Assembly (NCBI GenBank): GCA_019310535.1
Contig: JAFDED010000013.1
Location: 3,346-67,345 of the forward strand
Length of the DNA stretch: 64,000 bases
Reading direction: 5' to 3'
From: Deltaproteobacteria bacterium
GTDB lineage: Bacteria > Desulfobacterota > JAFDED01
In this document: in pieces, positions 1 to 64,000 of the stretch
How the letters are laid out: every line of letters starts with the position of its first letter
How positions within the stretch are numbered: the stretch's first letter is position 1
Program-made: the position numbers and the translations under genes
Notes under the pieces: model-generated
What the model was told of the DNA's origin: nothing
The model's database searches: none
Seen by the model: the letters and a program-made list of their open reading frames with translations, nothing else

Positions 1-55
1 TAAAAGGGCGCCCCTGACCACCAAGTAAAAATTCCTGCCAATAGTGGTTACAGGT

Positions 56-382
56 TTATAGTGCTTTGTTTATAAGCTGTTCGATCTTGGCCCGGGGAAC
101 GGCTCCCACTTCCCGGTCAACTTCTTGTCCATCTTTAAAAATGATCAGCGTTGGAATTCCCCGGATTCCATATTTCGCAGGAATCGAGGGATTTTCATCC
201 ACGTTGCACTTGGCCACATTGACGCGGCCATCGAAATCATTCGCCAGTTCTTCTACCACGGGGCTTACCACGCGGCAAGGACCGCACCATGGGGCCCAAA
301 AATCAACCAAAATAGGCAGGGGCGATTTCAATACCTTTTCTTCAAAATCAGAATCCGCCACCGCAATAGCTTTTTCGCTCAT
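56..382 (-). CDS. trxA: thioredoxin
   Basis: 108-aa ORF with the canonical WCGPC redox motif and thioredoxin-fold sequence throughout (DFWAPWCGPCR ... GIRGIPTLIIFKDG). Confidence 0.95.
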   Translation of the reverse strand: MSEKAIAVADSDFEEKVLKSPLPILVDFWAPWCGPCRVVSPVVEELANDFDGRVNVAKCNVDENPSIPAKYGIRGIPTLIIFKDGQEVDREVGAVPRAKIEQLINKAL

Positions 383-462
383 GGAAACTCCTTTCTTGTA
401 TCTTTTAGTGAACTGTTTTTTTTAATATAACCACTGCTCAATAAAAAATCAACTTGCTTGCC

Positions 463-1827
463 ATGGCTCGCGATAAAAGTATGTTTGTGTGCCACCAATG
501 CGGGACTCAGCAGCCGCGATGGATGGGTCGCTGTCCCGATTGCGGGGAGTGGAATTCCCTGGTTGAGGAGCGGATGACCACAATTTCCCCCGATACGCAC
601 AACATTACGGGGAGTGGACCTGTTCCGCTCACAGCGGTTGAAGGGGCCGATGCAGACCGCTACTTGACGGGCATCAGCGAGTTCGACCGGGTACTGGGCG
701 GCGGCCTTGTTCTCGGCTCCCTGGTTCTCATCGGGGGCGATCCGGGCATCGGAAAATCCACTCTCCTCATCCAGGCGTCGGACCTGCTGGGACGCGACGG
801 AAAAACCGTGCTGTACACATCGGGCGAAGAGTCAGCACGGCAGATCAGGATGCGGGCAGACCGGCTGGGGTTGGGATCGGATCGTGTCTTCGTGCTGGCT
901 GAGAATTCCATGGAGAAAATCATGGGGGCAGTGGCCCAGGTCAAACCTGACGCGGTGGTCGTGGATTCCATCCAGTCGGTTTATACCGAGGCACTTGAGG
1001 CCGCACCGGGAAGCCTTTCACAAATCAGGGATACGGCCGCTCGGTTCATGACCCTGGCCAAAGGGCATGGAATACCGGTGTTTTTGGTGGGGCACGTGAC
1101 CAAGGAGGGTTTTATTGCGGGGCCAAAGGCCCTGGAGCACATGGTAGATACCGTGTTGTATTTCGAGGGGGAAAGAGGCCAGCCTTTTCGCATCCTCCGG
1201 GCGGTGAAAAACCGTTTCGGCTCCACCAACGAAATAGCTGTTTTCGAGATGAAGGATAGTGGTTTAGTAGAGGTGACCAACCCTTCGGAGCTGTTCCTTT
1301 CCCACCGCGGGGCCAGAGCTTCGGGTTCCGTGGTTGTGCCCTGCATGGAAGGGACACGCCCCATTCTGGTGGAACTTCAAGCCCTCGTCAGCCCTTCGAG
1401 TTTCGGCATGCCGCGAAGGACATGCATGGGCGTTGATCCCAACAGGGTCTCCCTCCTGGCCGCTGTTCTGGAAAAGCGGGTGGGGTATACCATGTCCGGC
1501 CACGACCTGTACCTCAATGTGACCGGTGGCATGCGCGTGGATGAGCCGGCGGTGGACCTGGGCGTGGTTGCGGCCATGGTTTCCAGCTTGCTGGATCACC
1601 CGCTGGATATGGGCCTTGTTGTGTTCGGAGAAGTGGGACTATCGGGCGAAATTCGAGGAACGGGCCAGGGAGATCTCCGCATCAGGGAGGCTGCAAAGAT
1701 GGGCTTCAGCACTTGCCTGCTTCCAGCCAAAACAGCACACCTCCTGGCTGGTTCGGAATCAATGACCTTGCTGGAAGCGGAAAGCATCCCACAGGCCCTG
1801 GATGCGCTCTTTCCCGCGGCGCGGTGA
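463..1827 (+). CDS. radA: DNA repair protein RadA (Sms)
   Basis: N-terminal zinc ribbon (CHQCG...CPDCGEW), Walker A GDPGIGKST, the KNRFG motif and a Lon-like C-terminal domain. The ORF opens at TTG 454; ATG 463 (MARDKSMFVC) is the more likely start. Confidence 0.95.
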   Translation: MARDKSMFVCHQCGTQQPRWMGRCPDCGEWNSLVEERMTTISPDTHNITGSGPVPLTAVEGADADRYLTGISEFDRVLGGGLVLGSLVLIGGDPGIGKSTLLIQASDLLGRDGKTVLYTSGEESARQIRMRADRLGLGSDRVFVLAENSMEKIMGAVAQVKPDAVVVDSIQSVYTEALEAAPGSLSQIRDTAARFMTLAKGHGIPVFLVGHVTKEGFIAGPKALEHMVDTVLYFEGERGQPFRILRAVKNRFGSTNEIAVFEMKDSGLVEVTNPSELFLSHRGARASGSVVVPCMEGTRPILVELQALVSPSSFGMPRRTCMGVDPNRVSLLAAVLEKRVGYTMSGHDLYLNVTGGMRVDEPAVDLGVVAAMVSSLLDHPLDMGLVVFGEVGLSGEIRGTGQGDLRIREAAKMGFSTCLLPAKTAHLLAGSESMTLLEAESIPQALDALFPAAR

Positions 1828-1938
1828 GGGATTTGCAAACCGCTGTTCAGCCTCCGAAAAGCATTTTCCACTTATAGCTGCGCATCAAGTTACTGAAAGG
1901 CGCGCAACGTATTACAAATAATCGGAGAACTTCCCAAC

Positions 1939-3162
1939 ATGACAATTCCAGGCCGTCGGTTAATCAGATTGATGATAGTGCTTTTGCTCTGGCTCTTCTC
2001 GGCCTCCTGTGCTTCTGCCATCAAGAGCGAGCCGCTTTTCGGCCTTCAGCGGGTTTATCGCTTGGCAGCAGTCCAGGTGACATGGATGCCCGAAACGGAT
2101 TACGCCCAGCTTGATCGGACATTTGATTTGTTGCGCCGAGCTGGCGTCAACACATTGATTTTCCGCGTATTCCAGAACCCTGGAGATCGCGTATATGGCT
2201 TTGCCAGGCCAAAGTCTGATGCGGGTGTATATTTCAAGACCAACCGCGCCCCTCTGGTGGACGATGTACTGAAAAGGGTCGCGGATATAGCACACCGCCG
2301 GGGACTGATGATCTTCGCATGGATGACGACACGTCAGGCGGGCTTTGATCTGGAGAAGATTCCTCAATACCGGTGTCGTCGCTATAACTTTCAACGCGGA
2401 GCAATAGAGGATGCCCCGGGGATTTCCATTTTCCATCCCGAGGTGAGGAATCATCTTCTGGCTCTTTACAGGGATCTGGCCAGGTATCCCATCGATGGAA
2501 TCCTGCTGCAAGACGACCTGATACTGCGTCATAACGAAGATTTCAGCGACGCGGCCCGTGCGGCATACCGCAAGGACACCGGCCGCGATTTGAATCCAAT
2601 GAGGATGTATAGTGGATTCAGCGTGGATGAGAAGGGCAGATACAGGGTTACCGGCTATACAAGGGAGTTCTGGACGTGGGCACTGTGGAAAGCCCGCATG
2701 ATTGTGCGCCTGGCCGGGGACATCGGCTTTGCCGCCCGGCGGGAGAACCACAATCTACGCGTGGCCATGAATTTGATGTATGAGGCCGCCGCCTTTCCGG
2801 AAAAGGGGCTGTGCTGGTTGAGCCAGAGCTTGCCGGATGCGGTCTCCATCGGGTTTGATTATTACGCCATCATGGCGTATCATAGACAAATGGAAAGGGA
2901 GCTCCGAAAGTCTCCCCAAGAGGTCCGGGCCATTGTGAGCCAAATGGCTCGGTCCTCCACCGCCCTGGTCAGCCGTCCGGCCCAGATATTGATGAAGCTG
3001 CAAACCATAGCATGGAAGACCGGAGAACCCATCCCTCCCCATGAACTTGAAATGGTCTCCCACGCCGCGCTGTCCGCGGGCCCGGTGAGCCTGGCACTGG
3101 TTCCCTATGGGGACCACCTGGACCCGGCATTGATCTCGACGATTCTGGAAGATCTGAATTGA
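1939..3162 (+). CDS. putative lipoprotein, PgaB C-terminal-like / glycosyl-hydrolase-like (GHL13) domain
   Basis: Signal peptide with lipobox (LLWLFSASC). The core VYFKTNRAPLVDDVLKRVADIAHRRGLMIFAWM ... DGILLQDDL resembles my recollection of the PgaB C-terminal TIM-barrel family. The family assignment is from memory only. Confidence 0.5.
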   Translation: MTIPGRRLIRLMIVLLLWLFSASCASAIKSEPLFGLQRVYRLAAVQVTWMPETDYAQLDRTFDLLRRAGVNTLIFRVFQNPGDRVYGFARPKSDAGVYFKTNRAPLVDDVLKRVADIAHRRGLMIFAWMTTRQAGFDLEKIPQYRCRRYNFQRGAIEDAPGISIFHPEVRNHLLALYRDLARYPIDGILLQDDLILRHNEDFSDAARAAYRKDTGRDLNPMRMYSGFSVDEKGRYRVTGYTREFWTWALWKARMIVRLAGDIGFAARRENHNLRVAMNLMYEAAAFPEKGLCWLSQSLPDAVSIGFDYYAIMAYHRQMERELRKSPQEVRAIVSQMARSSTALVSRPAQILMKLQTIAWKTGEPIPPHELEMVSHAALSAGPVSLALVPYGDHLDPALISTILEDLN

Positions 3163-3186
3163 GCGTAGCTGTTGTGCGCGGTTGTC

Positions 3187-3717
3187 CTATCGTCCGCCGA
3201 ACCGATCCAGGATTGTTCGAATAATTTGGGTGGTGGACGCGCCGGGGACAGGGTCAAAGCGGATTACACGGCCACCCTGAGCCTCGACCAGATCGCGCCC
3301 GATGATCTGATCCTCAGCCCAGTCTCCGCCTTTGACCAGAATGTGGGGACGAAGCTCTGCAATGAGCCTGTGCGGGTCCGCCTCCTGGAATATGACCACA
3401 TAGTCCACAACTTCCAGGGCCGCCAGAACCTCGGCACGTAGCGTATGGGGCACGAGGGGGCGCTCCTTGCCTTTGATGGAACGCACCGAATCGTCGCTGT
3501 TGATGCCCACCACCAGAAGGTCTCCTTGTCCGCGGGCAAAAGAGAGTGTCCGAACATGACCCACGTGGAGCAAATCAAAACAACCGTTAGTGAAGACTAT
3601 AGTTTTGCCCCGGTCTCTTTCCCGCTCAAGGATATGCCTGAGTTTTGAGCGATTCTTAATCTTGTCCCCCGCTTGTCGAGGGCCCTCGTTTCGGCGGGTA
3701 ACCATGGGCGCAAGCAT
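3187..3717 (-). CDS. hldC: D-glycero-beta-D-manno-heptose 1-phosphate adenylyltransferase (RfaE domain II-type cytidylyltransferase)
   Basis: [13 protein letters not shown] nucleotidyltransferase motif, then [20 protein letters not shown] ... LVKGGDW ... STTQII. This is collinear with the stand-alone RfaE/HldE C-terminal domain. Confidence 0.8.
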
Positions 3718-4171
3718 GACACTATCGTTCCACTTTTGTCAAGGGGCTTTTGTTCAAGGAGTTGGTAGCATTTCAAGATGTCCGGTTCCATTTACAAATA
3801 AAATATCCGGTTTTTGTATTGAGCTTTATCATACGAAGAATCCGTGATACGTGATGTAAATATCTTTTTCACTTCCGGATAATTTTATGCCGTTGCTACG
3901 CTTTGTTATGCATTAAAGTGATTTCCTGGTGATAACTCCCGGCTTCCGCCCCCATCTTTCCATCGAAAAGGTGACTGCTTGACGGCGCTGATGATGACTA
4001 TCCAGAGCAAGGAGATTAACTGAATACGGACTGATAGGGCAAATCTTTCAAAGGCTTCGATGACTTCAGGAAAAATTTTTAAGTGTAAGGCAGGATTTTC
4101 CTTGATTTTTCGTGTAATATAGGCGATAAAACAAGAACCGGGCTTAATAAGAGTACGGAAGCGAGAGCGAT

Positions 4172-4786
4172 ATGACAAAACTGTTGATTTTCGATTTCGA
4201 TGGTGTCATCGTGGATTCCCTAGCGTTTTATTTCGAAGCCTGGAGCCGCGCTATGAAGGCGTTTGGCCGGGAGGATCTGGCCGAACGAGAGGCATTTTTA
4301 TCCTTGCTGGACGGCAATTTATACGAGTCCATGAGCCGCCAGGGGATCCCCTTCCGGGCCTTCCCCGAACTCAGCAATCGAATCCAGTCAGCACTGAGGA
4401 TAAACCGCATAGTTCCTTTTCCAGGAATCCCCGAAGCCATTCAATCATTATCGCGCAATAAGTCTCTGGCCCTTGTCTCATCCAACAACTCATCCATGAT
4501 TAAAAGTCTCCTGGAACGCCACGGCATGTCGGATATTTTCGATCCCATTCTCGGCGCCGATACAGAACGGCTGAAAGGGCACAAAATCGATCTTGCCTTG
4601 GAGGCGCACAACGTGCCGGCTGTGGATAGTTTTTACATTTGCGACACGGTGGGTGACATTCGGGAAGCCCGCAGCGTGGACATTTGTGTGGCCGCCGTTA
4701 CGTGGGGATGGCACAACGCCGAGCGCCTTGCACGCGCAAAACCTGACCGAATTCTCCATTGCCCGCAGGAACTCATGGAGTTATAA
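4172..4786 (+). CDS. HAD-superfamily hydrolase (phosphoglycolate phosphatase-like)
   Basis: HAD motif I (FDFDGVIVDS), motif II (LVSSN) and motif IV (ICDTVGDI). 204 aa. Confidence 0.8.
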   Translation: MTKLLIFDFDGVIVDSLAFYFEAWSRAMKAFGREDLAEREAFLSLLDGNLYESMSRQGIPFRAFPELSNRIQSALRINRIVPFPGIPEAIQSLSRNKSLALVSSNNSSMIKSLLERHGMSDIFDPILGADTERLKGHKIDLALEAHNVPAVDSFYICDTVGDIREARSVDICVAAVTWGWHNAERLARAKPDRILHCPQELMEL

Positions 4787-4898
4787 TCAATTTTGAAGTT
4801 TTGGCAGGATAACAGGATGGACCGGATTTATTAATTCGGTTTATATCATGCGTATCCGGTTATCATGGCGGAGAATTTTTTTCAATTAAGGAACCAGA

Positions 4899-5273
4899 AT
4901 GTGGGTTCGTCATCTCCGGGATTGTCCCGTTCTCCAGGCGGGGGATGGAACCGCGCTGCGTGAACTGCTTCATCCTCATCGGCCCGAGGCCGGGGAAATC
5001 CCCGTGGGGTTCAGCCTGGCCCACGCCCGGCTGGCACCGGGAGGATGTTCTCGGCCCCATCGGTTGCTCCAGTCCTCTGAAGTTTATTATATCCTGGAAG
5101 GCCGAGGGATAATGCACGTGGAGAACCAGCAGTACAACGTGGAACCCGGGCACGCCGTTTATATTCCCCCCGGCGCTCTTCAATGGATTGAGAATATCGG
5201 CAGTGGGGATCTGGGGTTTTTGGCCTTGGTGGACCCTCCATGGCGGCAAGAGGATGAAAAAATTCCAGGATAA
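4899..5273 (+). CDS. cupin domain protein
   Basis: 124-aa ORF with the cupin_2 pattern (PHRLLQSSEVYYILEGRG ... PGHAVYIPPGALQWIENIG). Confidence 0.7.
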   Translation: MWVRHLRDCPVLQAGDGTALRELLHPHRPEAGEIPVGFSLAHARLAPGGCSRPHRLLQSSEVYYILEGRGIMHVENQQYNVEPGHAVYIPPGALQWIENIGSGDLGFLALVDPPWRQEDEKIPG

Positions 5274-5486
5274 GCGGGAGATGGAGTAGCGCCATTTCCT
5301 GTTTTATTGAACAGCGAAAGAAAATCCCTCACATCCCCGGGGGAAAAGATCGAATAGATATCAAGCCACGCCGGAGAAACTCTTCTAGATTTGCAATATT
5401 GAAACACCGGAGAAGCTTACCCACCGAAAAAGAACGGGCACCACTCTCAAGCTTTGCGCACATCCACCGCCGCACAAAACAATAAC

Positions 5487-7484
5487 TCAAGTACTGCCGT
5501 TAGCTGTGTCCTTTTGCAGGGCCAACTCAATCTCTGTCTTTGTCACCAAGGGGCCCTGGAGCCTTTGAATCGGAACACTGCCCCCAATAATCATGTCGCC
5601 GTGGCCGATAAGATATTCGGCCCCGGTCTGGTCTAAGATAATAGAGCTGTTGCTTGCGGTGGTTACTTTGAGCGCCACTTTTAGCTGCAGGTTTGCCTTG
5701 ATGATAGGTGTCACCACCCTGGCATCAGGCCTCTGGGTGGCGAGGATAAGATGTATGCCCGCCGCCCGTCCCTTTTGTCCGAGACGCTGGATGGATAACT
5801 CCAGTTTCTCCCTGGTAGTTTTGCCACTGATAAGATCGGCGTATTCATCGATCATGACCACCTGGCGGCTCAAGGTTTCGGCACGCTGATTATAGGCGCT
5901 GATATCGGGCGCTCTCATTTTTTCAAACAATCGATACCGTTTCTCCATCTCATCGACGAGTTGAGAGAGTTTTTCCATTGCGGGGTCATTGTCCATCAGC
6001 ACCGGGCCTGACAGATGCGGTAACGACGTGAGATCAGTAAAGGTGATACGTTTGGAGTCAATCAGTGTGATCCGGACGTCTTCAGGTTTTGCGTTAAGGG
6101 CCAGACCAATGGCCGCAGACCTGAGAAAAACACTTTTCCCGCTTCCTGCTGTGCCTCCCACCAGCATGCTCGTCATTGTCGGATCGCTCAGATCGGCCCA
6201 GACAATCGAGCCGTCAATTGACATGCCAATGGGAAACGCAACCTTGGAGTGGGGCCTGTTTCGCTGTCCTTTTCGCCAGACTTCTCCCAATGTCAACGGA
6301 ATCCTGACCTTCCGCGGAACATCAACGCTGACGTAGCCTGCTTGAGGCTGAATTAATGGAGCAACGTGCAACCTCAACGCCACCTGCAGGTTTTCTGCCT
6401 GATTCATTAATTTCCTGACGGTAACACCTTGATCGAGCAGGGGTTTTATCTTTAATCGAATAAATCTCGGCCCGGCTGTATACCCGGAGGGCTCAACGGG
6501 CAACCTCAGGGCTTGGAGGGCATTAACAAGAGAAGCCATGCCTTTTTCTGCTTCTTTAAACGCCTCTTTTGTTTCATGATCGGGCGTGGTTGAGATTTCC
6601 TGGATGCGGGGGCCCCACTCCCCATCGCATTGCGGATCAAAGGGACAAACAGCGCATAGTTGCAAATCAGGAGCGGGCGGCAACGATTTTTTTTGTTTTT
6701 TGGAAACAGCCTCCATGACATCGATGACCCGGCGAAAAAGGTCAGGGAGATTTTGCATGGCACAAGTGATATCTTCCGACGAATAGCGGACTTCGGGTTC
6801 TTCTTCCTCCAGGTAAAAGATCACCCCGCGCGGGGTAATGCCGGTTTTTGTTTTGATCAACCAGCAGTAAAGCACAATCTGCAAAAAATCCTCCTCCGCA
6901 TAACCCGCCTTACGCCCTTTGAATTCCATAACAACCGCCTCACCCGATGCCGCATCAAACAGCAGCGCGTCGTACTTGCCAATGACACGAAACGTCTCAC
7001 CGTCTCCCAGATCGTACACGCTCTTGATTAATTCTTCAGGGTTGTGAAATGTTTTTGCCGGCAAAGTATCGATGTCACCCCTTTGCTCCAGTAAAGCCTT
7101 GCGTAGAAATTGAGCAAGGTGCCGATTCCACAGCTCAAGAGCACGACCCAGTTGCATCACCTGGTCTGCGCTTAATTTTTTGCTCTGCCGCTTTACGACG
7201 GGTAAAAAGAAGTGTTCCTCCAGCAGAGCCAGCAGACCCATTTCCAGGTTTTCTCCGGGGCCGATTAAAAGCGCCTTGAGACGTTGACGGACGGCGGGAC
7301 TGGAGCCGGAGGCCATCATCTTATGAAAGGGAGCGGCGATTTGATCATGAAATAACGTCCCGGGCAGAACGCCCGTCCCGGCAAGTCCTATTTTCCAGGC
7401 GTTTCTGCGGCCGCGCAATTGATAGGCGAGCAATCTCGGACAGCGCTGAAGCAAATGAATCTGGGAAACATTAGCTTTGTGCAT
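5487..7484 (-). CDS. Cas4/RecB-like PD-(D/E)xK Fe-S nuclease fused to an FtsK/SpoIIIE-type DNA translocase ATPase
   Basis: Residues 1-290 carry a Cas4-type motif set: C15 (LLQRCPRLL), D172 (IGKYDALLFD), E187-x-K189 (VVMEFKG), QxxxY (LQIVLY) and CX2CX5C (CAVCPFDPQC). Residues ~330-650 are a collinear FtsK motor: the beta-domain-like segment FIRLKIKP...VSVDVPRK, Walker A GGTAGSGKS (nt 6132-6158), Walker B VVMIDEYADL and LILATQRP. No TM helices and no gamma (KOPS) domain are evident. The start overlaps the upstream gene by 14 nt. Confidence 0.85.
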   Translation of the reverse strand: MHKANVSQIHLLQRCPRLLAYQLRGRRNAWKIGLAGTGVLPGTLFHDQIAAPFHKMMASGSSPAVRQRLKALLIGPGENLEMGLLALLEEHFFLPVVKRQSKKLSADQVMQLGRALELWNRHLAQFLRKALLEQRGDIDTLPAKTFHNPEELIKSVYDLGDGETFRVIGKYDALLFDAASGEAVVMEFKGRKAGYAEEDFLQIVLYCWLIKTKTGITPRGVIFYLEEEEPEVRYSSEDITCAMQNLPDLFRRVIDVMEAVSKKQKKSLPPAPDLQLCAVCPFDPQCDGEWGPRIQEISTTPDHETKEAFKEAEKGMASLVNALQALRLPVEPSGYTAGPRFIRLKIKPLLDQGVTVRKLMNQAENLQVALRLHVAPLIQPQAGYVSVDVPRKVRIPLTLGEVWRKGQRNRPHSKVAFPIGMSIDGSIVWADLSDPTMTSMLVGGTAGSGKSVFLRSAAIGLALNAKPEDVRITLIDSKRITFTDLTSLPHLSGPVLMDNDPAMEKLSQLVDEMEKRYRLFEKMRAPDISAYNQRAETLSRQVVMIDEYADLISGKTTREKLELSIQRLGQKGRAAGIHLILATQRPDARVVTPIIKANLQLKVALKVTTASNSSIILDQTGAEYLIGHGDMIIGGSVPIQRLQGPLVTKTEIELALQKDTANGST

Positions 7485-9588
7485 GAACCCAACTCTTCTT
7501 TAACATGATTAAGACCCCGTCTTTGGACGGTATGACCTCAAAACGATCCCTAAAATTGCCAATGACCGTAAGCATCCTTTCCAGGTCTATGGAAATTCCG
7601 GATTGAATCAACGATTCGACAAGCTTTTGAGAAGTTACCATCATCATGGGCACCGGGCGAAGAATCTCCACCGCCTTTTGGACAACACGGTTATCATCCA
7701 CTGAAGGGCGACTGTGCCGGAAGCTTCTCTGTCCTGTTCCGGAAGGCGTTGCCATGGCCTCATCAAGAATTTGAAATCCTGGATACCGGCCCCCGTGAAG
7801 GCCATCCCGAAGAAAGCCGGCCAGCTCATCGATAGAAACGGGCCTTATACGATTATTGGCGTCGATGATCGTTACATCGTATGAATTAACAGCGTATTTG
7901 AGTAATTCAAGGGCATACCATGTTGCGACTTGCTCATGGTCAAGAAAGATAACATGACCTCCACGTTTTTTGAAATCATGAAGTATTTTGTTTGTAGCCT
8001 GCCACCTGGGAGGGGACGGGAAGGGGCAGCGTTTATCCCTGATATAATAAGCTCTTCCGGAAGCATGGCTTTCCAGAAAGACTATGCCTCTTTTAAGAGC
8101 GGCACTCACGGACGAATGGTGTCGTTCAATATCTATAATAAAGACAGCGGGAACGGGCGGAGAACCTGAGAACTTGATCTTACATTCGAAATCAACATAT
8201 TTTTCCTTGCCCCCAGGACGTCTTAACGATTCGATTTCATATCCGCTTCTGAATGGATTGTTGGTGAGATAAAGCTCCAGAGCGCCTCGCAATCTGGCGC
8301 GATCGGGTTGATAGCGGTCAAGATCGGTCAGGATTATCTCATATTTACTTTCAAACTCATCTTTTATTTTTTCAATGGGGGAGACTGCAGCCGGGCTCTC
8401 ATCAAGTATTTGACTCAATCGTCCGTTGGCCAGCGTGATAACCATCCTTGGACTGTTAAAACTGGTTTTAAAAGTCTTAATTAAATCGTCTTTATCAAAT
8501 GGGAATAAATCGTCAGCCTGATTTTCTCCAAAGACGAATTCCAGGCGGCTCCGAATGATCTCCAGAACTTGCTCCTTAGTACATCCTTTAAGCTGAAACA
8601 TGTTTCCTTCGAGCCTTTGTATTACGTGCACGTTTAATTTCTTTTTAAACGTCTCTTCCCATTGTTGTCCTCTGAAGAAAGCAAGGGGGAGCATTGCTTT
8701 TGCTTCATTCACCAAAAATTCAACCATTTTTCCTAATGCTTTTACCTGCTCGTCCGTTACTAAATTCTCCAATTGATCGAAACAGACAATGAGTGGTTGG
8801 CCGTAACGTGCCAGCAAAAGGCCCAGGGAGATCAGTATATCGTGGGATCGTTGCTCCAGGGCAGCCGCGGAATCATGCAGGCGATCACGCACCTGGAGCA
8901 ATGCGGTGTCCTCTTCATCAAGAACAACACCTTTCAGCCAGCTCACAGCGGCAAACCTTTTCTCCCTGATGCGATATTGAAATAAAACCTTCAGAAACTC
9001 TTTGTCGATCTCGGGGAATTGTTTCATTATCAGTTCGGTGGATTTTGTTTGCATAAGATCAAATGCGTCAGGATGAATTCTTGCCCTGAAAATATATGTT
9101 GGATATTCTCGAAGTTTACCGAGGATGTTTGTAAATTTTTCATCCCTGGTAGAATTATATATTTTTTCGATTAACTCTCTGAAGATTTTACCTAACATTA
9201 CATCAAGCTGAGTGGCGTCAAAAGCCTTTTCTATGGGGCGGCAGAGATTAACCATCACTTCGCGCAGGAGATAGCGATAGGTCTGTTCAGGGTCTTCAAT
9301 AGGCTGAATATACGCGAAAGAAAAGGGAGATTTACCGTGCTTGCCGTAATCCAGTATTCTGCCGATGAGGTGTGTCTTGCCACTGCCCGCTTCTCCGAGA
9401 ACCAGTCCAGCAAAGCGGTCAGCAGGATCTCGTGTTTTTTGACCAATAAGCCGGCAGAGTCCCTCGAAAGCATGTTTATTGATTGAGGTCACATCCAGAT
9501 ATTTTCCCGCCCATGGGTCGCCAGCACTGTTAGAAGCAAAGGGATTTTTCTCCTTTAAGATATCAAGCTTTTCATGAGCTTTCATCAT
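7471..9588 (-). CDS. large P-loop NTPase (AAA/ORC-like) of unknown function
   Basis: 705-aa ORF. Walker A GEAGSGKT (nt 9373-9396) and a Walker B-like LIVCFDQLE about 195 aa downstream. The ~270-aa C-terminal region is unassigned. ATGA overlap with the upstream gene. Visibly AT-rich. Confidence 0.8.
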   Translation of the reverse strand: MMKAHEKLDILKEKNPFASNSAGDPWAGKYLDVTSINKHAFEGLCRLIGQKTRDPADRFAGLVLGEAGSGKTHLIGRILDYGKHGKSPFSFAYIQPIEDPEQTYRYLLREVMVNLCRPIEKAFDATQLDVMLGKIFRELIEKIYNSTRDEKFTNILGKLREYPTYIFRARIHPDAFDLMQTKSTELIMKQFPEIDKEFLKVLFQYRIREKRFAAVSWLKGVVLDEEDTALLQVRDRLHDSAAALEQRSHDILISLGLLLARYGQPLIVCFDQLENLVTDEQVKALGKMVEFLVNEAKAMLPLAFFRGQQWEETFKKKLNVHVIQRLEGNMFQLKGCTKEQVLEIIRSRLEFVFGENQADDLFPFDKDDLIKTFKTSFNSPRMVITLANGRLSQILDESPAAVSPIEKIKDEFESKYEIILTDLDRYQPDRARLRGALELYLTNNPFRSGYEIESLRRPGGKEKYVDFECKIKFSGSPPVPAVFIIDIERHHSSVSAALKRGIVFLESHASGRAYYIRDKRCPFPSPPRWQATNKILHDFKKRGGHVIFLDHEQVATWYALELLKYAVNSYDVTIIDANNRIRPVSIDELAGFLRDGLHGGRYPGFQILDEAMATPSGTGQRSFRHSRPSVDDNRVVQKAVEILRPVPMMMVTSQKLVESLIQSGISIDLERMLTVIGNFRDRFEVIPSKDGVLIMLKKSWVHAQS

Positions 9589-10301
9589 TCATGCCCCCAC
9601 CAGGTCATAGTAAGGTAAAGAATGCCGTTTTCGCCCATAAAAGAATCTTGAATTTCTTTTTCAGTCATTATAGAAGGATCTCCAGTATGGAGTTCAATGG
9701 TATAATCCGCCATCAAATCGGTCAAAACACCATCAAATCGATCCCTGGGCCATTGTAAAAATTCCCGTATTCGATGAATGCGAACAAAACTCCGCCCCTT
9801 GCCAACGTTATCATAGGCTTTTTTGAATGCAGCGCGGTCTGCGGCAGGCCCAACTTTCGGTGCTGTCGGTAGCGGGACTTTATCGGTTATTCTCAGTGAT
9901 GGGGTATGATATTCATTGAAGGTGCAGATAACGGAACCTGATTTCAACAGCTCATTAAGGAGAGAAATGTAAGTCTTTTTAATCATGGGAATATTCTTTC
10001 CCGCCTGTTTTGAGGACAAACCGGGATTTTGTTTGATTTTATTAAAAATGATTTCTTCCAGGGGCATTTTGAAGCCGATATAAGTGGACCTTCCCTTATA
10101 ATCTTGTAATCTACTACCGAAATGAGGCTTAAGTCTTTTAAGCACGGCTGTCGAAGACGATTTTCTCGTAAGACCGCAATGCTTCAATGAATCAGCGGGG
10201 AGCCCCTGTCTAACTTGTGCAACCGTGAGGTAGTCCTGTTTTGTCTTTTTTAAAAGTTTTGAAATTTGCTCTTCAATGTTCGTCAGATCGTCTTTTCCCA
10301 T
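9585..10301 (-). CDS. hypothetical protein, first gene of the three-gene operon (possible winged-helix/DNA-binding; unassigned)
   Basis: 238-aa lysine-rich ORF with a strong AAGGAG Shine-Dalgarno 8 nt upstream of the ATG. Its stop overlaps the next start (ATGA). I recognise no motif. Confidence 0.65.
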   Translation of the reverse strand: MGKDDLTNIEEQISKLLKKTKQDYLTVAQVRQGLPADSLKHCGLTRKSSSTAVLKRLKPHFGSRLQDYKGRSTYIGFKMPLEEIIFNKIKQNPGLSSKQAGKNIPMIKKTYISLLNELLKSGSVICTFNEYHTPSLRITDKVPLPTAPKVGPAADRAAFKKAYDNVGKGRSFVRIHRIREFLQWPRDRFDGVLTDLMADYTIELHTGDPSIMTEKEIQDSFMGENGILYLTMTWWGHE

Positions 10302-10407
10302 GAATGATTCTCCTTGAACCCCTGATTAATGGAAAACGGCTTTCCAGGGCGCTTTAATGCGTGTAGCCTCATTCCGAAGGGCTTGTGCACGTTGCATCCC
10401 GGCACTT

Positions 10408-11388
10408 CTAACCGCGAAAAGCATCAGGATTCACCAGATTGGGCGGCCGTTTTCCTTCCAGCGCCGCCAAAAGGTTTTCCGCAGCCATGAGAGCCATCTT
10501 TTCTCTGGTCTCTCGAGTGGCGCTTCCGATGTGGGGGGTCAAGACCACGTTTGGCAGCTCCCCAAGCCCCGGTGTCAGGTGAGGTTCATTCTCATATACA
10601 TCCAGGGCCGCCCCCGCAATGGCACCATCCCGAAGGGCGCTGAGCAAAGCCGCTTCATCCACCACCATGCCCCTGGATGCATTTATGAGAAAAGAGGTCG
10701 GCTTCATCATTGACAATTGGGGCGAGCCGATAAGGTGCCGCGTATCGGGTGAACTCGGCACATGAAGGGTGACAAAGTCAGCCTCTCGCAAGAGTGTTTC
10801 GAAATTTACGTACGCGGCCTTCAATTCCCGCTCCAAAGAAGGTTCGACGCGTTTCCTGTTGTAATAGATGATCCTCATGCCGAATCCCTGGGCTCGTCGT
10901 GCCACAGATGACCCGATGCGCCCCATGCCGACGATCCCCAGGGTCTTGCCATACACGTCGGTTCCCAGGAAACAATTAAAAGGCCACTTATCCCGGTCCT
11001 TTTCACGGATAAATCGATCCGATTCCACTACACGGCGCGCAACAGCCATGATGAGTGCCCAGGTGAGATCGGCAGTTGTCTCCGTAAGGACCCCCGGCGT
11101 ATTGCATACCAGTATGCCTCTGGCCGTGGCTGCGGGCACGTCGATGTTGTCATAGCCCACAGCATAATTGGCCACAACCCTCAGGCGTGGCGCCGTGTCC
11201 ATGACCTGCCGGTCGATGCGGTCGGAGTGACAGGTTAATATTCCCTCAGCCTTCCACACGTGGCCCAACAAACTCTCATGGGGAAGGCATTCTTCCACGG
11301 GGTCGGCAACCAGATCGCAGCGGGCGCGTATCATCTCTATGGCACTAACCGGTACACCGCACGTTACCAGCGCTTTCCATCTTTGCAT
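10408..11388 (-). CDS. D-isomer-specific 2-hydroxyacid dehydrogenase (glyoxylate/hydroxypyruvate reductase-like)
   Basis: NAD-binding GIVGMGRIGSSVARR, plus the catalytic-region motifs SRG...VDE and LTPHIGSAT. The ORF opens at 11439, but ATG 11388 follows AAGGAGGAC and gives a typical ~326 aa. Confidence 0.9.
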   Translation of the reverse strand: MQRWKALVTCGVPVSAIEMIRARCDLVADPVEECLPHESLLGHVWKAEGILTCHSDRIDRQVMDTAPRLRVVANYAVGYDNIDVPAATARGILVCNTPGVLTETTADLTWALIMAVARRVVESDRFIREKDRDKWPFNCFLGTDVYGKTLGIVGMGRIGSSVARRAQGFGMRIIYYNRKRVEPSLERELKAAYVNFETLLREADFVTLHVPSSPDTRHLIGSPQLSMMKPTSFLINASRGMVVDEAALLSALRDGAIAGAALDVYENEPHLTPGLGELPNVVLTPHIGSATRETREKMALMAAENLLAALEGKRPPNLVNPDAFRG

Positions 11389-11604
11389 GAGCCAGTCCTC
11401 CTTGTTCTTATACAATTCCCTGAAATCTTCGAAACCCATCTCTTTACGGTGATGATGATAAGGTATTGAAGATGTATGTCAAGAAGAATTCTTTTGTCAT
11501 TTTACACCATATGTTATTATATCAAATAGTTGGGATAAGAATCCATCCGCCGATTTTTCATTGCAAAATGCAAATTTACCAATTATCATTGTTGAGTTTA
11601 ATAA

Positions 11605-13671
<2,067 letters not shown>

Positions 13672-13772
13672 TGATCCCTATGCGAATTTCCTCGGCCAGG
13701 TTCCTTTCGAAAAACGATTTCATCATCCTTAAATAGATGAGGAAAAACTTGCCCTTATTTCCGAGAATGGCA

Positions 13773-13793
13773 GGTAGGGGGTTTATCCTTACC
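13773..13793. repeat. small GC hairpin of the GGRATAARCCC family
   Basis: GGTAGGG-GGTTTAT-CCTTACC, 6 nt upstream of the PIG-L start. Confidence 0.5.
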
Positions 13794-13798
13794 CGCTC

Positions 13799-14479
13799 AT
13801 GGAGGCTGAACGAATGAAATCTTTACGCATACTGGCCGTGATGGCCCACCCCGATGATGCCGAGGTCTGGGCCGGCGGTACCATCCGAAAGGCGCTCCGA
13901 AACGGGGGCGAGGGGCATGTGGCGGTCCTCACCTATGGGCCTGATGAAACGAGGGGGAAGGAAGCACAGGAAGGGGCGAAGCGCCTGGGATGCGGTATAG
14001 ACCTGTTCGGTTACCGGGACAAAAACCTCCGGGATACAGGCGAGGCGGCCGATGCGCTGGTCGAGCTCATGGCCGGTCTTTCACCCCGTGTGATCATCGT
14101 TCACAACCCCGACGACACCCATCCGGATCACGAGGCCAGCTTTCTCATTGCACGACGGGCGCTTATTCACTGGTATGACAGCCCACGGCGCCCCGAGGTG
14201 ATCCCGTCGATTTTCGCCTGCAACAGTTACAGAGGCCTGGGATTGAGGGGGCCGCTGGAGCTGGATACGTTTGTGGATATCACGTCAGTCTGGGAAGATA
14301 AGATACAGGCCCTGCTCGCCCACAGGAGCCAGCAGCCACAGCGATGGATACAGCGCCTTGAGCTGTTCTGCCGGGCCATGGGAGCCAGGACAGGCATTGA
14401 AATGGCCGAGGGTTTTCGGAGATTGGTGATGTTTAATGAAACAGGAGCCGTGCGTCACCTGGATCCGGAGTTATGGTGA
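13799..14479 (+). CDS. PIG-L family deacetylase (LmbE-like)
   Basis: AHPDDAE motif near the N-terminus and the HPDH motif (DDTHPDHEA). 226 aa. Confidence 0.85.
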   Translation: MEAERMKSLRILAVMAHPDDAEVWAGGTIRKALRNGGEGHVAVLTYGPDETRGKEAQEGAKRLGCGIDLFGYRDKNLRDTGEAADALVELMAGLSPRVIIVHNPDDTHPDHEASFLIARRALIHWYDSPRRPEVIPSIFACNSYRGLGLRGPLELDTFVDITSVWEDKIQALLAHRSQQPQRWIQRLELFCRAMGARTGIEMAEGFRRLVMFNETGAVRHLDPELW

Positions 14480-14567
14480 TAAAAAGCCACCATTTGTATA
14501 GTTTCCTATCACAGGACAGGAGTTGAAAAGCTCCGCTACCGAAACAAAAAGCCATCGGAAGAAATAA

Positions 14568-14588
14568 GGGCGGGGTTTATCCCCGCCC
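14568..14588 (-). terminator. GC hairpin plus T-rich tail, putative intrinsic terminator
   Basis: Minus-strand reading is GGGCGGGG-ATAAA-CCCCGCCC followed by TTATTTCTT, about 80 nt downstream of the rhodanese-fusion stop. It also belongs to the dispersed hairpin family described in the findings. Confidence 0.5.
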
Positions 14589-14668
14589 GTTCCATGAGCC
14601 GGGAGCCGGCCCAAATTCCATCAGTATTTTAAAAACAAGCGAATGCAAGAAACGATGGAAAGCATTTG

Positions 14669-15511
14669 TCAAATCCGTTTTTCCAGCAGATCACCCAACC
14701 GCTCCAGGTGTTTGCGCTCTTCTTCGGCTATGTTTTTGAGGACCTTGCCTACATCCTCGTTCTCCATCCTGCGGGCCATTTTGACGTAGAGATCGTAAGC
14801 GTTTATTTCGAGGGACATGGAGAGATCAAGAAGTTCGACGGCTCCCTTTCCTTTTGCCCAGGCGAGCGCCTCGCCTACGCGGATACCTCCTTCCATCAGG
14901 TCGCCGGCCAGTTCATCCGAGGCGATGGTATTGGGCAACCCGGGCTCGGACCCGGATCCAGCAAGCTCTTTGTATACCCGAACCAAAGATTCCTTGTGGT
15001 GTTCTTCGGCCGCCACCAGGTCATTGAACATGTTTGTGCCCTGGGTATCATCCAGCATTTCCGCAACCCCGGCGTAAAACCTGCGGGATCCCTCTTCCAG
15101 GACCCAGGCCAGGGCCACAAGATCCTCGGCCCGGTCGGCCTGAGAGAAAATCGACATCCCCGCTTCGGGCGCTCCCGTGGCCACATCCCCACTCCAGGCT
15201 TTGATGCCGCCCTCCATGCTGTGTGCATCTTTGATCCCTGCGCTTGATACCATTGCAACAGCCGCCCGGCTGCGGACTCCTATACCTCAATAGGCAATGG
15301 TGGGCTTGTCGGGATCAAGCTCATGCAGGCGCGATGGTAATTCCCCCAGAGGGATCAGCCGGGCGCCGGGCAGATGTCCTTTCTCGTATTCCGCCGGCTG
15401 GCGGACATCCACCAGGTTATAATCCTCGGCTCGCCTTTCCTTCATCAACTTGCGCACTTTATCCGGTGTCCATGTGGATACCGGCTTGAAATAATCAAGA
15501 AATCCCATCAT
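14669..15511 (-). CDS. rhodanese domain (in-frame TGA at the active-site position; putative selenocysteine) fused to a diiron ferritin/rubrerythrin-like domain
   Basis: ORFs 15287-15553 and 14669-15253 are in the same frame, separated only by TGA (15287-15289). The read-through sequence is ...DKPTIAY-[TGA]-GIGVRSRAAVAMVSSAGIKDAHSMEGGIKAW, where the TGA sits at the position of the rhodanese active-site Cys in the C-x4-R loop. The C-terminal half has E / ExxH / E / ExxH (LEEG, AEEHH, LEIN, EERKH). Likely start is the ATG pair at 15511/15508, after GGGAGGG. Confidence 0.75.
15258..15273 (-). promoter_or_regulatory. possible SECIS-like stem-loop downstream of the UGA
   Basis: The mRNA sequence GCAGCC-GGGC-GGCUGU forms a 6-bp stem (one G-U pair) with a G-rich 4-nt loop, starting 13 nt after the UGA. 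It is small compared with textbook bacterial SECIS elements. Confidence 0.3.
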
Positions 15512-15606
15512 TACCCTCCCTGACATCGACCGGCGTCCAAATGTTGACCTCATGTTTTACTGATTATTCGCATAAAACTGGGTCACAGTCTCGTGCAGAA
15601 TGATTA

Positions 15607-16740
15607 TTAACTGGTCCCCTGCTGCATACGTTCACCCGAGACCTGGAAGCGCCTCATGAATTTTCTGTCAATGTAATCCTTCAGGTAAAAGGAAAGCCTT
15701 CCGTTCCACACCCAGTTTTTTTTCCAGAATATTCCCCTCCCGTCTCCCAGGCTGAAAATAAGAAGGTAGGGGCGGTCGGGATCGAAGGGTTCCATATTTC
15801 CACCTTCCAGCGCGGCCATCAGGTTGTGATAGAGGACAGGGTTTTGTCGAACGGCGTAAACTCCCACTTTATTCAGCGGTTTGCTTTCAAGGCTGATACA
15901 GTCGCCGCCGCCGAAGATCTCGGGATAGGCGACGCTCTGAAGATGGGTGTTCACCAGTAGTCCTCTATCGTCGCCCGTGGGCAGCCCCGAATCGCGAAAA
16001 AGGGATGACGGCTTTACTCCTAATGCCAGGATCAGCAGGTCGTAATAAAGCTTCCGTCCGTCGGTCATGACGGCTTGGCCGCTCTCAAAGCGGCGCAGAT
16101 GGGCACCCTCCGCCACCTCAATTCCTCGGGCAGAGAGGGATTCCATTGCCAGACGCCGGGTTTTTTCGGGAAAACGACCAAGCAATCTCCGGCCGGCCAG
16201 GAGCTTGATCTGAGCCTTCCCCCCGAGATCATGAACCAGCCGCCAGATGTTGCCGGAAATTTCAAGCCCTGCGGCACCTCCGCCAACCACCACCAGCCTT
16301 GGAGTTGCCGTCTGTATGAGGTCCATGACAGCCCGTCTGGCCTTATGAAGGTTTTCTATTGGCTTGACCGTAATCATCTTTTCATCCCGTCCCGTCACGG
16401 ATTCCAGCGGGATCTCGCTGCCGGTGTTAAATGAAACGATGTCATAGCCAATCTCATCATTTGAGTCGAGAAAAAGGATGCGTCGATCGGGATCCACCCG
16501 CACAACATTCCCTTCCACAAATGACACTCCCCGGTCTTCCGCCATTTTTTTTATATGAAACCGGATTTCTTCAGGACGGTAAATACCAGAGAGCATCCCC
16601 GGTCCCATGCCTGAATAATAATGATACGGCGCTGAGCTGATCAATGTCACCCGGTGGCCCCGTTCGACAAAATCACCGGCTTTCTTCAGGACGGTAAGAT
16701 GGGCATGCCCACCGCCAACAATGATGAGATGTTTCTTCAT
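15607..16740 (-). CDS. FAD/NAD(P)-dependent pyridine nucleotide-disulfide oxidoreductase family protein
   Basis: N-terminal Rossmann motif LIIVGGGHAH, a second dinucleotide motif VVVGGGAAGLE and a GGGDC motif near the C-terminus. 377 aa. Lies 53 nt upstream of the rhodanese gene on the same strand. Confidence 0.85.
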   Translation of the reverse strand: MKKHLIIVGGGHAHLTVLKKAGDFVERGHRVTLISSAPYHYYSGMGPGMLSGIYRPEEIRFHIKKMAEDRGVSFVEGNVVRVDPDRRILFLDSNDEIGYDIVSFNTGSEIPLESVTGRDEKMITVKPIENLHKARRAVMDLIQTATPRLVVVGGGAAGLEISGNIWRLVHDLGGKAQIKLLAGRRLLGRFPEKTRRLAMESLSARGIEVAEGAHLRRFESGQAVMTDGRKLYYDLLILALGVKPSSLFRDSGLPTGDDRGLLVNTHLQSVAYPEIFGGGDCISLESKPLNKVGVYAVRQNPVLYHNLMAALEGGNMEPFDPDRPYLLIFSLGDGRGIFWKKNWVWNGRLSFYLKDYIDRKFMRRFQVSGERMQQGTS

Positions 16741-17124
16741 AACAATTCCAGCATTATTTCTAACAAATTGTCATTCAGTGGCTGCACCCGCGGAGCATGA
16801 AAATCATTTTATCTACATATTAACATGCTTTCTATCAGCCCCCAATATGTAGTGCAAAAGATTTATTTTATTTTATACGTAATATCCGGAAAATGGTCAA
16901 GCAAGCGGGAGTTTTCCCATTTTTTCCGCGATTAAACTCACAAACTCGTGCGCCCTGACATGGGCGGAGAGCTTGTATTTCGCACAATAAATGCTTTTTT
17001 TATTATGTAAATAGCTTTATCCTGTTAAAATCAAACAACTTTTGTAAAATTAATGTTAATTTGTGAATAACTTCTACCAGGTGCGCAACATCCATTGCCT
17101 TTGAAAAGCCTTTGAAAAATTTTC

Positions 17125-17154
17125 TTGCAAAGAATTTCGATAGTAGTTTAGAAT
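17125..17154 (+). promoter_or_regulatory. candidate sigma-70 promoter
   Basis: TTGCAA - 18 nt - TAGAAT, about 40 nt upstream of the FHA-CpaF start. Preceded by a tandem CCTTTGAAAA x2. Confidence 0.35.
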
Positions 17155-17193
17155 GGGAAAAAACGGGGGCAAAAAAATAAAGGGGGCGGTGCC

Positions 17194-19383
17194 ATGTTAA
17201 GATTTATATTGAAGGAAAATGATGGGAAGGAACGAGTAATTATTATTGAGAAGGATGTTGTACGGATCGGCAAATCCGAGGCAAATGACCTGATACTTTC
17301 ACAGCCCGGTGTCTCAAGGCGCCATGCTATTGTGAGACGCACCGGAGGCAAAGTCGTTATAGAGGATCTGGTCAGCACCAATGGCACTTTCGTCAACGGC
17401 AAACGCATCTCCGCTCCCCAGGAATTAAACATCGGCGATCTTGTCTTTATATCCGGCTATACTCTTCAACTGGATATGTTCTCCTCCGTTGAAGAACCCA
17501 CTCAGTCCATCGAACGGGAAGAAGCGGAAAAGCCCGCGCATCGGGCGCCGGGAGAGGAGGAGAAACCCACACTGGAGGCGACGACGGCCGATAGCGGCAT
17601 TGGTGGAGAAGATATGGAGGAGCCTTCGAGGGAGCCTCTGGACGAAGGGGTTAAGACCTTCGGCATTCCAAGACAGGAAATGGAAGAATGGGCGAAACCC
17701 GGGGAGGAGGAAGATGGTTTAAAACCGCAGGAAGAGCCTATTCTTAAGGATACATTCGAGAAACCCCTCCAGGAGGAAGCCGAGACAGCATCCCTGAAAG
17801 AAGGGGCTCCAGAGCGCGAGCTTATCGAGGAGGAAGAAATTCCATTCATCCCCCTGCGTGAGGAAGACATGTTAGATGCCCAGGTTCCAGAGCCGCAGCA
17901 AATGCAATGGGAGGATACCCTTGATACGCTGGAAAGTCCCCTGAAGAGAGAAGAAGTCAGGGAAGAGGAAGAGAAACCCGATCTTGTTGAAGAGCAAGCA
18001 GCCACCGTTTCCCTGCCTGAAGAAAGTGTGAAGCAGGAGGCTCTCGAGGAGATGGTTTCCACCGAGTTCGAAGCACTCAGCCCCGCCGTTTCCCCACCGA
18101 AAGAAGATGCCCCGTTGGAAGAAGATATGGGAAGGGTGGCAAGCCGTATTTATCGGCACCTTCTGGATCAACCCGAGTTATATTGGCGTTTTCTGGAGCC
18201 CGGCCAGGATGTCAGCAACAGACAGATAGCCTTCCTGCATGCGATCAGGAGCCTGATGGACGATATGGGTCTTGAGATTCCTCCCCATATCCCCCGGGAA
18301 GAACTGAGTCAGCGCATGATGGAAGAGGCAGTGCTGCCGGGAATCGTGGAGCAATTGATGGCCGATCCCGATAATCGCTCCATTATGATAAACGGAAAAG
18401 AGCGGGTATTTATTGAACGGGGCGGAAAGATGGAGCGAACAGAGTTTCGCTTCAGTTGCGACGATGCGGTGATGGCGGTTGCCTCCTGGATGCTGATGCG
18501 GGTTGGGAAACACATAGATTCCTCCAATCCCATTGTGGACGCCCGGTTGGAAAATGGGGCGGAAATCCATGTTATAATCCCTCCAATGGCCTTTTCCGGC
18601 CCCTGCCTGACCATTCGAAAGCCGGGAGGTCTGCTGTTTACTATGGCCGATCTGGTCGAAAAGGAATCTTTGTCCAAGGATATGGCTCAATTATTAAAAA
18701 TTAGCGTTGAGAACGGTATGAACATCCTGATTACCGGGACTCAAGGGTCCGGTAAAACCACTCTCCTCATGGCGCTGGCCTCTCTCATCCCGGAAGAAGA
18801 GCGCGTTATCACCATTGAGGATTGGCCCGAACTCAGTCTTCCACAGGAGAACGTTGTGAGCCTTCTCACCTGTCCCCCGGAGGTCAGTGGTCAGGGCGGG
18901 GTCACAGTCATGGATCTGGTGCGCAGCTCGTTGAAGATGCGGCCGGATAGGGTGGTGCTGGGGGGGTGCTCGAGCGAAGAAGTGATTGAGATTTTTCAGG
19001 CCGGCCGCGGCGGTATCCGGGGATTGCTGGCGGCCGTCCATGTAAACTCACCCCGCCAAGCCTTAGTTCAGTTGAACCTGTCCGCGGGCCTCGGCACGAA
19101 CCTTTCCGTCATGCTCCCCTGGATCGCCTCTATGGTGGACCTCATCGTCCAATGCGTTCAGATGTCTGATGGAAGGCGAAAGGTGACCAGAATCTGCGAG
19201 GTTGCTGACTCTGGTGACGAGCCCTTTACCTTGCGCGATATCTTTCGGTTTGAGTCCAGCGGATTCGATAAGGAGACCAGCTTTCTGGGAAGTTTTGTCC
19301 CCCAGAATGTGGTTCCCCGTTTTATTCAAGATTTGGAGATGCGCGGAGTGCCCGTGGAACGAGAAATGTTTCAGAAGCTTTAA
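17194..19383 (+). CDS. FHA domain / acidic low-complexity linker / CpaF(TadA)-type secretion ATPase fusion
   Basis: N-terminal FHA domain (VVRIGKSEANDLIL...VSRRHA...STNGTFVNG). A Glu-rich linker of ~210 aa (nt ~17482-18123). A C-terminal domain collinear with CpaF/VirB11-class ATPases (Walker A GTQGSGKTT; TIEDWPEL; RPDRVVLGG). Confidence 0.9.
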   Translation: MLRFILKENDGKERVIIIEKDVVRIGKSEANDLILSQPGVSRRHAIVRRTGGKVVIEDLVSTNGTFVNGKRISAPQELNIGDLVFISGYTLQLDMFSSVEEPTQSIEREEAEKPAHRAPGEEEKPTLEATTADSGIGGEDMEEPSREPLDEGVKTFGIPRQEMEEWAKPGEEEDGLKPQEEPILKDTFEKPLQEEAETASLKEGAPERELIEEEEIPFIPLREEDMLDAQVPEPQQMQWEDTLDTLESPLKREEVREEEEKPDLVEEQAATVSLPEESVKQEALEEMVSTEFEALSPAVSPPKEDAPLEEDMGRVASRIYRHLLDQPELYWRFLEPGQDVSNRQIAFLHAIRSLMDDMGLEIPPHIPREELSQRMMEEAVLPGIVEQLMADPDNRSIMINGKERVFIERGGKMERTEFRFSCDDAVMAVASWMLMRVGKHIDSSNPIVDARLENGAEIHVIIPPMAFSGPCLTIRKPGGLLFTMADLVEKESLSKDMAQLLKISVENGMNILITGTQGSGKTTLLMALASLIPEEERVITIEDWPELSLPQENVVSLLTCPPEVSGQGGVTVMDLVRSSLKMRPDRVVLGGCSSEEVIEIFQAGRGGIRGLLAAVHVNSPRQALVQLNLSAGLGTNLSVMLPWIASMVDLIVQCVQMSDGRRKVTRICEVADSGDEPFTLRDIFRFESSGFDKETSFLGSFVPQNVVPRFIQDLEMRGVPVEREMFQKL

Positions 19384-19479
19384 TTTCGATGAAGAGTTCA
19401 GTGCAGGCCCCTGAAAAGTTTGCAGAGAATTCAGAAAGAATAAAAAAGCTTTTTTTCTCTGAGTTCTCAGCGGATAATG

Positions 19480-21933
19480 TCAATCGTTTCCGGAACCTCC
19501 ACTATCAGGAAGATTGAATCCAAGTCGCTCGCCCAGAATAAAAAAGGGCTTCCACTCAGGCAGGCTGGCAGGGTGTGCATGAACATGCCATTTTGAGTTC
19601 AATAATTGTCGAAAAATATTTTGCGCCTCCCACAGATTGATCTGTATTTCAACCTGATCCGCCAGATCCAATAACTGCATTATGGCAGGAATCTGTTTCG
19701 CTTCTGGATATAGGGCCAACGTCCGGAGCTTTTTCTCCAGCATGTGGCGAATCTTCCGCTCAATGACCTCTTCTTTTGGATCGATGCCCCAAAGGTCGGC
19801 TTCCTGCATGATCCGGGTAATATCTTCGGCAGGCTCTCCCTGGAGGGCTTTATCCAGAGCTTCCATAAGATCTGCCTTCAGTGCATTCTGTGCGGCGGCA
19901 GTGAAACCTACGGGAATCGGCACATCAATTTCTTTCAGGAAACGCATTAAATCACGATTTTCATTATAAAGCATCCTGTAACTTGACTCAAAGCGACTGA
20001 GAGCGTCTTCGCTCATCCGTAGCGCGATCTTACGGCGCTCCTCCAGGAAAAGGTCTCCCAAAGTCATGTATTCTCTTCCGAACATCTTGTCCATTGTTCG
20101 GATAAGTTCTGTCATGTCCGACTGTTCAAACTTGGAGACCAGATTTTGCGCCAACTCCTCCCACTGCAGTTCAGCGTTGTGAGCAAGAAGGGAGCATCTA
20201 AAATCGCAACCTCCGGAATGGAGCAGGGCGAAAACAAAGCGACCCTCCTCTTCTGTGGTTGTACAGACGGCGCTGACCTGACCCACCGCCAGGGTGTCAG
20301 GCCCTCGGGAACTCTGAAGGTAGTTTTCCCGGTCTATTCTGAAGCAGTAAATCCTGTCTTTTTCTTCGTACTCTTCAAAAAGAGAACTTATGGCGTAATG
20401 GGAGATGACGCGCTCCAGGTTTACCACCGAGGGTTTCACTACTCGCCGATAAATGTCCGTCCCATCACCTAGCTGCGGCATGTTGCTTCGGGCCGAGGAT
20501 AACCGGGAAAGAAACCCTTCCTCTAGATCCACGCCCGTTGCCTGTGCGGCCAACTGGATGGCCCTGGCCGCATATTTGAGGTTCTGGACCGCCTCCAGCC
20601 CCGAGATGTCGTCGAAAAACCATCCGCAACTGGCGAACATCAACATTCCGTTCCTCTGCATTTCCATGAGATGAAGCAGGAGTATGCGATCAGCTTGTGA
20701 GGCACTGGAGAAAGCATACTCTGCAATAAACCGCTCCACACTCTCCGACCTTCGGTCCAGAATAACATGGATGTAAGCATTACGGGCATTCCAGGGATCG
20801 GGCAGGAGTTCTCCGGCCCGTTTCTCATAAGTTTCATCCAGGCGCAACTTGAGCCAATCGAGGGCTTCCCGCAGCGGAGATCTCCAGGCCTGATTCCAAT
20901 GTGGGTCCGTTCCCACCCGACACCCGCAATCCGCTCGCCAGCGCTCTACCCCGTGAGCGCAGCTCCAACTGGTGCTTTCGAATATCTCTACTTCCCAATG
21001 GGGGGGATGATGAGCCAGGAACTCGGCGTAGTTGGTGATGAGAATCTCCCCTTCCGCGGAGAGGTGATTCATGGCATACGCCAGGGCCATTTCTCCAAAG
21101 CGGTGATGGTGGCCGTAAGTTTCTCCATCCGTGGCGATATGAACAAGTTGATCCTCTGAATTGTCCGGCTGGAAGTGCTGCTTGATAGTACCAATAAACT
21201 CATCGCCGCTGTTCAGGACTTGTTCAAACGCCACGGCATGTGACAAGTCGGCATTGTAAAAGAATAAGTTAATGGTACGCCCGCTGCTTAGGGCTAGACG
21301 GTAACACCTCCCCGGATCGACGCGGCCGCCATCCACGTTTTTCCATGGTCCTGTAGACAGCGAACGGACTCTATGGGCCTGATGGGGTGCAAGAATCGTG
21401 AATTGTATGCCCTGTTCAGCGAGCACATCAAGGGTTTCAAGATCGACAGCGGTTTCCGGCAGCCACATCCCCTCGGGGTCACGCCCAAACCTGTGCCGAA
21501 AATCCCGTATCCCCCATATTACCTGGGTTTCTTTGTCGTGCCGGGATGCCAGCGGCATAATCTGATGGTTGTAAACCTGGGCTAGGGCATTACCGTGGCC
21601 ACCCCGAGCCTGCCGGCTAACCCTGTCCGACTCAAGGATCCGACTGTACACTTCGCTTGCATTGGTCTCCATCCAAGCCAGGAGTGTGGGACCGAAATTG
21701 AAGCTTATCAAATCATAATTGCTGAAGATCTGGAGAATCCGGTTCTGTTCGTCGAGGATGCGGGCCGCGCTATTGGGCGCGTAACATTCCGCCGTAACCC
21801 GTTCATTCCAGTCGTGGTGAGGATGGGCTGAGTCCTGGACCTCGATCGCTTCAAGCCAGGGATTCTCCCTTGAGGGTTGATAGAAATGTCCGTGTATGCA
21901 CAGATAGCGCTTCATCAATAGCTGTTCCGACAA
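19480..21933 (-). CDS. glycoside hydrolase family 57 protein with a long C-terminal extension (DUF3536-like)
   Basis: GH57 N-terminal signature (CIHGHFYQPSRENPW; WLPETAV; TDGETYGHH). 817 aa. Confidence 0.88.
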   Translation of the reverse strand: MSEQLLMKRYLCIHGHFYQPSRENPWLEAIEVQDSAHPHHDWNERVTAECYAPNSAARILDEQNRILQIFSNYDLISFNFGPTLLAWMETNASEVYSRILESDRVSRQARGGHGNALAQVYNHQIMPLASRHDKETQVIWGIRDFRHRFGRDPEGMWLPETAVDLETLDVLAEQGIQFTILAPHQAHRVRSLSTGPWKNVDGGRVDPGRCYRLALSSGRTINLFFYNADLSHAVAFEQVLNSGDEFIGTIKQHFQPDNSEDQLVHIATDGETYGHHHRFGEMALAYAMNHLSAEGEILITNYAEFLAHHPPHWEVEIFESTSWSCAHGVERWRADCGCRVGTDPHWNQAWRSPLREALDWLKLRLDETYEKRAGELLPDPWNARNAYIHVILDRRSESVERFIAEYAFSSASQADRILLLHLMEMQRNGMLMFASCGWFFDDISGLEAVQNLKYAARAIQLAAQATGVDLEEGFLSRLSSARSNMPQLGDGTDIYRRVVKPSVVNLERVISHYAISSLFEEYEEKDRIYCFRIDRENYLQSSRGPDTLAVGQVSAVCTTTEEEGRFVFALLHSGGCDFRCSLLAHNAELQWEELAQNLVSKFEQSDMTELIRTMDKMFGREYMTLGDLFLEERRKIALRMSEDALSRFESSYRMLYNENRDLMRFLKEIDVPIPVGFTAAAQNALKADLMEALDKALQGEPAEDITRIMQEADLWGIDPKEEVIERKIRHMLEKKLRTLALYPEAKQIPAIMQLLDLADQVEIQINLWEAQNIFRQLLNSKWHVHAHPASLPEWKPFFILGERLGFNLPDSGGSGND

Positions 21934-21944
21934 GTGTTGAAATA

Positions 21945-22622
21945 TTACCTGCCCGGGTGTATAGGCTGCACTGTTTCAGGCTCTTTCACCCGAGGAGGCT
22001 GGTCAAAAACATCATGATACGCCTTTGTGGAGGCGCAAAGAGTCCAGGGGATGGTGATGAGCAGTCCAAGTCCTAAAGGGATGGCCCCGATGATATTGAT
22101 CAGCATAAGCACAAGCAAGAAACCGAACAGAGAAAACCACCGCTTATGGGCCACCACGCGGCTCACTTCCATGGCGCGCCAGAAATCGATCCCCTTGTCA
22201 GCCACCAGAAGCCAGCCGAAAAAGTAAGCCACCATCAGATACACACCCGGGACAATCAACAGGATCATTCCAACCATGATGGCAATATTGGTCACGAGTC
22301 CATACAAGGCGAGCTGAACGAACTGGCGAAATCCTTGAAAGAAATCCTGAAAACCAAAGCCTCCTCCCCGCAAATGCTGGAGACAAGAAAGTCCCACCCC
22401 CGCGGCCAGAGGGACTATGATTACACCTAATCCCAATTTGCCGATGCCGGTGAGGCCGACCACAATTCCCGCGGCTATCATGATGACCGTAATCCCCATG
22501 AAGGAGCCGACGTTGGATGCAAACATGCGCCATCCCTCTCGAAGCCAGTCTTCCATGTGCACCTCGTATTGTACATCGGCCAAATCCCGGTACTTCGAAA
22601 TGTCAGCAAGCGAAAAGCTCAT
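21945..22622 (-). CDS. integral membrane protein, unknown function
   Basis: 225-aa ORF with about 5 hydrophobic helices. Lies 12 nt upstream of the GH57 gene on the same strand. Confidence 0.65.
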   Translation of the reverse strand: MSFSLADISKYRDLADVQYEVHMEDWLREGWRMFASNVGSFMGITVIMIAAGIVVGLTGIGKLGLGVIIVPLAAGVGLSCLQHLRGGGFGFQDFFQGFRQFVQLALYGLVTNIAIMVGMILLIVPGVYLMVAYFFGWLLVADKGIDFWRAMEVSRVVAHKRWFSLFGFLLVLMLINIIGAIPLGLGLLITIPWTLCASTKAYHDVFDQPPRVKEPETVQPIHPGR

Positions 22623-22814
22623 TCCCCCCCTCCTTCCGTTTTGTTACACTTACGGGTAAGAAGCCCTGAGCCTGAGAATAGTCGTTTCAGGAATCAGGGC
22701 GTCCCACCCTCAAGGAAACGCGAACATAGTTATGTACGTACCATAGCGCGTACAATGAATCCGGCTTCATGAAAAACGGAGAGATGTTCATTGACGGGGC
22801 AACCCCGGATTCCG

Positions 22815-23984
22815 CTATTCATATCGCTCCGCGAACTGTCTTAATCTTTGAAGACCATCCTTTATGGCAGATCGATCCGTGCAGGTGGAAAGCCGGAGAT
22901 ACCCCTCGCCATGCGGGCCGAATTCCGTGCCCGGCAATGTCAGTACCCCGACCTCCTTCACCAGCCTGATAGCCAGTTCCAGCGATCCCATGCCGAAGTG
23001 CTTTATGTTGGGAAACACATAAAAGGTGCCACCGGGACGAACACAGGTAACGCCCGGCAAAGACACAACACCATTGTACAATATATCCAAACGCTCGAGA
23101 TATTCCCTGATAATGGGTTCTACCTGTTCCTCCGGGCATTCAAGAGCGGCCAGAGCCGCCACCTGGCTCAAAGAGGTAGGGCAAAGGGTGACGCAGTAAT
23201 GGAGGTTCTTGATGGCCTCCATTGGCCCGGATGGACCGGCAACATACCCCATCCGGAGCCCCATCATCATAAAGGACTTGGAGAACCCGTTGAAGGTGAA
23301 AGTCCGTTCCTTCATTCCCGGAAGCGTCCCCATGGATATGGGTGGGTCTCCAAAAACAAAATCGCTGTAAATCTCATCCACAAGCACCACTAAATTGTGC
23401 TTTATCGCCAGCTCCGCCAGGGCTTCCACTATCTCCCGGGACCATACAACTCCCAGAGGATTACTGGGAATAGTGAGGGCCAATGCCCGGGTCCTGGGTG
23501 TTACAGCACGCTCCAGCAATTCCATATCGGGAGAGAACCCATCCGCCTCTCTCAAAGGGACCGGCACAGCGCTGGCTCCGCAGGCCGTTGCATTGAGAGA
23601 GTATGAAGCATAGTGCGGACTCGGGATCAACACCTCATCGCCGGACCCCAGCAAAGCCCGCATAACGACATACAGCGCTTCCTGCACGCCGTGTGTCACC
23701 AGCAGCTCTCTTTCCGGGTTCACCGATAGTCCGCGCTGATCCGACAGTTTTCGGGCAATCCCTTCCCGGAGTTCCGGCAATCCGTAATAACTGGTGTACC
23801 GTGCGCAGCCATCGTTCAAGGCTTCCATTAAGCGCCGGCGGATGAATGGAGGCATGGGTAGATCGGGATTGCCTGAGCCCATATCCACCACTCCCTCACG
23901 CCTTCGCGCTTCATCGTTGATTCGCTTGCGGTCGCCGTAAGGAATTCCTCGTATGGAAGGAATTACTGGCACTGAAAAACTCAT
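22815..23984 (-). CDS. pyridoxal-phosphate-dependent aminotransferase, class I/II (aspartate aminotransferase-like)
   Basis: PLP-lysine motif FNGFSKSFMMMGLRMGY, with the N-P-x-G and D-E-I-Y motifs upstream. ATG 23984 is preceded by TAAGGAG. The ORF track extends to 24065. Confidence 0.9.
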   Translation of the reverse strand: MSFSVPVIPSIRGIPYGDRKRINDEARRREGVVDMGSGNPDLPMPPFIRRRLMEALNDGCARYTSYYGLPELREGIARKLSDQRGLSVNPERELLVTHGVQEALYVVMRALLGSGDEVLIPSPHYASYSLNATACGASAVPVPLREADGFSPDMELLERAVTPRTRALALTIPSNPLGVVWSREIVEALAELAIKHNLVVLVDEIYSDFVFGDPPISMGTLPGMKERTFTFNGFSKSFMMMGLRMGYVAGPSGPMEAIKNLHYCVTLCPTSLSQVAALAALECPEEQVEPIIREYLERLDILYNGVVSLPGVTCVRPGGTFYVFPNIKHFGMGSLELAIRLVKEVGVLTLPGTEFGPHGEGYLRLSTCTDRSAIKDGLQRLRQFAERYE

Positions 23985-24101
23985 CGTTGGTCGCTCCTTA
24001 TGTATCCTGACAATATTTTGAATAATCACTTGAATAAAAATATCGCAAATAGATTGCTTATTCAAGGAAAATCGGGAGCCCGGATGTCAGCGGACTCAGC
24101 A

Positions 24102-24121
24102 GGCGGGGATAAACCCCGTCC
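24102..24121. repeat. small GC hairpin of the GGRATAARCCC family
   Basis: GGCGGGG-ATAAA-CCCCGTCC. A degenerate copy (GGGCTTATTCCCGCCCC) lies at 24158-24174. Confidence 0.55.
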
Positions 24122-24300
24122 CTGGTGCGCGGAGCACTTCAAAGTGATGCAGAGTCAGGGCTTATTCCCGCCCCAGAATCACTATAGTGCGGAAGAAACC
24201 CTTATTTACTGCAAGATTTCCGCTCTGGAGAAGCTAAGAAAAGATTGACACCCCCATGGTGTCTTTGTTACATTAAAAATGGTAATGTACATATATCTAA

Positions 24301-25089
24301 GTGTTTTTTTACGGAAGGCGCGACATATTGGCTCACACTATTCAGATCAAGGCGGACGAGGCCGTTGCAACTATTACCCTTCACAGGCCGAGGGAGTATA
24401 ACGCCCTTTCGCATCAGATGGCGCAGGAATTAATGGAGTGCCTCAGTCTAATGGAGGGAGAGGATTCAATTCGTGTCGTGATCCTCACCGGAGGTGATGA
24501 GGTTTTCTGTGCCGGCATGGATCTTAAAGAGGTTCTCCGATTGGAGGAAAGCAAACTTGAGGAGCATTTCCTTTTTTTCCTGAAATTATACCTTCATATC
24601 TGCGACTTTGGAAAGCCGACTGTGGCGGCCGTCAGCGGGCTGGCGTTAGGGGGCGGATTCAACATGGCGCTGCTTTGCGATATCATCGTGGCCTCGGAGA
24701 CCGCCATTTTTGCCCATCCCGAGGTTAAATACGGCTTCAACCCATTTGTAGAACCTCTTGCCAGGCGTATAGGTCTGGCCAAAGCCCGGGAACTGAGCTT
24801 GACCGGAGAGCCCATCGGTGCAAAGGAAGCTTTTCAACTGGGGATGGTCAGCGCGGTGGAGCCACCGGAAAGATTCTGGGGCAAAGCGCAGGCTATGGCC
24901 ACTATGCTGGCATCCCGCCCTCTCCAGGCTGTGCAGGCCGTCAAGCGCGCATGCGATGTAATCCCCCGGCTGGATCGTCGCGCAGCCCTGGAGTATGAGT
25001 TTGAAAAAGCGGTCCGGCTTTTTACAAGCAGGGAGACCAAGCAATTGATCGACCAATTCTTCGTCCAGCGAAGACGAAGGGGATCGTGA
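24301..25089 (+). CDS. enoyl-CoA hydratase/isomerase (crotonase) family protein
   Basis: Crotonase pattern (ITLHRPREYNALS ... FCAGMDLKE ... AAVSGLALGGGFNMAL...A.F..PE). The true start may be TTG 24328. Confidence 0.85.
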   Translation: MFFYGRRDILAHTIQIKADEAVATITLHRPREYNALSHQMAQELMECLSLMEGEDSIRVVILTGGDEVFCAGMDLKEVLRLEESKLEEHFLFFLKLYLHICDFGKPTVAAVSGLALGGGFNMALLCDIIVASETAIFAHPEVKYGFNPFVEPLARRIGLAKARELSLTGEPIGAKEAFQLGMVSAVEPPERFWGKAQAMATMLASRPLQAVQAVKRACDVIPRLDRRAALEYEFEKAVRLFTSRETKQLIDQFFVQRRRRGS

Positions 25090-25152
25090 CACGAATAATG
25101 AGTGAACCGGCTCCGGAAGAGATATCCCCTGCGCCCCCATTAATGGCTGTTT

Positions 25153-26064
25153 TTGATCCCAAGCGCTTGTATGATAATTAGAGGTAGGTCTGTACGGAGA
25201 AGGACTTCCGGAAGGTTACATACCTGTTGCCGTCTCCCGGGTCTCATGCTCACCCTCAGGCGCAAAATGCAAGCCTTTTTCAAAAGAATGATGCAAGAGG
25301 CTCAAGAGGTGGCCCGGCGGCTGCCGGCCCCCAGATTCTATGCAGATTGTGCGGAGTCCCTCCAGCATTCCCTGGTCATATTCGAGGGCCACGAACTGGT
25401 CCTTCGATGCCGAGGGCACGCAGAGCGAAGTCTTACGGACGACTTCGGCCATGGTGTGGATCACTCCCGGAAAGTAGCCGTCGAGGGTGGTGCCATCATC
25501 ATAGAAGAGCAAAAAAAGAAGGGATACCGCAACCATGCCGAGATGGTGTGGATTGTGGTGCTGGCTCAAATTGGCGGGCTTTTGCATGATATACGACGCA
25601 GGGATAAGGACCATGCCAAAGCCGGTGCATCGGCGGCCGATCAACTCTTGAAACAATGGAATCTTGGCGAAGAAGCACGTCGGTTTGTGGTGTTGGCGAT
25701 CTCCAATCATGAGGCATTTGTTGTGCCGGAGCCCGTTGTGGATTCAGGAGTTTTGAATGATCGAGGCCAGCTCATCAGCGATGCGTTATACGATGCAGAT
25801 AAGTTCCGGTGGGGACCCGATAATTTCACCGAGACCCTCTGGTTAATGGCCGCCACCCGGGGCGCAACACCTCAGTCTGTGCTCGAGCGTTATTCCCACG
25901 GGATGAAAAGCATTCGCAACATCAAATACACCTTCAGGAGTTCTCCGGGGAAACGGTATGGACCAGAGTTCATTGACCAGGGTCTTGATATCGGGCGGAA
26001 AATTCACGAGCGGATGATTCGCGCTGTCTCGGAAGCGCGCTGTGAGGAGCTCAATGATGTATGA
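25153..26064 (+). CDS. HD-domain protein
   Basis: H...HD signature (GHGVDHSRKV ... GGLLHDIRRRDKDHA). The N-terminal ~35 aa of the ORF are probably not translated. Confidence 0.6.
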   Translation: MIPSACMIIRGRSVRRRTSGRLHTCCRLPGLMLTLRRKMQAFFKRMMQEAQEVARRLPAPRFYADCAESLQHSLVIFEGHELVLRCRGHAERSLTDDFGHGVDHSRKVAVEGGAIIIEEQKKKGYRNHAEMVWIVVLAQIGGLLHDIRRRDKDHAKAGASAADQLLKQWNLGEEARRFVVLAISNHEAFVVPEPVVDSGVLNDRGQLISDALYDADKFRWGPDNFTETLWLMAATRGATPQSVLERYSHGMKSIRNIKYTFRSSPGKRYGPEFIDQGLDIGRKIHERMIRAVSEARCEELNDV

Positions 26065-27040
26065 AGGTTCCGAAAGCACACAGCGACAAGCTCTGGGAAC
26101 GGACGAGAATCGGTCCTTGCAGACCAGCCCATTGGTTGAAGCGCGAAACCTGAGCAAGCACTACGGTAACCTGGAGGTGGTCAAGGGGATTCATTTTCGC
26201 GTCGGGGAAGGAGAATGTTTCGGCTTCCTGGGGCCTAACGGCGCCGGTAAAACTTCGACCGTAAACATGATTTATGGATACTCTCCCATGACCGCCGGTG
26301 AGATCACGGTAATGGGGAGAGACATCCGGAAATATCTCAGACAGATCAAGGCGCAAATCGGTGTGGTCCCGCAGGAGAACAACCTTGATCCCGATCTGAC
26401 GGTAAAGGCTAATCTGCTGGTTTATGCGCGGTACTTTGATATCCCAAAAAAGGAAGCGGCCAGACGAACTGATGAACTGCTGGAGTTCATGCAACTAAAG
26501 GAGAAGGCCAAGGCCAAAATAATGCAGATTTCCGGCGGGATGAAACGTCGGCTCGTCATTGCGCGCTCAATGATCAACCGGCCGCGGCTCCTGATACTGG
26601 ATGAACCAACCACCGGGCTGGATCCCCAGGCTCGTCATTTAATCTGGCAGAACCTGAGAACCCTTAAACGCCATGGAACCACTATGATCCTTACCACCCA
26701 TTACATGGAGGAAGCGGCACAACTGTGTGATCGTCTGGTCATAATGGACAGGGGAACCATTGTGGCTCAGGGCTCTCCAAGGGAGTTGGTGGAGGCCCAT
26801 GTTGGGGATGATGTTATCGAGTTGCGGGTGAACGAGGAGATTGGCGGCCATATCCTGGGGTTGCTGAACAGCCACCATTTTATTCACGAGCGTGTAGGGG
26901 ATACCCTTTATCTGTTCTCCAAATCCGGGGAGGGCCTTCTCCAGCGTGTGCTGGAGATCAACGGAGAGGATGTTATTCATAGACCCGCAACACTTGAGGA
27001 CGTATTTCTCCGTCTTACGGGCCGGGAGTTGCGCGACTGA
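26042..27040 (+). CDS. ABC transporter ATP-binding protein (ABC-2/DrrA/NodI-type)
   Basis: Walker A GPNGAGKTS, signature ISGGMKRR, Walker B LLILDEPTTGLD. Confidence 0.9.
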   Translation: MRSSMMYEGSESTQRQALGTDENRSLQTSPLVEARNLSKHYGNLEVVKGIHFRVGEGECFGFLGPNGAGKTSTVNMIYGYSPMTAGEITVMGRDIRKYLRQIKAQIGVVPQENNLDPDLTVKANLLVYARYFDIPKKEAARRTDELLEFMQLKEKAKAKIMQISGGMKRRLVIARSMINRPRLLILDEPTTGLDPQARHLIWQNLRTLKRHGTTMILTTHYMEEAAQLCDRLVIMDRGTIVAQGSPRELVEAHVGDDVIELRVNEEIGGHILGLLNSHHFIHERVGDTLYLFSKSGEGLLQRVLEINGEDVIHRPATLEDVFLRLTGRELRD

Positions 27041-27062
27041 CCTCATTGAGCAAGCTTTAATC

Positions 27063-27890
27063 ATGGAATTGTCCACCAATTTACCGCGCCGTCTGGCTTT
27101 GACCGCCAGAGAACACACCCGTTTTCCCGAGCTGTCCCATCTGGCACTCAGGGTCTGGCAGCGAAACGCCCGGGTCTGGATACAATTTTACAAACCCAGC
27201 TTGCTGGGAAATCTCGGGGAACCTGTGTTGTTTCTGCTGGCCATGGGCTATGGCCTGGGCAGACTGGTGCCCCTCATGGACGGGGTTCCGTACGTACAGT
27301 ATCTGGCGCCGGGATTGGTGGTCTCGTCGGCCATGTATACGGCCACTTTCGAGTGTTGCTTCGGCTCTTTTACCCGCATGATCCATCAGAAGACGTACGC
27401 CGCCATCATAGCAACGCCGGTCAGTATTGAAGAAGTGGTGGCCGGTGACATTCTATGGGGCGCCACGAAATCCTTGATCGGGGGCATGATCATCATGATG
27501 GTGATTGCGGCGTTCCGTCTGGTGCAGTGGCCATGGGCCTTTGCGATTGTCCCGGTGATCCTGGTTGTGGAAGGGCTGATGTTCTCATCCATGGCCATGT
27601 TCATAACATCCATGAGTCCTTCCTACGATTTTTTCACGTATTATTTTACACTCTTTATAACTCCCATGTTTCTATTCTCGGGGATTTTTTTCCCGCTTTC
27701 GGGTCTTCCCGTCTGGGCGCAGAAGCTTTCCTGGTTTTTTCCGCTGACCCATGTTGTCAACCTCGTCCGCGCCGCTGTTTTGGGCAGGAGTCCGGAGTAT
27801 TGGATCATGGATCTTATCTGGATAGCCGCATGCACAATCTTGTTCTTTACTCTGTCAGCCAACCGAATCAGACGGCGGTTGCTGGTGTGA
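27063..27890 (+). CDS. ABC-2 type transporter permease
   Basis: About 6 TM helices. Lies immediately downstream of the ATPase. ATG 27063 (MELSTNLPRR) follows the ATPase stop at 27040. Confidence 0.85.
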   Translation: MELSTNLPRRLALTAREHTRFPELSHLALRVWQRNARVWIQFYKPSLLGNLGEPVLFLLAMGYGLGRLVPLMDGVPYVQYLAPGLVVSSAMYTATFECCFGSFTRMIHQKTYAAIIATPVSIEEVVAGDILWGATKSLIGGMIIMMVIAAFRLVQWPWAFAIVPVILVVEGLMFSSMAMFITSMSPSYDFFTYYFTLFITPMFLFSGIFFPLSGLPVWAQKLSWFFPLTHVVNLVRAAVLGRSPEYWIMDLIWIAACTILFFTLSANRIRRRLLV

Positions 27891-28018
27891 GATGATGATG
27901 TGTGCGGTCAATGCCTTGGCCTCCCTTCAGAGCACCCCGGTATTTCCGGGCGTTTGTGCGAAAATTCACCAGGAGGATACCATGTGTATTCCGTTTCCCA
28001 AATAACGCAAAAAAATCA

Positions 28019-28047
28019 TTGCATCTTTCCAAGAACGCATTTATAAT
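28019..28047 (+). promoter_or_regulatory. candidate sigma-70 promoter upstream of phoH
   Basis: TTGCAT - 17 nt - TATAAT. Confidence 0.4.
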
Positions 28048-28129
28048 AAAAAGGTGGCGAGATTGAGATTTTCCGGTTGGCAAGAGCAAATTATTTGCTT
28101 AATGATTCACGATAGATAGGGATATCTAT

Positions 28130-29170
28130 TTGAGCGAACAAACAGAAGAATTGACGGTGGCGCGGGCCAGCTTCGAGGATTACGAGCTGGCTAAAATTTT
28201 ATTTGGAAAACACGACGAGAACGCCAAATTGATAGAGCGTTCCGTGGATGTGCGGGTCAGCGTCCGGGGTAACACCATTACTATACAGGGCGGGGCACTG
28301 GAAGTCAAGCTGGCCAAGCGGATATTTCAGGAACTGTATGAAGTGCTCGAAAAAGGGTATCCGGTTTACCCTGCGGATGTGGATTATGCCATCCGAATCC
28401 TGTCGGAAAAAAGCTCGGCAAAGCTCAAAGAGCTTTTTCTGGATAAAGTCGGCATTAAAGTCAACAAGCGTGTTATCACGCCGAAGAGCTTGGGCCAGAA
28501 GGAATATGTCGATGCCATTCGTCGCTTTGACATTGTCTTCAGCATCGGACCGGCCGGGACCGGCAAGACTTACTTGGCCATGGCACTGGGCGTTTCGCTG
28601 TTGATGAAAAAGGAATTTGGCCGCATAATCCTCACGCGGCCGGCAGTGGAGGCCGGTGAGAAGCTGGGTTTTCTTCCGGGCGACCTTTATGAGAAAGTGA
28701 ACCCTTATCTCCGCCCTCTGTATGATGCACTGCACGATATGATGGATTTCGACCACGCAATGCGCCTTTTGCAAAGGGGTGAAATTGAAGTGGCACCACT
28801 GGCCTTCATGCGCGGTCGCACCCTCAATGACTCCTTCGTGATCCTGGATGAGGCCCAGAACAGCACCAGCGAGCAAATGAAAATGTTTCTCACCCGGTTA
28901 GGATATGGTTCCAAGGCCGTTATCACGGGCGATATCACTCAGGTGGATCTGCCAGACGGAACCCTTTCAGGACTTATCGAGGCGCGTGCCATCCTGAGCG
29001 GAATAACCGGCATCCGATTTTGCTACTTTTCCGAGAAGGATGTGGTCCGACATCCCCTGGTGAGGGATATTATCAAAGCGTACGATCTGTCCGGGCAAAC
29101 CAAAAATCACGGTCCTCGTTCGCTTCCAAAAGAGTTCAATCATGACTCGCAACTCCAGACAAAACAATAA
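28130..29170 (+). CDS. phoH: PhoH-family ATPase
   Basis: Walker [10 protein letters not shown], plus LDEAQN and [11 protein letters not shown]. Sits in a phoH / 7TM-HD / ybeY arrangement. Confidence 0.92.
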
Positions 29171-31649
29171 AACCCTTTTTTACTACCTTTTCAAAAAACC
29201 TGTTTTACTCCCGGGATGGAGTCTCCTGGACAACCGTCTTTTCCGAATAAGGCAAATTAAGCGCTGCTCCACAGCACTCGGCAGCTTGTTCAGGAGTTCC
29301 GTGTTCAAGCGCTTGGCCATGCTGCTCAGTGTGAGCCTGTTGATGGGATGGCTCCTTTCTCCCACGACGCCGCCTTCCACCCGAGAATACCGTGTGGGAG
29401 ACATCGCATGGTCCGATGTGAGAGCTCCCCGTGACCTCCTGGTTGAGGATACTCTATCCACCCAAAAGAGACGTCTTGAAAAGGAACGAAGTCTCGGCGT
29501 GATCTACGACCTGGACCCCAAGGTGCTTTCTCATGCTGAAAAGACTCTGAAGGAAGCCTTTACCTTCATGCGAGAGCTGTATCCCGCTCCTTCCACCAAA
29601 AGCGAAGGGCTCTCCAGACGCTCGATTACTAAAGAACAACCCCTCCTGACTGAAGATCTGGAAAAAAAGATTACAAAGCGCCGCGAATTGTTCCAGAAAA
29701 AATTGGGATTCCCCCTTTCCGATTATGCGTTTTATTCACTTAAAAATCATCGGTTTGATGAACGTATCGAAGATTATTGTTACGCCATGCTGGCTCCTGT
29801 TATTATCAAGGGGGTCGTCAGCCGGAAGGAATTGTTCCGCATCGAGCGGGACAGCCACATTACTTTACTGGAAGTTGAAACAGGAAGTGAGATTGTCCTG
29901 AGAGACCCCTCCTCGCTCTTAGACTTGGATTCTGCCCGACGTTACATTGCGCTGAAAGGGCGGGAATCTCTTTTACACCTGAGCCGCAGCATGCGTGATA
30001 CTGTCATCGAAATCTCGCAAAAGCTGGTCTTGCCCAATATCACGCTGAATAAGAGCGAGACCGAGAAGCGAAAGAAAGAGGCGCTCGACAGTATCAAGCC
30101 AGTCTATTTTCAGCTTAAGAAAGGGGAGGTCATCCTCAGGGAAGGGGAGCGGGTCAGCCCCGAACATCTGCTCAAGCTGGAGGCTTTGGGCCGAGACGAA
30201 GACCACTATACCGTATACAAGGCATTGGCCGGGTATACGATCATGGTCATGTTACTGCTGTTTCTTCTGTATTACCTGGCCTCACGCAACGCACAGAGCT
30301 TCGCCCCCCGCAATGTGGATCTTCTCATGTTCTGCATGGCCATACTGGGCACCCTCATGATGGTCAAGGCAGCCCTTTTTATCACTGAATCGGTGAATCG
30401 TTCCTTCCCATTTATTCCGACAGAATCGCTGTCCTATGCTGTTCCTTTCGCCCTGGCTCCGATAATGATCGCCATGATGCTCAATGCCGAAGCGGCCATG
30501 ATCATTGCGATCCCCATCTCTATCTTTTCCGCCATGATGTTCGATACTCCCGTAGGGATTTTCTTTTACAGCCTTGTTGGTGGTCTGGTGGGGGCTCATA
30601 ACGTGGTCTTTTGCAGCGCCCGGAGCATGCTGCTGAAGGCGGGTATCCGTGTAGGTATCATCAACATGGCTTCTGTCATGTGCCTGCGCCTCATTGCCCA
30701 TAAGTTTCCTGTTTTTGATAATATCTATGACTTTTCCTTTGCATTTGCAGGCGGAGGGCTGGCGGGCATCCTTGCGGCGGGGATGACGCCCATGGTGGAG
30801 TCGCTCTTCGGGTACATGACCAACATCAAGCTGCTGGAATTGACCAACCTGAATCACCGGGCCATGCGTGACCTGGTGCTCAAAGCCCCGGGTACGTATC
30901 AACACAGTGTCATCGTGGGGAGTCTCTCCGAGGCAGCGGCTGAGGCCATCGGTGCAAATCCACTTTTAGCAAGGGTGAGTGCGTATTATCACGATATCGG
31001 AAAGATCAACAAACCGCTCTACTTTATCGAGAATCAGAAGTCGGGTGAGAATAAGCATGATAAGCTGGCGCCCAGCATGTCAAGCCTCATTATCACCTCC
31101 CACGTGAAAGACGGGATGGAACTGGCTCGAAAATATCGCCTGGGACAGCCCATTAAAGATATTATCCATGAGCATCACGGCACATCTCTTATCTCTTTCT
31201 TTTACAATAAGGCCAAAAACCAGGAGAACTCTCATCCTGTGGATGAAAAGAGCTACCGATACCCGGGGCCTAAGCCCCAGACAAAGGAGGCTGCGGTGGT
31301 CATGCTGGCCGATGCCGTGGAGGCCGCCTCCCGCACTCTCGTCAACCCAACTCCTTCCCGGGTACAGGGAGCGGTCCAGCAGTTGATAAACAGTTTCATG
31401 ACCGACGGCCAATTAAACGATTGCCACCTGACTATCCGCGACATGCATCAGATCGCTCGAAGTTTCACTAATGTTCTCAATGCAATTTACCACCATCGCA
31501 TCGATTACCCCACTTCAGCGATTCAGGTAATGCAGGGAAAAAAGAAAAATGGAAGTGCAGATAGAGGACAGGCAGCAGTTGATTCCCATCGACCACGGAT
31601 GGGTGGCACGGGTGGTAGAGTGGATATTCGACGCCTTGGGAAATCGTGA
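29142..31649 (+). CDS. 7TM-receptor / HD-GYP-like HDIG-domain membrane phosphohydrolase (PgpH/YqfF family)
   Basis: A large extracytoplasmic N-terminal region, seven hydrophobic helices, and a C-terminal HD domain (YQHSVIV...YYHDIGK...EHHG). Confidence 0.85.
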
Positions 31650-32052
31650 GGGCGAGGTAAGTATCGTGCTCCTTAATGATTCCCAGATGGCTGCGCTAAA
31701 TCAACAATACCGCAACCAAGAGGGTTCTACAGATGTTCTGGCCTTTCCAATGGCCACGGGTGAGTTCGGCCACCTAACCCCGGGCATGTGGGGGGACATC
31801 GTTATTTCCGTCCAGCGCGCCCTTGAACAATCGCACGAGTCCGGATGCTCTCTCTCGGAAGAACTTGGAGTCCTCCTGATTCACGGTACTTTGCACTTGC
31901 TGGGACACGACCATGAGGAGGTCCACAAGGAGGCGGCGGAACGGATGCACGCCCTGGAGACCCGGCTATTCGACAAAGCCTTCGGCGAGAGGGGCACCTT
32001 CAGCGAGCACCGAGCCCCGGCGCCCGATGATGTGAAACGCATTCCAAAATAA
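31549..32052 (+). CDS. ybeY: rRNA maturation endoribonuclease YbeY
   Basis: STDVLAFP and the zinc motif HGTLHLLGHDH. Overlaps the end of the preceding gene by 101 nt in another frame. Confidence 0.92.
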   Translation: MEVQIEDRQQLIPIDHGWVARVVEWIFDALGNREGEVSIVLLNDSQMAALNQQYRNQEGSTDVLAFPMATGEFGHLTPGMWGDIVISVQRALEQSHESGCSLSEELGVLLIHGTLHLLGHDHEEVHKEAAERMHALETRLFDKAFGERGTFSEHRAPAPDDVKRIPK

Positions 32053-32225
32053 AACCCTCCCTCCCTATGCTTGTTGACGACTCTCTGATTCCCATCTAAT
32101 TGCACTTGCAATGCTTTGAAGACCCGGACGATCGGCCTGGCTGGCCGCGGGATAGGATGTATGTCAGCCGGAACGGGAAACCCCGATCATCAAATGCCGG
32201 CACAGCGTCAAATGATCCCAATTGC

Positions 32226-32257
32226 TTGACATGGGCGGCCTAACTGATTACTATAAT
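32226..32257 (+). promoter_or_regulatory. candidate sigma-70 promoter (target transcript unclear)
   Basis: TTGACA - 17 nt - TACTAT, overlapping a TATAAT. About 275 nt upstream of dnaJ in a 478-nt AT-rich gap. Confidence 0.35.
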
Positions 32258-32530
32258 ATACCATAGAGTTTATACCTCCGTCCGGCAATAAAAGTCGCTC
32301 GCGAAAGCAGAGAATAATTCTTATGAATTTGAGCATGAAATATTAAAGTGCGTGAAGATGACATTTTTCTTTAATTTATAAAATCAATTTATTGACAGAA
32401 GACAAGGATTAAGAAAACCTCATTCATCCTATTATCCTGTCAAAAATAAATCTATATATTTCAATGCACCGTGATCAACTTTTCATGTTTCGTTATGATC
32501 GAGAGTGCATGGTGGTTTTTAAAATAAATA

Positions 32531-33637
32531 ATGATGAAACGTGATTATTACGAGGTGCTGGGCATCTCCCGGAATGCGGATGAGGAGACCATGAAGAAAG
32601 CATACCGCAAGCTCGCCTTGCGGTATCATCCGGACCGCAATCCCGGGAACCCCGAGGCCGAAGAGAGATTCAAAGAGGCGGCCGAAGCATACGAGGTATT
32701 GCGCGATCCGGAAAAACGGAGCCTTTATGATCGTTTTGGCCATGCAGGCGTGGAGGGGACAGGGTTCCAGGGCTTCGGTGGTTTCGACGACATCTTTTCA
32801 AGCTTTGGTGATATTTTCGGTGATCTGTTCGGTTTCGGCCAGACGTCATTCAGAGGTCGGCCGCGGCCGCGGCATGGGGATGATCTGCGCTACGATCTGA
32901 CCATCGACTTTGATGATGCGGTCTTTGGCAAGAAAGTTGAAATACAGATTCCAAAGGCTGAGACCTGTCCCTCATGCGGGGGAACCCGTGCTCGGCCTGG
33001 AACCCATCCTGAACAATGCTCCATGTGCGGCGGCCGAGGACAGGTCGTGCGTACCCAGGGTTTCTTTTCCATCAGCACCACCTGCCCACGGTGTCGCGGC
33101 GAAGGGACCTTTATCAAGCATTTATGCCCCGAATGCAGTGGAAGAGGGAGGATCCAAAGCACACGCACCCTCTCCCTCGACATCCCGCCCGGTGTGGACA
33201 CAGGGGCCAAACTGCGCCTCCAAGGAGAGGGCGCCTTGGGAGAGAATGGCGGCCCACCGGGGGACCTCTATGTTATAATACGTGTAAAACCACACGAATT
33301 TTTCGAGCGTGAAAATGATGATATCTTCTGCACAGTGCCGATATCCATGAGCCAGGGGGCGCTGGGAGCCGAAATCGAGGTTCCAACACTGGAGGGAACC
33401 GAAAGGCTCAAGATTCCCGCAGGTACCCAGACACATTCCTTATTCCGTCTGAACAACAAGGGCGTTCCCCGACTTCGAGGCAGAGGACGGGGGGATCAAA
33501 TCGTGCGCGTTGTAATTCAGACGCCCACCCAGCTTACAGAGCGACAAAAGGAACTCTTCCGGCAACTGGCAGAACTTGATAAAGAAAAGTCCCTGAACGA
33601 TGGCAAGAAAAAAAAGAGGGGATTCCTCGGCTGGTGA
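32531..33637 (+). CDS. dnaJ: molecular chaperone DnaJ
   Basis: J domain with HPD (YHPDRNPG), a G/F-rich region, and four CxxCxGxG zinc repeats. Confidence 0.96.
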
Positions 33638-33650
33638 AGAATATAAAACG

Positions 33651-34430
33651 TTATATCTTCAGATGCATCAGGTCCTCAGCCAGGATGACCTCGCCTGGAA
33701 ACTCTTTCCGGCAGGGAGTGAGAACATCCGCGGCGTCGCATTCCGGATAAAAGTGGGTGAGCAATAGTCTCTTCGCGCCGGCCTCCCGAGCCGTTCGACC
33801 CGCCTCGGTCGGGCCCATATGACCCGGAGTCTTCATATCATCGGGCCTGGAGCACTCGCACACGAACAGGTCCGCCCCCTGAGCCGCTTCAACGAGACCT
33901 TTACAATATTCGCTATCGCCGGAAACCGCCAGAACCTTCCCGCCATGTTCGATACGGTAGCCAAGGCTGGGGTCCTTATGCTGTACGGGATGGCTCTCAA
34001 TGAGCACATCGCCCAGCTTCACCTGTTGCGGGCCGTTCAACGGCAGATCCTCCAGCGCTAAATCGAACGTGGAGGGGATGATCCAGTGGCCCCATGCTTT
34101 ATGAAGGAAATCGAAAAAAGCGTTGAACCCCGCTGGGCCCCAAAGGCCCATGGGATCGGTCCTTTCCGGTATCACAGTATATTTCAGGGCGAAAAGGATG
34201 GGGCCCAGGTCAGCCGTATGATCCGGATGGAAATGAGTGTAAAAGATGTGATGGATGGATTGGACCGGAATGTTCGCCTCGGCCAGGCGGCGGAGTGTTC
34301 CCGAACCGCTGTCAATAAGTACGCGCAGTCCGCCGGCCTTGACCGTCAGCGAAGAAGGAGACCGTCTCACCGAGGGGGTCCCTGTCCCTGAGCCAAGAAC
34401 GATAATGTCCATGGATGATCCACCGAGCAA
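33651..34430 (-). CDS. MBL-fold metallo-hydrolase (RNase Z/ElaC-like)
   Basis: HFHPDH motif. 259 aa. Confidence 0.85.
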   Translation of the reverse strand: MLGGSSMDIIVLGSGTGTPSVRRSPSSLTVKAGGLRVLIDSGSGTLRRLAEANIPVQSIHHIFYTHFHPDHTADLGPILFALKYTVIPERTDPMGLWGPAGFNAFFDFLHKAWGHWIIPSTFDLALEDLPLNGPQQVKLGDVLIESHPVQHKDPSLGYRIEHGGKVLAVSGDSEYCKGLVEAAQGADLFVCECSRPDDMKTPGHMGPTEAGRTAREAGAKRLLLTHFYPECDAADVLTPCRKEFPGEVILAEDLMHLKI

Positions 34431-34519
34431 GCTATTTTTTTAGAAAAAATTTTTTGACGAAAAGACAGGATAACCCGGATTTTTTCAATTCTGTAATCAC
34501 GTCAAAAATTCTTCCTCTT

Positions 34520-35612
34520 TCAGTGGGTCAACAGGTACGCCTGGATGAATTGATCCAGTTCTCCGTCCAATACAGCATCCACATTACCTTGTTCCAATTG
34601 GGTCCGGTGATCCTTCACCATGCGGTAAGGATGCAACACGTACGAGCGGATTTGGCTCCCGAATCCGATGGATTTCTTATTGCGATGGGCCTCCTCCCTG
34701 CTTTCTCTTTTTTTCTTTTCCTGTTCTTCATACAGGCGAGAACGCAGTATCCTGAGAGCCATAGCCCTGTTCTTGTGTTGCGAGCGTTCATTTTGACACT
34801 GGACAACTATTCCCGTCGGGAGGTGCGTGATTCGGACCGCGGAATCGGTTTTGTTCACGTGCTGGCCACCCGCTCCGCTTGAGCGGTAGGTATCGACTCG
34901 AAGATCCGCCTCGTCAATCTCAATCACGATCTCTTCGTCAACTTCCGGAATCACAAAAACTGAAGCAAAGGAAGTATGCCGCCTCTTGCCGGTATCGAAA
35001 GGAGAGATGCGAATCAGGCGGTGAATGCCAACCTCCGCGGCAAGCAAACCGTAGGCATAATCCCCCTCCACGGTAAAGGTGACAGATTTGATGCCGGCTT
35101 CCTGCCCGGGCAAAATGTCGGTAATCTGAGTCCTATAGCCTCTGCGCTCTGCCCATCGCAGGTACATGCGCAAAAGCATCTCTGTCCAGTCTTGCGCCTC
35201 GGTCCCGCCCTCACCGGACTGGATGGTAACGAAGGCGTTATTGATGTCGTTCTCCCCGGAAAGCATGCGCTTGAATTCCATGTCAGCGATGTCTTGTTCC
35301 AGGGTGGACAATTTCTGATTTGCCTCCTCCAGGAGTTCAGGGTCTTGCTCTTCCCGGGTCAGCTCAAGGAGAATCTGGGCGTCTTCCAGTTTTCCATTCT
35401 CCTCCCTCCATCGTTCGATTTCTGTAAGAAGGCGTTTTTTCTCCTTCAGGATTTTCTGTGCTTCCTGGGGGTCGTCCCAGAAATCCGGGCTGGCAGAGAG
35501 CTTCTCCAGCGCCTGAACTCTTTTTTCTTTCTCGTCCAGGTCAAAGATGGCTCCTTAAGGCAAATAGTTTCTCCTTGAGCGTGGAAAAATTGGCCTGCAG
35601 TTCTTGTGTCAT
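34520..35612 (-). CDS. prfB: peptide chain release factor 2 (requires a +1 frameshift)
   Basis: ATG 35612 opens a 23-codon frame (MTQELQANFSTLKEKLFALRSHL) that ends at UGA 35541-35543. The +1 frame continues as DLDEKEKRVQALEK... into the 263-aa ORF, which carries the SPF and GGQ motifs. Confidence 0.93.
35540..35556 (-). promoter_or_regulatory. prfB: programmed +1 ribosomal frameshift site of prfB
   Basis: The mRNA reads AGGAGC CAU CUU UGA C: an internal SD-like AGGAG, a 3-nt spacer, the CUU slippery codon and UGA followed by C. This matches the classical RF2 autoregulatory site. Confidence 0.9.
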
Positions 35613-37189
35613 GAGAAAAACCTCCTGTATGATATGTGTCGCTTAATGGAAACCCTCACACGGCTTAAGCGAGGCGACAGCATAAGTATGGATACGATGA
35701 GACAAAGAATAGCGAAAACATCGCCGAATCGCGTGTAAAAAGTCTGACCTTCCCGGTTTGATGAGATCGACCGCCGAAGAACCCCTGTTCGGAACAGGCC
35801 CAGGGTCTCTTGCAAACGGCCGGTCTCATCGATAAAAGCAGTGATGCCGGTGTTGGTCGCCCTGGCCGAGGGGCGGCGGTTCTCCACTGAGCGCATTTGG
35901 GCCATGTTCAAGTGCTGATACGGTTCGCTGGTCCTGCCATGCCACGCGTCATTTGTCAGGTTGACCAGCAGCCATGCACCCTGGCGGACCATCGCACGGC
36001 TTAGATTGGGAAAGATGGATTCAAAGCAAATCAATACGCCGATTTTTCCCAGCTCTGTCTCCATCGGCGCGACCCGTTCTCCAGGCGTGAAGTCCCCAAC
36101 GCCTTGGACCAGAGGGTTCAAAAAGGGCATCCACCTCCTCATGGGAATGTATTCGCCATATGGCACCAGATGCACCTTGTCGTAACGCCCCACTGTCCTT
36201 CCCTGAGGGTCGAGAAGGAAAGCGCTGTTGAAATAGCTGACCTCACCGTCCTTCCGATGCCAGCCAGGGCTTCCGAAAAGCAGGTAAGCGCCGGTTCTTC
36301 TGGCCACATCCTGAATGATGGGACGATATTTCTCATTGGACTGGTAATAGAAGGGAACGGCTGTCTCGGGCCATATGATGAACCGGGCATTTTTTCCGTT
36401 TTTAAGGGACAAATTCCGGTAAATCTCTATAGTTTTCGTGCGAAATCGCTCGTCCCACTTCAGGCCCTGGTCAATGTTGGCTTGAATGAGAAGTGTCTGC
36501 ACTCCTTTCCCTGAAGACGATTCCTCTGGAGGGTGGCGGTGCAACTGCAAAAGCCCGTACCCCAGGCTCAGAGCCAGAATAGTACCGACCGCGGCAGCCT
36601 CCCGATGCCATCCCCGCGACCTTCTCAGAAAACGGTACAGGCCTGCGTTGACCATCACCACCAGGAAACTCACGCCGTACACGCCGGTGACATCGGCAAC
36701 TTGGATAGCAGGCAAAAACGGCACCTGCGAATAACCCAAAAGCTGCCATGGGAACCCCCCCAGTGGGAATTTAGAGAGGATATATTCCTGGGCTACCCAC
36801 AGGAAAGGTGCGGCACTCAACACGCTCCAACCACTCCCAGAACCTGCGGCCAACGCCAGGCACAGGCTGAATATCGCCATATAACAGGCGCACGCCGCGG
36901 CCAACAAAACCATGGCCGCAAGGGCAACCACGGTGGGGACCCCGCCATAGACCACCTGCGTGTGAACCACCCAGTAGAGAATACCCAGATAGGCCACAAA
37001 GCCCATGATCCATCCCAGGAACATGGATCGCCGGGTATTTGTGGCTGATACGGCGTGAAAAAAAGGCACTAACGCCGCCCACGCCACAATCCACATGGAA
37101 ACCTTGGGCATCGAGGCGGCGATCAGCACCCCGGATATGGCGGCCAGCGCAAGGTCGCATCCTGCTGCCCTCGCCGACCATTGATTCAT
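35609..37189 (-). CDS. lnt: apolipoprotein N-acyltransferase
   Basis: A multi-TM N-terminal half plus a CN-hydrolase domain (IWPE..., GVLICFESIFP). Its stop overlaps the prfB start (ATGA). Confidence 0.9.
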   Translation of the reverse strand: MNQWSARAAGCDLALAAISGVLIAASMPKVSMWIVAWAALVPFFHAVSATNTRRSMFLGWIMGFVAYLGILYWVVHTQVVYGGVPTVVALAAMVLLAAACACYMAIFSLCLALAAGSGSGWSVLSAAPFLWVAQEYILSKFPLGGFPWQLLGYSQVPFLPAIQVADVTGVYGVSFLVVMVNAGLYRFLRRSRGWHREAAAVGTILALSLGYGLLQLHRHPPEESSSGKGVQTLLIQANIDQGLKWDERFRTKTIEIYRNLSLKNGKNARFIIWPETAVPFYYQSNEKYRPIIQDVARRTGAYLLFGSPGWHRKDGEVSYFNSAFLLDPQGRTVGRYDKVHLVPYGEYIPMRRWMPFLNPLVQGVGDFTPGERVAPMETELGKIGVLICFESIFPNLSRAMVRQGAWLLVNLTNDAWHGRTSEPYQHLNMAQMRSVENRRPSARATNTGITAFIDETGRLQETLGLFRTGVLRRSISSNREGQTFYTRFGDVFAILCLIVSILMLSPRLSRVRVSIKRHISYRRFFS

Positions 37190-38055
37190 GAGCTGTTCCG
37201 GCCCTCCGCCTCCATGAGGCGGACCTTGATCTTGGAGACCTTTTTCTGGTCGCTTTCCTGGATTACAATGTGAAGTCCTTGGTAGGGGATTTCTTCACCG
37301 GCCCTGGGTACCCGGCCCATCAGGTGAACGATGAGTCCTCCCACTGTCTCGAAATTATCCTTTGGAATCTCGATGTTGAAATATTTCTCCAGTTCATCCA
37401 CGTTGGCTCTCGCATCCACCGCCAATGCTCCATCAGGCATAGGCGTTAAAAAGGCCTCTTCGGTGTCGTGTTCGTCTTGTATCTCCCCGAATATCTCCTC
37501 GATGATATCCTCTATGGTAACCAGGCCGGCAGTTCCACCATATTCATCGATAACGATGGCCATGTGCGATTTATTTGTTTTGAATTCCTGGAGCAGTTGG
37601 CCTATGTTCTTCATCTCAGGGATATAATATGGAGGTCGGGCCATCTGGGCCCATTCGATCTCCGTGCCCTTTTTACCCCAATGGCGAAGCAGATCTTTCA
37701 CGCAGAAAACCCCGATGATATCATCTATATTCTCGCCGTAGATCGGAAGTCGAGAGTGACCGCTTTCCATAGCCAGCCTCAGGACATCCTCAACCGAGGC
37801 TTTTGATGAAAAACAGACCATCTCAGTCCGTGGGATCATTACCTCGCGCACAACAGTGTCTTTGAACTTCAGGATGCTGTGAATCCAATCACCGGAATAG
37901 TGCTCGATCAATCCTTCTCCTTCACCGGCATCGATCAACTCATGGAATTCCTCTTCCAGGCCTTCGCGGTTTATGCGACGGGAGAAGAATCGTGTAAGCC
38001 TCCTGAGACGCTCGAAAAAATGATTACCTGAGTCGTCTTCCAAATGAAGTATCAC
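37186..38055 (-). CDS. corC: CBS-pair / CorC_HlyC domain protein (Mg/Co efflux-associated CorC/YbeX)
   Basis: Tandem CBS domains followed by a transporter-associated C-terminal domain. No TM segment. 4-nt overlap with lnt. Confidence 0.88.
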   Translation of the reverse strand: MILHLEDDSGNHFFERLRRLTRFFSRRINREGLEEEFHELIDAGEGEGLIEHYSGDWIHSILKFKDTVVREVMIPRTEMVCFSSKASVEDVLRLAMESGHSRLPIYGENIDDIIGVFCVKDLLRHWGKKGTEIEWAQMARPPYYIPEMKNIGQLLQEFKTNKSHMAIVIDEYGGTAGLVTIEDIIEEIFGEIQDEHDTEEAFLTPMPDGALAVDARANVDELEKYFNIEIPKDNFETVGGLIVHLMGRVPRAGEEIPYQGLHIVIQESDQKKVSKIKVRLMEAEGRNSS

Positions 38056-38564
38056 CTTCTTTCTTCATTCGCCTGAAAATATCTCCCGGGATTATTCGTG
38101 AAGATTTTGTTCATGCGTCAGTGGTGCTGACCTGATAGCAGGACGTACACACGGTTCATATTGTTACTAGAATGAAGTTGAAATAAGCACTAAAATAATT
38201 TTCTATTCGTCTTTCTGAAATGGGCGGGCACCCTAACATATAATCCAAGCAAAAATGGTGAAATTGTCAAAATATTCTATACTATACTATAAAATAATAC
38301 ACTTAAAATTATATGGCTGTCAAGAGCCGCTTTTATTCGGGCAACGTCAACCTTTTTGTGTACATTATAGGTGTTTCCTCACGCTGATTATCGGGTTGTA
38401 GAAGATTTCCAGACGCATGTTGTTGTTTTGACCCCTCTAAATGCTCTTTCCATACCCTTCGGAATTCTTTTCTTGCAAAACCAGCACTAATTTGTAAAAA
38501 TATTACTATTCCCTCACATTATTTTCTATCTATTGCATTGTAGAGAGCAAAAAAAGAGAAAATC

Positions 38565-39776
38565 ATGTCTCATCGAAGGCGTAAAACAGCAGGAAAAGTT
38601 ACCGCTGAAGTGGTTGAAGAAGAGAAGGACGCTGGGCAGTCGGAACCTGAAAAAAAGGAATTCGACATCATTTCCCCTTCTAGAGAACCGGTCTCTTCTC
38701 CGACTGATCTCTTTGATGACCAGTCGGCTGATTTTCAGACCCACGCCGGCACAGAAGATGATACTACCTTATCAGCAGAGTTGGTCAGAGAGAAGCAAAG
38801 CGTGCCGGATGAAAGCGAAACAAGTGTTGAGGACTTAGAATCGCTTATGCCGGCATTGCCTTATGCGGTGAAGGCGGAGGCCAAAGAATTTACGGCAGAC
38901 ACCGAGAAATCCCTCACTCCATTCGATCCCCTGCGCCGCTACCTCTGGGAAATCAAGCGATATCCAATCCTCAGCCGTGAGGACGAACATCGCCTGGCTA
39001 TGGAGTATCTGCGGACAGGCGATACGAACATTGCGATAATTCTGATTACATCCAACTTGCGTCTGGTGGTTAAGATCGCCCTGGAATTTCAAAAACACTG
39101 GATGTTCAACCTGATGGATCTCATCCAGGAGGGCAACGTAGGATTGATGCAGGCAGTGAAAAAATTTGATCCCTATCGCGGTACCCGCCTTTCCTCCTAT
39201 TCTTCCTTCTGGATTAAAGCATATATTCTTAAATTTATTATTGAAAACTGGCGTCTGGTCAAGATCGGAACCACTCAAAGTCAGCGAAAGCTCTTCTTTA
39301 ATCTCAAGAAAGAAAAAGATCGCCTGGATGCTTTGGGGTTCAACCCGGCTCCCCAGCTTCTGGCCGAGCGTCTTGATGTTAAGGAAAGCGAAGTCGTTGA
39401 AATGGACCAACGCCTCAACGGATGGGAGCTCTCTCTCGATGCTCCATACCATGAAGACTCACGCACAAAGCATGAGGACTTCTTTAGCACCACTGCAGAA
39501 GCGGTGGATGATCAATTGGCCGATCTTGAACTGAAGGATATCCTGCATCGCAAGCTGAATGATTTTCAGGACTTGCTCACGGAAAGGGATCGATTCATCT
39601 ATCAGAATCGACTTATTGCAGACAAACCTATGACCCTTCAGGAAATCGGTGATAGGTTCGGAATCACCCGAGAGAGAGCACGGCAGATAGAGGAACGACT
39701 GAAACAACGTCTCAAGAATTATCTCAAGGATGAAATGTCAGAGCTGACAGATCTTATAGATGAGCACCTGCATTGA
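38565..39776 (+). CDS. rpoH: RNA polymerase sigma factor, sigma-32 (RpoH) type; start uncertain
   Basis: Regions 2-4 of the sigma-70 family plus the RpoH box (QRKLFFNLKK). The ORF gives 403 aa with an acidic ~95-aa N-terminal extension. The alternative ATG 38847 gives ~309 aa. Confidence 0.85.
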   Translation: MSHRRRKTAGKVTAEVVEEEKDAGQSEPEKKEFDIISPSREPVSSPTDLFDDQSADFQTHAGTEDDTTLSAELVREKQSVPDESETSVEDLESLMPALPYAVKAEAKEFTADTEKSLTPFDPLRRYLWEIKRYPILSREDEHRLAMEYLRTGDTNIAIILITSNLRLVVKIALEFQKHWMFNLMDLIQEGNVGLMQAVKKFDPYRGTRLSSYSSFWIKAYILKFIIENWRLVKIGTTQSQRKLFFNLKKEKDRLDALGFNPAPQLLAERLDVKESEVVEMDQRLNGWELSLDAPYHEDSRTKHEDFFSTTAEAVDDQLADLELKDILHRKLNDFQDLLTERDRFIYQNRLIADKPMTLQEIGDRFGITRERARQIEERLKQRLKNYLKDEMSELTDLIDEHLH

Positions 39777-39924
39777 TCGCTTATTATTTTGTGCTCTTAT
39801 GCCAAGAATTCACAATGCTCCCGCCTTGCAATCTGACCTCATTCCAGTCGTAAAATATTCGGTTTTGGTTGTTCCGAATGGGGATCATATATGGCGGACG
39901 GGGGCCGGAAATAGATGGCTGAAA

Positions 39925-39941
39925 CCGGGGCTTATCCCGGG
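39925..39941. repeat. small GC hairpin related to the GGRATAARCCC family
   Basis: CCGGG-GCTTAT-CCCGG in the rpoH-surE intergenic region. Confidence 0.4.
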
Positions 39942-40007
39942 TAATCGGCAAGTGAAAACATTGACTCCTGAAAACGAGTGTTCTTTTACGAACGGCAGTG
40001 AATTGAG

Positions 40008-40769
40008 ATGAAAATACTTCTTACCAACGATGACGGGATTTACGCCAGCGGCTTGCGAATTTTGCGCTCAGAACTCCTGGAGCTTGGAGAGATAAGCATA
40101 GTGGCGCCGGCCACGGAACAAAGCGCCGTCGGCCACGCCATCACGCTTTACAACCCACTGCGCGTAGAGGAGGTCAGGCTGAATGGCGAGTTTTATGGCT
40201 GCGCGGTCAATGGAACCCCCGCGGACTGTGTCAAAATAGCAACCAGCGAGCTGTTGGATGGACCCCCGGACCTGGTGGTCTCCGGTATCAACCGAGGGGC
40301 TAACGTGGGCATCAACGTGCTCTATTCCGGAACTGTCTCCGCCGCGACAGAGGCGGCTATTATGGGCATTCCGGGTATTGCCGTTTCGGTGGGCGATTAC
40401 ACAAACCCTCGATATGATGCGGCCGCCCGATTCACTCTGCGCCTGGCCCGGGTGGTCATAAAGGAAGGGCTTCCAGGAGGAACGGCCTTGAACGTCAATG
40501 TGCCGAACTTGCCCGAAGATGAGATACGCGGAGTCATGTTCACCAGACAGAGCGACGCCAGGTTCGTGGAGCGCTTTGAGCGACGGGAGGACCCCAGGAA
40601 GCAGTTGTATTACTGGCAGGCAATCGAGACCGCTTCGTCTGAACGGGATGCAGAAGACGACGATGACATCAAGGCCCTGACCGAAGGTTTCATTTCTGTC
40701 ACACCGCTGCATCACGATATGACGAATCGCAGGGCCCTGGAACTTATACGCTCCTGGAAGCTTTACTAA
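40008..40769 (+). CDS. surE: 5'/3'-nucleotidase SurE
   Basis: MKILLTNDDGI ... SGINRGAN.G....YSGTV.AA.E signature. Confidence 0.95.
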   Translation: MKILLTNDDGIYASGLRILRSELLELGEISIVAPATEQSAVGHAITLYNPLRVEEVRLNGEFYGCAVNGTPADCVKIATSELLDGPPDLVVSGINRGANVGINVLYSGTVSAATEAAIMGIPGIAVSVGDYTNPRYDAAARFTLRLARVVIKEGLPGGTALNVNVPNLPEDEIRGVMFTRQSDARFVERFERREDPRKQLYYWQAIETASSERDAEDDDDIKALTEGFISVTPLHHDMTNRRALELIRSWKLY

Positions 40770-40775
40770 GGATGT

Positions 40776-41552
40776 ATGGATGTAATGGATCTGCGACTCT
40801 TGTTCCGACGAGTACTGCAATGTAATGATGACGAATCCCGGGAGAGGGAATCCGATGCTGACTTCTCAAGGGAATTGGAAAGGCTCCAGGATCAAATAAG
40901 CTACCATTTCCGCGATCGCACCTTGCTTATTCGGGCGTTGACCCATCGTTCCTTTGCCAACGAGCAAGGAAATTGCGACTACGAGCGACTGGAATTCCTG
41001 GGCGACTCAGTGCTTGATCTATCTCTGGGCATGGAGCTTATGAGGCGGTTCCCTTTCTCGCTGGAAGGGGAACTGACGCAAATGCGCTCGGCCCTTGTGA
41101 GTGAAAACATGCTGGCCCGTATGGCCGGCTCCATCGATCTCGGCGCTTGCCTGCTCCTGGGGCGGGGGGAAGACCGGACGGGAGGAAGGGAAAAAATCTC
41201 TATTCTGGCCGACGCGTACGAGGCCCTCATGGGCGCGGTATTTTTGGACGGTGGCTTCGAAAAGGCTGCTCAAACAATTCTCAACCTCTTTCGCCGGCCC
41301 CTGGAGGAAGTGGGGAGGGATGATTTTCACCGCGATTTTAAAAGCGAGGTGCAGCAGTGGGCACAGGAGCAGTTTCATGAGACTCCGCAGTATATTGTTA
41401 CGGATCAGTGGGGGCCCGCCCACCAGAGAGCCTTCCGGGTGGAATTGCGTCTTATGGGCAGAGTGCTGGGTGCGGGCACGGGCTCCAGCAAGAAAGAAGC
41501 AGAACAAGAGGCAGCCCGTCAGGCTCTGATGAAAAATGAAATAAAATCATGA
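40776..41552 (+). CDS. rnc: ribonuclease III
   Basis: RNase III signature ERLEFLGDSVL plus a C-terminal dsRBD (GSSKKEAEQEAA). Confidence 0.95.
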   Translation: MDVMDLRLLFRRVLQCNDDESRERESDADFSRELERLQDQISYHFRDRTLLIRALTHRSFANEQGNCDYERLEFLGDSVLDLSLGMELMRRFPFSLEGELTQMRSALVSENMLARMAGSIDLGACLLLGRGEDRTGGREKISILADAYEALMGAVFLDGGFEKAAQTILNLFRRPLEEVGRDDFHRDFKSEVQQWAQEQFHETPQYIVTDQWGPAHQRAFRVELRLMGRVLGAGTGSSKKEAEQEAARQALMKNEIKS

Positions 41553-41663
41553 ATATAGGGCTGCTTAAAGATATTACCACACTTTATCGGAGTCGTTTGC
41601 CGGTTAGTGCTAACCTGAGCGTCAGTCTCATTCATTGGTCTTACGCCGACCTTTGGTGATGCG

Positions 41664-42806
41664 ATGTTGCACGAACGTGTAAACTCCGCCGCAGCCGTGT
41701 CTTCGAACCGTCCCCTGATAGTGCCAGTGTACATCCCTCACCGGGGATGTCCTCATCGGTGTATTTTTTGTGACCAGCACCGACTCACAGGTCATAATAA
41801 GGCCGCCAAGCCGGAGGATGTTGCCCGATGGGTGGCATGGTACCGGACAGCGGCGAGGGTTGATAGACGATCAACCGTAGAAATCGCTTTTTACGGCGGT
41901 AGCTTCACCGCCCTGCCTCAAGATGTGCAGCAGGATTACCTGGATGCCGCCTCCAACCAGGTGCGTCAGGGGATGGCCCACAGCATCCGCATTTCCACAC
42001 GGCCCGATGCCATCGACGGCTGGACAATAACGCGATTGAAGGATGCCGGTGTCGCAGTAGTCGAGCTGGGGGTCCAGTCCATGGATGACGGCGTCTTGCG
42101 GGCAGCCCGCCGGGGACACACGGCTGAAGACGTGCGGCGGGCCATAACGATGCTGAAGGAAGCCGGATTCCGGGTGGGCATCCAGTTGATGCCGGGCCTT
42201 CCCGGCGACACGCTGAATACAGGCATTCGGGGAGTTCAAGAGCTCATTCGCCTTGGCCCCCATATGGCACGCCTGTATCCCGTCCTGGTAATCACCGGGA
42301 CGGAACTGGAGAGACTGTGGCGGGAAGGCCGGTATCGAGCTCTGCAGGTGAGCGAGGCGGTCCATTGGTGTGCCTGCCTTCTTTTGTTATTGGAGACGGG
42401 GGGAGTTCCCGTCATTCGGGCGGGAATCCATGTTTCTCCTGAAATGGTGCAGGAAAACTCGGTGGCGGCGGGACCGCTGGACCCGGCACTCCGGCACCGG
42501 GTGGAATCTTTCATTTATTTTTCCCTTGCGCATTTTTTACTGGAGCCAAGAGCTTCTTCGGCACCTGAGATGAATATAAGGGTGCCCCCGGCAGATGTTT
42601 CACACATGAAGGGCTTTCGGAGCGAAAACATCAGGGAACTGGAGCGCCGCTTGAGCGTGCGCGTCAGGGTGAGTCCCGATGCTTCGCTTCCTCCGCGATC
42701 CATGGCTCTGGAAGGGGAAGATCCAATTATTCGGGACAAGAATCATTTGTCCCTTCTTCTCCATATGAACCATCATGCCCTATTACGCAAATTTGCATCA
42801 GTTTAA
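41664..42806 (+). CDS. radical SAM protein (ELP3-like core without an acetyltransferase domain)
   Basis: CX3CX2C cluster motif (GCPHRCIFCDQ) near the N-terminus, followed by a TIM-barrel-like core. Confidence 0.8.
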   Translation: MLHERVNSAAAVSSNRPLIVPVYIPHRGCPHRCIFCDQHRLTGHNKAAKPEDVARWVAWYRTAARVDRRSTVEIAFYGGSFTALPQDVQQDYLDAASNQVRQGMAHSIRISTRPDAIDGWTITRLKDAGVAVVELGVQSMDDGVLRAARRGHTAEDVRRAITMLKEAGFRVGIQLMPGLPGDTLNTGIRGVQELIRLGPHMARLYPVLVITGTELERLWREGRYRALQVSEAVHWCACLLLLLETGGVPVIRAGIHVSPEMVQENSVAAGPLDPALRHRVESFIYFSLAHFLLEPRASSAPEMNIRVPPADVSHMKGFRSENIRELERRLSVRVRVSPDASLPPRSMALEGEDPIIRDKNHLSLLLHMNHHALLRKFASV

Positions 42807-42809
42807 ATC

Positions 42810-43748
42810 ATGGTTTCCGAAAATGTACTGAAACGTTCCCCGGCAGGCTCCTTCCCTGCTGAAGATTTTCGCTCAGGTTTCGTGAGCATTGTGGGCCGGC
42901 CCAATGTGGGTAAATCCACACTTCTGAACCGGCTGGTAGGAGTGAAGATCGTCATCACCAGCGCCAGGCCCCAGACCACCCGCAACACCATCCGCGGCAT
43001 TGCCAACTGGCCCGATGCGCAGGTCGTGTTCCTTGATACACCGGGCATCCACGAGGCCACTACCGGGTTGAACCGGCGGATGGTCAAAAGAGCGCTGGAG
43101 GCCCTTGAGGACGTGGATTGTATCCTTCACATGATCGAGCCGGCTTTGCCCATCCACCCCGAAGACCGCTCCATAATGGACAGGCTGGCCAGGGTAGGAA
43201 CGCCCGCCTTTTTGCTGATCAACAAGATTGACCGCGTGAAAAAGGATACGCTCTTGCCCTTGATGGAAAAGGCCGGCCGGCTTCACCCGTTCTATGAAAT
43301 CATTCCCCTATCCGCCCTCAATGGCGACGGTGTTGACCGATTGACGGAGCGGATATTGTCGGTACTCCGCCCCGGGCCGCGCTACTTTCCGGAGGATATC
43401 CTGACGGACAGGACGGAGCGGTTCCTGGTGGCCGAGTTCATACGCGAGAAAATTTTTCGAATGACCGGGGAGGAGATCCCTTACTGCTCGGCGGTAACTG
43501 TGGAGAAGTTCGAGGAGAATGCCGATAAGAAGCTTATCGTCATCTCCGCCACCATCCACGTTGAGAGGGAAAACCAGAAAGGCATCATCATTGGCCGGGG
43601 GGGACGGCGGCTGAAGGCTATCGGAAAGGCCGCCAGGGAGGACCTTGAATTGATCCTCGGGTCTCGAATTTTTCTTGAGCTTTTTGTGCGCGCGCAAAAA
43701 AACTGGCGCAGCATCCCCCGTCTCTGGGAAGAAATGGGAATTGAATGA
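42810..43748 (+). CDS. era: GTPase Era
   Basis: G1 GRPNVGKST, G3 DTPG, G4 NKID, and a C-terminal KH domain (IIGRGGRRLK). Confidence 0.95.
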   Translation: MVSENVLKRSPAGSFPAEDFRSGFVSIVGRPNVGKSTLLNRLVGVKIVITSARPQTTRNTIRGIANWPDAQVVFLDTPGIHEATTGLNRRMVKRALEALEDVDCILHMIEPALPIHPEDRSIMDRLARVGTPAFLLINKIDRVKKDTLLPLMEKAGRLHPFYEIIPLSALNGDGVDRLTERILSVLRPGPRYFPEDILTDRTERFLVAEFIREKIFRMTGEEIPYCSAVTVEKFEENADKKLIVISATIHVERENQKGIIIGRGGRRLKAIGKAAREDLELILGSRIFLELFVRAQKNWRSIPRLWEEMGIE

Positions 43749-43820
43749 GTATAAATATGCGGGGTACGGGGTAAAAAAACCCGCAATCCGTACACACGTA
43801 ACCCTCAAAGTTTTGTCTCC

Positions 43821-45158
43821 ATGAAAAAGATGAATCGAAAACCCGTCGTTGCCATCGTGGGGCGGCCCAATGTGGGGAAATCCACGCTGTTCAACCGCTT
43901 GATCGGAAGGCGGCGCGCCCTGGTGGACGACACGCCGGGTGTCACCCGAGACCGCCGATACGGCGAGGCGGAGTGGGGAGGCAGGCGCTTTGTGCTCATC
44001 GATACGGGAGGGTTCGAACCGCAGGCCCGTGGAGATGAGATAATGGCCGTGATCCGACGCCAGGTGCAGGTGGCCCTGGAGGAAGCCGATCTGGTGCTGT
44101 TCCTTCTGGATGGAAAAGATGGGCTGACGCCCATCGACCGTGAGCTATTCCAACTCCTGCGCCGGGAGGAAAAAGATTGTTTTTTCATTGCCAACAAGAT
44201 TGATGGGCCGAGTCGGGAAGGGGCGGCAATCGATTTCTTCGAACTGGGGGTGCCCAACATATATTCCATATCCGCCCAGCACGGGTACGGTATATCGGAT
44301 CTGCTGGACGATATGGCGGAGCACCTGCCGGAAGGCCCCGCGGATGAAGAGGAAGAAGAAGATGATTTCAGCACCGTCCGGGTGGCGGTGGTGGGACGGC
44401 CCAACGTGGGGAAATCTTCCTTGATCAACAAGCTCCTGGGGGAGGACAGGGTGGTGGTGAGCCCCACGCCCGGGACCACTACGGATCCGGTGGACACGAC
44501 CTTGAGGCGAGGGGACAAAAGCTACACGCTCATTGACACCGCGGGGATACGGCGGAAGGCCCGCGTGAGCCTTCGCGTCGAGGCGTACAGTATCGTGGAA
44601 GCCCTCCGCAGCATCGAGCGCTGCCACATATGCCTCATCCTGCTGGACGCCATGCAGGGTGTGACCGAGCAGGACACCCACATCGCGGGCTACACCCAGG
44701 AGCGCGCACGGGGCGCCATACTTCTGCTCAACAAATGGGACCTGGCCCCCAAGGAAGCCCGCTCTTTCGAACAGTACGTTAAAATACTTCGCCAGCGGCT
44801 ACCCTATCTCTCCTATGCTCCCATTGTCTCGGTTTCGGCCCTCACGGGCCAGCGCGTGGGCAAAATCTTCGGACTGATGGATCAGGTCATGGAGCATTAC
44901 ACGGCCCGGGTGGGCACAGGCCCCCTGAATCGGGCTCTGGCGGAATGGCTCAGGAAACATCCCCCCGGCCTCCACCGAGGCCGCCCCATCAAGCTTTATT
45001 ACATGTCCCAGGTGCGCGTGGCCCCGCCCACCTTCGTGGGGTCCACCAACGCCCCGGGTAACATTCATTTCTCCTACCGCCGATTCCTCATCAACAGGAT
45101 TCGCACAACCTTCGGCATCACTTTGAGTCCTATCCAGCTTGTGTTTAAGGAGCGGTAG
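43821..45158 (+). CDS. der: ribosome biogenesis GTPase Der (EngA)
   Basis: Two tandem GTPase domains (GRPNVGKST twice; NKID and NKWD) plus a KH-like C-terminus. Confidence 0.95.
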   Translation: MKKMNRKPVVAIVGRPNVGKSTLFNRLIGRRRALVDDTPGVTRDRRYGEAEWGGRRFVLIDTGGFEPQARGDEIMAVIRRQVQVALEEADLVLFLLDGKDGLTPIDRELFQLLRREEKDCFFIANKIDGPSREGAAIDFFELGVPNIYSISAQHGYGISDLLDDMAEHLPEGPADEEEEEDDFSTVRVAVVGRPNVGKSSLINKLLGEDRVVVSPTPGTTTDPVDTTLRRGDKSYTLIDTAGIRRKARVSLRVEAYSIVEALRSIERCHICLILLDAMQGVTEQDTHIAGYTQERARGAILLLNKWDLAPKEARSFEQYVKILRQRLPYLSYAPIVSVSALTGQRVGKIFGLMDQVMEHYTARVGTGPLNRALAEWLRKHPPGLHRGRPIKLYYMSQVRVAPPTFVGSTNAPGNIHFSYRRFLINRIRTTFGITLSPIQLVFKER

Positions 45159-45741
45159 ATGTTAGGAAAGTCTTGACACCAATGTTGCAGAAAAATCAGG
45201 ATTTCGAGAGCATGGAGAGCGCCAATTGATTTGTGCTGTTTGGGCGTAATAACTCAATCCTGACGGCGATCACATCGGCCGATAATCTGATGCTTTTTCT
45301 TTAATGCCGGGAAGACGAATCTTCTGGGTCGTCCCTCCTCTTAATATTTATAAATGTTAAATTGTAATCAGGCAGGCTCAAATTATCGAAATCAGAGCCA
45401 GCGGTTATAAAATCTCTTATTCTATGAGCGATTGCAAATGCCAAGTGAAGTATCCTGTTCCTCAGAGCAGCAAGGCCGTGCCCGGAGGCAACGCGGGTGA
45501 ATACGGCACCCAAGGGGAGGAGGGATGGGGCTGGGCACGTCCTTTTCGCGGATGGCGTCGGAAAGGGGCTCATTTATTTTTTGACAGCGTTGATTTGTTG
45601 CATGGACAATTATCTGTATGCGCTCCGTGAGAGGCTTCATGGCGCGTTGTCCCGGTACGCAGAAGCACAAGAGACGCTGCAGCGCTCTTTCGTCAGGAAG
45701 GCGAAATTCCCTGCAACAGTGCTTTATCATTACCACATATT

Positions 45742-47856
45742 TTACCGCTTCGGTATTTGCCGGACAGCCTCCTGGATCAGATCACGGGTGGCTTTGGCCA
45801 GCGCCTTTGCGTACTCGATATTATGCAATCCGTTGAATCCTCCCAGGAGCTTCATGTTTTGTTCGGCTCGGATCAGAAGATTCCGGGATTGAATGGTGTT
45901 GATCTTTTTGATGGAAGCCCTTTCAACAAGGGCGCTGGCGGTTTTTAACTCCTCCTCCATCCCTCCAAGGAAGCCGGCGGCCTCTTTCCTCCATTGCATG
46001 ACAAGCCGGCTGTAATTCTGCTCGGGGTGGCATTCATCGCAAGTGCCGGCAATCCCTTTCAGGGTGGTTGGTTCTCCCTCCACCACCTGGGTGTGGCAAT
46101 CGGTACAGTTCATCGTGTCCATCATAGCGCTTGGTATTTCCTTGACACCAATGCCGGATTTTCCGGCAAAGATATCGGCAACCTCCGTGTGGCAATCCTG
46201 ACAGCTCACCTCTCCCGCACCCTCACCGTGATGGCATGTGTTGCAATTCTTGAAGTAGGTTATGCCGTGGTCCTGCCCGCCGCCATGGCATTCCATGCAA
46301 GCCATGCCGCTGTCTTGAACGTGATCCGCGTGCGGGAATGCAGCCTGTCGCAGCTTCACCACTTTGGTCTCGGCGTCCGCATGACACAGGCTGGTGCAGT
46401 TTGCTTCCACCAATGTGATGTTCTCGGGCACGTAACCGGCAATAATAAGTGATTTGGCCTCCTCGGCCTTGCGGTTGGCAATGGTCAGAAGCCTCAGAGC
46501 ATAATCAATATTGTGGTGCCCCCGGCCGTTGAGCACAAAGGAGAAGTTGAATCGAGCCTCGCTGAGTAATCGTTGCGCGTATCGGTATCCCGCCCGGCTT
46601 TTTTCTTCCTGTTTAACGCCGTACAGGGCTTGTTGGGCGCTGTAAATCCTCTGGCTGGTGTCATTCTCCAACCTGGCCATCACCTCTTTCCAGCGCTGAA
46701 GCATCCTGTCGTAACCTGGCCCATGGCATCGAATGCATGCCTGGCCCATGTCCATCCTGAGTCCGTCTTCGCTGAACAGATCGGTCCCGGGATGAGTTTC
46801 CTGATGCATGTGGCACGAGGCGCAGTCCACGTTGGCCAGATACATTCGGCTGGGCTGGTCGTCAACATCAATACCACCGGTGCCCCTGTACATCTCGCGC
46901 GGCCCCATGTGCTGGCGCCTGGCATGACACACCAGGCAGCTCTGTTCGAAATTCACCAGCGTGGGGGCTTTTATCATCCGGTGCTGGATTTCCTGATGGC
47001 AACGGTAGCATTCTACCTTGCGCTCGGTAACATGGTTGCGGTGGAGAATATCCGATGTATATCTGGTTTCGAGCCGTTCAGGCTCGCTGTGGCACTCTAC
47101 GCACTTCTTCCAGTCAGCCTTGCCGTCCCCCTGAACGATGTCGACGTGGCAGACCTGGCACTGTATTCCGTATCCCACATAGCGGCCATGGTAGAATTTC
47201 CGGCCCTGAATGTAAATTTCCTCGGGCAAGTCCTTGTGGCACAGCGTGCATCTGGACAGGTACAATTCGTGGGGTGCCTCTGCTTTGTCTTCCTCAGGCT
47301 TGAAGTGGCAGATGAAGCAGTCACTCTCGCTCACGGTCAGGTGTTTGCCCTGGACGATCTGGCCGTGACAGGTGGTGCAGCGCAGCTTCTTGCCGCGGCG
47401 AAGTTGCTCCAGGTGATTTGAATGGCTGAAGCGCACGGACTTGAATATGCGGTCGTCCTTAAGCTTTTCCCTGGGATGGCATTGCAAGCAACTTTCATCG
47501 CTGATTTCCGCGTGGAATTTACCCGGTGTCTTGCCCGTAACAAAGTAAACAAGGGAAACCTGTCCATCAGTCCACTTGCCCCTGAGGTGGTTCAGGAAGC
47601 CGGGTTTATAATGGCATGCCACGCAGGTCACCATGTTATGACTGGACACTTTCCACGAATCCACGTAAGGCTTCATGTTATGGCACAGGCTGCAAAATGC
47701 CGGTGTTTCACTGATCTTGTATGCAAAAGCTCCCATAATGATAAAGAGGACAAAACAGATGCCCGAGAAGGCCCAGAAGCCTTTGCGATGTTTTTGATAG
47801 CCACTGCTGACGGCCTGAAGCGAAGCAGTAAGGAAATCCCGCATAGCTCTGTACAT
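45742..47856 (-). CDS. membrane-anchored multiheme c-type cytochrome with a NapC/NirT-like N-terminal module
   Basis: One N-terminal TM helix. 17 CxxCH motifs plus one CxxxCH (CTSLCH). The first ~190 aa are arranged like tetraheme NapC/NirT/NrfH quinol dehydrogenases. Confidence 0.9.
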   Translation of the reverse strand: MYRAMRDFLTASLQAVSSGYQKHRKGFWAFSGICFVLFIIMGAFAYKISETPAFCSLCHNMKPYVDSWKVSSHNMVTCVACHYKPGFLNHLRGKWTDGQVSLVYFVTGKTPGKFHAEISDESCLQCHPREKLKDDRIFKSVRFSHSNHLEQLRRGKKLRCTTCHGQIVQGKHLTVSESDCFICHFKPEEDKAEAPHELYLSRCTLCHKDLPEEIYIQGRKFYHGRYVGYGIQCQVCHVDIVQGDGKADWKKCVECHSEPERLETRYTSDILHRNHVTERKVECYRCHQEIQHRMIKAPTLVNFEQSCLVCHARRQHMGPREMYRGTGGIDVDDQPSRMYLANVDCASCHMHQETHPGTDLFSEDGLRMDMGQACIRCHGPGYDRMLQRWKEVMARLENDTSQRIYSAQQALYGVKQEEKSRAGYRYAQRLLSEARFNFSFVLNGRGHHNIDYALRLLTIANRKAEEAKSLIIAGYVPENITLVEANCTSLCHADAETKVVKLRQAAFPHADHVQDSGMACMECHGGGQDHGITYFKNCNTCHHGEGAGEVSCQDCHTEVADIFAGKSGIGVKEIPSAMMDTMNCTDCHTQVVEGEPTTLKGIAGTCDECHPEQNYSRLVMQWRKEAAGFLGGMEEELKTASALVERASIKKINTIQSRNLLIRAEQNMKLLGGFNGLHNIEYAKALAKATRDLIQEAVRQIPKR

Positions 47857-48148
47857 TTTCTTGACTCCTTTACATGGAATTCCTTGATAAGGGTAGATTG
47901 GGACTCCTCAAAAGTCAAGTCCGGCCCAGGCCGTGCAGTGCGCAACACAACTCACGGCAAATATGCGGGAACGTATTCCTGGTCAACCATCAGGCCGGGA
48001 GGATTGGAGGTTGACAAGAAGCTGAAGCGACAAGAAGAGAAGGGACAGGAGAATTCCTGCCCCTTAGATTTTCATTCCATCATTCCATGCCGATTTTTTC
48101 GGGAGTGACGGCGTCATGGCTAAGAAGGCGGCCAGAGCATGTTATCCG

Positions 48149-49243
48149 CTATTTCTTGTGAAATCCTTTGGCATACTTGGCCGCCCAGTTCGCGCTTCGG
48201 CTTTTGTGGCAGTGCAAGCATGCCACCTCCAGTGTCACGTAGCCGGTGCCCCACTCCTTACCCTTTGCATCCTTGTACGTCAGCTTTGCCTTGGGGTCCA
48301 CGGAGATGGCGAACACGTGGGTTCGTATATCGCCGGAGTAATCATCATATTTGGTGGCGCTTTTTGTGCCCAGCGGCATGTGGCAGTCAATGCATACCAC
48401 GGTCTGATGGGGCATGGGGGTTTTCTCCAGGGATTCAGCCTCCTCGGCGTGGCAGGAGGCGCAGTCAACGACAATGTGCCGGGCAGATTGATGGGGGTTA
48501 TGACACTCGATGCACTCCATCTTGGCCTTCTCTTTGTTGCGCGAACCCTTGAGCTCGTTGTACTGCTCGTGGTGTCTGATCAGGCCCTTGGAGGCCATAA
48601 TCTTGCCATTCAGTCCACCCCGATTGTGGCATTTGCCGCACAATTCAGCGCTTTTATCGACCTTGACCCCTTCCTTTGTCTCCTTGCCCTTGATGTTCAG
48701 CGCCACATGCTCGGCCGCCGGGCCGTGGCATTCCTCGCACTGAATCCCGGGAAATACCCACGTCCCTATCAGCCCGGGCCTGCCTTCCTGAAAGCCTTCT
48801 TTAGAGTATCCCGTGGTGTGGCAGCGGCCGCAATTATACGGCTTTTTCTCTCCAGGGTGATAGTTGCTCCAGGTCCCGTCCTCGAAGTTGAACTGTGTCG
48901 GCGCTTTCTCGCCTTTTTTGTTGGTGGTGATAATGAATCCATCCTGATCGATAAAGCGGATCTTTTTATGGGTGCCCCCAATGGTGTAACTGATGTCCGA
49001 CCAGGCCCAGCCAGGGGGAAGCGGCGCCTGCCATTCCGGCTCTCTGCCGTCGATTTTGCGCAGCTTGAAGGGGTGCCCGGAGGAGTGCCACTGGTTGTAT
49101 TCTTTCTGATGGCACGAGATACAGGACTGGGAACCGGCGTAATCCGGGGCGCCGACAGCCTCCGCACTCAAGGGAAACCCCGCAGATAACAATAATCCGC
49201 ACAATAACAATACATTAAGGACAAACAGCCGAGATGTATTCAT
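48149..49243 (-). CDS. periplasmic octaheme c-type cytochrome
   Basis: Signal peptide (LSAEA/VG) and 8 CxxCH motifs (CISCH, CGRCH, CEECH, CGKCH, CIECH, CASCH, CIDCH, CLHCH). Confidence 0.9.
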   Translation of the reverse strand: MNTSRLFVLNVLLLCGLLLSAGFPLSAEAVGAPDYAGSQSCISCHQKEYNQWHSSGHPFKLRKIDGREPEWQAPLPPGWAWSDISYTIGGTHKKIRFIDQDGFIITTNKKGEKAPTQFNFEDGTWSNYHPGEKKPYNCGRCHTTGYSKEGFQEGRPGLIGTWVFPGIQCEECHGPAAEHVALNIKGKETKEGVKVDKSAELCGKCHNRGGLNGKIMASKGLIRHHEQYNELKGSRNKEKAKMECIECHNPHQSARHIVVDCASCHAEEAESLEKTPMPHQTVVCIDCHMPLGTKSATKYDDYSGDIRTHVFAISVDPKAKLTYKDAKGKEWGTGYVTLEVACLHCHKSRSANWAAKYAKGFHKK

Positions 49244-49638
49244 GAAAACCCCCTTTCCTGATTCTTGTTGTCAACAATAGTATCAAAAAATAAATTTATG
49301 TAACCATAAATTTCCTACATAGTGGATCATTTAAATCAAGAAATCAATCTTTTTTTATATTTTTTTCGGGGAAGGAGAAAATTAGTTAGTTGAGGGGCTT
49401 ACCTGCGTGAAGCAAATGGCTGTGTCGATCCGACGGGAAGGTTTATTTGGATAAACGAATGGCTTGAAGCACAATATGATCTTGTGGACACGAGCTTCAG
49501 GCTTTTGACGCCCTACCGGGCGCGTCCGCCTCTCGCTGGTGAAAGAACACGGATTTTGAAAGAGCAAGTGATATATGCCAGGTATCCGGCCGGAAGGTGT
49601 GGTTCTTGAGAGAAAACGAAGAAGAAGAAGAAAAGGAA

Positions 49639-51642
49639 TCAGCGCCGCTGCTGAGGGTCATAGGGATCGGATGGGTAAATCCCGTCTGAATGTATATCCC
49701 CTGGAAGTGAGGAAATGAGGGGAACGTCGATTACATCATTCCTCTCTTCCCGGGTGGAGTATCCCACCTCCACGATGCGGTTGTCCTGAACCGTGAGGAT
49801 AAACGGCACCTTGAGCACCTCCCCCGCGCTTGTAAACGATGTACTGCCGGTAACACCCGGGTAATCCCGTATTTGCCCGATTTTGTCCCGGAGCTCCGCG
49901 CGCGATGAGACATTGTGGGTGATGAGCAATTCCATCAGGATGCCGGCCGTATCGTAAGCATGGGCCGCCCAGACATCCGGCGCATCTCCGTATTGGGCTC
50001 TGTACTGCGCCATGAACTCCTGGACCTGGGGAAGGGAGCTTTGCGGGAAAAATCCATCCACAAACAACGCTTTCTCCAGGAAAGGACCGGCCATCTGGAC
50101 CAGCATAGGCGTATTCCAGAGGCTCGTTCCCAGCAGATAGATGCCCACCACGTCAAAATAGGCAAGCTGGGGCGCAATCAGGCCCGCCTTGTAATCTGTG
50201 TCCGGGATCAACATGGCCTGAAAGTCAATCACCGGCTCACGGGATTCGGTGTAATATATGCCCACGAGTTTTTTGATCTGCGTGGAGAAGTCCGTCTGCT
50301 CCCTGCTGTATGATTCTGCAGAAGCGATCGATCCCTTACGCGACTCCACTTCATCCCAGAACAGGTTCATATACTTCTTGCCATATTGATCATCAGGATA
50401 TAGGATGGCGAATCGCTGCAGCCCCAATGTCTCCATAACATAAGATACGAGAAATCGGATCTGGTGAGCGGAGGTGAGGAAATTACGAAACACATAGTTC
50501 CCGATACTGGGGATATTGTCGCGGGGGGTAAGGGTTACGATGGGGACCTCCAGGCGCTGGGCCTCATCAGCCGCGGCCATGGCGGCCTTACCCACCAGAG
50601 GACCGATGATGCCGATGACCTTGCGCTCTCGGGCCAGGTAACGGACAGCTTCACGCGCTGATTGCGGTTCACCCCGGGAATCCCGGAAAATAAGCTTTAT
50701 GTCTGGCGGGTTTTCTTGAGACAAGAATGGCCGGGACGCAAGTTCGATACCCTGTACAAGTCTTCGCCCGTATTCTCCGTGCTCGCCACTCAAAGGGACG
50801 ATACAACCGAGAGCCAGGCGGTCCACACTGGTGTACTCGAGTATTTTATCCAGGATAGACTTTGCCCTTTCCCCGTATTCCGGAACCACGGGGGTGGCCA
50901 GGATGCCCTGCAGTTCCTTCCTGGCCCGTGCAAACTGATGCCGCGAGCGGTAAAGCTCTCCCAATTTGAGGTTGGCCAGCTGGCCTGTAAAGCTCCCGGC
51001 AAAGCTCCGGGCAATATGGTGCAAGGTCTTCTCTTCCTGCACACCTTCTATGAGGGCTTCTCCCTCCGCCTGGATCTGCGCTTTCAGGGAGGGGGTTTCG
51101 GCCAGGGACCAGGACTTCTCCAGGGCTTCCAGCGCCCGAATGGTGTTCCCCTGCTTGAGCAAAAGCCCGGCTAGCTTCCGGTAGATTCGCCCCCTTTCCA
51201 AACGAGTGCCAGAGAACTCCATCTGCTTACGCAGGGCGGATACGGCCTCGTCAGGGCGCCCCAGGAGCTCATACACTTGCGCCAACAGGGGGTATGTATC
51301 TGAAAGTCGGTTACTGCCGGGAAAATCCTGTGGTATCCTTTCCAGTGCCAGGGAGGCCAGGTATGGGTCATTCCGGGCCATGTAAATCTGGCCGATGCGC
51401 AAAAAGGCATCGTCGGTCAGTGGATCTCCTGGAAATCGGACGGCGAAAGCCTGAAATTTCCGCAACGCCTGCACCAGGCTGCCCGCCTGGAAATCTGACT
51501 CCGCGGACTGGAACAGGCGCTGCGCATCAGGGGAGGATATTCCCTCAGAAGGCAGGGCCGGTTCCACGGTGCCGGGAGGTTTGGGAGGAATAACCGTGGG
51601 AGCTTTGCGGCACCCGGCGACGGAGAGGAAAGCAACCAGCAC
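49639..51642 (-). CDS. lipoprotein with N-terminal TPR repeats and a periplasmic-binding-protein type 1 (Leu/Ile/Val-binding-like) domain (LpoA-like architecture)
   Basis: Lipobox LSVAGC, TPR-like helical repeats, then a PBP1-like domain (IGIIGPLVG...). The exact start is uncertain (GTG 51642). Confidence 0.75.
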   Translation of the reverse strand: MLVAFLSVAGCRKAPTVIPPKPPGTVEPALPSEGISSPDAQRLFQSAESDFQAGSLVQALRKFQAFAVRFPGDPLTDDAFLRIGQIYMARNDPYLASLALERIPQDFPGSNRLSDTYPLLAQVYELLGRPDEAVSALRKQMEFSGTRLERGRIYRKLAGLLLKQGNTIRALEALEKSWSLAETPSLKAQIQAEGEALIEGVQEEKTLHHIARSFAGSFTGQLANLKLGELYRSRHQFARARKELQGILATPVVPEYGERAKSILDKILEYTSVDRLALGCIVPLSGEHGEYGRRLVQGIELASRPFLSQENPPDIKLIFRDSRGEPQSAREAVRYLARERKVIGIIGPLVGKAAMAAADEAQRLEVPIVTLTPRDNIPSIGNYVFRNFLTSAHQIRFLVSYVMETLGLQRFAILYPDDQYGKKYMNLFWDEVESRKGSIASAESYSREQTDFSTQIKKLVGIYYTESREPVIDFQAMLIPDTDYKAGLIAPQLAYFDVVGIYLLGTSLWNTPMLVQMAGPFLEKALFVDGFFPQSSLPQVQEFMAQYRAQYGDAPDVWAAHAYDTAGILMELLITHNVSSRAELRDKIGQIRDYPGVTGSTSFTSAGEVLKVPFILTVQDNRIVEVGYSTREERNDVIDVPLISSLPGDIHSDGIYPSDPYDPQQRR

Positions 51643-51775
51643 CAGAGTACAGATGGCGCAATAATTTCGCAGTGTAAAATCCCGTCCTTTCCGGGTTCTA
51701 TTTGGCTTCCGGCTTCGGCATGCCGGATGTTGGTCATCCTGAAGATGATTGTTACCTGATGGTTGAGTAAAGAAA

Positions 51776-53713
51776 TTAGTCCTTCTTCTTTTCGTCGTCT
51801 TTTACCTCTTCAAAGTCGGCATCAACCACATCTTCTTCCGTACTTTGTGTTTTGCCCGCTTCGCCCTCTGTCTGCTGGGCGGGCCCGCTTGAAGTCCCCG
51901 TGTTTTGGGATGCACCGGCATACATAGCCTCTGCGAGCTTATAGGAAGCCTTGGTCAATTCTTCCGTTACGCGTTTTATCTCCTCGAGGTCAGAGCCTTC
52001 TATGGCCTTCTTGAGGCGATCCCTCACGCTTTCGATATTGCCGCGCGTGCTGGCGTCGATCTTGCTGCCGTGTTCGTTGAGCGATTTTTCAGTGGTGTAA
52101 ATAAGATGATCGGCATTGTTCCTGGCTTCAGCCAGTTGCCGTTTTTTCTTGTCCTCCTCGTCGTGAATCTCGGCGTCCCGTGTCAAGCGCTGAATCTCTT
52201 CCTCACTCAGGCCGCTGGAGGCTGTGATGCGGATGGTCTGCTCCTTGCCCGTTCCAAGGTCCTTGGCGGACACGTTCACGATTCCATTGGCATCGATATC
52301 AAAGGTCACCTCTATCTGGGGCACTCCACGGGGAGCAGGAGGAATTCCCACCAACTGGAACCGGCCAAGGGTTTTGTTGTATTCGGCCATCTCCCGTTCA
52401 CCCTGGAGCACGTGAATCTCCACCTGGGTCTGGTTGTCCGCGGCAGTGGAAAATATCTGGCTCTTTCTCGTGGGGATTGTCGTGTTTTTCTCGATGAGTT
52501 TGGTGAAAATGCCACCGAGGGTCTCGATGCCCAGAGAAAGGGGGGTAACGTCCAGCAAGAGCACGTCCTTGACGTCTCCTTTAAGAACGCCTGCCTGTAT
52601 GGCAGCGCCCACCGCCACCACCTCGTCTGGGTTGACGCTTTTGTTGGGCTCCTTCTTGAAAATCTCCCGGACTTTCTGCTGGACCAAGGGCATGCGCGTC
52701 ATGCCGCCCACCAGAATCACCTCGTCGATGTCCGAGGGGCTCAAACCGGCATCTTTCATTGCTGTCATGCAAGGTGGCACAACTTTCTCCACCAAATCTT
52801 CCACCAACTTTTCAAGCTTTGCCCGGGAGAGTTTTATGTTCAGATGCTTGGGCCCCGAGGCGTCGGCAGTAATGAACGGCAGATTGATGTCCGTCTCCAT
52901 GGCGCTGGACAGCTCGTGTTTGGCTTTTTCGGCGGCCTCTTTCAGACGCTGAAGCGCCATCTTGTCATTACGCAAATCGATGCCCTGATCTTTCTTGAAC
53001 TCATCGGCCAGATAATCGATGATACAGAGATCAAAATCTTCGCCACCCAGGTGGGTGTCGCCATTGGTGGATTTGACCTCGAATACTCCATCACCTAACT
53101 CAAGAATTGAAATATCATACGTGCCTCCGCCCAGGTCGAAAACGGCGATCTTTTCGTCCTTTTTCTTGTCAAGGCCGTATGCCAGTGAAGCAGCCGTGGG
53201 TTCATTGATTATGCGTTTTACATCCAGGCCCGCTATTCTACCGGCATCCTTTGTGGCCTGTCGCTGGCTGTCGTTGAAATAAGCCGGGACCGTGATGACC
53301 GCCTCGCTCACCTTCTCCCCAAGGTAATCCTCAGCCGTCTGCTTCATCTTTTGCAAGATCATAGCGGAGATTTCCGGGGGAGAATATGCTTTTCCTTTCA
53401 CCTCAATGGCGGCGTCTCCGTTGGAGGCCTGAATGATCTTGTAAGGGAGGTTTTCGATATCTCGCTGAACCTCGGGTGATCCGTATTTCCTGCCGATGAG
53501 ACGTTTTACGCCGAAGATGGTGTTCTCCGGGTTAGTGATGGCTTGGCGGCGGGCCACCTGGCCCACGAGCCTTTCTCCTGAATCGGTAAAGGCCACCACA
53601 GATGGGGTGGTGCGGCTCCCCTCCGAATTGGTGATCACCTTGGACTCCCCACCTTCCATGATGGCTACACAGGAATTGGTGGTCCCAAGGTCAATGCCAA
53701 TGACTTTAGACAT
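51776..53713 (-). CDS. dnaK: molecular chaperone DnaK (Hsp70)
   Basis: Full-length Hsp70 with signature motifs ([29 protein letters not shown]). Confidence 0.98.
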
Positions 53714-53922
53714 AGTTGCCTCCTCAAAATCTTTTATAGCTTCAAAATGATTGTATAGATTTGCCGCGATAACTTAATAATCATAATCTCTTTTCCTCCG
53801 CGGCCAGGGATATCCATTCCACCGCTGGAACTGGGTCAAAATCCCCCCCTCTATGTTCAATTCTTCACGGAGGGGATATGCACTTACATCAATATTGATC
53901 CCGGCCGGAACAGATCGGGCCG

Positions 53923-54600
53923 TTATTCGACATCCTCGGGACCCCCGGGCGATTTGGCCACCGAGACCTTTGCAGGCCTCAGCAGTCGGTTATTGAAAAG
54001 ATATCCTTTTTCCAATTCCTCTACCACCGCGTTGGGCGGAAGGTCCCTGGATTCCACTTGCATCACTGCCTCGTGCAAATGAGGATCGAACTGGCTTCCC
54101 TTAGCCTGTATAGGCTCAACGCCGAATTTTTTGAGGGCGGAAGAGAACTGATCCATAATTCTGTGGATTCCATCTAAGATAGTACCGGCATTCTCGGAAT
54201 CATGGGCGTGGTTGAAAGCCCTCTCAAGGTTGTCCATCACTGAAATCATCTCCCGCAGGACATTCTCGTTCCCGCGACGTATCAGCTCTTCTTTTTCCCT
54301 GGCTGCGCGTTTACGGTAGTTATCAAGTTCCGCCGCGGCCCGAAGCCAGCTATCCTTGTATTCCTCGGCCTCCCGGCGATATTTCTCTATTTCACTCTTT
54401 TCATCCACAGAAGGTTCAACCGGTACTTCGCCGCTTATGTCAGCGACCTCCGGGAATACAGGGCTTCCCGCCGACTCTTCAACCTCAGTCGGCTCGGTCA
54501 TCCGCTCCTCTTCCCGCTTTCCTTGTTCTTCTTTCTCACGTGTAAATTTTTCTTGTTTGCCGCTCATTTCAAATGCCATCCCGGACAGGACCTCCCACAT
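53923..54600 (-). CDS. grpE: nucleotide exchange factor GrpE
   Basis: Acidic N-terminus, a coiled coil (RLRAAAELDNYRKR) and a C-terminal beta domain (GY.....LLRPAKV). The true start is probably an internal Met near 54567. Confidence 0.92.
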   Translation of the reverse strand: MWEVLSGMAFEMSGKQEKFTREKEEQGKREEERMTEPTEVEESAGSPVFPEVADISGEVPVEPSVDEKSEIEKYRREAEEYKDSWLRAAAELDNYRKRAAREKEELIRRGNENVLREMISVMDNLERAFNHAHDSENAGTILDGIHRIMDQFSSALKKFGVEPIQAKGSQFDPHLHEAVMQVESRDLPPNAVVEELEKGYLFNNRLLRPAKVSVAKSPGGPEDVE

Positions 54601-54989
54601 GTACTACCGAACTATTGATCGGGTGAATACCAAAAATTTCACTATTATCTCTCTCTCACTTTCATTCATCCATTTGGGTGGTTTCAAAATCCGGACATAC
54701 CACCAACATTACTACATTTTAAATAAACATTAAGCACCATGTAGATTTTTGTCAAGGCGGCTTGCATGAAAATAATTGCCTGCCCTTTTGCCCGTTATAT
54801 TTATAAATCAAGCTTATTTCCTGCTTTTTATCGAGTACACAGGCATTGGCTTTCCTTCTCAGCCCCGTGAGGCGCCAGAAAATGCTCCTTGCCTTTTCAT
54901 GACGTTTTTTACCTTGACAGAGGTATATATCTTGGTTATTCTCGTTTTCATTCCAAAGTACCTGCGGCTTGTAAATCGACAGAGCCATA

Positions 54990-55871
54990 TTGCAATTTAT
55001 TCTGGATATGTTCATGAAAGACTATTCGCCCACATCTTCCCGCCCCAAGGGAGCGGCACTCGCCTCCATAAAAATGTTGTCCAAGCTGAGTCTTATCCTG
55101 GGGACTGCAACTGATCTGGAAGGGGCCTTTCACCAGGCCGCCAAGCTTCTCGAGGAGCGCTCTCTCAGGCAGTGCACCGGGATTGCTCTATGGAATCGGC
55201 AATCCAATCCAAACTGGGCATTGATTCAATGTGGGTTCTGTGGCAATTATATCATGAAGGAGCAAACAAGGACTGCCTCAGAGCAGCGGTGTTGGACCGA
55301 AGAAGCATTCATTGCACCGCGCATTCACCGAAAGAAAGGCAAAGACATTGTGATTCGCAGCGAGGCATCGCTCACCGAGATCGAGAATTTGAACAATGTT
55401 GATGCCCTGTGTCTTCCTCTTATGATTGGCAATGATATGGTCCTTTCCATGGCGGTGAGGCCGCTTTGCTTCGATCAGCTTATCCTGCGGGAGGAATTGC
55501 TTCTCCTGGGAGCCGTGTGCACGCTTCTCAAGCAATGGATTGAGTTGCGGTTTGACCCCCGTGAAATCAAGGGCCAGAGGGAGAAACAATCCGCTATCGC
55601 TTCCTATCTCCCCAACACTAAGGGCAACTGCCTCTCCATGGAGGAAATGCTCATTCACCGGATTGGAGAAATGGTAACGGTCTTGGCCACGGGACCACGG
55701 GAGGGCAAGAGCCTTTACAGCCGGGTTATCGAGCTGATAGAAAAGGGAATGATCCGGTGGGCGTTGAGCCGTACAAGCATGGTGCAGATTGATGCCGCTC
55801 AAATCCTGGGGGTCAACCGCAACACCCTTCGCGCAAAAATGAAACTTTACGGATTGTTGAACCGAAAATAA
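54990..55871 (+). CDS. Fis-family (HTH_8) transcriptional regulator with an N-terminal sensory (GAF-like) region and no AAA+ module
   Basis: C-terminal IRWALSRTSMVQIDAAQILGVNRNTLRAKMKLYGL is a typical Fis/NtrC-type HTH. No Walker motifs. The GAF-like assignment of the N-terminal region is tentative. Confidence 0.65.
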   Translation: MQFILDMFMKDYSPTSSRPKGAALASIKMLSKLSLILGTATDLEGAFHQAAKLLEERSLRQCTGIALWNRQSNPNWALIQCGFCGNYIMKEQTRTASEQRCWTEEAFIAPRIHRKKGKDIVIRSEASLTEIENLNNVDALCLPLMIGNDMVLSMAVRPLCFDQLILREELLLLGAVCTLLKQWIELRFDPREIKGQREKQSAIASYLPNTKGNCLSMEEMLIHRIGEMVTVLATGPREGKSLYSRVIELIEKGMIRWALSRTSMVQIDAAQILGVNRNTLRAKMKLYGLLNRK

Positions 55872-55941
55872 CTTTGCGGGTGCATAAAAGTGCAGACATG
55901 AAGTGCTCGCATAATGAAGCTGTCGCATAAGGAGGAGTAAA

Positions 55942-57207
55942 ATGACAGGAAAAGAAACCAGTGGAAGTGCGGGGCACCTGGATATGGCCCGGAAACAGCT
56001 TTTGCAGGCGGCTCAAGTGATTGATTTGGAAGATGACCTTTTGAGAGTGCTGTTGGAGACCAAGCGGGAACTTACCGTTCACTTCCCGGTGAAAATGGAC
56101 GACGGCTCTTTTAAAATGTTCACCGGTTACCGGATTCAGCACAATGTGAACAGGGGGCCTGCGAAGGGAGGGATCCGATATCATCCGGATGTTGACCTGG
56201 ACGAGGTCCGCGCACTGGCCATGTGGATGACCTGGAAGGCAGCGGTGGTCAATATACCTTACGGCGGGGCGAAAGGTGGGGTGCAGTGCGATCCGAAAAG
56301 CATGTCCCTTGCCGAAATCGAGAGGTTGACACGGCGCTACACGTGGGAGATTTCCTTCATGATTGGACCGGACCGCGACATTCCGGCCCCCGATGTGTAT
56401 ACCAATGCACAGACCATGGCGTGGATAATGGATACATACAGCATCCTGAAAGGCTATTCGGTGCCGGGCGTTGTTACAGGCAAACCCATCGGCCTGGGTG
56501 GATCTTTGGGAAGACTGGAGGCAACGGGCCGGGGATGCCTGCTCACGCTGATCCGTGCGGCCAAGGTGCTGGGCATGGACCTCAATAAGACCAAATGCGT
56601 GATTCAGGGCTTCGGCAATGTAGGGGGGGTGGCCGCCAGACTCATGAGCGATATCGGCGTAAAGATTGTGGGCGTCAGCGATTCCACAGGAGGTGTCTAT
56701 TCGCCTAACGGCCTGGATGTTCAGGCATTGATGTTGCACAAGTGCGATACCAATTCGGTACTGGACTTCCCCGGCAGCGATAACATCACCAATGAGGAAC
56801 TGCTGGAACTGCCATGCGACATTCTCTGTCCCTCGGCCCTGGGAGGAGTCATTACCCGGGAAAACGCGCCTCTCATAAAGGCCAAGATCATCGTGGAAGG
56901 GGCCAATGGACCCACCACTACGGATGCCGACGATATCCTGTATGATCGCAATGTCATGATGGTACCGGATATCCTGGCCAATGCGGGCGGCGTAACCGTC
57001 TCGTATTTCGAGTGGGTGCAAAACCTCCAGGAATTGCTCTGGAGCGAAGAAGAGGTCAACCACAGGCTGGAGCAAATAATGTTCCGCAGCTTTGACGAGG
57101 TATACCGCCTGAGCCAGGAGAAGAAGGTCCACATGCGCACGGCAGCTCTTGCCCTGGGGGTGAACAGGGTCGCCCAGGCAACAAGGCTTCGTGGAATTTA
57201 TCCGTGA
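55942..57207 (+). CDS. gdhA: Glu/Leu/Phe/Val dehydrogenase family, glutamate dehydrogenase
   Basis: Catalytic-lysine region GPAKGGIRYH...PYGGAKGG and the NAD(P) Rossmann motif IQGFGNVG. Confidence 0.95.
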   Translation: MTGKETSGSAGHLDMARKQLLQAAQVIDLEDDLLRVLLETKRELTVHFPVKMDDGSFKMFTGYRIQHNVNRGPAKGGIRYHPDVDLDEVRALAMWMTWKAAVVNIPYGGAKGGVQCDPKSMSLAEIERLTRRYTWEISFMIGPDRDIPAPDVYTNAQTMAWIMDTYSILKGYSVPGVVTGKPIGLGGSLGRLEATGRGCLLTLIRAAKVLGMDLNKTKCVIQGFGNVGGVAARLMSDIGVKIVGVSDSTGGVYSPNGLDVQALMLHKCDTNSVLDFPGSDNITNEELLELPCDILCPSALGGVITRENAPLIKAKIIVEGANGPTTTDADDILYDRNVMMVPDILANAGGVTVSYFEWVQNLQELLWSEEEVNHRLEQIMFRSFDEVYRLSQEKKVHMRTAALALGVNRVAQATRLRGIYP

Positions 57208-57865
57208 TTCTGGAAAGCGCCAGCTGCTGCGTCAAACTCATTGAGGGTGCCGGTAGTCGGCGGGGCCATTGATTCACGCCCTTTTACTGAGGGTGAGAGG
57301 GAGAAGAAATCACATTCTTAAAAATGATAAGGGACTGAAGGGATCAGCCCGGAATCGGTTCGCTCGGCGATGCGATTTTAGACGACCCATGGGAGATTCG
57401 GCCCGGTGTGGGGAAAAGATCATTCAGCCGATTTGCGAAAAGCTCCGAAACTTCAGAGGCCTCATCTCTTTTCTGATCGCGTTGACCTTTGCCATTAACT
57501 TCCTGCCAATCCTGGAGAGCGGGACTGCATGAACGGGATAAGCGATTTACGCGGGTTGGCTAGTGTTTTCCACCTGCAGGCGCTTGTTCCAGATGAGTTC
57601 CATCTTCATCAAGCATTTAAGAGTGATCTGATCGAGGCGTTCCATACCAGGGGGATCGATGCGCTTGCGCATCTTTGTCAAGGTGGAGCCGTATAAAATC
57701 CACAGACGCTGGGGGCACTCGAACCCGCAATACCTGCCAGTAATTTTTCTCAGCAAAGAAGTCAAATTTCGTAAATATTTTTGCTGCCATAACTTGAAAT
57801 TGGAGCCTTCAAGTGGAATTTTTCATTTTGAATTAATGTTTTGGCTTTGACGGAGATGGAACAGA

Positions 57866-58615
57866 TTGTTAAAGATTGAAAATTTGCATAAAAGCTTCGG
57901 GGGAATAAAGGCCGTTGACAACTGCACCCTCACTGTCAGCCAGGGTTCTATAACGGGTCTTATAGGGCCAAATGGTGCTGGTAAAACCACTCTTTTCAAT
58001 CTCATCACCGGTTTTCTGAAACCTGAAGCCGGGGCCATTTGGTTCAAAAAAGAACGGATTGATGGTCTCCCTCCTCATGGAATTTTCCACAAATCACTGG
58101 GCCGCACTTTTCAGATACCGAGAGAATTAAGAGAAATGACGGTATTGGAAAATATAATGGTGGTTCCCGCCGGACAAATTGGAGAAAAGATATGGAATTC
58201 CTGGTTAAGATTCTCTTCCATAAAGAAGCAAGAAAAAGAGATAAAAGAAAAAGCTGAGGATATCCTGGAATTTGTGGAACTCATCGAGCTCAAAAACGAA
58301 TTCGCCAAAAATCTTTCTTCGGGCCAGAAGAAATTATTAGAACTCGCCCGGGTTTTGATGGGTAACCCCTATATGATTTTGCTGGATGAACCCGGCGCGG
58401 GAGTGAATCCCACGCTGATGACGAAATTATCGGACAAAATTCTCGATCTGAGAGAAAACGGAAGAACGTTTTTTTTGATAGAGCACGACATGGACATTAT
58501 AACCTACCTTTGCAATAAAGTGATAGTTATGAACAAGGGGGCAAATTTAGCAGAAGGAACACCCCGGGAGATCAAAAAGGACAATAGGGTCCTTGAGGCA
58601 TACCTTGGGGAATAA
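57866..58615 (+). CDS. livG: branched-chain amino acid ABC transporter ATP-binding protein (LivG-type)
   Basis: Walker A GPNGAGKTT, signature LSSGQKKLLE, Walker B LLDEPGAGV, and the LivG-type insert. Precedes the livF/H/M-like genes. Confidence 0.88.
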   Translation: MLKIENLHKSFGGIKAVDNCTLTVSQGSITGLIGPNGAGKTTLFNLITGFLKPEAGAIWFKKERIDGLPPHGIFHKSLGRTFQIPRELREMTVLENIMVVPAGQIGEKIWNSWLRFSSIKKQEKEIKEKAEDILEFVELIELKNEFAKNLSSGQKKLLELARVLMGNPYMILLDEPGAGVNPTLMTKLSDKILDLRENGRTFFLIEHDMDIITYLCNKVIVMNKGANLAEGTPREIKKDNRVLEAYLGE

Positions 58616-58619
58616 AGCA

Positions 58620-59324
58620 ATGGGTATATTGGAAGCAAAGGACATCAGGTCTGGTTATGGGGAAACCGAAATTCTGCACAATGTCTCTATATATGTCGAA
58701 AAAGAAGAGATTGTCGCCATAATAGGGCCCAATGGAGCCGGAAAGTCCACTCTTATGAAGACCATCTTTGGGCTTATAAGACCGTCTCAGGGCTCTGTTT
58801 GTCTGAGCGGCGAAAATATAACCGGCTTAAGACCGGATAAAATAGTACACAAAGGAATGTGCTATGTGCCCCAATCGAACAACATATTCCCATCTCTTAA
58901 TGTTCGGGAAAATCTTGAAATGGGGGCCTATATCCGGGTAGATGATTTTTCCCAAAGGCTTCAGGAAATATTCAGTTATTTTCCTATTCTTCGAGAAAGG
59001 CAAAGGCAAAGGGCAGGCAGTTTGAGCGGGGGCGAACAGCAGATGCTGGCCATGGGTAGAGCCCTGATGCTCAATCCTCGGGTACTACTCCTGGACGAAC
59101 CATCAGCCGGACTGGCACCCAGGATGGTAGAGGAGATATTTTCGAAGATCGCGGAGATTAAAAAAACGGGCGTTGCCATCTTGATGGTAGAACAAAACGC
59201 AAAAAAGGCTCTGTCCCATTCAGACAGAGGTTATGTCATGGCAATGGGAGAGAAGAAATATGAAGGAAACGGCAAAAAGCTTCTGGATGATCCTGAAGTA
59301 GGCAGACTCTATCTGGGGGGCTGA
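58620..59324 (+). CDS. livF: branched-chain amino acid ABC transporter ATP-binding protein (LivF-type)
   Basis: Walker A GPNGAGKST, signature LSGGEQQMLA, Walker B LLLDEPSAGL. ATG at 58620. Confidence 0.88.
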   Translation: MGILEAKDIRSGYGETEILHNVSIYVEKEEIVAIIGPNGAGKSTLMKTIFGLIRPSQGSVCLSGENITGLRPDKIVHKGMCYVPQSNNIFPSLNVRENLEMGAYIRVDDFSQRLQEIFSYFPILRERQRQRAGSLSGGEQQMLAMGRALMLNPRVLLLDEPSAGLAPRMVEEIFSKIAEIKKTGVAILMVEQNAKKALSHSDRGYVMAMGEKKYEGNGKKLLDDPEVGRLYLGG

Positions 59325-59329
59325 GAGAA

Positions 59330-60250
59330 TTGCTGGAATTGGCAGTATATGGCGTTTTGCTGGGCAGCATTATCGCCCTGGGGGCCATTGGACTTACCCT
59401 GATTTATGGGATATTGCGTTTTGCCAATTTCGCTCATGGCGAGCTTATGACTGTGGGTGCCTATGTTGTGCTTTTTCTGGTCACAGACTTCTTCGTCTGG
59501 ATGAGAATCCCGGACACAACGTTGGGACCCTTCTCCTTCGGTTATCGCATGTTGCTGAGCTTTCCTCTGGGAATGCTTTTTGTTGCCTGTCTCGCTGTAT
59601 TTATTAACAAAATACTCATCGCACCGTTAAAGAGCAGAAATTCGGGCTCCGTCGTTCTGGCCATCTCTTCCCTGGGTGTTTCTTTTATCCTCCGAAGCAT
59701 AATATTCATCATATGGGGGGCCGACTTTCACTATTATAATCCGGGCAAAATGAGACCCGCCATTGCTCTACCTCTGGGTATAAACATAAGGCCTGATCAG
59801 ATATTGATCCTGATAATCGTTTTCAGCCTCGTGTTTTCTCTTCACATATTTTTGACTAAAACCAGGATGGGCAAAGCAATGCGAGCAACATCCGACAATC
59901 TTGAGCTGGCATGGATCACGGGTATAGATACCGACAAAGTAATATTATGGACATGGTGTATCGGCGGCGCTCTGGCAGCGGCAGGAGGTATATTATACGG
60001 AATAGATGTGCAATTAAGGCCAGGGATGGGCTGGCATTTCATCCTTCCTCTTTTTGCAGCTACGATTCTGGGGGGAATAGGAAATGTTTACGGCGCCTTC
60101 CTCGGGGGAATGGTTATAGGCATTGTTCAACAACTTTCCACAGCTATTCCATATATCCAGCCAACTTATAAACCCGCGGTGGCATTCATTATTATGATCG
60201 TTATATTGCTTTTCCGGCCTCAGGGGATCTTCGGCCAGGCTAAAAAATAA
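59330..60250 (+). CDS. livH: branched-chain amino acid ABC transporter permease (LivH-type)
   Basis: Multi-TM protein with the conserved FAHGELMTVGAY start region typical of LivH. Confidence 0.88.
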   Translation: MLELAVYGVLLGSIIALGAIGLTLIYGILRFANFAHGELMTVGAYVVLFLVTDFFVWMRIPDTTLGPFSFGYRMLLSFPLGMLFVACLAVFINKILIAPLKSRNSGSVVLAISSLGVSFILRSIIFIIWGADFHYYNPGKMRPAIALPLGINIRPDQILILIIVFSLVFSLHIFLTKTRMGKAMRATSDNLELAWITGIDTDKVILWTWCIGGALAAAGGILYGIDVQLRPGMGWHFILPLFAATILGGIGNVYGAFLGGMVIGIVQQLSTAIPYIQPTYKPAVAFIIMIVILLFRPQGIFGQAKK

Positions 60251-60270
60251 TTTTCCTTGCGAGGTATACT

Positions 60271-61245
60271 GTGGACTTGAGCGGCCTGCTGGCATATATA
60301 ACATCCTTTTTGATCATGGGAGGAATATATGCTGTTTTTGCTTTGGGCTTGAATATGCAATGGGGTTACACAGGGCTTTTCAATATAGGCATTGCCGGCT
60401 TTTTTGCCATCGGTGCCTACAGTTCCGCGTTGATTACAGCACAAATGCCCACGGGATTATATGCTCACTATGTCAAGCAAATCATCGGGCTCAACCTTCC
60501 ATTCATCTTCGGGGTACTGGGAGCGGCCGCTGTCTGCGGTGTCATAGCATACCTGATAGGCAAACCCACCTTAAAACTTCGGGAAGATTATCTGGCTATA
60601 GCCACCATAGGAATAGCCGAAACAGTGCGCCTCATATTCAACAATGAACGATGGCTCGCCAATGGGCCCAGAGGATTGATGGGAATTCCCCAGCCTCTCT
60701 CCGGACTGGTCTCACCCCAACACTACAATTATTTATATTTGATAATTGTGATAGCCTTTGTAATTGTAATATATATTTCCATTGAACGTGCCGTAAGGTC
60801 ACCATGGGGAAGGGTGCTGAAGGCTATACGAGAGGATGAAATTTCCACAGCCATGATGGGCAAAGATATCTCGTCGTTTAAAATGCAATCCCTGGTTTTC
60901 GGCTCAATGATTATGGGGATCGGGGGGGCTTTATACGCGCATTACACTCGTGCAATCTCCCCCGGTGTCTTCGAGCCCCTTTACGGGACGTTCATAATAT
61001 GGGTCATGCTCATGGCTGGAGGAAGCGGCAACAACAAAGGGGCTATTTTTGGCGCTTTTATGATCTGGGGATTGTGGATAGGCTCCAAGTTCCTCACCGA
61101 TTTGTTGCCTTATACAATCAAACCGAGAGCTCCTTACATCAGGTTTTTATTGGTTGGCATTCTTTTGGAATTGATCTTACTTTACAGGCCTCAGGGAATT
61201 CTGGGTGAGGAAAAAGTAGTATCAAAGCACCTGGAAGATAATTAA
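60271..61245 (+). CDS. livM: branched-chain amino acid ABC transporter permease (LivM-type)
   Basis: Multi-TM protein with the GYTGLFNIGIAGFFAIGAY motif typical of LivM. Confidence 0.88.
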   Translation: MDLSGLLAYITSFLIMGGIYAVFALGLNMQWGYTGLFNIGIAGFFAIGAYSSALITAQMPTGLYAHYVKQIIGLNLPFIFGVLGAAAVCGVIAYLIGKPTLKLREDYLAIATIGIAETVRLIFNNERWLANGPRGLMGIPQPLSGLVSPQHYNYLYLIIVIAFVIVIYISIERAVRSPWGRVLKAIREDEISTAMMGKDISSFKMQSLVFGSMIMGIGGALYAHYTRAISPGVFEPLYGTFIIWVMLMAGGSGNNKGAIFGAFMIWGLWIGSKFLTDLLPYTIKPRAPYIRFLLVGILLELILLYRPQGILGEEKVVSKHLEDN

Positions 61246-61250
61246 TAAAG

Positions 61251-61386
61251 ATAGGTTGCGAGTTACGCGTTGCGGATTTAGTGTTACCGGTCTGAAGAAC
61301 GTTTCAGGTTGCCGGTGAGCGGGATAGGGTTTGCAATACTATACGCAGTCCAAATCTCAACGCGTAACTTGCAACCCGTAACCTAT
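61251..61386. repeat. long imperfect inverted repeat / structured element between convergent genes
   Basis: GGTTGCGAGTTACGCGTTG (61254-61272) pairs with CAACGCGTAACTTGCAACC (61358-61376) at 18 of 19 positions. The outer ATAGGTT/AACCTAT ends also match. The 85-nt spacer contains a nested hairpin (ACCGGTCTGAA...TTCAGGTTGCCGGT). Confidence 0.7.
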
Positions 61387-61418
61387 TTCGAATTTTCTGC
61401 TTTATGATGGTATTGACT

Positions 61419-62648
61419 TTATTCCTTGGGAATCTCGAACTCCATTCTCACCGTGACCATATCGCCATTATGATATTTCCAGACCTCTATGGGAGTTATC
61501 ACGTCTCCATTTTTATCAAAATCCACTGATCCCGCAGCTCCTTCATAATTTATATCCTTTCCCTGCTTGATCAATTCCGCCGCTTTTTTGAATTCTCCCG
61601 GCCTAATCACCTCACCTGGCGGATTGGCAATCGTTCTCAAATTATCCCGTATGCTCAGGGAGGTTATTGGCTGTCCTTTGGCTTGAGCTTTTAATATGGC
61701 TAGGCCGATTACTGACATAGCATCATATGCATTGGTCACAAAGGGGAATTTGGGGAAAGAGCCGTAAGCCTTGGCATATTCCGCCAGGAAAGCATCATAT
61801 GATGGATTGAGGGCGGAACCCGGAGCGGTTCCATACAATCCTTCAACATTTTCTGCGCCCACAACTTCTACATTCTTTATGGATTTAGTGCCATCGCAAA
61901 ACAGAAAATTATTGAATTTGAATAACTCGATAGCCTCTTTGAGATAAATAGTTGAATGCCCCGGGTAGCTAAAGGCCCCTATCGTATCGGGCTTGCCCGC
62001 CAATGCCTTTTTTAGCTCTGCAGTGTATGTGGGGGCAGCCTTCTCGTCATGAGGAACCATGGCAAGGACTTTTCCACCCCTGGCTTCAAAAGATTTTTTG
62101 AACTGTTCTGCAAGCCCCTGCCCATAAGGATTGTTTACATAAAGAGTGGATGCTTTTTTATAACCTAAATCCGCCGCCAGTTTACCTGATATCACGCCTT
62201 GAAGAGCATCGGACGGGCATGTTCTGAAGAGCAGGTCCTTGTCTTTATCGGCAGGTAAAACCGTTATCATTGGAGAGGTGGAAGCATTGGATATTTGCAA
62301 AACGCTGTTGGGCAGCGTGACGGATTCGGCCACTGGTATGGTCACTCCACTGGCAAGGGCGCCCACGATGGCTACTACTTTATTTATCTCCACCAGCTTT
62401 TTTGCCGCGTTGGTGCCGGGTATAGCAGATGTTTCGCTGTCTTCATGTATCAATGTAAGTTTCAACCCGGCAGCCTCCAGATGCTTTGCAGCCAGTTCAG
62501 CGCCATTTTTATGGTGGGGCCCAAACTCCGCCAAAGGTCCGGTATGAGCGAATAAAGTGCCAACCTTTATCTCCGCCGCCGGAACTGGTGAAAAAGAGAA
62601 AACAATTGCAATGCCCAAGGCCAATACAAAAAATGTGAGCTTTTTCAT
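61419..62648 (-). CDS. ABC transporter substrate-binding protein, Leu/Ile/Val-binding (PBP1) family
   Basis: Signal peptide, then a PBP1 pattern (IKVGTLFAHTGPLAEFG...). 409 aa. Convergent with livGFHM. Confidence 0.9.
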   Translation of the reverse strand: MKKLTFFVLALGIAIVFSFSPVPAAEIKVGTLFAHTGPLAEFGPHHKNGAELAAKHLEAAGLKLTLIHEDSETSAIPGTNAAKKLVEINKVVAIVGALASGVTIPVAESVTLPNSVLQISNASTSPMITVLPADKDKDLLFRTCPSDALQGVISGKLAADLGYKKASTLYVNNPYGQGLAEQFKKSFEARGGKVLAMVPHDEKAAPTYTAELKKALAGKPDTIGAFSYPGHSTIYLKEAIELFKFNNFLFCDGTKSIKNVEVVGAENVEGLYGTAPGSALNPSYDAFLAEYAKAYGSFPKFPFVTNAYDAMSVIGLAILKAQAKGQPITSLSIRDNLRTIANPPGEVIRPGEFKKAAELIKQGKDINYEGAAGSVDFDKNGDVITPIEVWKYHNGDMVTVRMEFEIPKE

Positions 62649-62719
62649 GGTTGCCTCCTTTTTCTTTTTTTGCTGGCATAAATATCGATTTTTGGGCCTT
62701 AATGGACTTCTCTATTTAT

Positions 62720-63190
62720 GACACGTAACACATTAAAGGCATACTACGAACTCAATGCCATAGTGTCAAGTAATTTTCTTATATCAGGAGTCACCCCGAA
62801 ATTTTCAAAGGAAAAAGTGGTAATTGCGGATCCGGGGGATCACCTCCCACTCAGGGGTGGAGTAACGGAGCCCATGGGTGGCCCGGACAATTTATTGTCC
62901 GGGTTGCGCACATTCAAGAAGTCATGGCGAAACGCCGGGTGCTGTTGCTTCGTCTATCATCAGGATTGCCCGGATATTTCTCCTGCAGGCCGGCAGAACA
63001 AGGATTTTGCGCGGGCAGCCTCCTGTCGCTTTGCGACCCTGACGACAATCAATAAGGGACAGAGTTTATCTTTGCACGAAAGGATAAGCCTAGGGCAGGT
63101 TTGTATCCCTCTTCTGCAACAAAATCGCCCGGATCAGCGGGATGGGCGATGTCCACCATGCAGAGCAGGCGGGTTATTTCAGCCATGAGG
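62720..63190 (-). pseudogene. decayed ABC-transporter ATPase fragment (frameshifted, with stops)
   Basis: Minus-strand translations in two frames give ...ALGLSFRAKINSVPY*LSSGSQSDRRL... (a signature-like LSGGQ) and ...RNIRAILMIDEATAPG... (Walker B-like), about 25 codons apart in the expected order. They are broken by stops and frameshifts. No intact ORF. Confidence 0.35.
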
Positions 63191-63324
63191 AGTCATGCTT
63201 GGCAAAGCCGACTCTCCGAAATCGGAAGTTGCGGCATGCAGTCCCTGTCGTGATGTAACACAGGCGACCCGCCCGAGTTATTACGGCATGGACGGCCTTG
63301 CAGCGGCTCTGTTGGCAACGTGTC

Positions 63325-63352
63325 TTGACATTGTTGCAAGAGGAGTTATAGT
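63325..63352 (+). promoter_or_regulatory. candidate sigma-70 promoter
   Basis: TTGACA - 16 nt - TATAGT, about 110 nt upstream of the zinc-ribbon gene. Confidence 0.4.
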
Positions 63353-63462
63353 TATATAAAGGAAGTTATATCCTCGACAGCTAAACTGGAAGTGAAAAAC
63401 TGTCAGTATGCCGGTGAATGGCGAGAAAGGGAATATCTTGGAAGTTAAGGGAGACCGTTTAA

Positions 63463-63672
63463 ATGCCTATTTATGAGTATCAATGTTCGCAGTGTGGTAA
63501 GATCTTTGAAAAACTGATCATGAGTGGTGGTTCCGCTGCAAGTGTCCATTGCGATGGCTGCGGAAGCAGTGAGGTGCATCGTATGATGTCCAGATTCAGC
63601 GCAAGCAGCGGCCAGGGTGGAAGCGGAGGGGAAGGAGCATCATGTGCGCCCAGCCCGAGCCGGTTTACCTGA
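63463..63672 (+). CDS. FmdB-family zinc-ribbon protein (CxxC_CxxC_SSSS type)
   Basis: MPIYEYQCSQCG...HCDGCGS with a Ser/Gly-rich tail. Preceded by an AAGGGAG RBS. Confidence 0.8.
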   Translation: MPIYEYQCSQCGKIFEKLIMSGGSAASVHCDGCGSSEVHRMMSRFSASSGQGGSGGEGASCAPSPSRFT

Positions 63673-64000
63673 GCCCGCTAGCTACATGACGATCGGTGAT
63701 CGCCAGCGCTTTCTCCATCCTGTAATACCATCAATTCCCCCCTTCAGCCCTTGTGCATAATTGCAAGGGATTGGCACGTTGCAAATCATGTTATATACTA
63801 TAAATAAGAGCCTTTCCGCGGCTCCTGAGGGTGGCTATATCAGGAATGCGGCATATTATTAATGAATGCACACGCCAAAAGATAGCGGTATAGATAGCGG
63901 TATAACGATGAGAGGGTTTTCAGAAGATGTACGTTGTGCAGTTCATCGTAAGAAACAAATAGCTATTAAGACAAGAAACACTTCAGAGGCAACGGCCGCC

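Follow-up and report, generated by a model that had tools for sequence, protein, structure and literature searches.

A three-gene operon of a deltaproteobacterium matches the predicted Orc/Cdc6-coupled HerA/FtsK capture systems

Introduction

A class of Orc/Cdc6-coupled "HerA/FtsK capture systems" was predicted by Rakesh, Aravind & Krishnan (NAR 2024; PMC10853773). In the published architecture, an Orc/Cdc6 ATPase with an inactive REase insert and a C-terminal wHTH is combined with an active REase from one of two nuclease families, with an FtsK-alpha-bearing FtsK motor in one subset, and with a separate, fast-evolving multi-wHTH protein (PMC10853773). Cyanobacterial variants contain a 3'-5' exonuclease, and the loci were termed "mobile gene neighbourhoods" (PMC10853773). 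The prediction has since been cited again (PMC12839542). In the literature, we found no experimental study of any member of the class.

HerA-NurA, Sir2-HerA and DUF4297-HerA couple a nuclease or another effector to a ring translocase, which belongs to the FtsK/HerA superfamily.

Here we analyze a cassette of three genes in a 64-kb window, that is, the whole stretch of DNA that was analyzed (64,000 nucleotides from a deltaproteobacterial contig), and compare it with these systems.

Results

Organization and composition of the locus

The cassette comprises the following features.

9585..10301, minus strand: gene 1, 238 aa, basic, predicted to form three tandem winged-helix units
7471..9588, minus strand: gene 2, 705 aa, predicted Orc/Cdc6-clade AAA+ ATPase with a REase-like insert and a C-terminal winged helix
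5487..7484, minus strand: gene 3, 665 aa, predicted Cas4/RecB-type PD-(D/E)XK Fe-S nuclease fused to a soluble FtsK alpha-beta translocase
10310..10315, minus strand: AAGGAG ribosome-binding site, 8 nt 5' of the gene 1 ATG, by direct sequence reading
9585..9588, minus strand: ATGA stop/start overlap of gene 1 and gene 2, translational coupling
7471..7484, minus strand: 14-nt overlap of gene 2 and gene 3

Genes 1 to 3 form a real, translationally coupled operon. The initial annotation had placed the open reading frames at 10301 to 9585, 9588 to 7471 and 7484 to 5487, where we recovered all three, and the ATGA junction, the 14-nt overlap and the ribosome-binding site that it reported are all present in the sequence. 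The G+C content is 42.0% in gene 1, 44.9% in gene 2 and 51.9% in gene 3, by comparison to 52.7-59.5% in the flanking genes and 51.9% in the 64-kb window. Genes 1 and 2 fall within the lowest 0.2% of equal-size windows of the 64-kb window, whereas gene 3 is not anomalous by this measure. The dip in G+C noted earlier is thus real for genes 1 and 2, but milder (42-45%) than the claimed 35-40%, and these two genes are compositionally foreign within the window, in agreement with the proposed signal of horizontal acquisition. The flanks are housekeeping genes as described, with HAD and cupin on one side and 2-hydroxyacid dehydrogenase and LigA on the other side. We detected no tRNA, Rfam RNA or tandem repeat in the 64-kb window, no methyltransferase within ~5 kb of the cassette, and no cas genes within ~5 kb on either side, where the neighbours are metabolic.

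Gene 3 is a predicted fusion of a Cas4-like nuclease and an FtsK motor

The domains of gene 3 were assigned as follows.

6624..7472, minus strand: nuclease domain, aa 5-287, Pfam and PADLOC Cas4 matches
6315..6611, minus strand: FtsK alpha domain, aa 292-390, PF17854 30.2 bits versus a cut-off of 22.9
5505..6284, minus strand: FtsK beta (RecA-like) motor, aa 401-660, FtsK_SpoIIIE match over aa 401-586

By sequence, gene 3 combines an FtsK alpha-beta motor with a Cas4-like nuclease whose active site and Fe-S cysteines are intact. The matches to PDDEXK_1 (1.4e-11), Cas_Cas4 (1.4e-5), FtsK_alpha (5.5e-7) and FtsK_SpoIIIE (1.3e-34) all exceed the Pfam cut-offs, E. coli FtsK (PDB 2ius) is matched at 8.7e-49, and there are more than 100 full-length homologues. 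Among 32 diverse homologues, the catalytic residues D172/E187/K189, Q202/Y206 and the Cas4-type cysteines C15, C277, C280 and C286 are invariant or at least 90% conserved. The ATPase motifs of the motor are intact, comprising Walker A G444-K450-S451, Walker B D546/E547, and R585. Profile searches agree with the domain calls of the initial annotation, a Cas4-nuclease-FtsK fusion and a P-loop in gene 2, and the residues that it proposed for mutation (D172, E187, K189 and K450 of gene 3 and K71 of gene 2) are invariant or at least 90% conserved.

Gene 3 shares the alpha and beta motor domains and the ATPase motifs with cellular FtsK/SpoIIIE, but it lacks the N-terminal membrane segments, the linker and the gamma (KOPS/XerD) domain, and its N terminus is a predicted nuclease instead. 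There was no Pfam match to FtsK_gamma at E<=0.1 and no membrane anchor, with a maximum 19-residue hydropathy of 1.12. We rejected gene 3 as a cellular FtsK based on its NCBIfam score of 174 bits versus the cut-off of 1566 bits, together with the missing gamma domain and hydrophobic segment. The nuclease shares D...ExK, QxxxY, and one N-terminal and three C-terminal cysteines with CRISPR Cas4, from which it differs in its fusion to a motor. A role as CRISPR adaptation Cas4 was likewise rejected, given a TIGR00372 score of 43.5 bits (below 65) and no repeat array in the window.

Gene 2 is a predicted Orc/Cdc6-type ATPase

Three modules were assigned to gene 2.

8404..9477, minus strand: AAA+ ATPase module with lid, aa 38-395, by motifs, model and fold search
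7840..8259, minus strand: inserted alpha/beta domain, aa 444-583, alpha-beta-beta-beta-alpha-beta order in the model
7474..7695, minus strand: C-terminal winged helix, aa 632-705, H-H-H-strand-strand in the model

A structure model of gene 2 (pLDDT 88.8, pTM 0.81) gave Cdc6 1fnn (E 4.5e-5), Orc4 and Orc1/Cdc6 2qby as the top fold matches, followed lower down by TnsC, BrxC and NLRs. The modeled fold thus points specifically to the Orc/Cdc6 clade of AAA+ ATPases, in place of the broader label of a sensor NTPase given initially. Walker A (G65/G68/G70/K71/T72) and the Walker B-like D271/E274 are invariant across 43 homologues, and aa 61-294 give weak Pfam matches to AAA_16, KAP and NACHT. Assignment to the STAND/NLR-type ATPases (Avs, bNACHT) was rejected: NACHT scored 16.5 bits versus a cut-off of 26.7, Avs2 matched at E = 0.005 over just 40 residues, and NLR structures rank under Orc/Cdc6 in the fold search.

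The insert of ~135 aa follows the AAA+ core and precedes the C-terminal wHTH. It has a D466...D486-x-E488 motif, in which D466 is conserved in 41, D486 in all and E488 in 35 of the 43 homologues, and a lysine at the canonical position is absent. Profile searches with the insert matched no known nuclease, and it may be described as REase-like by modeled topology only, with a putative nuclease fold. The REase insert of the published class was described as inactive (PMC10853773). By contrast, D466, D486 and E488 are so strongly conserved here that inactivity of the insert is not evident.

The C-terminal winged helix, which has no separate fold match of its own, was modeled with a pLDDT above 90 over aa 632-700, and it tracks the presence of a nuclease-bearing partner gene. 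All 24 loci with a nuclease partner have it, compared with 4 of the 24 loci in which the partner is a caspase or missing (Fisher p = 1.3e-9, uncorrected for phylogeny).

Gene 1 is a predicted triple winged-helix protein

Gene 1, previously listed as an unknown protein, matched no profile in Pfam, PADLOC, NCBIfam or PHROG. Its AlphaFold model (pLDDT 88) contains three H-H-H-strand-strand units, and tandem winged-helix proteins account for all of its best PDB fold matches, which together identify it as a triple winged-helix protein.

10071..10277, minus strand: winged-helix unit 1, aa 9-77, variable, 5/69 positions at least 90% conserved, from the model
9888..10061, minus strand: winged-helix unit 2, aa 81-138, variable, 7/58 positions at least 90% conserved, from the model
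9588..9848, minus strand: winged-helix unit 3, aa 152-238, conserved, 32/87 positions at least 90% conserved

The invariant residues lie mostly within unit 3, a putative docking domain for gene 2. Gene 1 had the lowest identity of the three proteins at all 14 comparable loci, and the order of divergence was gene 1 > gene 2 > gene 3 in 14/14. This order fits the expectation for a specificity subunit in an arms race, and we predict that gene 1 is the subunit for DNA recognition or specificity. We did not detect any kinship of gene 1 to DndG, SspB or FokI in PADLOC or among the top 50 fold matches, which are other tandem-wHTH proteins.

A constant gene pair with an exchangeable third gene

The gene 1-gene 2 pair is conserved in at least seven bacterial phyla and one archaeon, and gene order is kept in Desulfobacterota, Planctomycetota, Cyanobacteria, Synergistota, Acidobacteriota, SAR324, Magnetococcales and the archaeon. 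Hosts include filamentous or multicellular lineages (Desulfonema, Electrothrix, Magnetomorum, Entotheonella, Nostocales). Cultured carriers are Pseudanabaena sp. PCC 7367, Desulfonema magnum and Nostocales. Co-inheritance of the trio holds insofar as the cassette is conserved in many phyla, but it is not obligate, and genes 1 and 2 are the constant core. The third position may be empty or hold the nuclease-FtsK fusion, a nuclease without an FtsK motor, a caspase, or an FtsK motor that is joined to gene 2. Genes 1 and 2 occur without gene 3 at ~25 loci, and a gene encoding a caspase with PG_binding_1 lies directly 3' of them at 9 loci. In P0059, P0061, L008, L091, L126 and L128, gene 2 and the FtsK motor are naturally fused, which argues for physical cooperation, and replacement of the third gene by a caspase is a pattern typical of conflict systems.

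The same two-gene and caspase-bearing loci would also suit an abortive-infection suicide switch, in which genes 1 and 2 act as an autonomous Orc/Cdc6 sensor that unleashes its downstream effector on infection. The motor-nuclease would then shred all DNA including the host chromosome, and the sister caspase would cleave cellular targets. A methylase or other self-marker is absent, Orc/Cdc6-clade ATPases are akin to STAND/NLR switches and NLRs are among the fold matches of gene 2, and filamentous or multicellular lineages, in which altruistic death is considered advantageous, are frequent among the listed carriers. We nevertheless regard this explanation as unlikely. A processive DNA pump appears over-elaborate for plain self-killing, and a triple winged-helix protein points to the recognition of DNA and not to protein sensing. 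Moreover, a suicide switch overlaps with a capture system, from which it differs just in its target (self versus invader).

Genomic neighbourhood

Across loci, the neighbours of the cassette are housekeeping genes, and none of the known defence families recurs among 145 nearest-neighbour ORFs from 46 loci, so that the usual defence-island support is missing. The defence-island check suggested initially was thus run on these ORFs and returned no signal. The surroundings of the cassette are neither defence islands nor mobile elements.

Low G+C and synteny that is not shared between hosts indicate horizontal movement, and the wording "mobile gene neighbourhoods" (PMC10853773) could suggest a cryptic replication, partition or transfer module of a mobile element. 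The components would be an Orc/Cdc6-like initiator, an FtsK motor serving as a TraB-like transfer or packaging pump, a nuclease as the processing enzyme and a winged-helix regulator. One copy of the cassette is indeed on a conjugative 329-kb Pseudanabaena plasmid, and the motor matches PHROG FtsK-like and terminase profiles and, weakly, NCBIfam TraB. We consider such a module very unlikely. Integrases, transposases, relaxases, a tRNA target and flanking repeats are all missing from the window, none of the 25 most frequent Pfam families of the 145 neighbours is an integrase, transposase or conjugation family, and gene 2 has zero matches in 50,697 phage and 72,556 plasmid records. In addition, caspase variants would make no sense in DNA transfer.

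A housekeeping machine for DNA-end processing or chromosome clearing, analogous to HerA-NurA or AddAB, in large, polyploid or filamentous bacteria is highly improbable in view of the very rare and patchy distribution of the family (1.84 billion representatives yielded 222 clusters at E<=1e-30). Across loci, the neighbours showed no shared synteny with repair genes, genes 1 and 2 are compositionally foreign and gene 1 diverges fast, third genes including a caspase are swappable, and paralogous copies occur in tandem on a single contig (L090/L093). What speaks for such a machine is the location of the cassette amid housekeeping genes, adjoining ligA here and with likewise housekeeping neighbours elsewhere, the HerA-NurA design of a ring translocase with a nuclease, and a motor evidently derived from cellular FtsK (FtsK_alpha).

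Discussion

The cassette matches the published predicted capture class in most features. Both have an Orc/Cdc6 AAA+ ATPase in which an additional domain precedes a C-terminal wHTH, an active-type PD-(D/E)XK nuclease with conserved D172/E187/K189, an FtsK motor with FtsK-alpha, and a separate multi-wHTH protein that is the most divergent at 14/14 loci. Cyanobacterial relatives of the cassette bear the 3'-5' exonuclease fusion of that paper. Apart from the conserved residues of the gene 2 insert, two differences concern what PMC10853773 leaves unmentioned, namely, the Cas4/RecB Fe-S type of the nuclease, and the gene 1-gene 2 core on its own or with a caspase. The cassette had been called uncharacterised, which no longer holds in the sense of undescribed, given the same architecture in PMC10853773; through that architecture, the trio is in part assigned to an already named system. 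PADLOC, NCBIfam and PHROGs give matches to single domains only, in line with the initial failure to match the trio to a series of known defence systems. PADLOC, NCBIfam and RefSeq provide no name for the cassette.

Other systems are more distant. DndFGH/SspFGH likewise pair a nuclease and a captured FtsK motor with a multi-wHTH protein (PMC10853773), and the FtsK alpha-beta motor of gene 3 is close to the C terminus of SspH (PADLOC SspH 5.7e-65). However, the alignment covers just aa 353-633 of gene 3 and positions 1445-1737 of the 1766-position SspH model, and DndF/SspF, DndG/SspG, the SWI2/SNF2-derived domain and the phosphorothioate modification genes are absent here. With only this partial match, and no Dnd or Ssp matches for genes 1 and 2, we rejected an assignment to DndFGH/SspFGH. 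HerA-NurA and the HerA defence systems share the design principle of translocase plus nuclease. In the cassette, by contrast, the motor is of the FtsK clade with FtsK-alpha (PADLOC HerA just 4e-7 over a fragment), the nuclease is Cas4-like, not NurA, and fused in the same chain, and the cassette has an Orc/Cdc6 ATPase and a wHTH protein as partners. MADS (mad1-mad8) was rejected because the FtsK motor matches mad8 just partially (4e-24) and gene 2 just marginally, and because the required methyltransferase is lacking within ~5 kb.

We conclude that the cassette is probably an instance of an Orc/Cdc6-coupled HerA/FtsK capture conflict system. A defence function is plausible, and the logic of a DNA-targeting conflict system put forward in the initial annotation is supported. 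The rare and patchy occurrence of the family, the low G+C of genes 1 and 2 and the co-variation of the gene 2 winged helix with a nuclease partner speak for this reading. Against it count the missing self/non-self marker, such as a methylase, and the neighbourhoods free of recurrent defence families. In the mechanism that we propose, the variable winged helices of gene 1 would recognize a DNA feature of the invader, while its conserved third unit would dock onto gene 2. On DNA, gene 2 would serve as a switch or loader that depends on ATP, and its C-terminal winged helix may recruit or license gene 3. The gene 3 ring translocase would then reel in double-stranded DNA and feed it to its own nuclease domains, much like a single-chain HerA-NurA, so that phage, plasmid or conjugative DNA would be destroyed.

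More tentatively, and with some doubt, the gene 1-gene 2 pair might serve as a general switch in immunity, with exchangeable effectors under its control. Its effectors would be the FtsK-Cas4 motor-nuclease, a nuclease that lacks the motor, or a caspase that carries a peptidoglycan-binding domain. Where the pair stands alone, or gene 2 is fused to FtsK, the supposedly inactive insert (conserved D...D-x-E) would serve as the nuclease. If so, the pair would represent an NLR-like class of sensors with the fold of a replication initiator. Such a class would be concentrated in filamentous or multicellular bacteria and would extend beyond the published capture concept.

If the prediction of a capture system is true, a chromosome-segregation pump has been taken off the membrane, stripped of its reader of host polarity and fused to a Cas4-type nuclease. 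Placed under an Orc/Cdc6-type loader, this pump would pull in and shred foreign DNA, a mechanism without tested precedent. The catalytic residues, the predicted docking domain of gene 1 and the winged helix of gene 2 that tracks the nuclease partner are provided here as targets. The swapping of effectors, whether nuclease-motor or caspase, bears on the recombination of immune sensors and effectors in multicellular bacteria.

Operon structure and base composition

The cassette consists of three minus-strand genes, and the open reading frames, overlaps and ribosome-binding site proposed for it in the initial annotation were all borne out:

10301-9585, minus strand, gene 1, predicted triple winged-helix protein (238 aa)
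9588-7471, minus strand, gene 2, predicted Orc/Cdc6-clade AAA+ ATPase (705 aa)
7484-5487, minus strand, gene 3, predicted Cas4-like nuclease fused to an FtsK motor (665 aa)

Genes 1 and 2 overlap by ATGA (9588-9585, CAT GAA TGA over ATG ATG), genes 2 and 3 overlap by 14 nt, from the gene 3 ATG at 7484 to the end of the gene 2 TAA at 7471, and an AAGGAG at 10315-10310 precedes the start of gene 1 by 8 nt. The three genes are translationally coupled.

Gene 1 has a G+C content of 42.0%, gene 2 of 44.9% and gene 3 of 51.9%; the flanking genes have 52.7-59.5% and the window 51.9%, and the gene 1-gene 2 segment falls within the lowest 0.2% of windows of the same size. The low G+C content noted initially is thus real in genes 1 and 2, but it is milder than the 35-40% estimated and does not extend to gene 3. 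Within one operon, gene 3 (5487-7484) has a GC3 of 56.9%, compared with a G+C of 42-45% and a GC3 of 41-45% in genes 1 and 2 (7485-10301). This contrast, which agrees with the modular swapping at other loci described below, may reflect a difference in origin or residence time between the motor-nuclease and the sensor pair. Other G+C dips in the window lie at 3500-4500 (about 0.47) and at 16500-17500 (0.41-0.44), the latter coinciding with the intergenic stretch before a 729-aa ORF at 17194.

As initially described, the flanking genes are ordinary: those for a RadA/Sms-like ATPase, GHL13, a cytidylyltransferase, a HAD protein and a cupin on one side, and those for a 2-hydroxyacid dehydrogenase, LigA and PIG-L on the other. 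Scans of the whole 64-kb window for tRNAs, Rfam RNAs and tandem-repeat arrays were negative. The cassette is not bordered by any meaningful repeats, and promoter and terminator motifs occur at the rate expected by chance.

Domain architecture of the three proteins

Predicted domains of the gene 2 and gene 3 proteins
Gene 2, aa 38-395: AAA+ module, joined to the later domains by helical linkers (model)
Gene 2, about aa 450-583: alpha-beta-beta-beta-alpha-beta domain, the insert (model)
Gene 2, aa 632-700: C-terminal helix-helix-helix-strand-strand unit, a winged helix (model)
Gene 3, aa 5-287: PDDEXK_1/Cas_Cas4 (above Pfam cut-offs)
Gene 3, aa 292-390: FtsK_alpha (above Pfam cut-off)
Gene 3, aa 401-586: FtsK_SpoIIIE (above Pfam cut-off)

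Among PDB structures, gene 3 matches the motor of E. coli FtsK (2ius) at 8.7e-49. In 32 diverse homologues, conservation is complete or at least 90% for the nuclease residues D172, E187, K189, Q202 and Y206, for the Cas4-type cysteines C15, C277, C280 and C286, and for Walker A (G444...K450-S451), Walker B (D546/E547) and R585 of the motor. Pfam places no FtsK gamma domain in the protein, which also contains no hydrophobic segment, and its NCBIfam FtsK and Cas4 scores are far under the respective cut-offs. Based on these features, gene 3 is a soluble motor devoid of a host-polarity reader and fused to an apparently active Fe-S nuclease. The missing gamma domain and hydrophobic segment and the low NCBIfam score led us to reject a cellular FtsK, and the low Cas4 score and the lack of a tandem-repeat array in the window a CRISPR Cas4.

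By sequence, gene 2 gave only P-loop matches, all of them below Pfam thresholds, and none in the PDB. Its structure model, a confident one (pLDDT 88.8, pTM 0.81), is closest in fold to Cdc6, Orc4 and Orc1/Cdc6, with TnsC, BrxC and NLRs ranking behind; an Avs/NACHT assignment was rejected on the basis of this ranking and the sub-threshold P-loop matches. Walker A (K71) and the Walker B-like D271/E274 are invariant among 43 homologues. Both ATPases and the nuclease have intact catalytic motifs. In the insert, D466 is present in 41, D486 in all and E488 in 35 of the 43 homologues, and the lysine at the canonical position is missing. Because a PDB profile search, Pfam at E<=1 and hhalign against the gene 3 nuclease all gave no support for a nuclease fold, we describe the insert as REase-like by topology only.

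Gene 1, a basic protein, matched no family in any library searched. Its model (pLDDT 88) contains three winged-helix units, and its structural neighbours are without exception tandem winged-helix proteins. Positions at least 90% conserved amount to 32 of 87 in unit 3, 5 of 69 in unit 1 and 7 of 58 in unit 2. Comparison by hhalign with the first genes at the cyanobacterial and Candidatus Magnetomorum loci gave no sign of kinship. A precomputed Pfam tag for the R.Pab1 restriction endonuclease on P0240, a gene 1 homologue, was dropped after hmmscan returned DEK_C alone.

A conserved gene 1-gene 2 core with an exchangeable third gene

A genome scan with FtsK-motor patterns from the gene 3 alignment retrieved ordinary cellular FtsK at 79 of 80 loci and was discarded. 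The locus set used here, 79 loci, comes instead from a gene 2-anchored scan of species-representative genomes; its six-frame ORFs were compared with four profiles, one each for genes 1 and 2, the nuclease and the motor. Around homologues of gene 3, the three-gene order is retained in several lineages.

Examples of three-gene loci (lengths of the first/second/third protein)
L001, Desulfococcaceae HSG8: 252/708/661 aa
L002, Ca. Magnetomorum: 499/665/683 aa, with a different first gene
L004, Ca. Electrothrix: 248/708/657 aa
L006, a Planctomycete: 222/677/670 aa
L007, Dolichospermum: 284/702/849 aa, with an extra 3'-5' exonuclease
L169, Pseudanabaena sp. PCC 7367 plasmid: 266/680/688 aa

Third gene at the homologous loci
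Nuclease-FtsK fusion: 18 loci
Nuclease without an FtsK-family motor: 11 loci and 4 truncated
FtsK fused to the C terminus of gene 2, nuclease absent: 3 loci and L008
Caspase with PG_binding_1, same strand and immediately downstream: 9 loci
Nothing recognisable: about 25 loci

Co-occurrence of the three genes was confirmed in part: the same order recurs in several lineages, but the trio represents one form within a modular family whose third gene varies. Wherever gene 2 is closer than about 28% identity, gene 1 directly precedes it almost without exception. Relative to the window proteins, identity increases from gene 1 through gene 2 to gene 3 in all 14 loci that possess all three, for example 30/37/48% in Electrothrix and 26/29/43% in a Methanomicrobiales archaeon. 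The C-terminal winged helix of gene 2 is present at 24 of 24 loci with a nuclease-bearing partner versus 4 of 24 with a caspase or no partner (Fisher p = 1.3e-9, a value that ignores kinship of the loci).

The caspase identity of the third gene was confirmed by Pfam. At these nine loci (L092, L095, L106, L109 on the Desulfonema magnum chromosome, L119, L120, L121, L122 and L131), a gene of ~350-375 aa encoding Peptidase_C14 and a C-terminal PG_binding_1 begins 4-216 nt past a gene 2 homologue devoid of the C-terminal winged helix.

At L008 (10001-13027), L091, L126 and L128, gene 2, FtsK-alpha and the FtsK motor form one protein of ~1000 aa with no Cas4-like nuclease nearby. Such natural fusions argue that the ATPase and the motor would cooperate physically; for any DNA cutting by these variants, the sole candidate nuclease is the REase-like insert. 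L008 and L091 share a downstream 271-aa ORF (90% identical, no family match). The third gene of L148 (7994-10069; L148 and L154 are from Desulfomonilaceae and Syntrophales) combines the same nuclease family with another P-loop motor (TrwB_AAD_bind/HerA DUF87, not FtsK_SpoIIIE), which fits repeated capture of HerA/FtsK-superfamily motors. That of L154 (8033-10114) is similar in size and likewise has no FtsK match. Desulfobacterales HSG2 (L090/L093, JAUCGI010000039.1) carries three gene 2 paralogues within about 13 kb, two with their own gene 1 and one with a nuclease-FtsK gene, so that paralogous systems are clustered in tandem; one of the gene 1 paralogues there, P0240, is 407 aa long with an N-terminal extension.

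Distribution and genomic neighbourhood

Among 1.84 billion representative proteins, the gene 2 profile matched 222 clusters at E<=1e-30 and 1,028 at E<=1e-10. Gene 2 had no tblastn match in 50,697 phage or 72,556 plasmid records, and the gene 3 nuclease domain was found in zero phages and one plasmid. The 145 nearest-neighbour ORFs of 46 loci contained a single recurrent family by PADLOC and Pfam, the caspase and PG_binding_1 gene; integrase, transposase, phage and methyltransferase families were not among their 25 most frequent Pfam families. Residence in defence islands was not upheld, as PADLOC found no recurring known defence family among these neighbours. From the neighbour scan, the rarity and the phage and plasmid searches, we conclude that the cassette is self-contained and horizontally mobile, and that its surroundings are recognisable neither as a defence island nor as a mobile element. 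Neighbourhood, rarity and composition, together with effector swapping, also speak against its being a module of a mobile element or a piece of housekeeping repair machinery, and we disfavour both readings. The initial reading of a DNA-targeting, conflict-type cassette of foreign origin is retained.

Hosts are mostly Desulfobacterota, with further occurrences in Synergistota, Planctomycetota, Acidobacteriota, Cyanobacteria, SAR324, Magnetococcales, Entotheonella and one archaeon; many of them are filamentous or multicellular. In the archaeon (Methanomicrobiales MAG, L151, JAAYCY010000031.1), gene 1 is accompanied by a gene 2 homologue that is divided between two ORFs (5953-6264 and 6234-7742), and the nuclease-FtsK gene lies about 1.9 kb further downstream (9677-11701). 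This copy may be decaying or mis-assembled, and it is evidence of inter-domain transfer. The cultured cyanobacterium Pseudanabaena sp. PCC 7367 carries its trio on the 329-kb conjugative plasmid pPSE7367.01 (NC_019690.1, 190629-195588), adjoining a divergently oriented gene for a SWIM zinc-finger protein and a gene for a DEAD/DEAH-box helicase. RefSeq names these three products hypothetical protein, P-loop NTPase fold protein and DNA translocase FtsK, and nothing more specific. A ParA/MinD-like ATPase gene (CbiA/ParA/AAA_31) lies directly 3' of the Dolichospermum trio (L007, 12665-13549); ParA-like genes, which PADLOC scores as mad3/MzaA, account for 3 of the 145 neighbour ORFs.

Relation to known systems and proposed mechanism

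PADLOC matched the trio at the level of domains only: the C-terminal FtsK part of SspH (5.7e-65), mad8, Cas4 and, weakly, HerA. DndFGH/SspFGH was rejected because the SspH match is confined to that part, MADS because the mad8 match is at domain level only, and HerA-NurA and HerA-Sir2 given the weak HerA match.

The description of the cassette as an uncharacterised system has to be revised. In work on where the FtsK domain of DndH came from, Rakesh, Aravind and Krishnan (NAR 2024, PMC10853773) reported gene neighbourhoods encoding an Orc/CDC6 ATPase, an active REase and a HerA/FtsK domain. One set has an FtsK-alpha domain captured from cellular FtsK; a subset has a rapidly evolving protein of 2-4 winged helices, and in others the FtsK component carries a fused 3'-5' exonuclease. 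In their proposal, the apparatus is localised by its Orc/Cdc6 and HTH elements and the motor pumps invader DNA to the nuclease, a view restated by the same group in 2026 (PMC12839542). Compared with the sections of PMC10853773 considered here, the cassette agrees with this predicted class in all features that gave a clear comparison. The insert may or may not have the REase fold and the inactivity described for the class, and gene 1 may or may not be specifically akin to DndG, SspB or FokI. In those sections we found no mention of Cas4 or RecB-type nucleases, caspases or an association with multicellular lineages. In a 2020 paper devoted to conflict systems of multicellular bacteria, FtsK effectors appear only as inactive ones, and our literature search retrieved no experimental study of the Orc/Cdc6-coupled capture class.

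The mechanism we propose builds on the translational coupling, the intact motifs, the missing FtsK membrane and gamma modules, the gene 1-gene 2 adjacency, the gene 2::FtsK fusions, the winged-helix co-variation and the divergence gradient. The variable winged helices of gene 1 would recognise a DNA feature, and its conserved third unit would dock on gene 2, an ATP-dependent loader or switch. The C-terminal winged helix of gene 2 may then recruit or license gene 3, whose ring would translocate duplex DNA and degrade it, functionally a single-chain HerA-NurA. It is possible that the target is not invader DNA alone but also the host chromosome, resulting in abortive infection, since sister systems bear a caspase and a self-marking enzyme is absent.

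In conclusion, the cassette is a further example of an already predicted, experimentally untouched class, with a mechanistically unusual design. Relative to the examined parts of PMC10853773, new here are the constant gene 1-gene 2 core, the caspase and two-gene variants, the conserved acidic residues in the 'inactive' insert, the co-variation of the gene 2 winged helix with the nuclease, and the conserved, docking-like third winged helix of gene 1.

What the first reader, a model, noticed from the sequence alone, without database searches (positions are those of the whole stretch)
5487..7484. Single polypeptide combining a Cas4-type 4Fe-4S PD-(D/E)xK nuclease with a soluble FtsK/SpoIIIE motor
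All diagnostic Cas4/AddB-type elements can be read directly from the translation. They are an N-terminal Cys (C15, nt 7440-7442), D172 (nt 6969-6971), E187-x-K189 (nt 6918-6926), the QxxxY motif (Q202-Y206) and a C-terminal CX2CX5C (C277, C280, C286; nt 6627-6656). After a ~40-aa linker there is a complete FtsK alpha/beta motor (Walker A nt 6132-6158, Walker B VVMIDEY, LILATQRP). The protein has no membrane anchor and no gamma wHTH domain, so it is not a divisome FtsK. A hexameric dsDNA pump carrying a nuclease on each subunit would be a processive DNA-destroying or end-processing machine. I do not recall this architecture being characterised.
Basis: partly seen in the sequence, partly recalled or inferred. 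Interest (0 to 1): 0.78.

Follow-up and report, generated by a model that had tools for sequence, protein, structure and literature searches.

The report
Nuclease-tipped FtsK DNA pump defence cassette
The gene really does encode a soluble FtsK-type DNA pump fused to a Cas4-like iron-sulfur nuclease, but it is the last gene of a conserved three-gene cassette that was predicted in 2024, from sequence alone, to be an anti-invader 'FtsK capture' system and has not been tested experimentally in any paper I could find.

Summary
ORF 5487-7484(-) encodes 665 aa with three parts. The N-terminal part is a PD-(D/E)xK nuclease of the Cas4/Dna2/AddB type. D172, K189, Q202, Y206, C277 and C280 are invariant in 43 homologues of 41-71% identity; C15, E187 and C286 are kept in 42 of 43. 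A disordered linker follows, then a complete FtsK alpha+beta motor that superposes on the E. coli and P. aeruginosa FtsK motors (TM about 0.8). There is no membrane segment and no gamma domain.

The gene ends an overlapping three-gene operon:
- A (9585-10301): a fast-evolving, probably winged-helix protein.
- B (7471-9588): an Orc/Cdc6-STAND class AAA+ ATPase with a restriction-endonuclease-like insert.
- C: the nuclease-FtsK protein.

B sits directly upstream of C in 28 of 29 related loci across at least six phyla. The flanking genes differ, A and B have low GC, and in some lineages B is fused directly to the FtsK motor. The cassette matches the 'Orc/Cdc6 + REase + FtsK-alpha/FtsK + multi-wHTH' capture systems predicted in NAR 2024 (PMC10853773), down to the cyanobacterial 3'-5' exonuclease variant.

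I found no experimental work on it. Verdict: real, a new member of a predicted but uncharacterised kind. The Fe-S (Cas4-type) nature of the nuclease is not mentioned in that paper's main text (the words Cas4 and RecB are absent).

The parts
9585..10301 (-). Gene A: 238-aa first gene of the operon. It evolves fast and is probably a multi-winged-helix DNA-binding or specificity subunit.
   Evidence: The stop overlaps the start of B. There are no Pfam, PADLOC, NCBIfam or PHROG hits. 40 homologues were found, one of them named 'winged helix-turn-helix domain-containing protein' by NCBI. The profile gives only weak, non-significant PDB matches to wHTH proteins (Z-alpha, DDRGK1, MarR) for residues 75-145. 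hhalign links it to the equivalent upstream ORFs of distant cassettes (probability 92%, E 5e-7). Its fold was not modelled.
7471..9588 (-). Gene B: 705-aa Orc/Cdc6-STAND class AAA+ ATPase. It carries a restriction-endonuclease-like insert and a C-terminal wHTH-like domain. Predicted role: sensor, loader or switch.
   Evidence: Pfam gives weak AAA_16, KAP and NACHT P-loop hits. The AlphaFold model has pLDDT 88.4 and pTM 0.81. The best PDB fold match is archaeal Cdc6 (1FNN, E 3.5e-5), followed by ORC4, TnsC, BrxC and NLR resistosomes. B lies directly upstream of C in 28 of 29 related loci.
9373..9396 (-). B Walker A (G65-T72, GEAGSGKT).
   Evidence: G65, G68, G70, K71 and T72 are invariant in 42 homologues. 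The Walker B-like D271-x-L-E274 is also invariant.
7879..8256 (-). B restriction-endonuclease-like alpha/beta domain (about residues 445-570), inserted before the C-terminal wHTH.
   Evidence: The model shows a beta-beta-beta-alpha-beta core at residues 450-518. D466 is kept in 41 of 42 homologues, D486 in 42 of 42 and E488 in 33 of 42. R517, D518 and R520 are invariant. There is no Lys at the canonical position. PMC10853773 calls the equivalent domain an inactive REase. No domain-level fold search was run.
7474..7701 (-). B C-terminal wHTH-like domain (about residues 630-705).
   Evidence: The model shows a helix-helix-strand-helix-helix-strand-strand pattern after a disordered loop at 619-628. 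This segment is missing in the 590-660 aa paralogues and in the B::FtsK fusions.
5487..7484 (-). Gene C: 665-aa nuclease-FtsK fusion, the finding itself. Predicted effector.
6615..7484 (-). C N-terminal Cas4/Dna2/AddB-type PD-(D/E)xK nuclease domain (residues 1-290). Motifs: C15, D172, E187-x-K189, Q202-x3-Y206 and C277-x2-C280-x5-C286.
   Evidence: Pfam PDDEXK_1 and Cas_Cas4; PADLOC Cas4; near-total motif conservation; fold hits to Dna2 and ACE1.
6582..6614 (-). Flexible linker (residues 291-301).
   Evidence: pLDDT is below 50 for residues 295-300. A pTM of 0.57 despite pLDDT 90.9 indicates that the relative orientation of the two halves is undefined.
6315..6581 (-). FtsK alpha domain (residues 302-390).
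   Evidence: Pfam FtsK_alpha over 292-390, covering profile positions 2-100 of 101. It superposes together with the beta domain on 2IUS and 6T8O.
5505..6314 (-). FtsK beta (RecA-like) motor domain (residues 391-660). Motifs: Walker A 444-451, Walker B D546-E547, R573 and TQRP 583-586.
   Evidence: Pfam FtsK_SpoIIIE E 1.3e-34. PADLOC SspH C-terminal module E 5.7e-65. The motifs are invariant.
10302..10407 (-). Intergenic region upstream of gene A; presumed promoter and RBS of the operon.
   Evidence: A GGAG-type RBS (aaggagaatcattcATG) is visible. No consensus sigma-70 promoter was called there, so the promoter is inferred only.

Best explanation
The ORF is the effector of a horizontally acquired three-gene anti-invader (restriction-like) cassette. 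The cassette belongs to the computationally predicted 'HerA/FtsK capture' class that is coupled to Orc/Cdc6-type ATPases.

Shown here:
- C is a soluble FtsK alpha/beta motor with an intact ATPase site.
- The motor is tethered by a flexible linker to a Cas4/Dna2-type nuclease with an intact D..ExK/QxxxY site and four conserved cluster cysteines.
- C is always encoded with B, an Orc/Cdc6-STAND class AAA+ ATPase carrying a REase-like insert and a wHTH.
- The cassette also includes A, a small and rapidly diverging protein.

Inferred mechanism:
1. A and the wHTH and REase-like domains of B recognise invader DNA, or a DNA structure typical of injected, replicating or transferring elements.
2. ATP-dependent oligomerisation of B recruits C and templates its hexamer on duplex DNA. 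This replaces the membrane and gamma-domain loading used by cellular FtsK.
3. The C hexamer pumps dsDNA, and its ring of six tethered Fe-S nucleases cuts the DNA at or near the pore. Cuts are probably made at ends or on unwound strands, as with Cas4, AddB and Dna2. The result is processive degradation of the captured DNA.

The cassette encodes no methyltransferase. Self/non-self discrimination therefore has to come from recognition by A and B or from DNA topology or ends, not from a cassette-encoded modification.
For: Domain identity and intact catalytic residues.

Operon structure: the stop and start codons overlap.

Gene order A-B-C is conserved in Desulfobacterota, Synergistota, Cyanobacteriota, Planctomycetota, Verrucomicrobiota, Acidobacteriota and Proteobacteria, with unrelated flanking genes.

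Rosetta-stone fusions B(1-644)::FtsK(304-669) occur in three lineages (L006, L020, L028). These argue that B and the motor interact physically.

B is of the Cdc6/ORC/TnsC/BrxC/NLR fold class.

Hallmarks of mobile defence genes:
- A and B have 43-46% GC against 53-59% in the flanks.
- Distribution is patchy.
- Desulfobacterales HSG2 carries tandem paralogous A/B copies (L008).
- A diverges fast.
- On the Pseudanabaena plasmid the cassette sits next to a DEAD/DEAH helicase-SWIM pair.

The motor is most similar to the FtsK module of the proven defence protein SspH (5.7e-65; SspFGH protects against phages, PMC8092258).

The architecture matches the published prediction point by point, including the 3'-5' exonuclease variant (PMC10853773).

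A characterised analogue exists: DUF4297-HerA is a hexameric HerA-family ATPase that activates a stacked nuclease for anti-phage dsDNA cleavage (PMC11291478).
Against: - There is no experimental evidence for defence by this family. PADLOC v2 has no model for the system as such.
- In this window the cassette is not in a recognisable defence island. Its neighbours are housekeeping genes, including the DNA-repair genes radA and ligA.
- No modification gene or other obvious self-protection device is present.
- The wHTH nature of A is unproven.
- The domain arrangement in the hexamer is unknown (pTM 0.57).
- Some relatives lack the Cas4-type nuclease altogether (B::FtsK fusions), and a distant clade lacks the cluster cysteines. 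So neither the nuclease nor the Fe-S cluster is universally essential to the module.
Confidence: 0.6

Rival explanations
1. A DNA double-strand-break end-resection or recombination machine for the host's own genome. It would be a fused bacterial analogue of archaeal HerA-NurA or of AddAB/Dna2. In this reading the FtsK ring threads a broken end and the Cas4/AddB-like nuclease resects it, while B acts as loader.
For: Cas4, AddB and Dna2 nucleases are end-processing enzymes (established knowledge), and Dna2 is the best fold hit for the N-terminal domain. HerA-NurA appears among the structural neighbours. In this window the cassette lies between radA and ligA. No self/non-self marker is encoded.
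Against: The flanking genes differ in every other genome, so the linkage to radA and ligA is not conserved. A repair function does not fit the other features: patchy distribution across many phyla, low GC for A and B, tandem paralogues (L008), a rapidly evolving A subunit, nuclease-less and exonuclease-bearing variants, and closest motor similarity to SspH. These are typical of conflict systems rather than core repair.
Confidence: 0.15
2. A component of a mobile genetic element's own DNA-processing and transfer apparatus. It would be an FtsK/TraB/TcpA-like coupling or segregation pump with an end-processing nuclease, serving the element rather than the host.
For: The FtsK-family conjugation coupling protein TcpA is the next structural neighbour after FtsK (E about 1e-20). 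One full-length homologue sits on a conjugative 329-kb cyanobacterial plasmid. PMC10853773 describes these neighbourhoods as 'mobile'.
Against: There is no integrase, relaxase, T4SS, replication or capsid gene next to the cassette, either here or in the related loci examined. Only 1 of 72,556 plasmids and 0 of 50,697 phage records carry the full architecture. The NCBIfam TraB model scores 17 bits against a cut-off of 800. No flanking direct or inverted repeats longer than chance were found.
Confidence: 0.07
3. An NLR-like abortive-infection or programmed-cell-death device. On sensing infection, the STAND-like B oligomerises and unleashes C on the cell's own chromosome. The host DNA is shredded, sacrificing the infected cell for clonal neighbours in filaments or aggregates.
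For: B shows NACHT/STAND-like features: Walker B D-x-h-E, and weak NACHT, NPHP3_N and nSTAND hits. It has NLR resistosomes among its fold neighbours. Homologues occur in many multicellular or filamentous bacteria: cable bacteria, multicellular magnetotactic prokaryotes, Desulfonema and heterocystous cyanobacteria. No self-protection gene is present. The characterised DUF4297-HerA system acts through abortive infection (PMC11291478).
Against: This is a variant of the best explanation rather than a true alternative. Nothing here distinguishes a host target from an invader target. The enrichment in multicellular taxa was not tested statistically. A and the wHTH and REase-like domains of B suggest recognition of DNA rather than of a phage protein.
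Confidence: 0.15

Closest known systems
Orc/Cdc6-coupled 'HerA/FtsK capture systems' predicted by comparative genomics (Nucleic Acids Res 2024;52:1005, PMC10853773; restated in PMC12839542)
   Same: The component list is the same. It comprises an Orc/Cdc6-class AAA+ ATPase with a REase-like domain inserted before a C-terminal wHTH, an active PD-(D/E)xK nuclease, and an FtsK motor that retains the FtsK-alpha domain otherwise seen only in cellular FtsK and clade-2 DndH. It also has an extra, rapidly evolving multi-wHTH gene, and variants with a 3'-5' exonuclease fused to the FtsK component. All of these were seen here.
   Different: The main text of that paper does not use the words Cas4 or RecB, so the four-cysteine Fe-S-type nature of the nuclease is apparently not noted there. 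I could not check the accession lists, because the relevant supplement is not held. Membership therefore rests on architecture, not on a shared identifier. The class itself is a prediction without experiments.
DndFGH / SspFGH restriction modules (DndH/SspH C-terminal FtsK-type domain)
   Same: All are three-gene, ATP-dependent, nuclease-bearing defence modules. The large subunit ends in an FtsK-type motor preceded by a PD-(D/E)xK nuclease. The motor here scores 5.7e-65 against the SspH model. SspFGH is experimentally protective (PMC8092258).
   Different: DndH and SspH are about 1,700 aa and carry SWI2/SNF2-C, TRD and inactive-methylase domains that are absent here. B and A give no PADLOC hits to DndF/G or SspF/G. 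No phosphorothioation genes are nearby. The nuclease here is Cas4-like rather than type-II-REase-like.
DUF4297-HerA and Sir2-HerA anti-phage complexes; archaeal HerA-NurA
   Same: A hexameric HerA/FtsK-superfamily dsDNA translocase is physically coupled to a nuclease effector, so that DNA passing through the ring is cleaved. Assembly activates both enzymes (PMC11291478). These complexes are structural neighbours.
   Different: Those systems use separate polypeptides and the HerA branch of the superfamily, not the FtsK alpha/beta branch. Their nucleases (DUF4297, NurA) are of other families. They have no Orc/Cdc6 partner and no Fe-S cluster.
Cas4 (CRISPR adaptation), AddB and Dna2 nuclease domains
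   Same: The motif set is the same: one N-terminal Cys plus C-x2-C-x5-C, D..ExK and QxxxY. Pfam Cas_Cas4 scores above its gathering cut-off. Fold hits go to Dna2 and the Cas4-family protein ACE1.
   Different: The score is below the TIGR00372 equivalog cut-off (43.5 against 65 bits). No CRISPR array was found in the window, and no cas gene was found among the cassette neighbours and larger ORFs scanned. The motor partner is an FtsK ring instead of an SF1 helicase (AddAB, Dna2).
Cellular FtsK/SpoIIIE
   Same: The alpha+beta motor shares 31-32% identity with the E. coli and P. aeruginosa FtsK motors and superposes with target TM about 0.8. All ATPase motifs are present.
   Different: There is no N-terminal membrane domain, no long linker and no gamma (KOPS-reading wHTH) domain. 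NF007615 scores 174 bits against a cut-off of 1566. The genomic context is different.

Membership tests
Cas4 family (PF01930 / TIGR00372) | RecB-type PD-(D/E)xK catalytic motifs (D, ExK, QxxxY) | tested here: met
   D172, E187-x-K189 and Q202-x3-Y206 are present. They are invariant or kept in 42 of 43 homologues.
Cas4 family (PF01930 / TIGR00372) | Four cluster-ligating cysteines (one N-terminal, C-x2-C-x5-C C-terminal) | tested here: met
   C15, C277, C280 and C286 are conserved in 42-43 of 43 homologues. They are also kept in the cyanobacterial clade but lost in a distant clade.
Cas4 family (PF01930 / TIGR00372) | Score above the curated family cut-offs | tested here: inconclusive
   Pfam PF01930 scores 25.7 bits, above its cut-off of 22.7. 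The TIGR00372 equivalog scores 43.5 bits, below its cut-off of 65. The domain is therefore Cas4-like but not an equivalog of CRISPR Cas4.
Cas4 family (PF01930 / TIGR00372) | Association with cas1/cas2 and a CRISPR array | tested here: not met
   No tandem or CRISPR-like array exists in the 64-kb window. None of the neighbours or larger ORFs scanned is a cas gene; the small ORFs of the rest of the window were not scanned.
Cas4 family (PF01930 / TIGR00372) | A bound Fe-S cluster | not testable with these tools
   This needs UV-vis or EPR spectroscopy of anaerobically purified protein.
Cellular FtsK/SpoIIIE DNA translocase | Alpha+beta motor with Walker A/B, arginine finger and sensor Q | tested here: met
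Cellular FtsK/SpoIIIE DNA translocase | N-terminal membrane anchor targeting the septum | tested here: not met
   The maximum Kyte-Doolittle 19-residue score is 1.12, and the N-terminus is the nuclease domain.
Cellular FtsK/SpoIIIE DNA translocase | C-terminal gamma wHTH (KOPS/SRS recognition, XerD activation) | tested here: not met
   There is no FtsK_gamma hit at E <= 0.01. The protein ends about 25 aa after the beta domain, as do its homologues.
Cellular FtsK/SpoIIIE DNA translocase | NCBIfam equivalog score | tested here: not met
   NF007615 scores 173.8 bits against a cut-off of 1566.
Orc/Cdc6-coupled HerA/FtsK capture system (PMC10853773) | Adjacent Orc/Cdc6-family AAA+ ATPase | tested here: met
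   For the B model, the best PDB fold hit is Cdc6 (1FNN, E 3.5e-5), followed by ORC4, Orc1 and TnsC. B is adjacent to C in 28 of 29 loci.
Orc/Cdc6-coupled HerA/FtsK capture system (PMC10853773) | REase-like domain inserted between the AAA+ core and the C-terminal wHTH of the ATPase | tested here: inconclusive
   The model shows a beta-beta-beta-alpha-beta module at 450-518 with conserved D466, D486 and E488, followed by a wHTH-like tail. No domain-level structure or profile match was obtained. Catalytic competence is unknown.
Orc/Cdc6-coupled HerA/FtsK capture system (PMC10853773) | Active PD-(D/E)xK nuclease plus an FtsK motor that retains the FtsK-alpha domain | tested here: met
Orc/Cdc6-coupled HerA/FtsK capture system (PMC10853773) | Extra gene for a rapidly evolving multi-wHTH (DndG/SspB-like) protein | tested here: inconclusive
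   Gene A is present and evolves fast. Only weak wHTH hints were found. No DndG or SspB match appears in PADLOC. The fold was not modelled.
Orc/Cdc6-coupled HerA/FtsK capture system (PMC10853773) | Anti-invader function | not testable with these tools
   This is a prediction only. No experimental paper was found.
DndFGH / SspFGH | DndH/SspH multidomain core (SWI2/SNF2-C, TRDs, inactive methylase) and DndF/G or SspF/G partners | tested here: not met
   Only the C-terminal FtsK module of the SspH models is matched (profile positions 1445-1737 of 1766). A and B have no Dnd or Ssp hits.
Conjugative coupling protein (TraB/TcpA type) | Family-level score and linkage to relaxase or T4SS genes | tested here: not met
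   NF041214 TraB scores 17.3 bits against a cut-off of 800. No transfer genes are nearby. Only 1 of 72,556 plasmids has the architecture.

The most novel reading that the evidence does not exclude
B may be an NLR/STAND-like sensor whose ligand-triggered oligomer templates the FtsK hexamer. The cassette would then be a 'resistosome that assembles a DNA shredder'.

In this reading, self is spared without any modification, for two reasons:
1. The Cas4/Dna2-type Fe-S nuclease needs free DNA ends.
2. The fast-evolving wHTH protein A replaces the lost gamma domain as a reader of host-specific polar sequence motifs. These motifs would act like KOPS or Chi and stop or disarm the motor on the chromosome.

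This would be a new principle of self/non-self discrimination for a motor-nuclease system. It may be tied to clonal multicellular lifestyles.
Probability: 0.12. Interest if true: 0.8.

Novelty: new member of a known kind. Interest (0 to 1): 0.45.

Why it matters
If the prediction holds, this would be a compact defence effector in which a very fast dsDNA pump (FtsK) carries its own ring of nucleases. An Orc/Cdc6-STAND ATPase would control it in place of a methyltransferase.

Testing it would address three questions:
- How can an FtsK motor be loaded on DNA without a membrane anchor or a gamma domain?
- What does the Fe-S cluster of Cas4-like nucleases contribute outside CRISPR and AddAB?
- How does a modification-free motor-nuclease avoid the host chromosome?

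The family is small and well defined, and the window copy has every catalytic residue intact. That makes it a good candidate for the first experimental test of the 'FtsK capture' class.

Tried and rejected
- A single-sequence search of the N-terminal 296 aa against PDB sequences found nothing, even at E <= 10. The fold assignment therefore rests on Pfam, PADLOC and NCBIfam profiles and on Foldseek with the model.
- A profile of gene A against PDB sequences gave only noise and weak wHTH hints. hhalign between the three segments of A found no internal repeat. The 'triple wHTH' reading of A is therefore unproven.
- PHROG and NCBIfam gave nothing for A or B.
- Iyer et al. 2004 (PMC521647) is not held. 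The supplement of PMC10853773 with accession lists and trees is not held in usable form. I therefore could not confirm that these exact proteins are in that paper's dataset.
- I looked for mobile-element boundaries around 4700-10700. Only short, chance-level repeats were found, and promoter and terminator counts were no higher than in shuffled sequence.
- The divisome FtsK reading is rejected (no anchor, no gamma domain). So are a CRISPR Cas4 (no array in the window, no cas gene among the ORFs scanned) and a conjugative coupling protein (no transfer genes; essentially absent from plasmids).
Cys-Cys distances and the position of the nuclease relative to the pore could not be measured.


Full report

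Yes. ORF 5487-7484 on the minus strand is open, starts with ATG and encodes 665 residues.

Profile searches confirm the domains independently:
- Pfam PDDEXK_1 matches residues 5-287 end to end (profile 3-247 of 247, E 1.4e-11).
- Cas_Cas4 matches 178-286 at 25.7 bits, above its cut-off of 22.7.
- FtsK_alpha matches 292-390.
- FtsK_SpoIIIE matches 401-586 (E 1.3e-34).
- PADLOC Cas4 models give 4e-12, and NCBIfam TIGR00372 gives 3e-11. The latter score, 43.5 bits, is below the equivalog cut-off of 65.

I aligned 43 homologues of 41-71% identity. D172, K189, Q202, Y206, C277 and C280 are invariant, as are K450, D546, E547, R573 and Q584. C15, E187 and C286 are kept in 42 of 43.

An AlphaFold model built on that alignment has pLDDT 90.9. 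Its C-terminal half superposes on the E. coli and P. aeruginosa FtsK motor structures (2IUS, 2IUT, 6T8O; E 1e-32 to 1e-29, target TM about 0.8, 31-32% identity). Its N-terminal half finds the Dna2 nuclease (5EAN, E 2e-8) and the Cas4-family protein ACE1 (9IAB, E 1e-6).

Other structural points:
- Residues 295-300 are disordered, and pTM is only 0.57. The two halves are therefore joined by a flexible tether.
- There is no hydrophobic segment (maximum Kyte-Doolittle 19-residue score 1.12).
- There is no gamma domain. No hit was found, and the chain ends about 25 residues after the beta domain, as in the homologues.

**2. What surrounds it?**

The gene is the last of three minus-strand genes whose stop and start codons overlap:
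- A: 9585-10301, 238 aa.
- B: 7471-9588, 705 aa.
- C: 5487-7484.

The flanking genes are ordinary housekeeping genes. On one side lie radA, a GHL-family hydrolase, a cytidylyltransferase, a HAD phosphatase and a convergent cupin. On the other lie a D-2-hydroxyacid dehydrogenase and ligA. Genes A and B have 43-46% GC against 53-59% in the flanks. No CRISPR array exists in the window, and no cas gene was found among the ORFs I scanned.

*Gene B.* It has only weak P-loop hits in Pfam (AAA_16, KAP, NACHT). Its model is confident (pLDDT 88.4, pTM 0.81). The best PDB fold match is archaeal Cdc6 (1FNN, E 3.5e-5), followed by ORC4/Orc1, TnsC, BrxC and plant NLR resistosomes. It is therefore an Orc/Cdc6-STAND class AAA+ ATPase.
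- Walker A (G65-T72) and a NACHT-like Walker B (D271-x-L-E274) are invariant.
- After the AAA+ and helical modules, the model shows a beta-beta-beta-alpha-beta module at 450-518.
- In that module D466 is kept in 41 of 42 homologues, D486 in 42 of 42 and E488 in 33 of 42. R517, D518 and R520 are invariant, but there is no canonical Lys.
- A disordered loop follows, then a wHTH-like tail at about 630-705.

*Gene A.* It has no family hit in any library. Its homologues are about 50% identical even among close relatives. The evidence for winged helices is thin: one NCBI name, and non-significant PDB-sequence matches of residues 75-145 to Z-alpha, DDRGK1 and MarR.

**3. Is the cassette conserved?**

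Yes, strongly. Look-ups of homologues and a scan of one genome per species returned the same order A-B-C with unrelated neighbours in:
- Desulfococcaceae, Desulfobacterales and Desulfohalobiaceae;
- cable bacteria (Ca. Electrothrix);
- Synergistaceae and Fretibacterium.

More distant versions (29-35% identity) occur in:
- heterocystous cyanobacteria and a Pseudanabaena plasmid;
- Verrucomicrobiota;
- Acidobacteriota (Bryobacterales, Thermoanaerobaculia);
- alpha-, gamma- and deltaproteobacteria.

A B homologue lies directly upstream of the nuclease-FtsK gene in 28 of the 29 loci that have upstream sequence. In Synergistaceae the two are separated by one inserted 470-aa ORF. Wherever sequence is available, a same-strand ORF of 240-410 aa precedes B. 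These distant upstream ORFs fall below ordinary HMM detection, but a profile-profile comparison links them to A (probability 92%, E 5e-7).

Informative variants:
- In cyanobacteria, C carries an additional N-terminal 3'-5' exonuclease (PF01612).
- In three lineages, B (profile positions 1-644) is fused directly to the FtsK alpha/beta motor (positions 304-669). These fusions lack the Cas4-like domain and B's wHTH tail (L006, L020, L028).
- The distant clade keeps D..ExK and QxxxY but has lost all four cysteines.
- One Desulfobacterales genome has a tandem array of A and B paralogues around the cassette (L008).

The nuclease domain itself is a narrow family. Only 111 clusters at 50% identity, out of 1.84 billion representatives, match at E <= 1e-3. 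The full architecture occurs on 1 of 72,556 plasmids and in none of 50,697 phage records.

**4. What is it, and how does it most likely work?**

The combination has the signature of a conflict (defence) system, not of core DNA metabolism:
- tight operonic linkage;
- Rosetta-stone fusions;
- patchy distribution across phyla;
- deviant GC;
- tandem paralogues;
- a fast-evolving small subunit;
- modular swapping of effector domains.

The motor resembles the FtsK module of SspH more strongly (5.7e-65, 218 bits over 293 profile positions) than any other library model. SspFGH is an experimentally proven anti-phage module (PMC8092258).

My best explanation has one part that is shown and three steps that are inferred.
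- Shown: the intact active sites, the domain order, the gene linkage and the B-motor fusions.
- Inferred, step 1: A and the wHTH and REase-like domains of B recognise invader DNA or a characteristic DNA structure.
- Inferred, step 2: ATP-dependent oligomerisation of B recruits C and templates its hexamer on duplex DNA. This substitutes for the membrane, linker and gamma-domain loading of cellular FtsK.
- Inferred, step 3: the hexamer pumps dsDNA past six flexibly tethered Fe-S nucleases, which degrade it. Cleavage probably starts at ends or on frayed strands, as is established for Cas4, AddB and Dna2.

A characterised analogue is DUF4297-HerA. There, assembly of a hexameric HerA-family ATPase with a stacked nuclease activates both enzymes for anti-phage dsDNA cleavage (PMC11291478). 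The cassette encodes no methyltransferase. How the host chromosome is spared is therefore unknown.

Rivals I could not exclude:
- a host DSB end-resection machine (0.15);
- an abortive-infection device that shreds the host chromosome (0.15; really a variant of the main model);
- a function for a mobile element itself (0.07).

**5. Comparison with what is known.**

The cassette corresponds point by point to a class predicted by comparative genomics in 2024. That paper describes 'mobile gene neighbourhoods' in which HerA/FtsK domains are coupled to a specific Orc/CDC6 AAA+ ATPase (PMC10853773). The shared features are:
- a REase domain, described there as inactive, inserted before the ATPase's C-terminal wHTH;
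- an active REase;
- in one subset, an FtsK-alpha-bearing motor captured from cellular FtsK;
- an optional, rapidly evolving 2-4-wHTH protein;
- in some systems, a 3'-5' exonuclease fused to the FtsK component.

The same authors restated the idea in 2026, describing DNA being 'captured and channelled toward associated nucleases' (PMC12839542).

Neither paper reports experiments, and my searches found none. The 2024 main text contains neither 'Cas4' nor 'RecB'. The Cys4/Fe-S character of this nuclease therefore appears to be an addition, as does its loss in a sister clade. I could not check that paper's accession lists.

The protein is not a member of any of the following:
- cellular FtsK: no anchor, no gamma domain, and 174 bits against a cut-off of 1566;
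- CRISPR Cas4: below the equivalog cut-off, and no CRISPR context;
- DndH/SspH: only the motor is shared;
- TraB/TcpA coupling proteins.

**6. Verdict.**

Novelty: a new member of a known, predicted and uncharacterised kind. Interest is moderate (0.45). A specialist in defence systems would recognise the class. Even so, a soluble FtsK pump with a tethered Fe-S nuclease under Orc/Cdc6-STAND control is mechanistically attractive and entirely untested. This copy has every catalytic residue intact.

Noticed in passing
L006 8001-11027; L020 1231-4293; L028 5138-8047: These are natural fusions of the Orc/Cdc6-like protein B (profile positions 1-644) directly to the FtsK alpha/beta motor. They lack both the Cas4-like nuclease and B's wHTH tail. 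In these variants the only nuclease-like module left in the fusion protein is B's REase-like insert. That raises the question of whether the insert is really inactive.
   Followed up: partly
window 7879-8256 (B residues about 445-570): The REase-like insert of B is called 'inactive' in the literature. It nevertheless keeps D466 (41 of 42), D486 (42 of 42) and E488 (33 of 42), plus an invariant R517-D518-x-R520. A D..DxE arrangement without Lys recalls BamHI-type sites (from my own knowledge). Catalytic competence cannot be excluded.
   Followed up: partly
L022, L023, L024, L030 (alignment A4): A distant clade of nuclease-FtsK proteins (Acidobacteriota, Verrucomicrobiota, Proteobacteria) keeps D..ExK and QxxxY but has lost all four cluster cysteines. 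The Fe-S cluster is therefore dispensable for the module in some lineages.
   Followed up: yes
L004 8001-10550 and P0101-P0120: The cyanobacterial versions (about 850 aa) add an N-terminal DEDD 3'-5' exonuclease (PF01612) in front of the Cas4-like domain. One FtsK motor then carries two nucleases of opposite polarity.
   Followed up: partly
L008 1106-14425 (Desulfobacterales bacterium HSG2): This locus has a tandem array: B, an A fragment, a 407-aa A variant with an extra N-terminal region (P0240; weak DEK_C and R.Pab1 hits), B, C, and then a further A plus a 777-aa B paralogue. It looks like local duplication and diversification of the sensor genes.
   Followed up: no
L013 5164-6576; L014 (Synergistaceae): A 470-aa ORF with no Pfam hit is inserted between B and C, followed by a short A-like fragment (L013 6577-6942). 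It may be an additional component.
   Followed up: no
(taxon names of homologues): Many homologues come from multicellular or filamentous bacteria: Ca. Electrothrix cable bacteria, Ca. Magnetoglobus and Magnetomorum, Desulfonema, and heterocystous cyanobacteria. The enrichment was not tested statistically.
   Followed up: no
(B homologues of 587-660 aa): A large set of B paralogues covers only about 87% of the query and lacks the C-terminal wHTH tail. Their genomic partners were not examined. They may belong to other Orc/Cdc6-centred systems.
   Followed up: no
L088 247-3429 (Pseudanabaena plasmid pPSE7367.01): The only plasmid-borne cassette sits divergently next to a DEAD/DEAH helicase and SWIM zinc-finger gene pair. 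This may be another conflict-type module.
   Followed up: no
window 17194-19383: A 729-aa protein combines an N-terminal FHA domain with a T2SSE-type secretion ATPase. The region just upstream (16.5-17.5 kb) dips to 42% GC.
   Followed up: no
window 45742-47856: A 704-aa multihaem cytochrome c (NapC/NirT, c3 and c7 domains). It fits a Desulfobacterota-like host, as does the GH57/DUF3536 protein at 19480-21933.
   Followed up: no

What the first reader, a model, noticed from the sequence alone, without database searches (positions are those of the whole stretch)
14669..15511. In-frame TGA at the rhodanese active-site position: putative selenocysteine rhodanese fused to a diiron ferritin-like domain
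Two adjacent ORFs are in the same frame and separated only by TGA (15287-15289). Read-through gives ...LDPDKPTIAY-U-GIGVRSRAAVAMVSSAGIKDAHSMEGGIKAW. This places the stop codon at the position of the catalytic Cys in the rhodanese C-x4-R loop, and it completes an otherwise truncated rhodanese fold. A small G-rich hairpin starts 13 nt downstream (15258-15273). The C-terminal 190 aa keep an E / ExxH / E / ExxH pattern typical of rubrerythrin/ferritin-like diiron four-helix bundles. I recall Cys-to-Sec replacement being reported for rhodanese-like sulfurtransferases in surveys of prokaryotic selenoproteomes, but I do not know of a description of the fusion to a diiron domain. Automated annotation would split or truncate this gene.
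Basis: partly seen in the sequence, partly recalled or inferred. Interest (0 to 1): 0.66.

Follow-up and report, generated by a model that had tools for sequence, protein, structure and literature searches.

The report
Selenocysteine rhodanese fused to diiron domain
The in-frame TGA is real and almost certainly encodes selenocysteine at the active site of a rhodanese fused to a ferritin-like diiron domain. The same recoded gene occurs in at least 200 other anaerobe genomes and metagenome contigs, and gene callers split it in two here and do not call it whole anywhere in the database searched.

Summary

- **The gene.** On the minus strand, one 279-codon frame (15508 to 14669) is interrupted only by TGA at 15287-15289. 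Read through, it gives a complete rhodanese domain plus a rubrerythrin-like four-helix domain with E / ExxH / E / ExxH.
- **The codon.** The TGA falls on the catalytic Cys column, which is Cys in 116 of 119 full-length homologues.
- **Conservation of the TGA.** A degenerate DNA pattern found the same TGA in at least 120 species-representative genomes (Nitrospirota, Desulfobacterota and others). It also appeared in 83 of 120 metagenome hits. In nearly all of these the frame stays open for about 205 more codons.
- **SECIS evidence.** Sec forms, but not Cys forms, freeze synonymous sites in a 5-6 bp hairpin with a G-G/U loop that starts 13 nt after the UGA. This is what a bacterial SECIS would look like.
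- **Ordinary stops.** TGA is otherwise the commonest stop codon in the window, and prfB (RF2) with its frameshift site is present.
- **Partner gene.** An NDH-2-like flavoprotein, closest to the family found fused to SelD, is a recurrent co-directional neighbour.
- **Not shown.** No sel genes could be seen, because only the contig is available, and the enzyme's chemistry is inferred.

Rhodanese selenoproteins are a known kind. I found no description of this fusion subfamily.

The parts
14669..15508 (-). Complete selenoprotein gene: 279 codons (73 + Sec + 205) plus the final stop. An alternative ATG lies at 15511.
   Evidence: Translation. Start matches homologues and the JGI call. Full-length homologues are about 279 aa.
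15287..15289 (-). UGA read as selenocysteine, codon 74, at the catalytic position of the rhodanese loop U-G-I-G-V-R-S.
   Evidence: Column is Cys in 116/119 homologues. TGA sits at this column in >=120 genomes and in 83/120 metagenome hits. Same TGA in a second sample.
15258..15273 (-). SECIS-like hairpin GCAGCC-GGGC-GGCUGU, starting 13 nt after the UGA and encoded by codons R79-S80-R81-A82-A83-V84.
   Evidence: Fold. Synonymous sites are frozen in 195 Sec forms but not in 24 Cys forms. Sec forms fold more stably. 88.5% of cells are paired, with few compensatory changes.
15185..15463 (-). Rhodanese domain (residues 16-108), which the TGA splits.
   Evidence: PF00581 at 75.9 bits. PDB sequence and fold matches to rhodanese domains.
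14672..15130 (-). Ferritin-like (erythrin / rubrerythrin-like) four-helix diiron domain, residues 127-279. Ligands are E138, E168/H171, E234 and E264/H267. There is no rubredoxin domain.
   Evidence: PF02915 at 47.4 bits. MbfA N-terminal domain match at 1.3e-9. Ligand columns are invariant apart from H171, which is nearly invariant. Fold match to TM1526, 1vjx.
15607..16740 (-). Upstream co-directional gene for a 377-aa NDH-2-like FAD/NAD(P)H flavoprotein, closest to TIGR03169 'N-terminal to SelD'. The gap to the selenoprotein start is 98 nt.
   Evidence: Pfam and NCBIfam. Best PDB matches are NDH-2 and FSP1. Adjacent in 31/71 Sec loci with both flanks and next to Cys form P0085.
14568..14588 (-). 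Terminator-like hairpin (8 G-C pairs, T-rich tail) about 80 nt after the stop codon. It probably ends the two-gene unit.
   Evidence: This is a consensus match only.

Best explanation
**Recoding (comparative evidence).** This is one gene for a 279-residue selenoprotein. The ribosome reads UGA at codon 74 as selenocysteine. I infer that SelB carrying Sec-tRNA(Sec) is recruited by the short hairpin that starts 13 nt downstream. That hairpin has a 5-6 bp stem (GCAGC(C)/(G)GCUGY) and an apical loop that begins G-G or G-U.

**Protein (shown by sequence).** The product is a single-domain rhodanese whose catalytic nucleophile is a selenolate in the loop U-x-x-G-x-R-S. It is fused to a ferritin-like diiron four-helix bundle with a full set of carboxylate and histidine ligands.

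**Chemistry (inferred, about 0.35).**
- The selenolate accepts a sulfane sulfur, or a selenium atom, as a Se-S or Se-Se adduct.
- The adjacent NDH-2-like NAD(P)H flavoprotein supplies electrons to this two-domain protein.
- Together the pair would act as an NAD(P)H-driven reductase or carrier for persulfide-type or selenium-type substrates, with the diiron centre as the second redox site.

The confidence value given below refers to the recoding claim, not to the chemistry.
For: **One gene.**
- There is a single frame with one internal TGA, and the rhodanese HMM spans it.
- There are 769 homologues; 119 of the 120 listed are ~279-aa two-domain proteins.
- The column is Cys in 116/119 of them.

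**Conserved recoding.**
- The frame stays open for 180 or more codons (about 200 in most) after the TGA in 110 of the 121 sequences; most of the rest run off contig ends.
- It occurs in 83 of 120 metagenome hits when the pattern allowed TGA, TGC or TGT.
- A second sample has the same TGA, and its only 3 differences in the 401 bases compared, all upstream of the TGA, are synonymous.

**RNA signal, 195 Sec forms against 24 Cys forms.**
- Codon +5 is CGC in 180, +6 is AGC in 189, +7 is CGG or CGT in 187, and +9 is GCT in 186.
- Flanking third positions carry only 0.02-0.25 bit.
- In Cys forms, codon +9 is GCT in only 3/24 (Fisher 2.5e-19).
- Hairpin energy has a median of -11.7 against -8.4 kcal/mol (p = 7e-7). 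About half of the 15 Sec forms that break the consensus stem instead fold a shifted hairpin of 5-7 bp (7 bp in five of them).
- A few compensatory pairs are seen, U-A and A-U.

**UGA is otherwise a stop.** It ends 21 of 45 genes, and prfB has its CUU UGA C frameshift site.

**Lineage.** A near-identical strain is labelled Deltaproteobacteria. That group is described as selenoprotein-rich in PMC1794560 and PMC1976440.

**Partner gene.** The flavoprotein is adjacent and co-directional in 31/71 Sec loci and 3/7 Cys loci. PDB holds rhodanese domains fused to flavoprotein persulfide reductases and to an iron persulfide dioxygenase.
Against: - No selA, selB, selC or selD is visible on the parts of the 77.8-kb contig that I could read.
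- There is no experimental evidence of selenium incorporation.
- The hairpin alone is no more stable than shuffles of the window sequence, matches no Rfam family, and shows very little covariation because it is almost invariant.
- Part of its pairing follows from the conserved R-S-R-A-A peptide, and some Cys forms fold similarly.
- For the chemistry, the flavoprotein has no redox-active cysteine: its only Cys is in GGGDC. It is absent from more than half of the loci. No sulfur or selenium genes are conserved nearby.
Confidence: 0.87

Rival explanations
1. The TGA is a true stop. The locus is a pseudogene, or two separate genes: a 73-aa rhodanese fragment and a 194-aa ferritin-like protein that starts at the ATG at 15253.
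For: This is how the JGI gene caller annotated it. An ATG lies 12 codons after the TGA.
Against: - The stop would cut the rhodanese fold just before its active-site loop.
- The Met 12 codons downstream is not conserved; that position is V, I, L or M.
- The same TGA, with an intact and conserved downstream frame, is present in >=200 sequences from several phyla.
- All homologues listed are single proteins.
Confidence: 0.03
2. The TGA is a sequencing or assembly error for TGC or TGT.
For: Nothing specific. One homologue has TGG at this codon, so single-base variants of the codon do exist.
Against: Two independently assembled samples that differ at 3 nearby synonymous sites both carry TGA. Hundreds of other assemblies do as well.
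Confidence: 0.01
3. The UGA is read through, but as Trp, Cys or Gly rather than selenocysteine. This would happen by near-cognate suppression or an altered genetic code.
For: The Sec machinery was not seen. One relative has Trp (TGG) at the column.
Against: - UGA ends 21 of 45 genes in the window.
- RF2, with its UGA-dependent frameshift site, is encoded here.
- The column is Cys, the usual Sec counterpart, in homologues.
- A hairpin conserved only in the TGA forms argues for a dedicated signal.
Confidence: 0.05
4. Same selenoprotein, different job. The pair would be a rubrerythrin-type peroxide or oxygen reductase of anaerobes. Electrons would pass from NAD(P)H to the flavoprotein (in the role of NADH:rubredoxin oxidoreductase) and then to the diiron site. 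The Sec-rhodanese domain would take the place of the rubredoxin domain, or act as the peroxide-reactive residue. No sulfane sulfur would be involved.
For: - The diiron ligands are those of rubrerythrin-like proteins.
- The neighbour is a ~380-aa Pyr_redox_2 flavoprotein with weak matches to NorW and to a rubredoxin reductase.
- The hosts are mostly anaerobes.
- Most selenoproteins are described as redox enzymes (PMC9312934).
Against: - A single selenol with no partner Cys is a poor one-electron relay; only one Cys/Sec column is conserved.
- The rhodanese loop keeps the sulfurtransferase signature, six residues with Arg and Ser.
- No peroxide-stress genes are conserved nearby.
Confidence: 0.3

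Closest known systems
Rhodanese-like selenoproteins ('rhodanese-related sulfurtransferase', COG0607 / PF00581; forms 1-5 in the reviews PMC9312934 and PMC13188914)
   Same: Sec replaces the catalytic Cys of a single-domain rhodanese. The U-x-x-G motif matches forms 2 and 4 in the review table. Such proteins were reported as abundant in deltaproteobacterial symbionts.
   Different: Neither review mentions a rubrerythrin or ferritin-like domain. I could not retrieve the example accessions to see whether they are this fusion. No NCBIfam model matched it as a selenoprotein.
Rubrerythrin / erythrin (PF02915), for example the N-terminal domain of MbfA and TM1526 (PDB 1vjx)
   Same: A four-helix bundle with E, ExxH, E, ExxH diiron ligands.
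   Different: There is no rubredoxin domain and there are no Cys clusters. An N-terminal rhodanese domain is attached instead. An extra invariant E206-G207 and D239 are of unknown role.
Flavoprotein-rhodanese persulfide reductases (Npsr 3nta, CoADR-RHD 3icr, CoA-persulfide reductase 8a56)
   Same: A pyridine-nucleotide-disulfide-family flavoprotein works with a rhodanese domain, and the rhodanese domains match in sequence and fold.
   Different: Here the two are separate genes. The flavoprotein is NDH-2-like and lacks the redox-active Cys. A diiron domain is present.
Persulfide dioxygenase-rhodanese fusion (BpPRF, PDB 5ve3)
   Same: A rhodanese domain fused to a non-haem iron enzyme. It is among the best fold matches for the rhodanese part.
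   Different: The iron domain there is a mononuclear metallo-beta-lactamase fold, not a diiron helix bundle.
TIGR03169 'N-terminal to SelD' NADH oxidoreductase (COG1252), predicted to make the SelD substrate (PMC2432076)
   Same: It is the best NCBIfam match of the neighbouring gene, at 1.3e-81 over the full length.
   Different: The score of 274.8 is below the 310 cutoff. The gene is neither fused to nor next to selD here.
Bacterial SECIS elements (E. coli fdhF type; from my own knowledge)
   Same: A hairpin just downstream of UGA whose apical loop starts with G-G or G-U. 27 Sec forms have the closing pair C-G around a GGUC loop.
   Different: The conserved stem is only 5-6 bp, with no conserved lower stem and no bulged U. 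SelB binding is untested.

Membership tests
Bacterial selenoprotein gene (UGA recoded to Sec) | In-frame UGA aligned with Cys in homologues | tested here: met
   116/119 homologues have Cys at the column.
Bacterial selenoprotein gene (UGA recoded to Sec) | UGA conserved in orthologues, with a conserved reading frame downstream | tested here: met
   >=120 genomes and 83 metagenome contigs. The frame stays open for about 200 codons after the TGA in most complete cases.
Bacterial selenoprotein gene (UGA recoded to Sec) | Hairpin shortly after the UGA with G in the apical loop, conserved beyond what the protein requires | tested here: met
   Synonymous sites at codons +5, +6, +7 and +9 are frozen only in Sec forms. 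The hairpin is more stable in Sec forms.
Bacterial selenoprotein gene (UGA recoded to Sec) | Compensatory base changes in the hairpin | tested here: inconclusive
   Only 4 cells changed on both sides. The stem is almost invariant. Several variants use a shifted alternative hairpin.
Bacterial selenoprotein gene (UGA recoded to Sec) | selA, selB, selC (tRNA-Sec) and selD in the same genome | not testable with these tools
   Only one 77.8-kb contig is available. No tRNA was found, and no sel genes were seen among the ORFs or flanks.
Bacterial selenoprotein gene (UGA recoded to Sec) | Selenium found in the protein | not testable with these tools
   Needs 75Se labelling or mass spectrometry.
Rhodanese domain (PF00581) sulfurtransferase | Domain model above the gathering score | tested here: met
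   75.9 bits against 22.2, residues 16-108.
Rhodanese domain (PF00581) sulfurtransferase | Six-residue active-site loop C-X4-R | tested here: met
   U-G-I-G-V-R-S. G+3, R+5 and S+6 are present in 119-120 of 120 sequences.
Rhodanese-like selenoprotein forms 2/4 of the reviews (UxxG) | Sec at the catalytic position within a UxxG motif | tested here: met
   U-G-I-G. Motif taken from the review table.
Rhodanese-like selenoprotein forms 2/4 of the reviews (UxxG) | Same protein family as the example accessions MBM9537886.1 and MCY3690685.1 | not testable with these tools
   The accessions cannot be fetched, and no supplement is held for the review.
Rubrerythrin (PF02915) | Four-helix domain model above the gathering score, with E / ExxH / E / ExxH ligands | tested here: met
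   47.4 bits against 22.8. E138, E168, E234, E264 and H267 are invariant, and H171 is nearly invariant.
Rubrerythrin (PF02915) | C-terminal rubredoxin-like Cys4 iron domain | tested here: not met
   The protein ends with the fourth helix. Its only Cys/Sec is the rhodanese one. It is therefore erythrin-like, not a canonical rubrerythrin.
TIGR03169 (N-terminal-to-SelD oxidoreductase), for the neighbouring gene | Score at or above the curated cutoff | tested here: not met
   274.8 bits against a cutoff of 310.
NADH-dependent persulfide reductase (Npsr / CoADR-RHD) | Flavoprotein with a redox-active Cys, fused to the rhodanese domain | tested here: not met
   The genes are separate. The flavoprotein's only Cys is in GGGDC. 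Its best PDB matches are NDH-2 and FSP1.

The most novel reading that the evidence does not exclude
The NDH-2-like flavoprotein and the Sec-rhodanese-diiron protein together form an undescribed, widespread two-component selenoenzyme of anaerobic Nitrospirota and Desulfobacterota. It would reduce or traffic chalcogen species, either persulfide or polysulfide or selenium on its way to SelD. The selenium link is suggested by the flavoprotein's kinship to the SelD-fused oxidoreductase family.
Probability: 0.25. Interest if true: 0.7.

Novelty: new member of a known kind. Interest (0 to 1): 0.42.

Why it matters
Rhodanese selenoproteins have been listed in selenoproteome surveys since 2004, but none has a known reaction.

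- **A defined subfamily.** This work marks out one large subfamily with a fixed architecture: Sec-rhodanese plus a diiron bundle. It has a recognisable SECIS-like hairpin and a recurrent NAD(P)H flavoprotein partner.
- **An annotation gap.** No full-length Sec form appeared among the top database hits, although Sec forms are as similar to the query as the Cys forms that did appear. A family model with the Sec position marked would repair hundreds of split genes.
- **A testable pair.** The flavoprotein and the Cys or Sec protein give a concrete system for asking what selenium adds to sulfurtransferase chemistry. They also allow a test of whether the SelD-linked oxidoreductase family handles selenium.

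Tried and rejected
- **Pattern error.** My first genome scan had two extra N's, which put the pattern out of frame, and it found nothing. I corrected it after testing on the window.
- **Rfam.** Nothing was found at gathering scores for the whole window. A permissive search around the UGA gave only a chance lncRNA match.
- **RNAalifold.** On 195 Sec forms it returned almost no structure because the stem is short. I judged the hairpin by synonymous-site conservation and per-sequence folding instead.
- **Structure prediction.** I modelled the Cys homologue P0010. Coordinates are not exposed, so the distance from the Cys to the diiron site could not be measured.
- **Other recoded genes.** A scan for in-frame TGA with at least 50 codons on both sides gave 68 candidates. 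Only this one is credible.
- **Sec machinery.** I looked for sel genes in the window ORFs and in 8 kb more of the contig. I looked for tRNA-Sec in the window and in all fetched loci. Nothing was found.
- **Neighbours.** Clustering the neighbouring ORFs of 240 loci gave no conserved partner other than the flavoprotein.
- **Literature.** Searches for the rhodanese-rubrerythrin fusion found no description of it. No supplement is held for the 2026 review.
Full report
**1. The observation**

The feature is on the minus strand. Translating 15553..14669 gives a single frame with one internal stop, TGA at 15289..15287. The context is ...LDPDKPTIAY-*-GIGVRSRAAVAMVSSAGIKDAHSMEGGIKAW.... The ORF list shows the two pieces as 15287..15553 (88 aa) and 14669..15253 (194 aa).

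With Cys in place of the stop, Pfam finds a Rhodanese domain (PF00581, 3.7e-21, residues 16-108) that runs across the TGA. It also finds Rubrerythrin (PF02915, 47.4 bits, cutoff 22.8) in the C-terminal part. NCBIfam adds a match to the ferritin-like N-terminal domain of MbfA at 1.3e-9.

It is a six-pair stem, GCAGCC/GGCUGU, with a GGGC loop, and it starts 13 nt after the UGA. Homologues and the JGI gene call place the start at the second ATG, 15508 (MGFLDYF...), giving 279 codons.

**2. Is the TGA real?**

- The window is part of a 77.8-kb JGI metagenome contig.
- A contig assembled from a second sample carries the same TGA.
- In the 401 bases compared, that contig differs at only three positions, all upstream of the TGA. 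All three are third-codon positions and synonymous: CGA/CGG, GGA/GGG and CCA/CCT.

This excludes a one-off error. It also shows purifying selection on the part upstream of the TGA.

**3. Homologues**

A protein search with the read-through sequence found 769 proteins at E <= 1e-5. Apart from the window's own 194-aa fragment, the 119 others listed are single proteins of about 270-290 aa carrying both domains, at 43-57% identity. Some are labelled by JGI as 'rhodanese-related sulfurtransferase/rubrerythrin'. The fusion is therefore a large existing family.

In their alignment the TGA column is Cys in 116 of 119. The exceptions are one Trp, one Gly and one Ser. The Trp is a genuine TGG codon.

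Across 120 sequences E138, E168, E234, E264 and H267 are invariant and H171 is nearly so. This is the E / ExxH / E / ExxH set. No other Cys column is conserved.

**4. The TGA is conserved in many genomes**

I wrote a degenerate DNA pattern for T-x-x-Y-TGA-x-x-G-x-R-S-(19 codons)-G-G-x-x-x-W-x-G. The first attempt contained a frame error, which I corrected after testing the pattern on the window.

- **Genomes.** They are MAGs of Nitrospirota/Thermodesulfovibrionia and many Desulfobacterota lineages: Syntrophales, Desulfobulbaceae, Desulfotignum, Desulfosarcina, Desulfofustis and Syntrophobacterales. Deferrimicrobia and one Acidobacteriota MAG are also present.
- **Downstream frame.** In 110 of 121 sequences, window included, the frame stays open for 180 or more codons after the TGA, about 200 in most. 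Most of the rest run off contig ends.
- **Metagenomes.** With TGH (TGA, TGC or TGT) at the column, the first 120 rows were 83 TGA, 22 TGC and 15 TGT. About ten of the Cys rows are short rhodaneses without the second domain.
- **Separate groups.** Sec and Cys forms mostly fall into separate groups. The nearest relative is of the other form for 4% of Sec forms and 12% of Cys forms. The window protein is a divergent member, at best 59% identical to a Sec form.

**5. The RNA signal**

The region is ungapped, so codons can be compared directly. I compared 195 distinct Sec-form sequences with 24 Cys forms that have the long C-terminal domain.

| Codon after UGA | Sec forms (n = 195) | Cys forms (n = 24) |
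|---|---|---|
| +5 (Arg) | CGC in 180 | CGC in 14 |
| +6 (Ser) | AGC in 189 | AGC in 17 |
| +7 (Arg) | CGG or CGT in 187 | CGG in 9, CGT in 0 |
| +9 (Ala) | GCT in 186 | GCT in 3 (Fisher 2.5e-19) |

- The neighbouring Ala codons +8 and +10 use all four synonyms.
- Third positions outside the element carry only 0.02-0.25 bit. This controls for the relatedness of the sequences.
- The frozen bases form the pairs G16-C31, C17-G30, A18-U29, G19-C28 and C20-G27, counting from the U of UGA as 0. C21-G26 is added in 43% of sequences.
- The loop starts G-G or G-U. 37 sequences have the window's C-GGGC-G and 27 have C-GGUC-G.
- A18-U29 pairs in 95% of Sec forms and 17% of Cys forms.
- Folding nt +12..+38 gives a median of -11.7 kcal/mol for Sec forms and -8.4 for Cys forms (Mann-Whitney p = 7e-7).
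- Of the 15 Sec forms that break the consensus stem, about half fold a shifted hairpin instead. Five of them form the 7-bp hairpin GGAGCCG / YGU / RGCGGCUC, and two more form 5-6 bp variants.
- Formal pair counting gives 88.5% paired cells and only a few compensatory changes, U-A at 18/31 and A-U at 22/27. The stem hardly varies.

Position, size and loop agree with what I know of bacterial SECIS elements. No Rfam family matches.

**6. UGA is otherwise a stop here**

- TGA ends 21 of 45 confident genes in the window.
- The window also encodes RF2 (prfB, 35612..34520, minus strand), with the classical CUU UGA C +1 frameshift site preceded by AGGAGC.

A reassigned genetic code is therefore very unlikely.

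A strain with a near-identical flavoprotein is labelled 'Deltaproteobacteria bacterium' in NCBI. Papers describe that group as rich in selenoproteins, rhodanese-related ones among them (PMC1794560; PMC1976440).

The Sec machinery itself could not be checked. There is no tRNA in the window and no sel genes among the window ORFs. None appear in the further contig stretches read, and there is no tRNA-Sec in any fetched locus.

**7. Context**

The gene upstream on the same strand (16740..15607, with a 98-nt gap) encodes a 377-aa FAD/NAD(P)H flavoprotein.

- Its best NCBIfam match is TIGR03169, 'N-terminal to SelD', at 1.3e-81 and 274.8 bits, below the 310 cutoff.
- Its best solved relatives are type II NADH dehydrogenases and FSP1.
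- Its only Cys is in GGGDC.
- Among 71 Sec-form loci with enough DNA on both sides, 31 have this flavoprotein directly adjacent and co-directional: 23 upstream and 8 downstream. So do 3 of 7 Cys-form loci and the Cys form P0085.
- No other neighbour is conserved.
- A terminator-like hairpin follows the selenoprotein gene at 14588..14568.

Zhang et al. proposed that the SelD-fused NADH oxidoreductase reduces a selenium compound for SelD (PMC2432076).

**8. Structure**

AlphaFold2 on the Cys homologue P0010, using a 119-sequence alignment, gave pLDDT 88.8 and pTM 0.87. The model has an alpha/beta rhodanese domain, a lower-confidence linker, and a helical bundle.

Foldseek against the PDB matched the two domains separately.

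- **Rhodanese part:** the metallo-beta-lactamase/rhodanese protein 3tp9, the persulfide dioxygenase-rhodanese fusion 5ve3-5, CoADR-RHD and Npsr.
- **Helical part:** TM1526 (1vjx).
- **Both domains together:** no solved structure covers both.

**9. How it most likely works**

*Shown by comparative evidence:* one gene, with a conserved UGA at the catalytic Cys column, and a hairpin conserved beyond coding need only when the codon is UGA.

*Inferred:* SelB-dependent Sec insertion.

*Inferred with much less support (about 0.35):* the selenolate in the sulfurtransferase-type loop carries a sulfane sulfur or selenium adduct. The NAD(P)H flavoprotein feeds electrons to the protein, with the diiron site as the second redox centre.

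The main functional rival (about 0.3) is a rubrerythrin-like peroxide or oxygen reductase, in which the flavoprotein plays the part of the rubredoxin reductase.

**10. Comparison and novelty**

Sec at the rhodanese catalytic position is an established class. Two reviews list five 'forms', and forms 2 and 4 have the same UxxG motif. Neither review mentions a rubrerythrin or ferritin-like domain, and my literature searches found no description of the fusion. I could not retrieve the example accessions to see whether they are this subfamily.

No full-length Sec form appeared in the protein database, although such forms would have ranked among the top hits. No NCBIfam model marks it as a selenoprotein.

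I therefore file it as a new member of a known kind. The subfamily is well defined but undescribed in the papers I searched, and its function is unknown.

Noticed in passing
window 34520-35612 (minus strand); frameshift site at 35541-35546: prfB (release factor 2) is split over two frames by the classical programmed +1 frameshift site CUU UGA C, preceded by the Shine-Dalgarno-like AGGAGC. The ORF list shows only the downstream 263-aa part.
   Followed up: partly
window 5487-10301 (minus strand): Three overlapping genes with no obvious housekeeping role. One encodes 665 aa with a PD-(D/E)XK/Cas4-like nuclease plus an FtsK/SpoIIIE ATPase. One encodes 705 aa with an AAA_16/KAP P-loop NTPase. One encodes 238 aa with no Pfam match. 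This may be a defence or mobile-element module.
   Followed up: partly
L003 435-1274 (protein P0002): The closest full-length homologue in the protein database (55% identity) has a genuine TGG (Trp) codon at the catalytic Cys/Sec column, one base from TGA. It could be an inactive copy, a recent change from TGA, or an error.
   Followed up: partly
window protein residues 98-105 and 205-217 (about 15194-15217 and 14858-14896): The motif M-E-G-G-I-[KR]...A-W occurs twice: at the end of the rhodanese domain, and in the insert between helices B and C of the diiron domain. In the second copy E206 and G207 are invariant, and G208, A214 and W217 are nearly so. This may be an internal repeat or a contact element.
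   Followed up: no
L246 6890-7705 (also L247, L248): In the widespread Cys form P0059, seen on 24 or more contigs, the gene directly downstream on the same strand encodes a ZIP-family metal permease rather than the flavoprotein. This hints at a link to iron or zinc.
   Followed up: no
L056, L087, L156 (Sec forms) and L215 (TGT form): In a few loci the frame closes only 79-131 codons after the Sec/Cys codon although the contig continues. These may be decayed copies or frameshift errors.
   Followed up: no
window 45742-47856 and 48149-49243 (minus strand): Two large multihaem c-type cytochromes with many CxxCH motifs lie side by side. This fits a metal- or sulfur-respiring anaerobe.
   Followed up: no
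window 17194-19383 (plus strand): A 729-aa protein has an N-terminal FHA domain, a ~250-residue highly acidic Glu/Pro-rich linker, and a type II secretion (T2SSE) ATPase domain. It is transcribed divergently from the flavoprotein gene.
   Followed up: no
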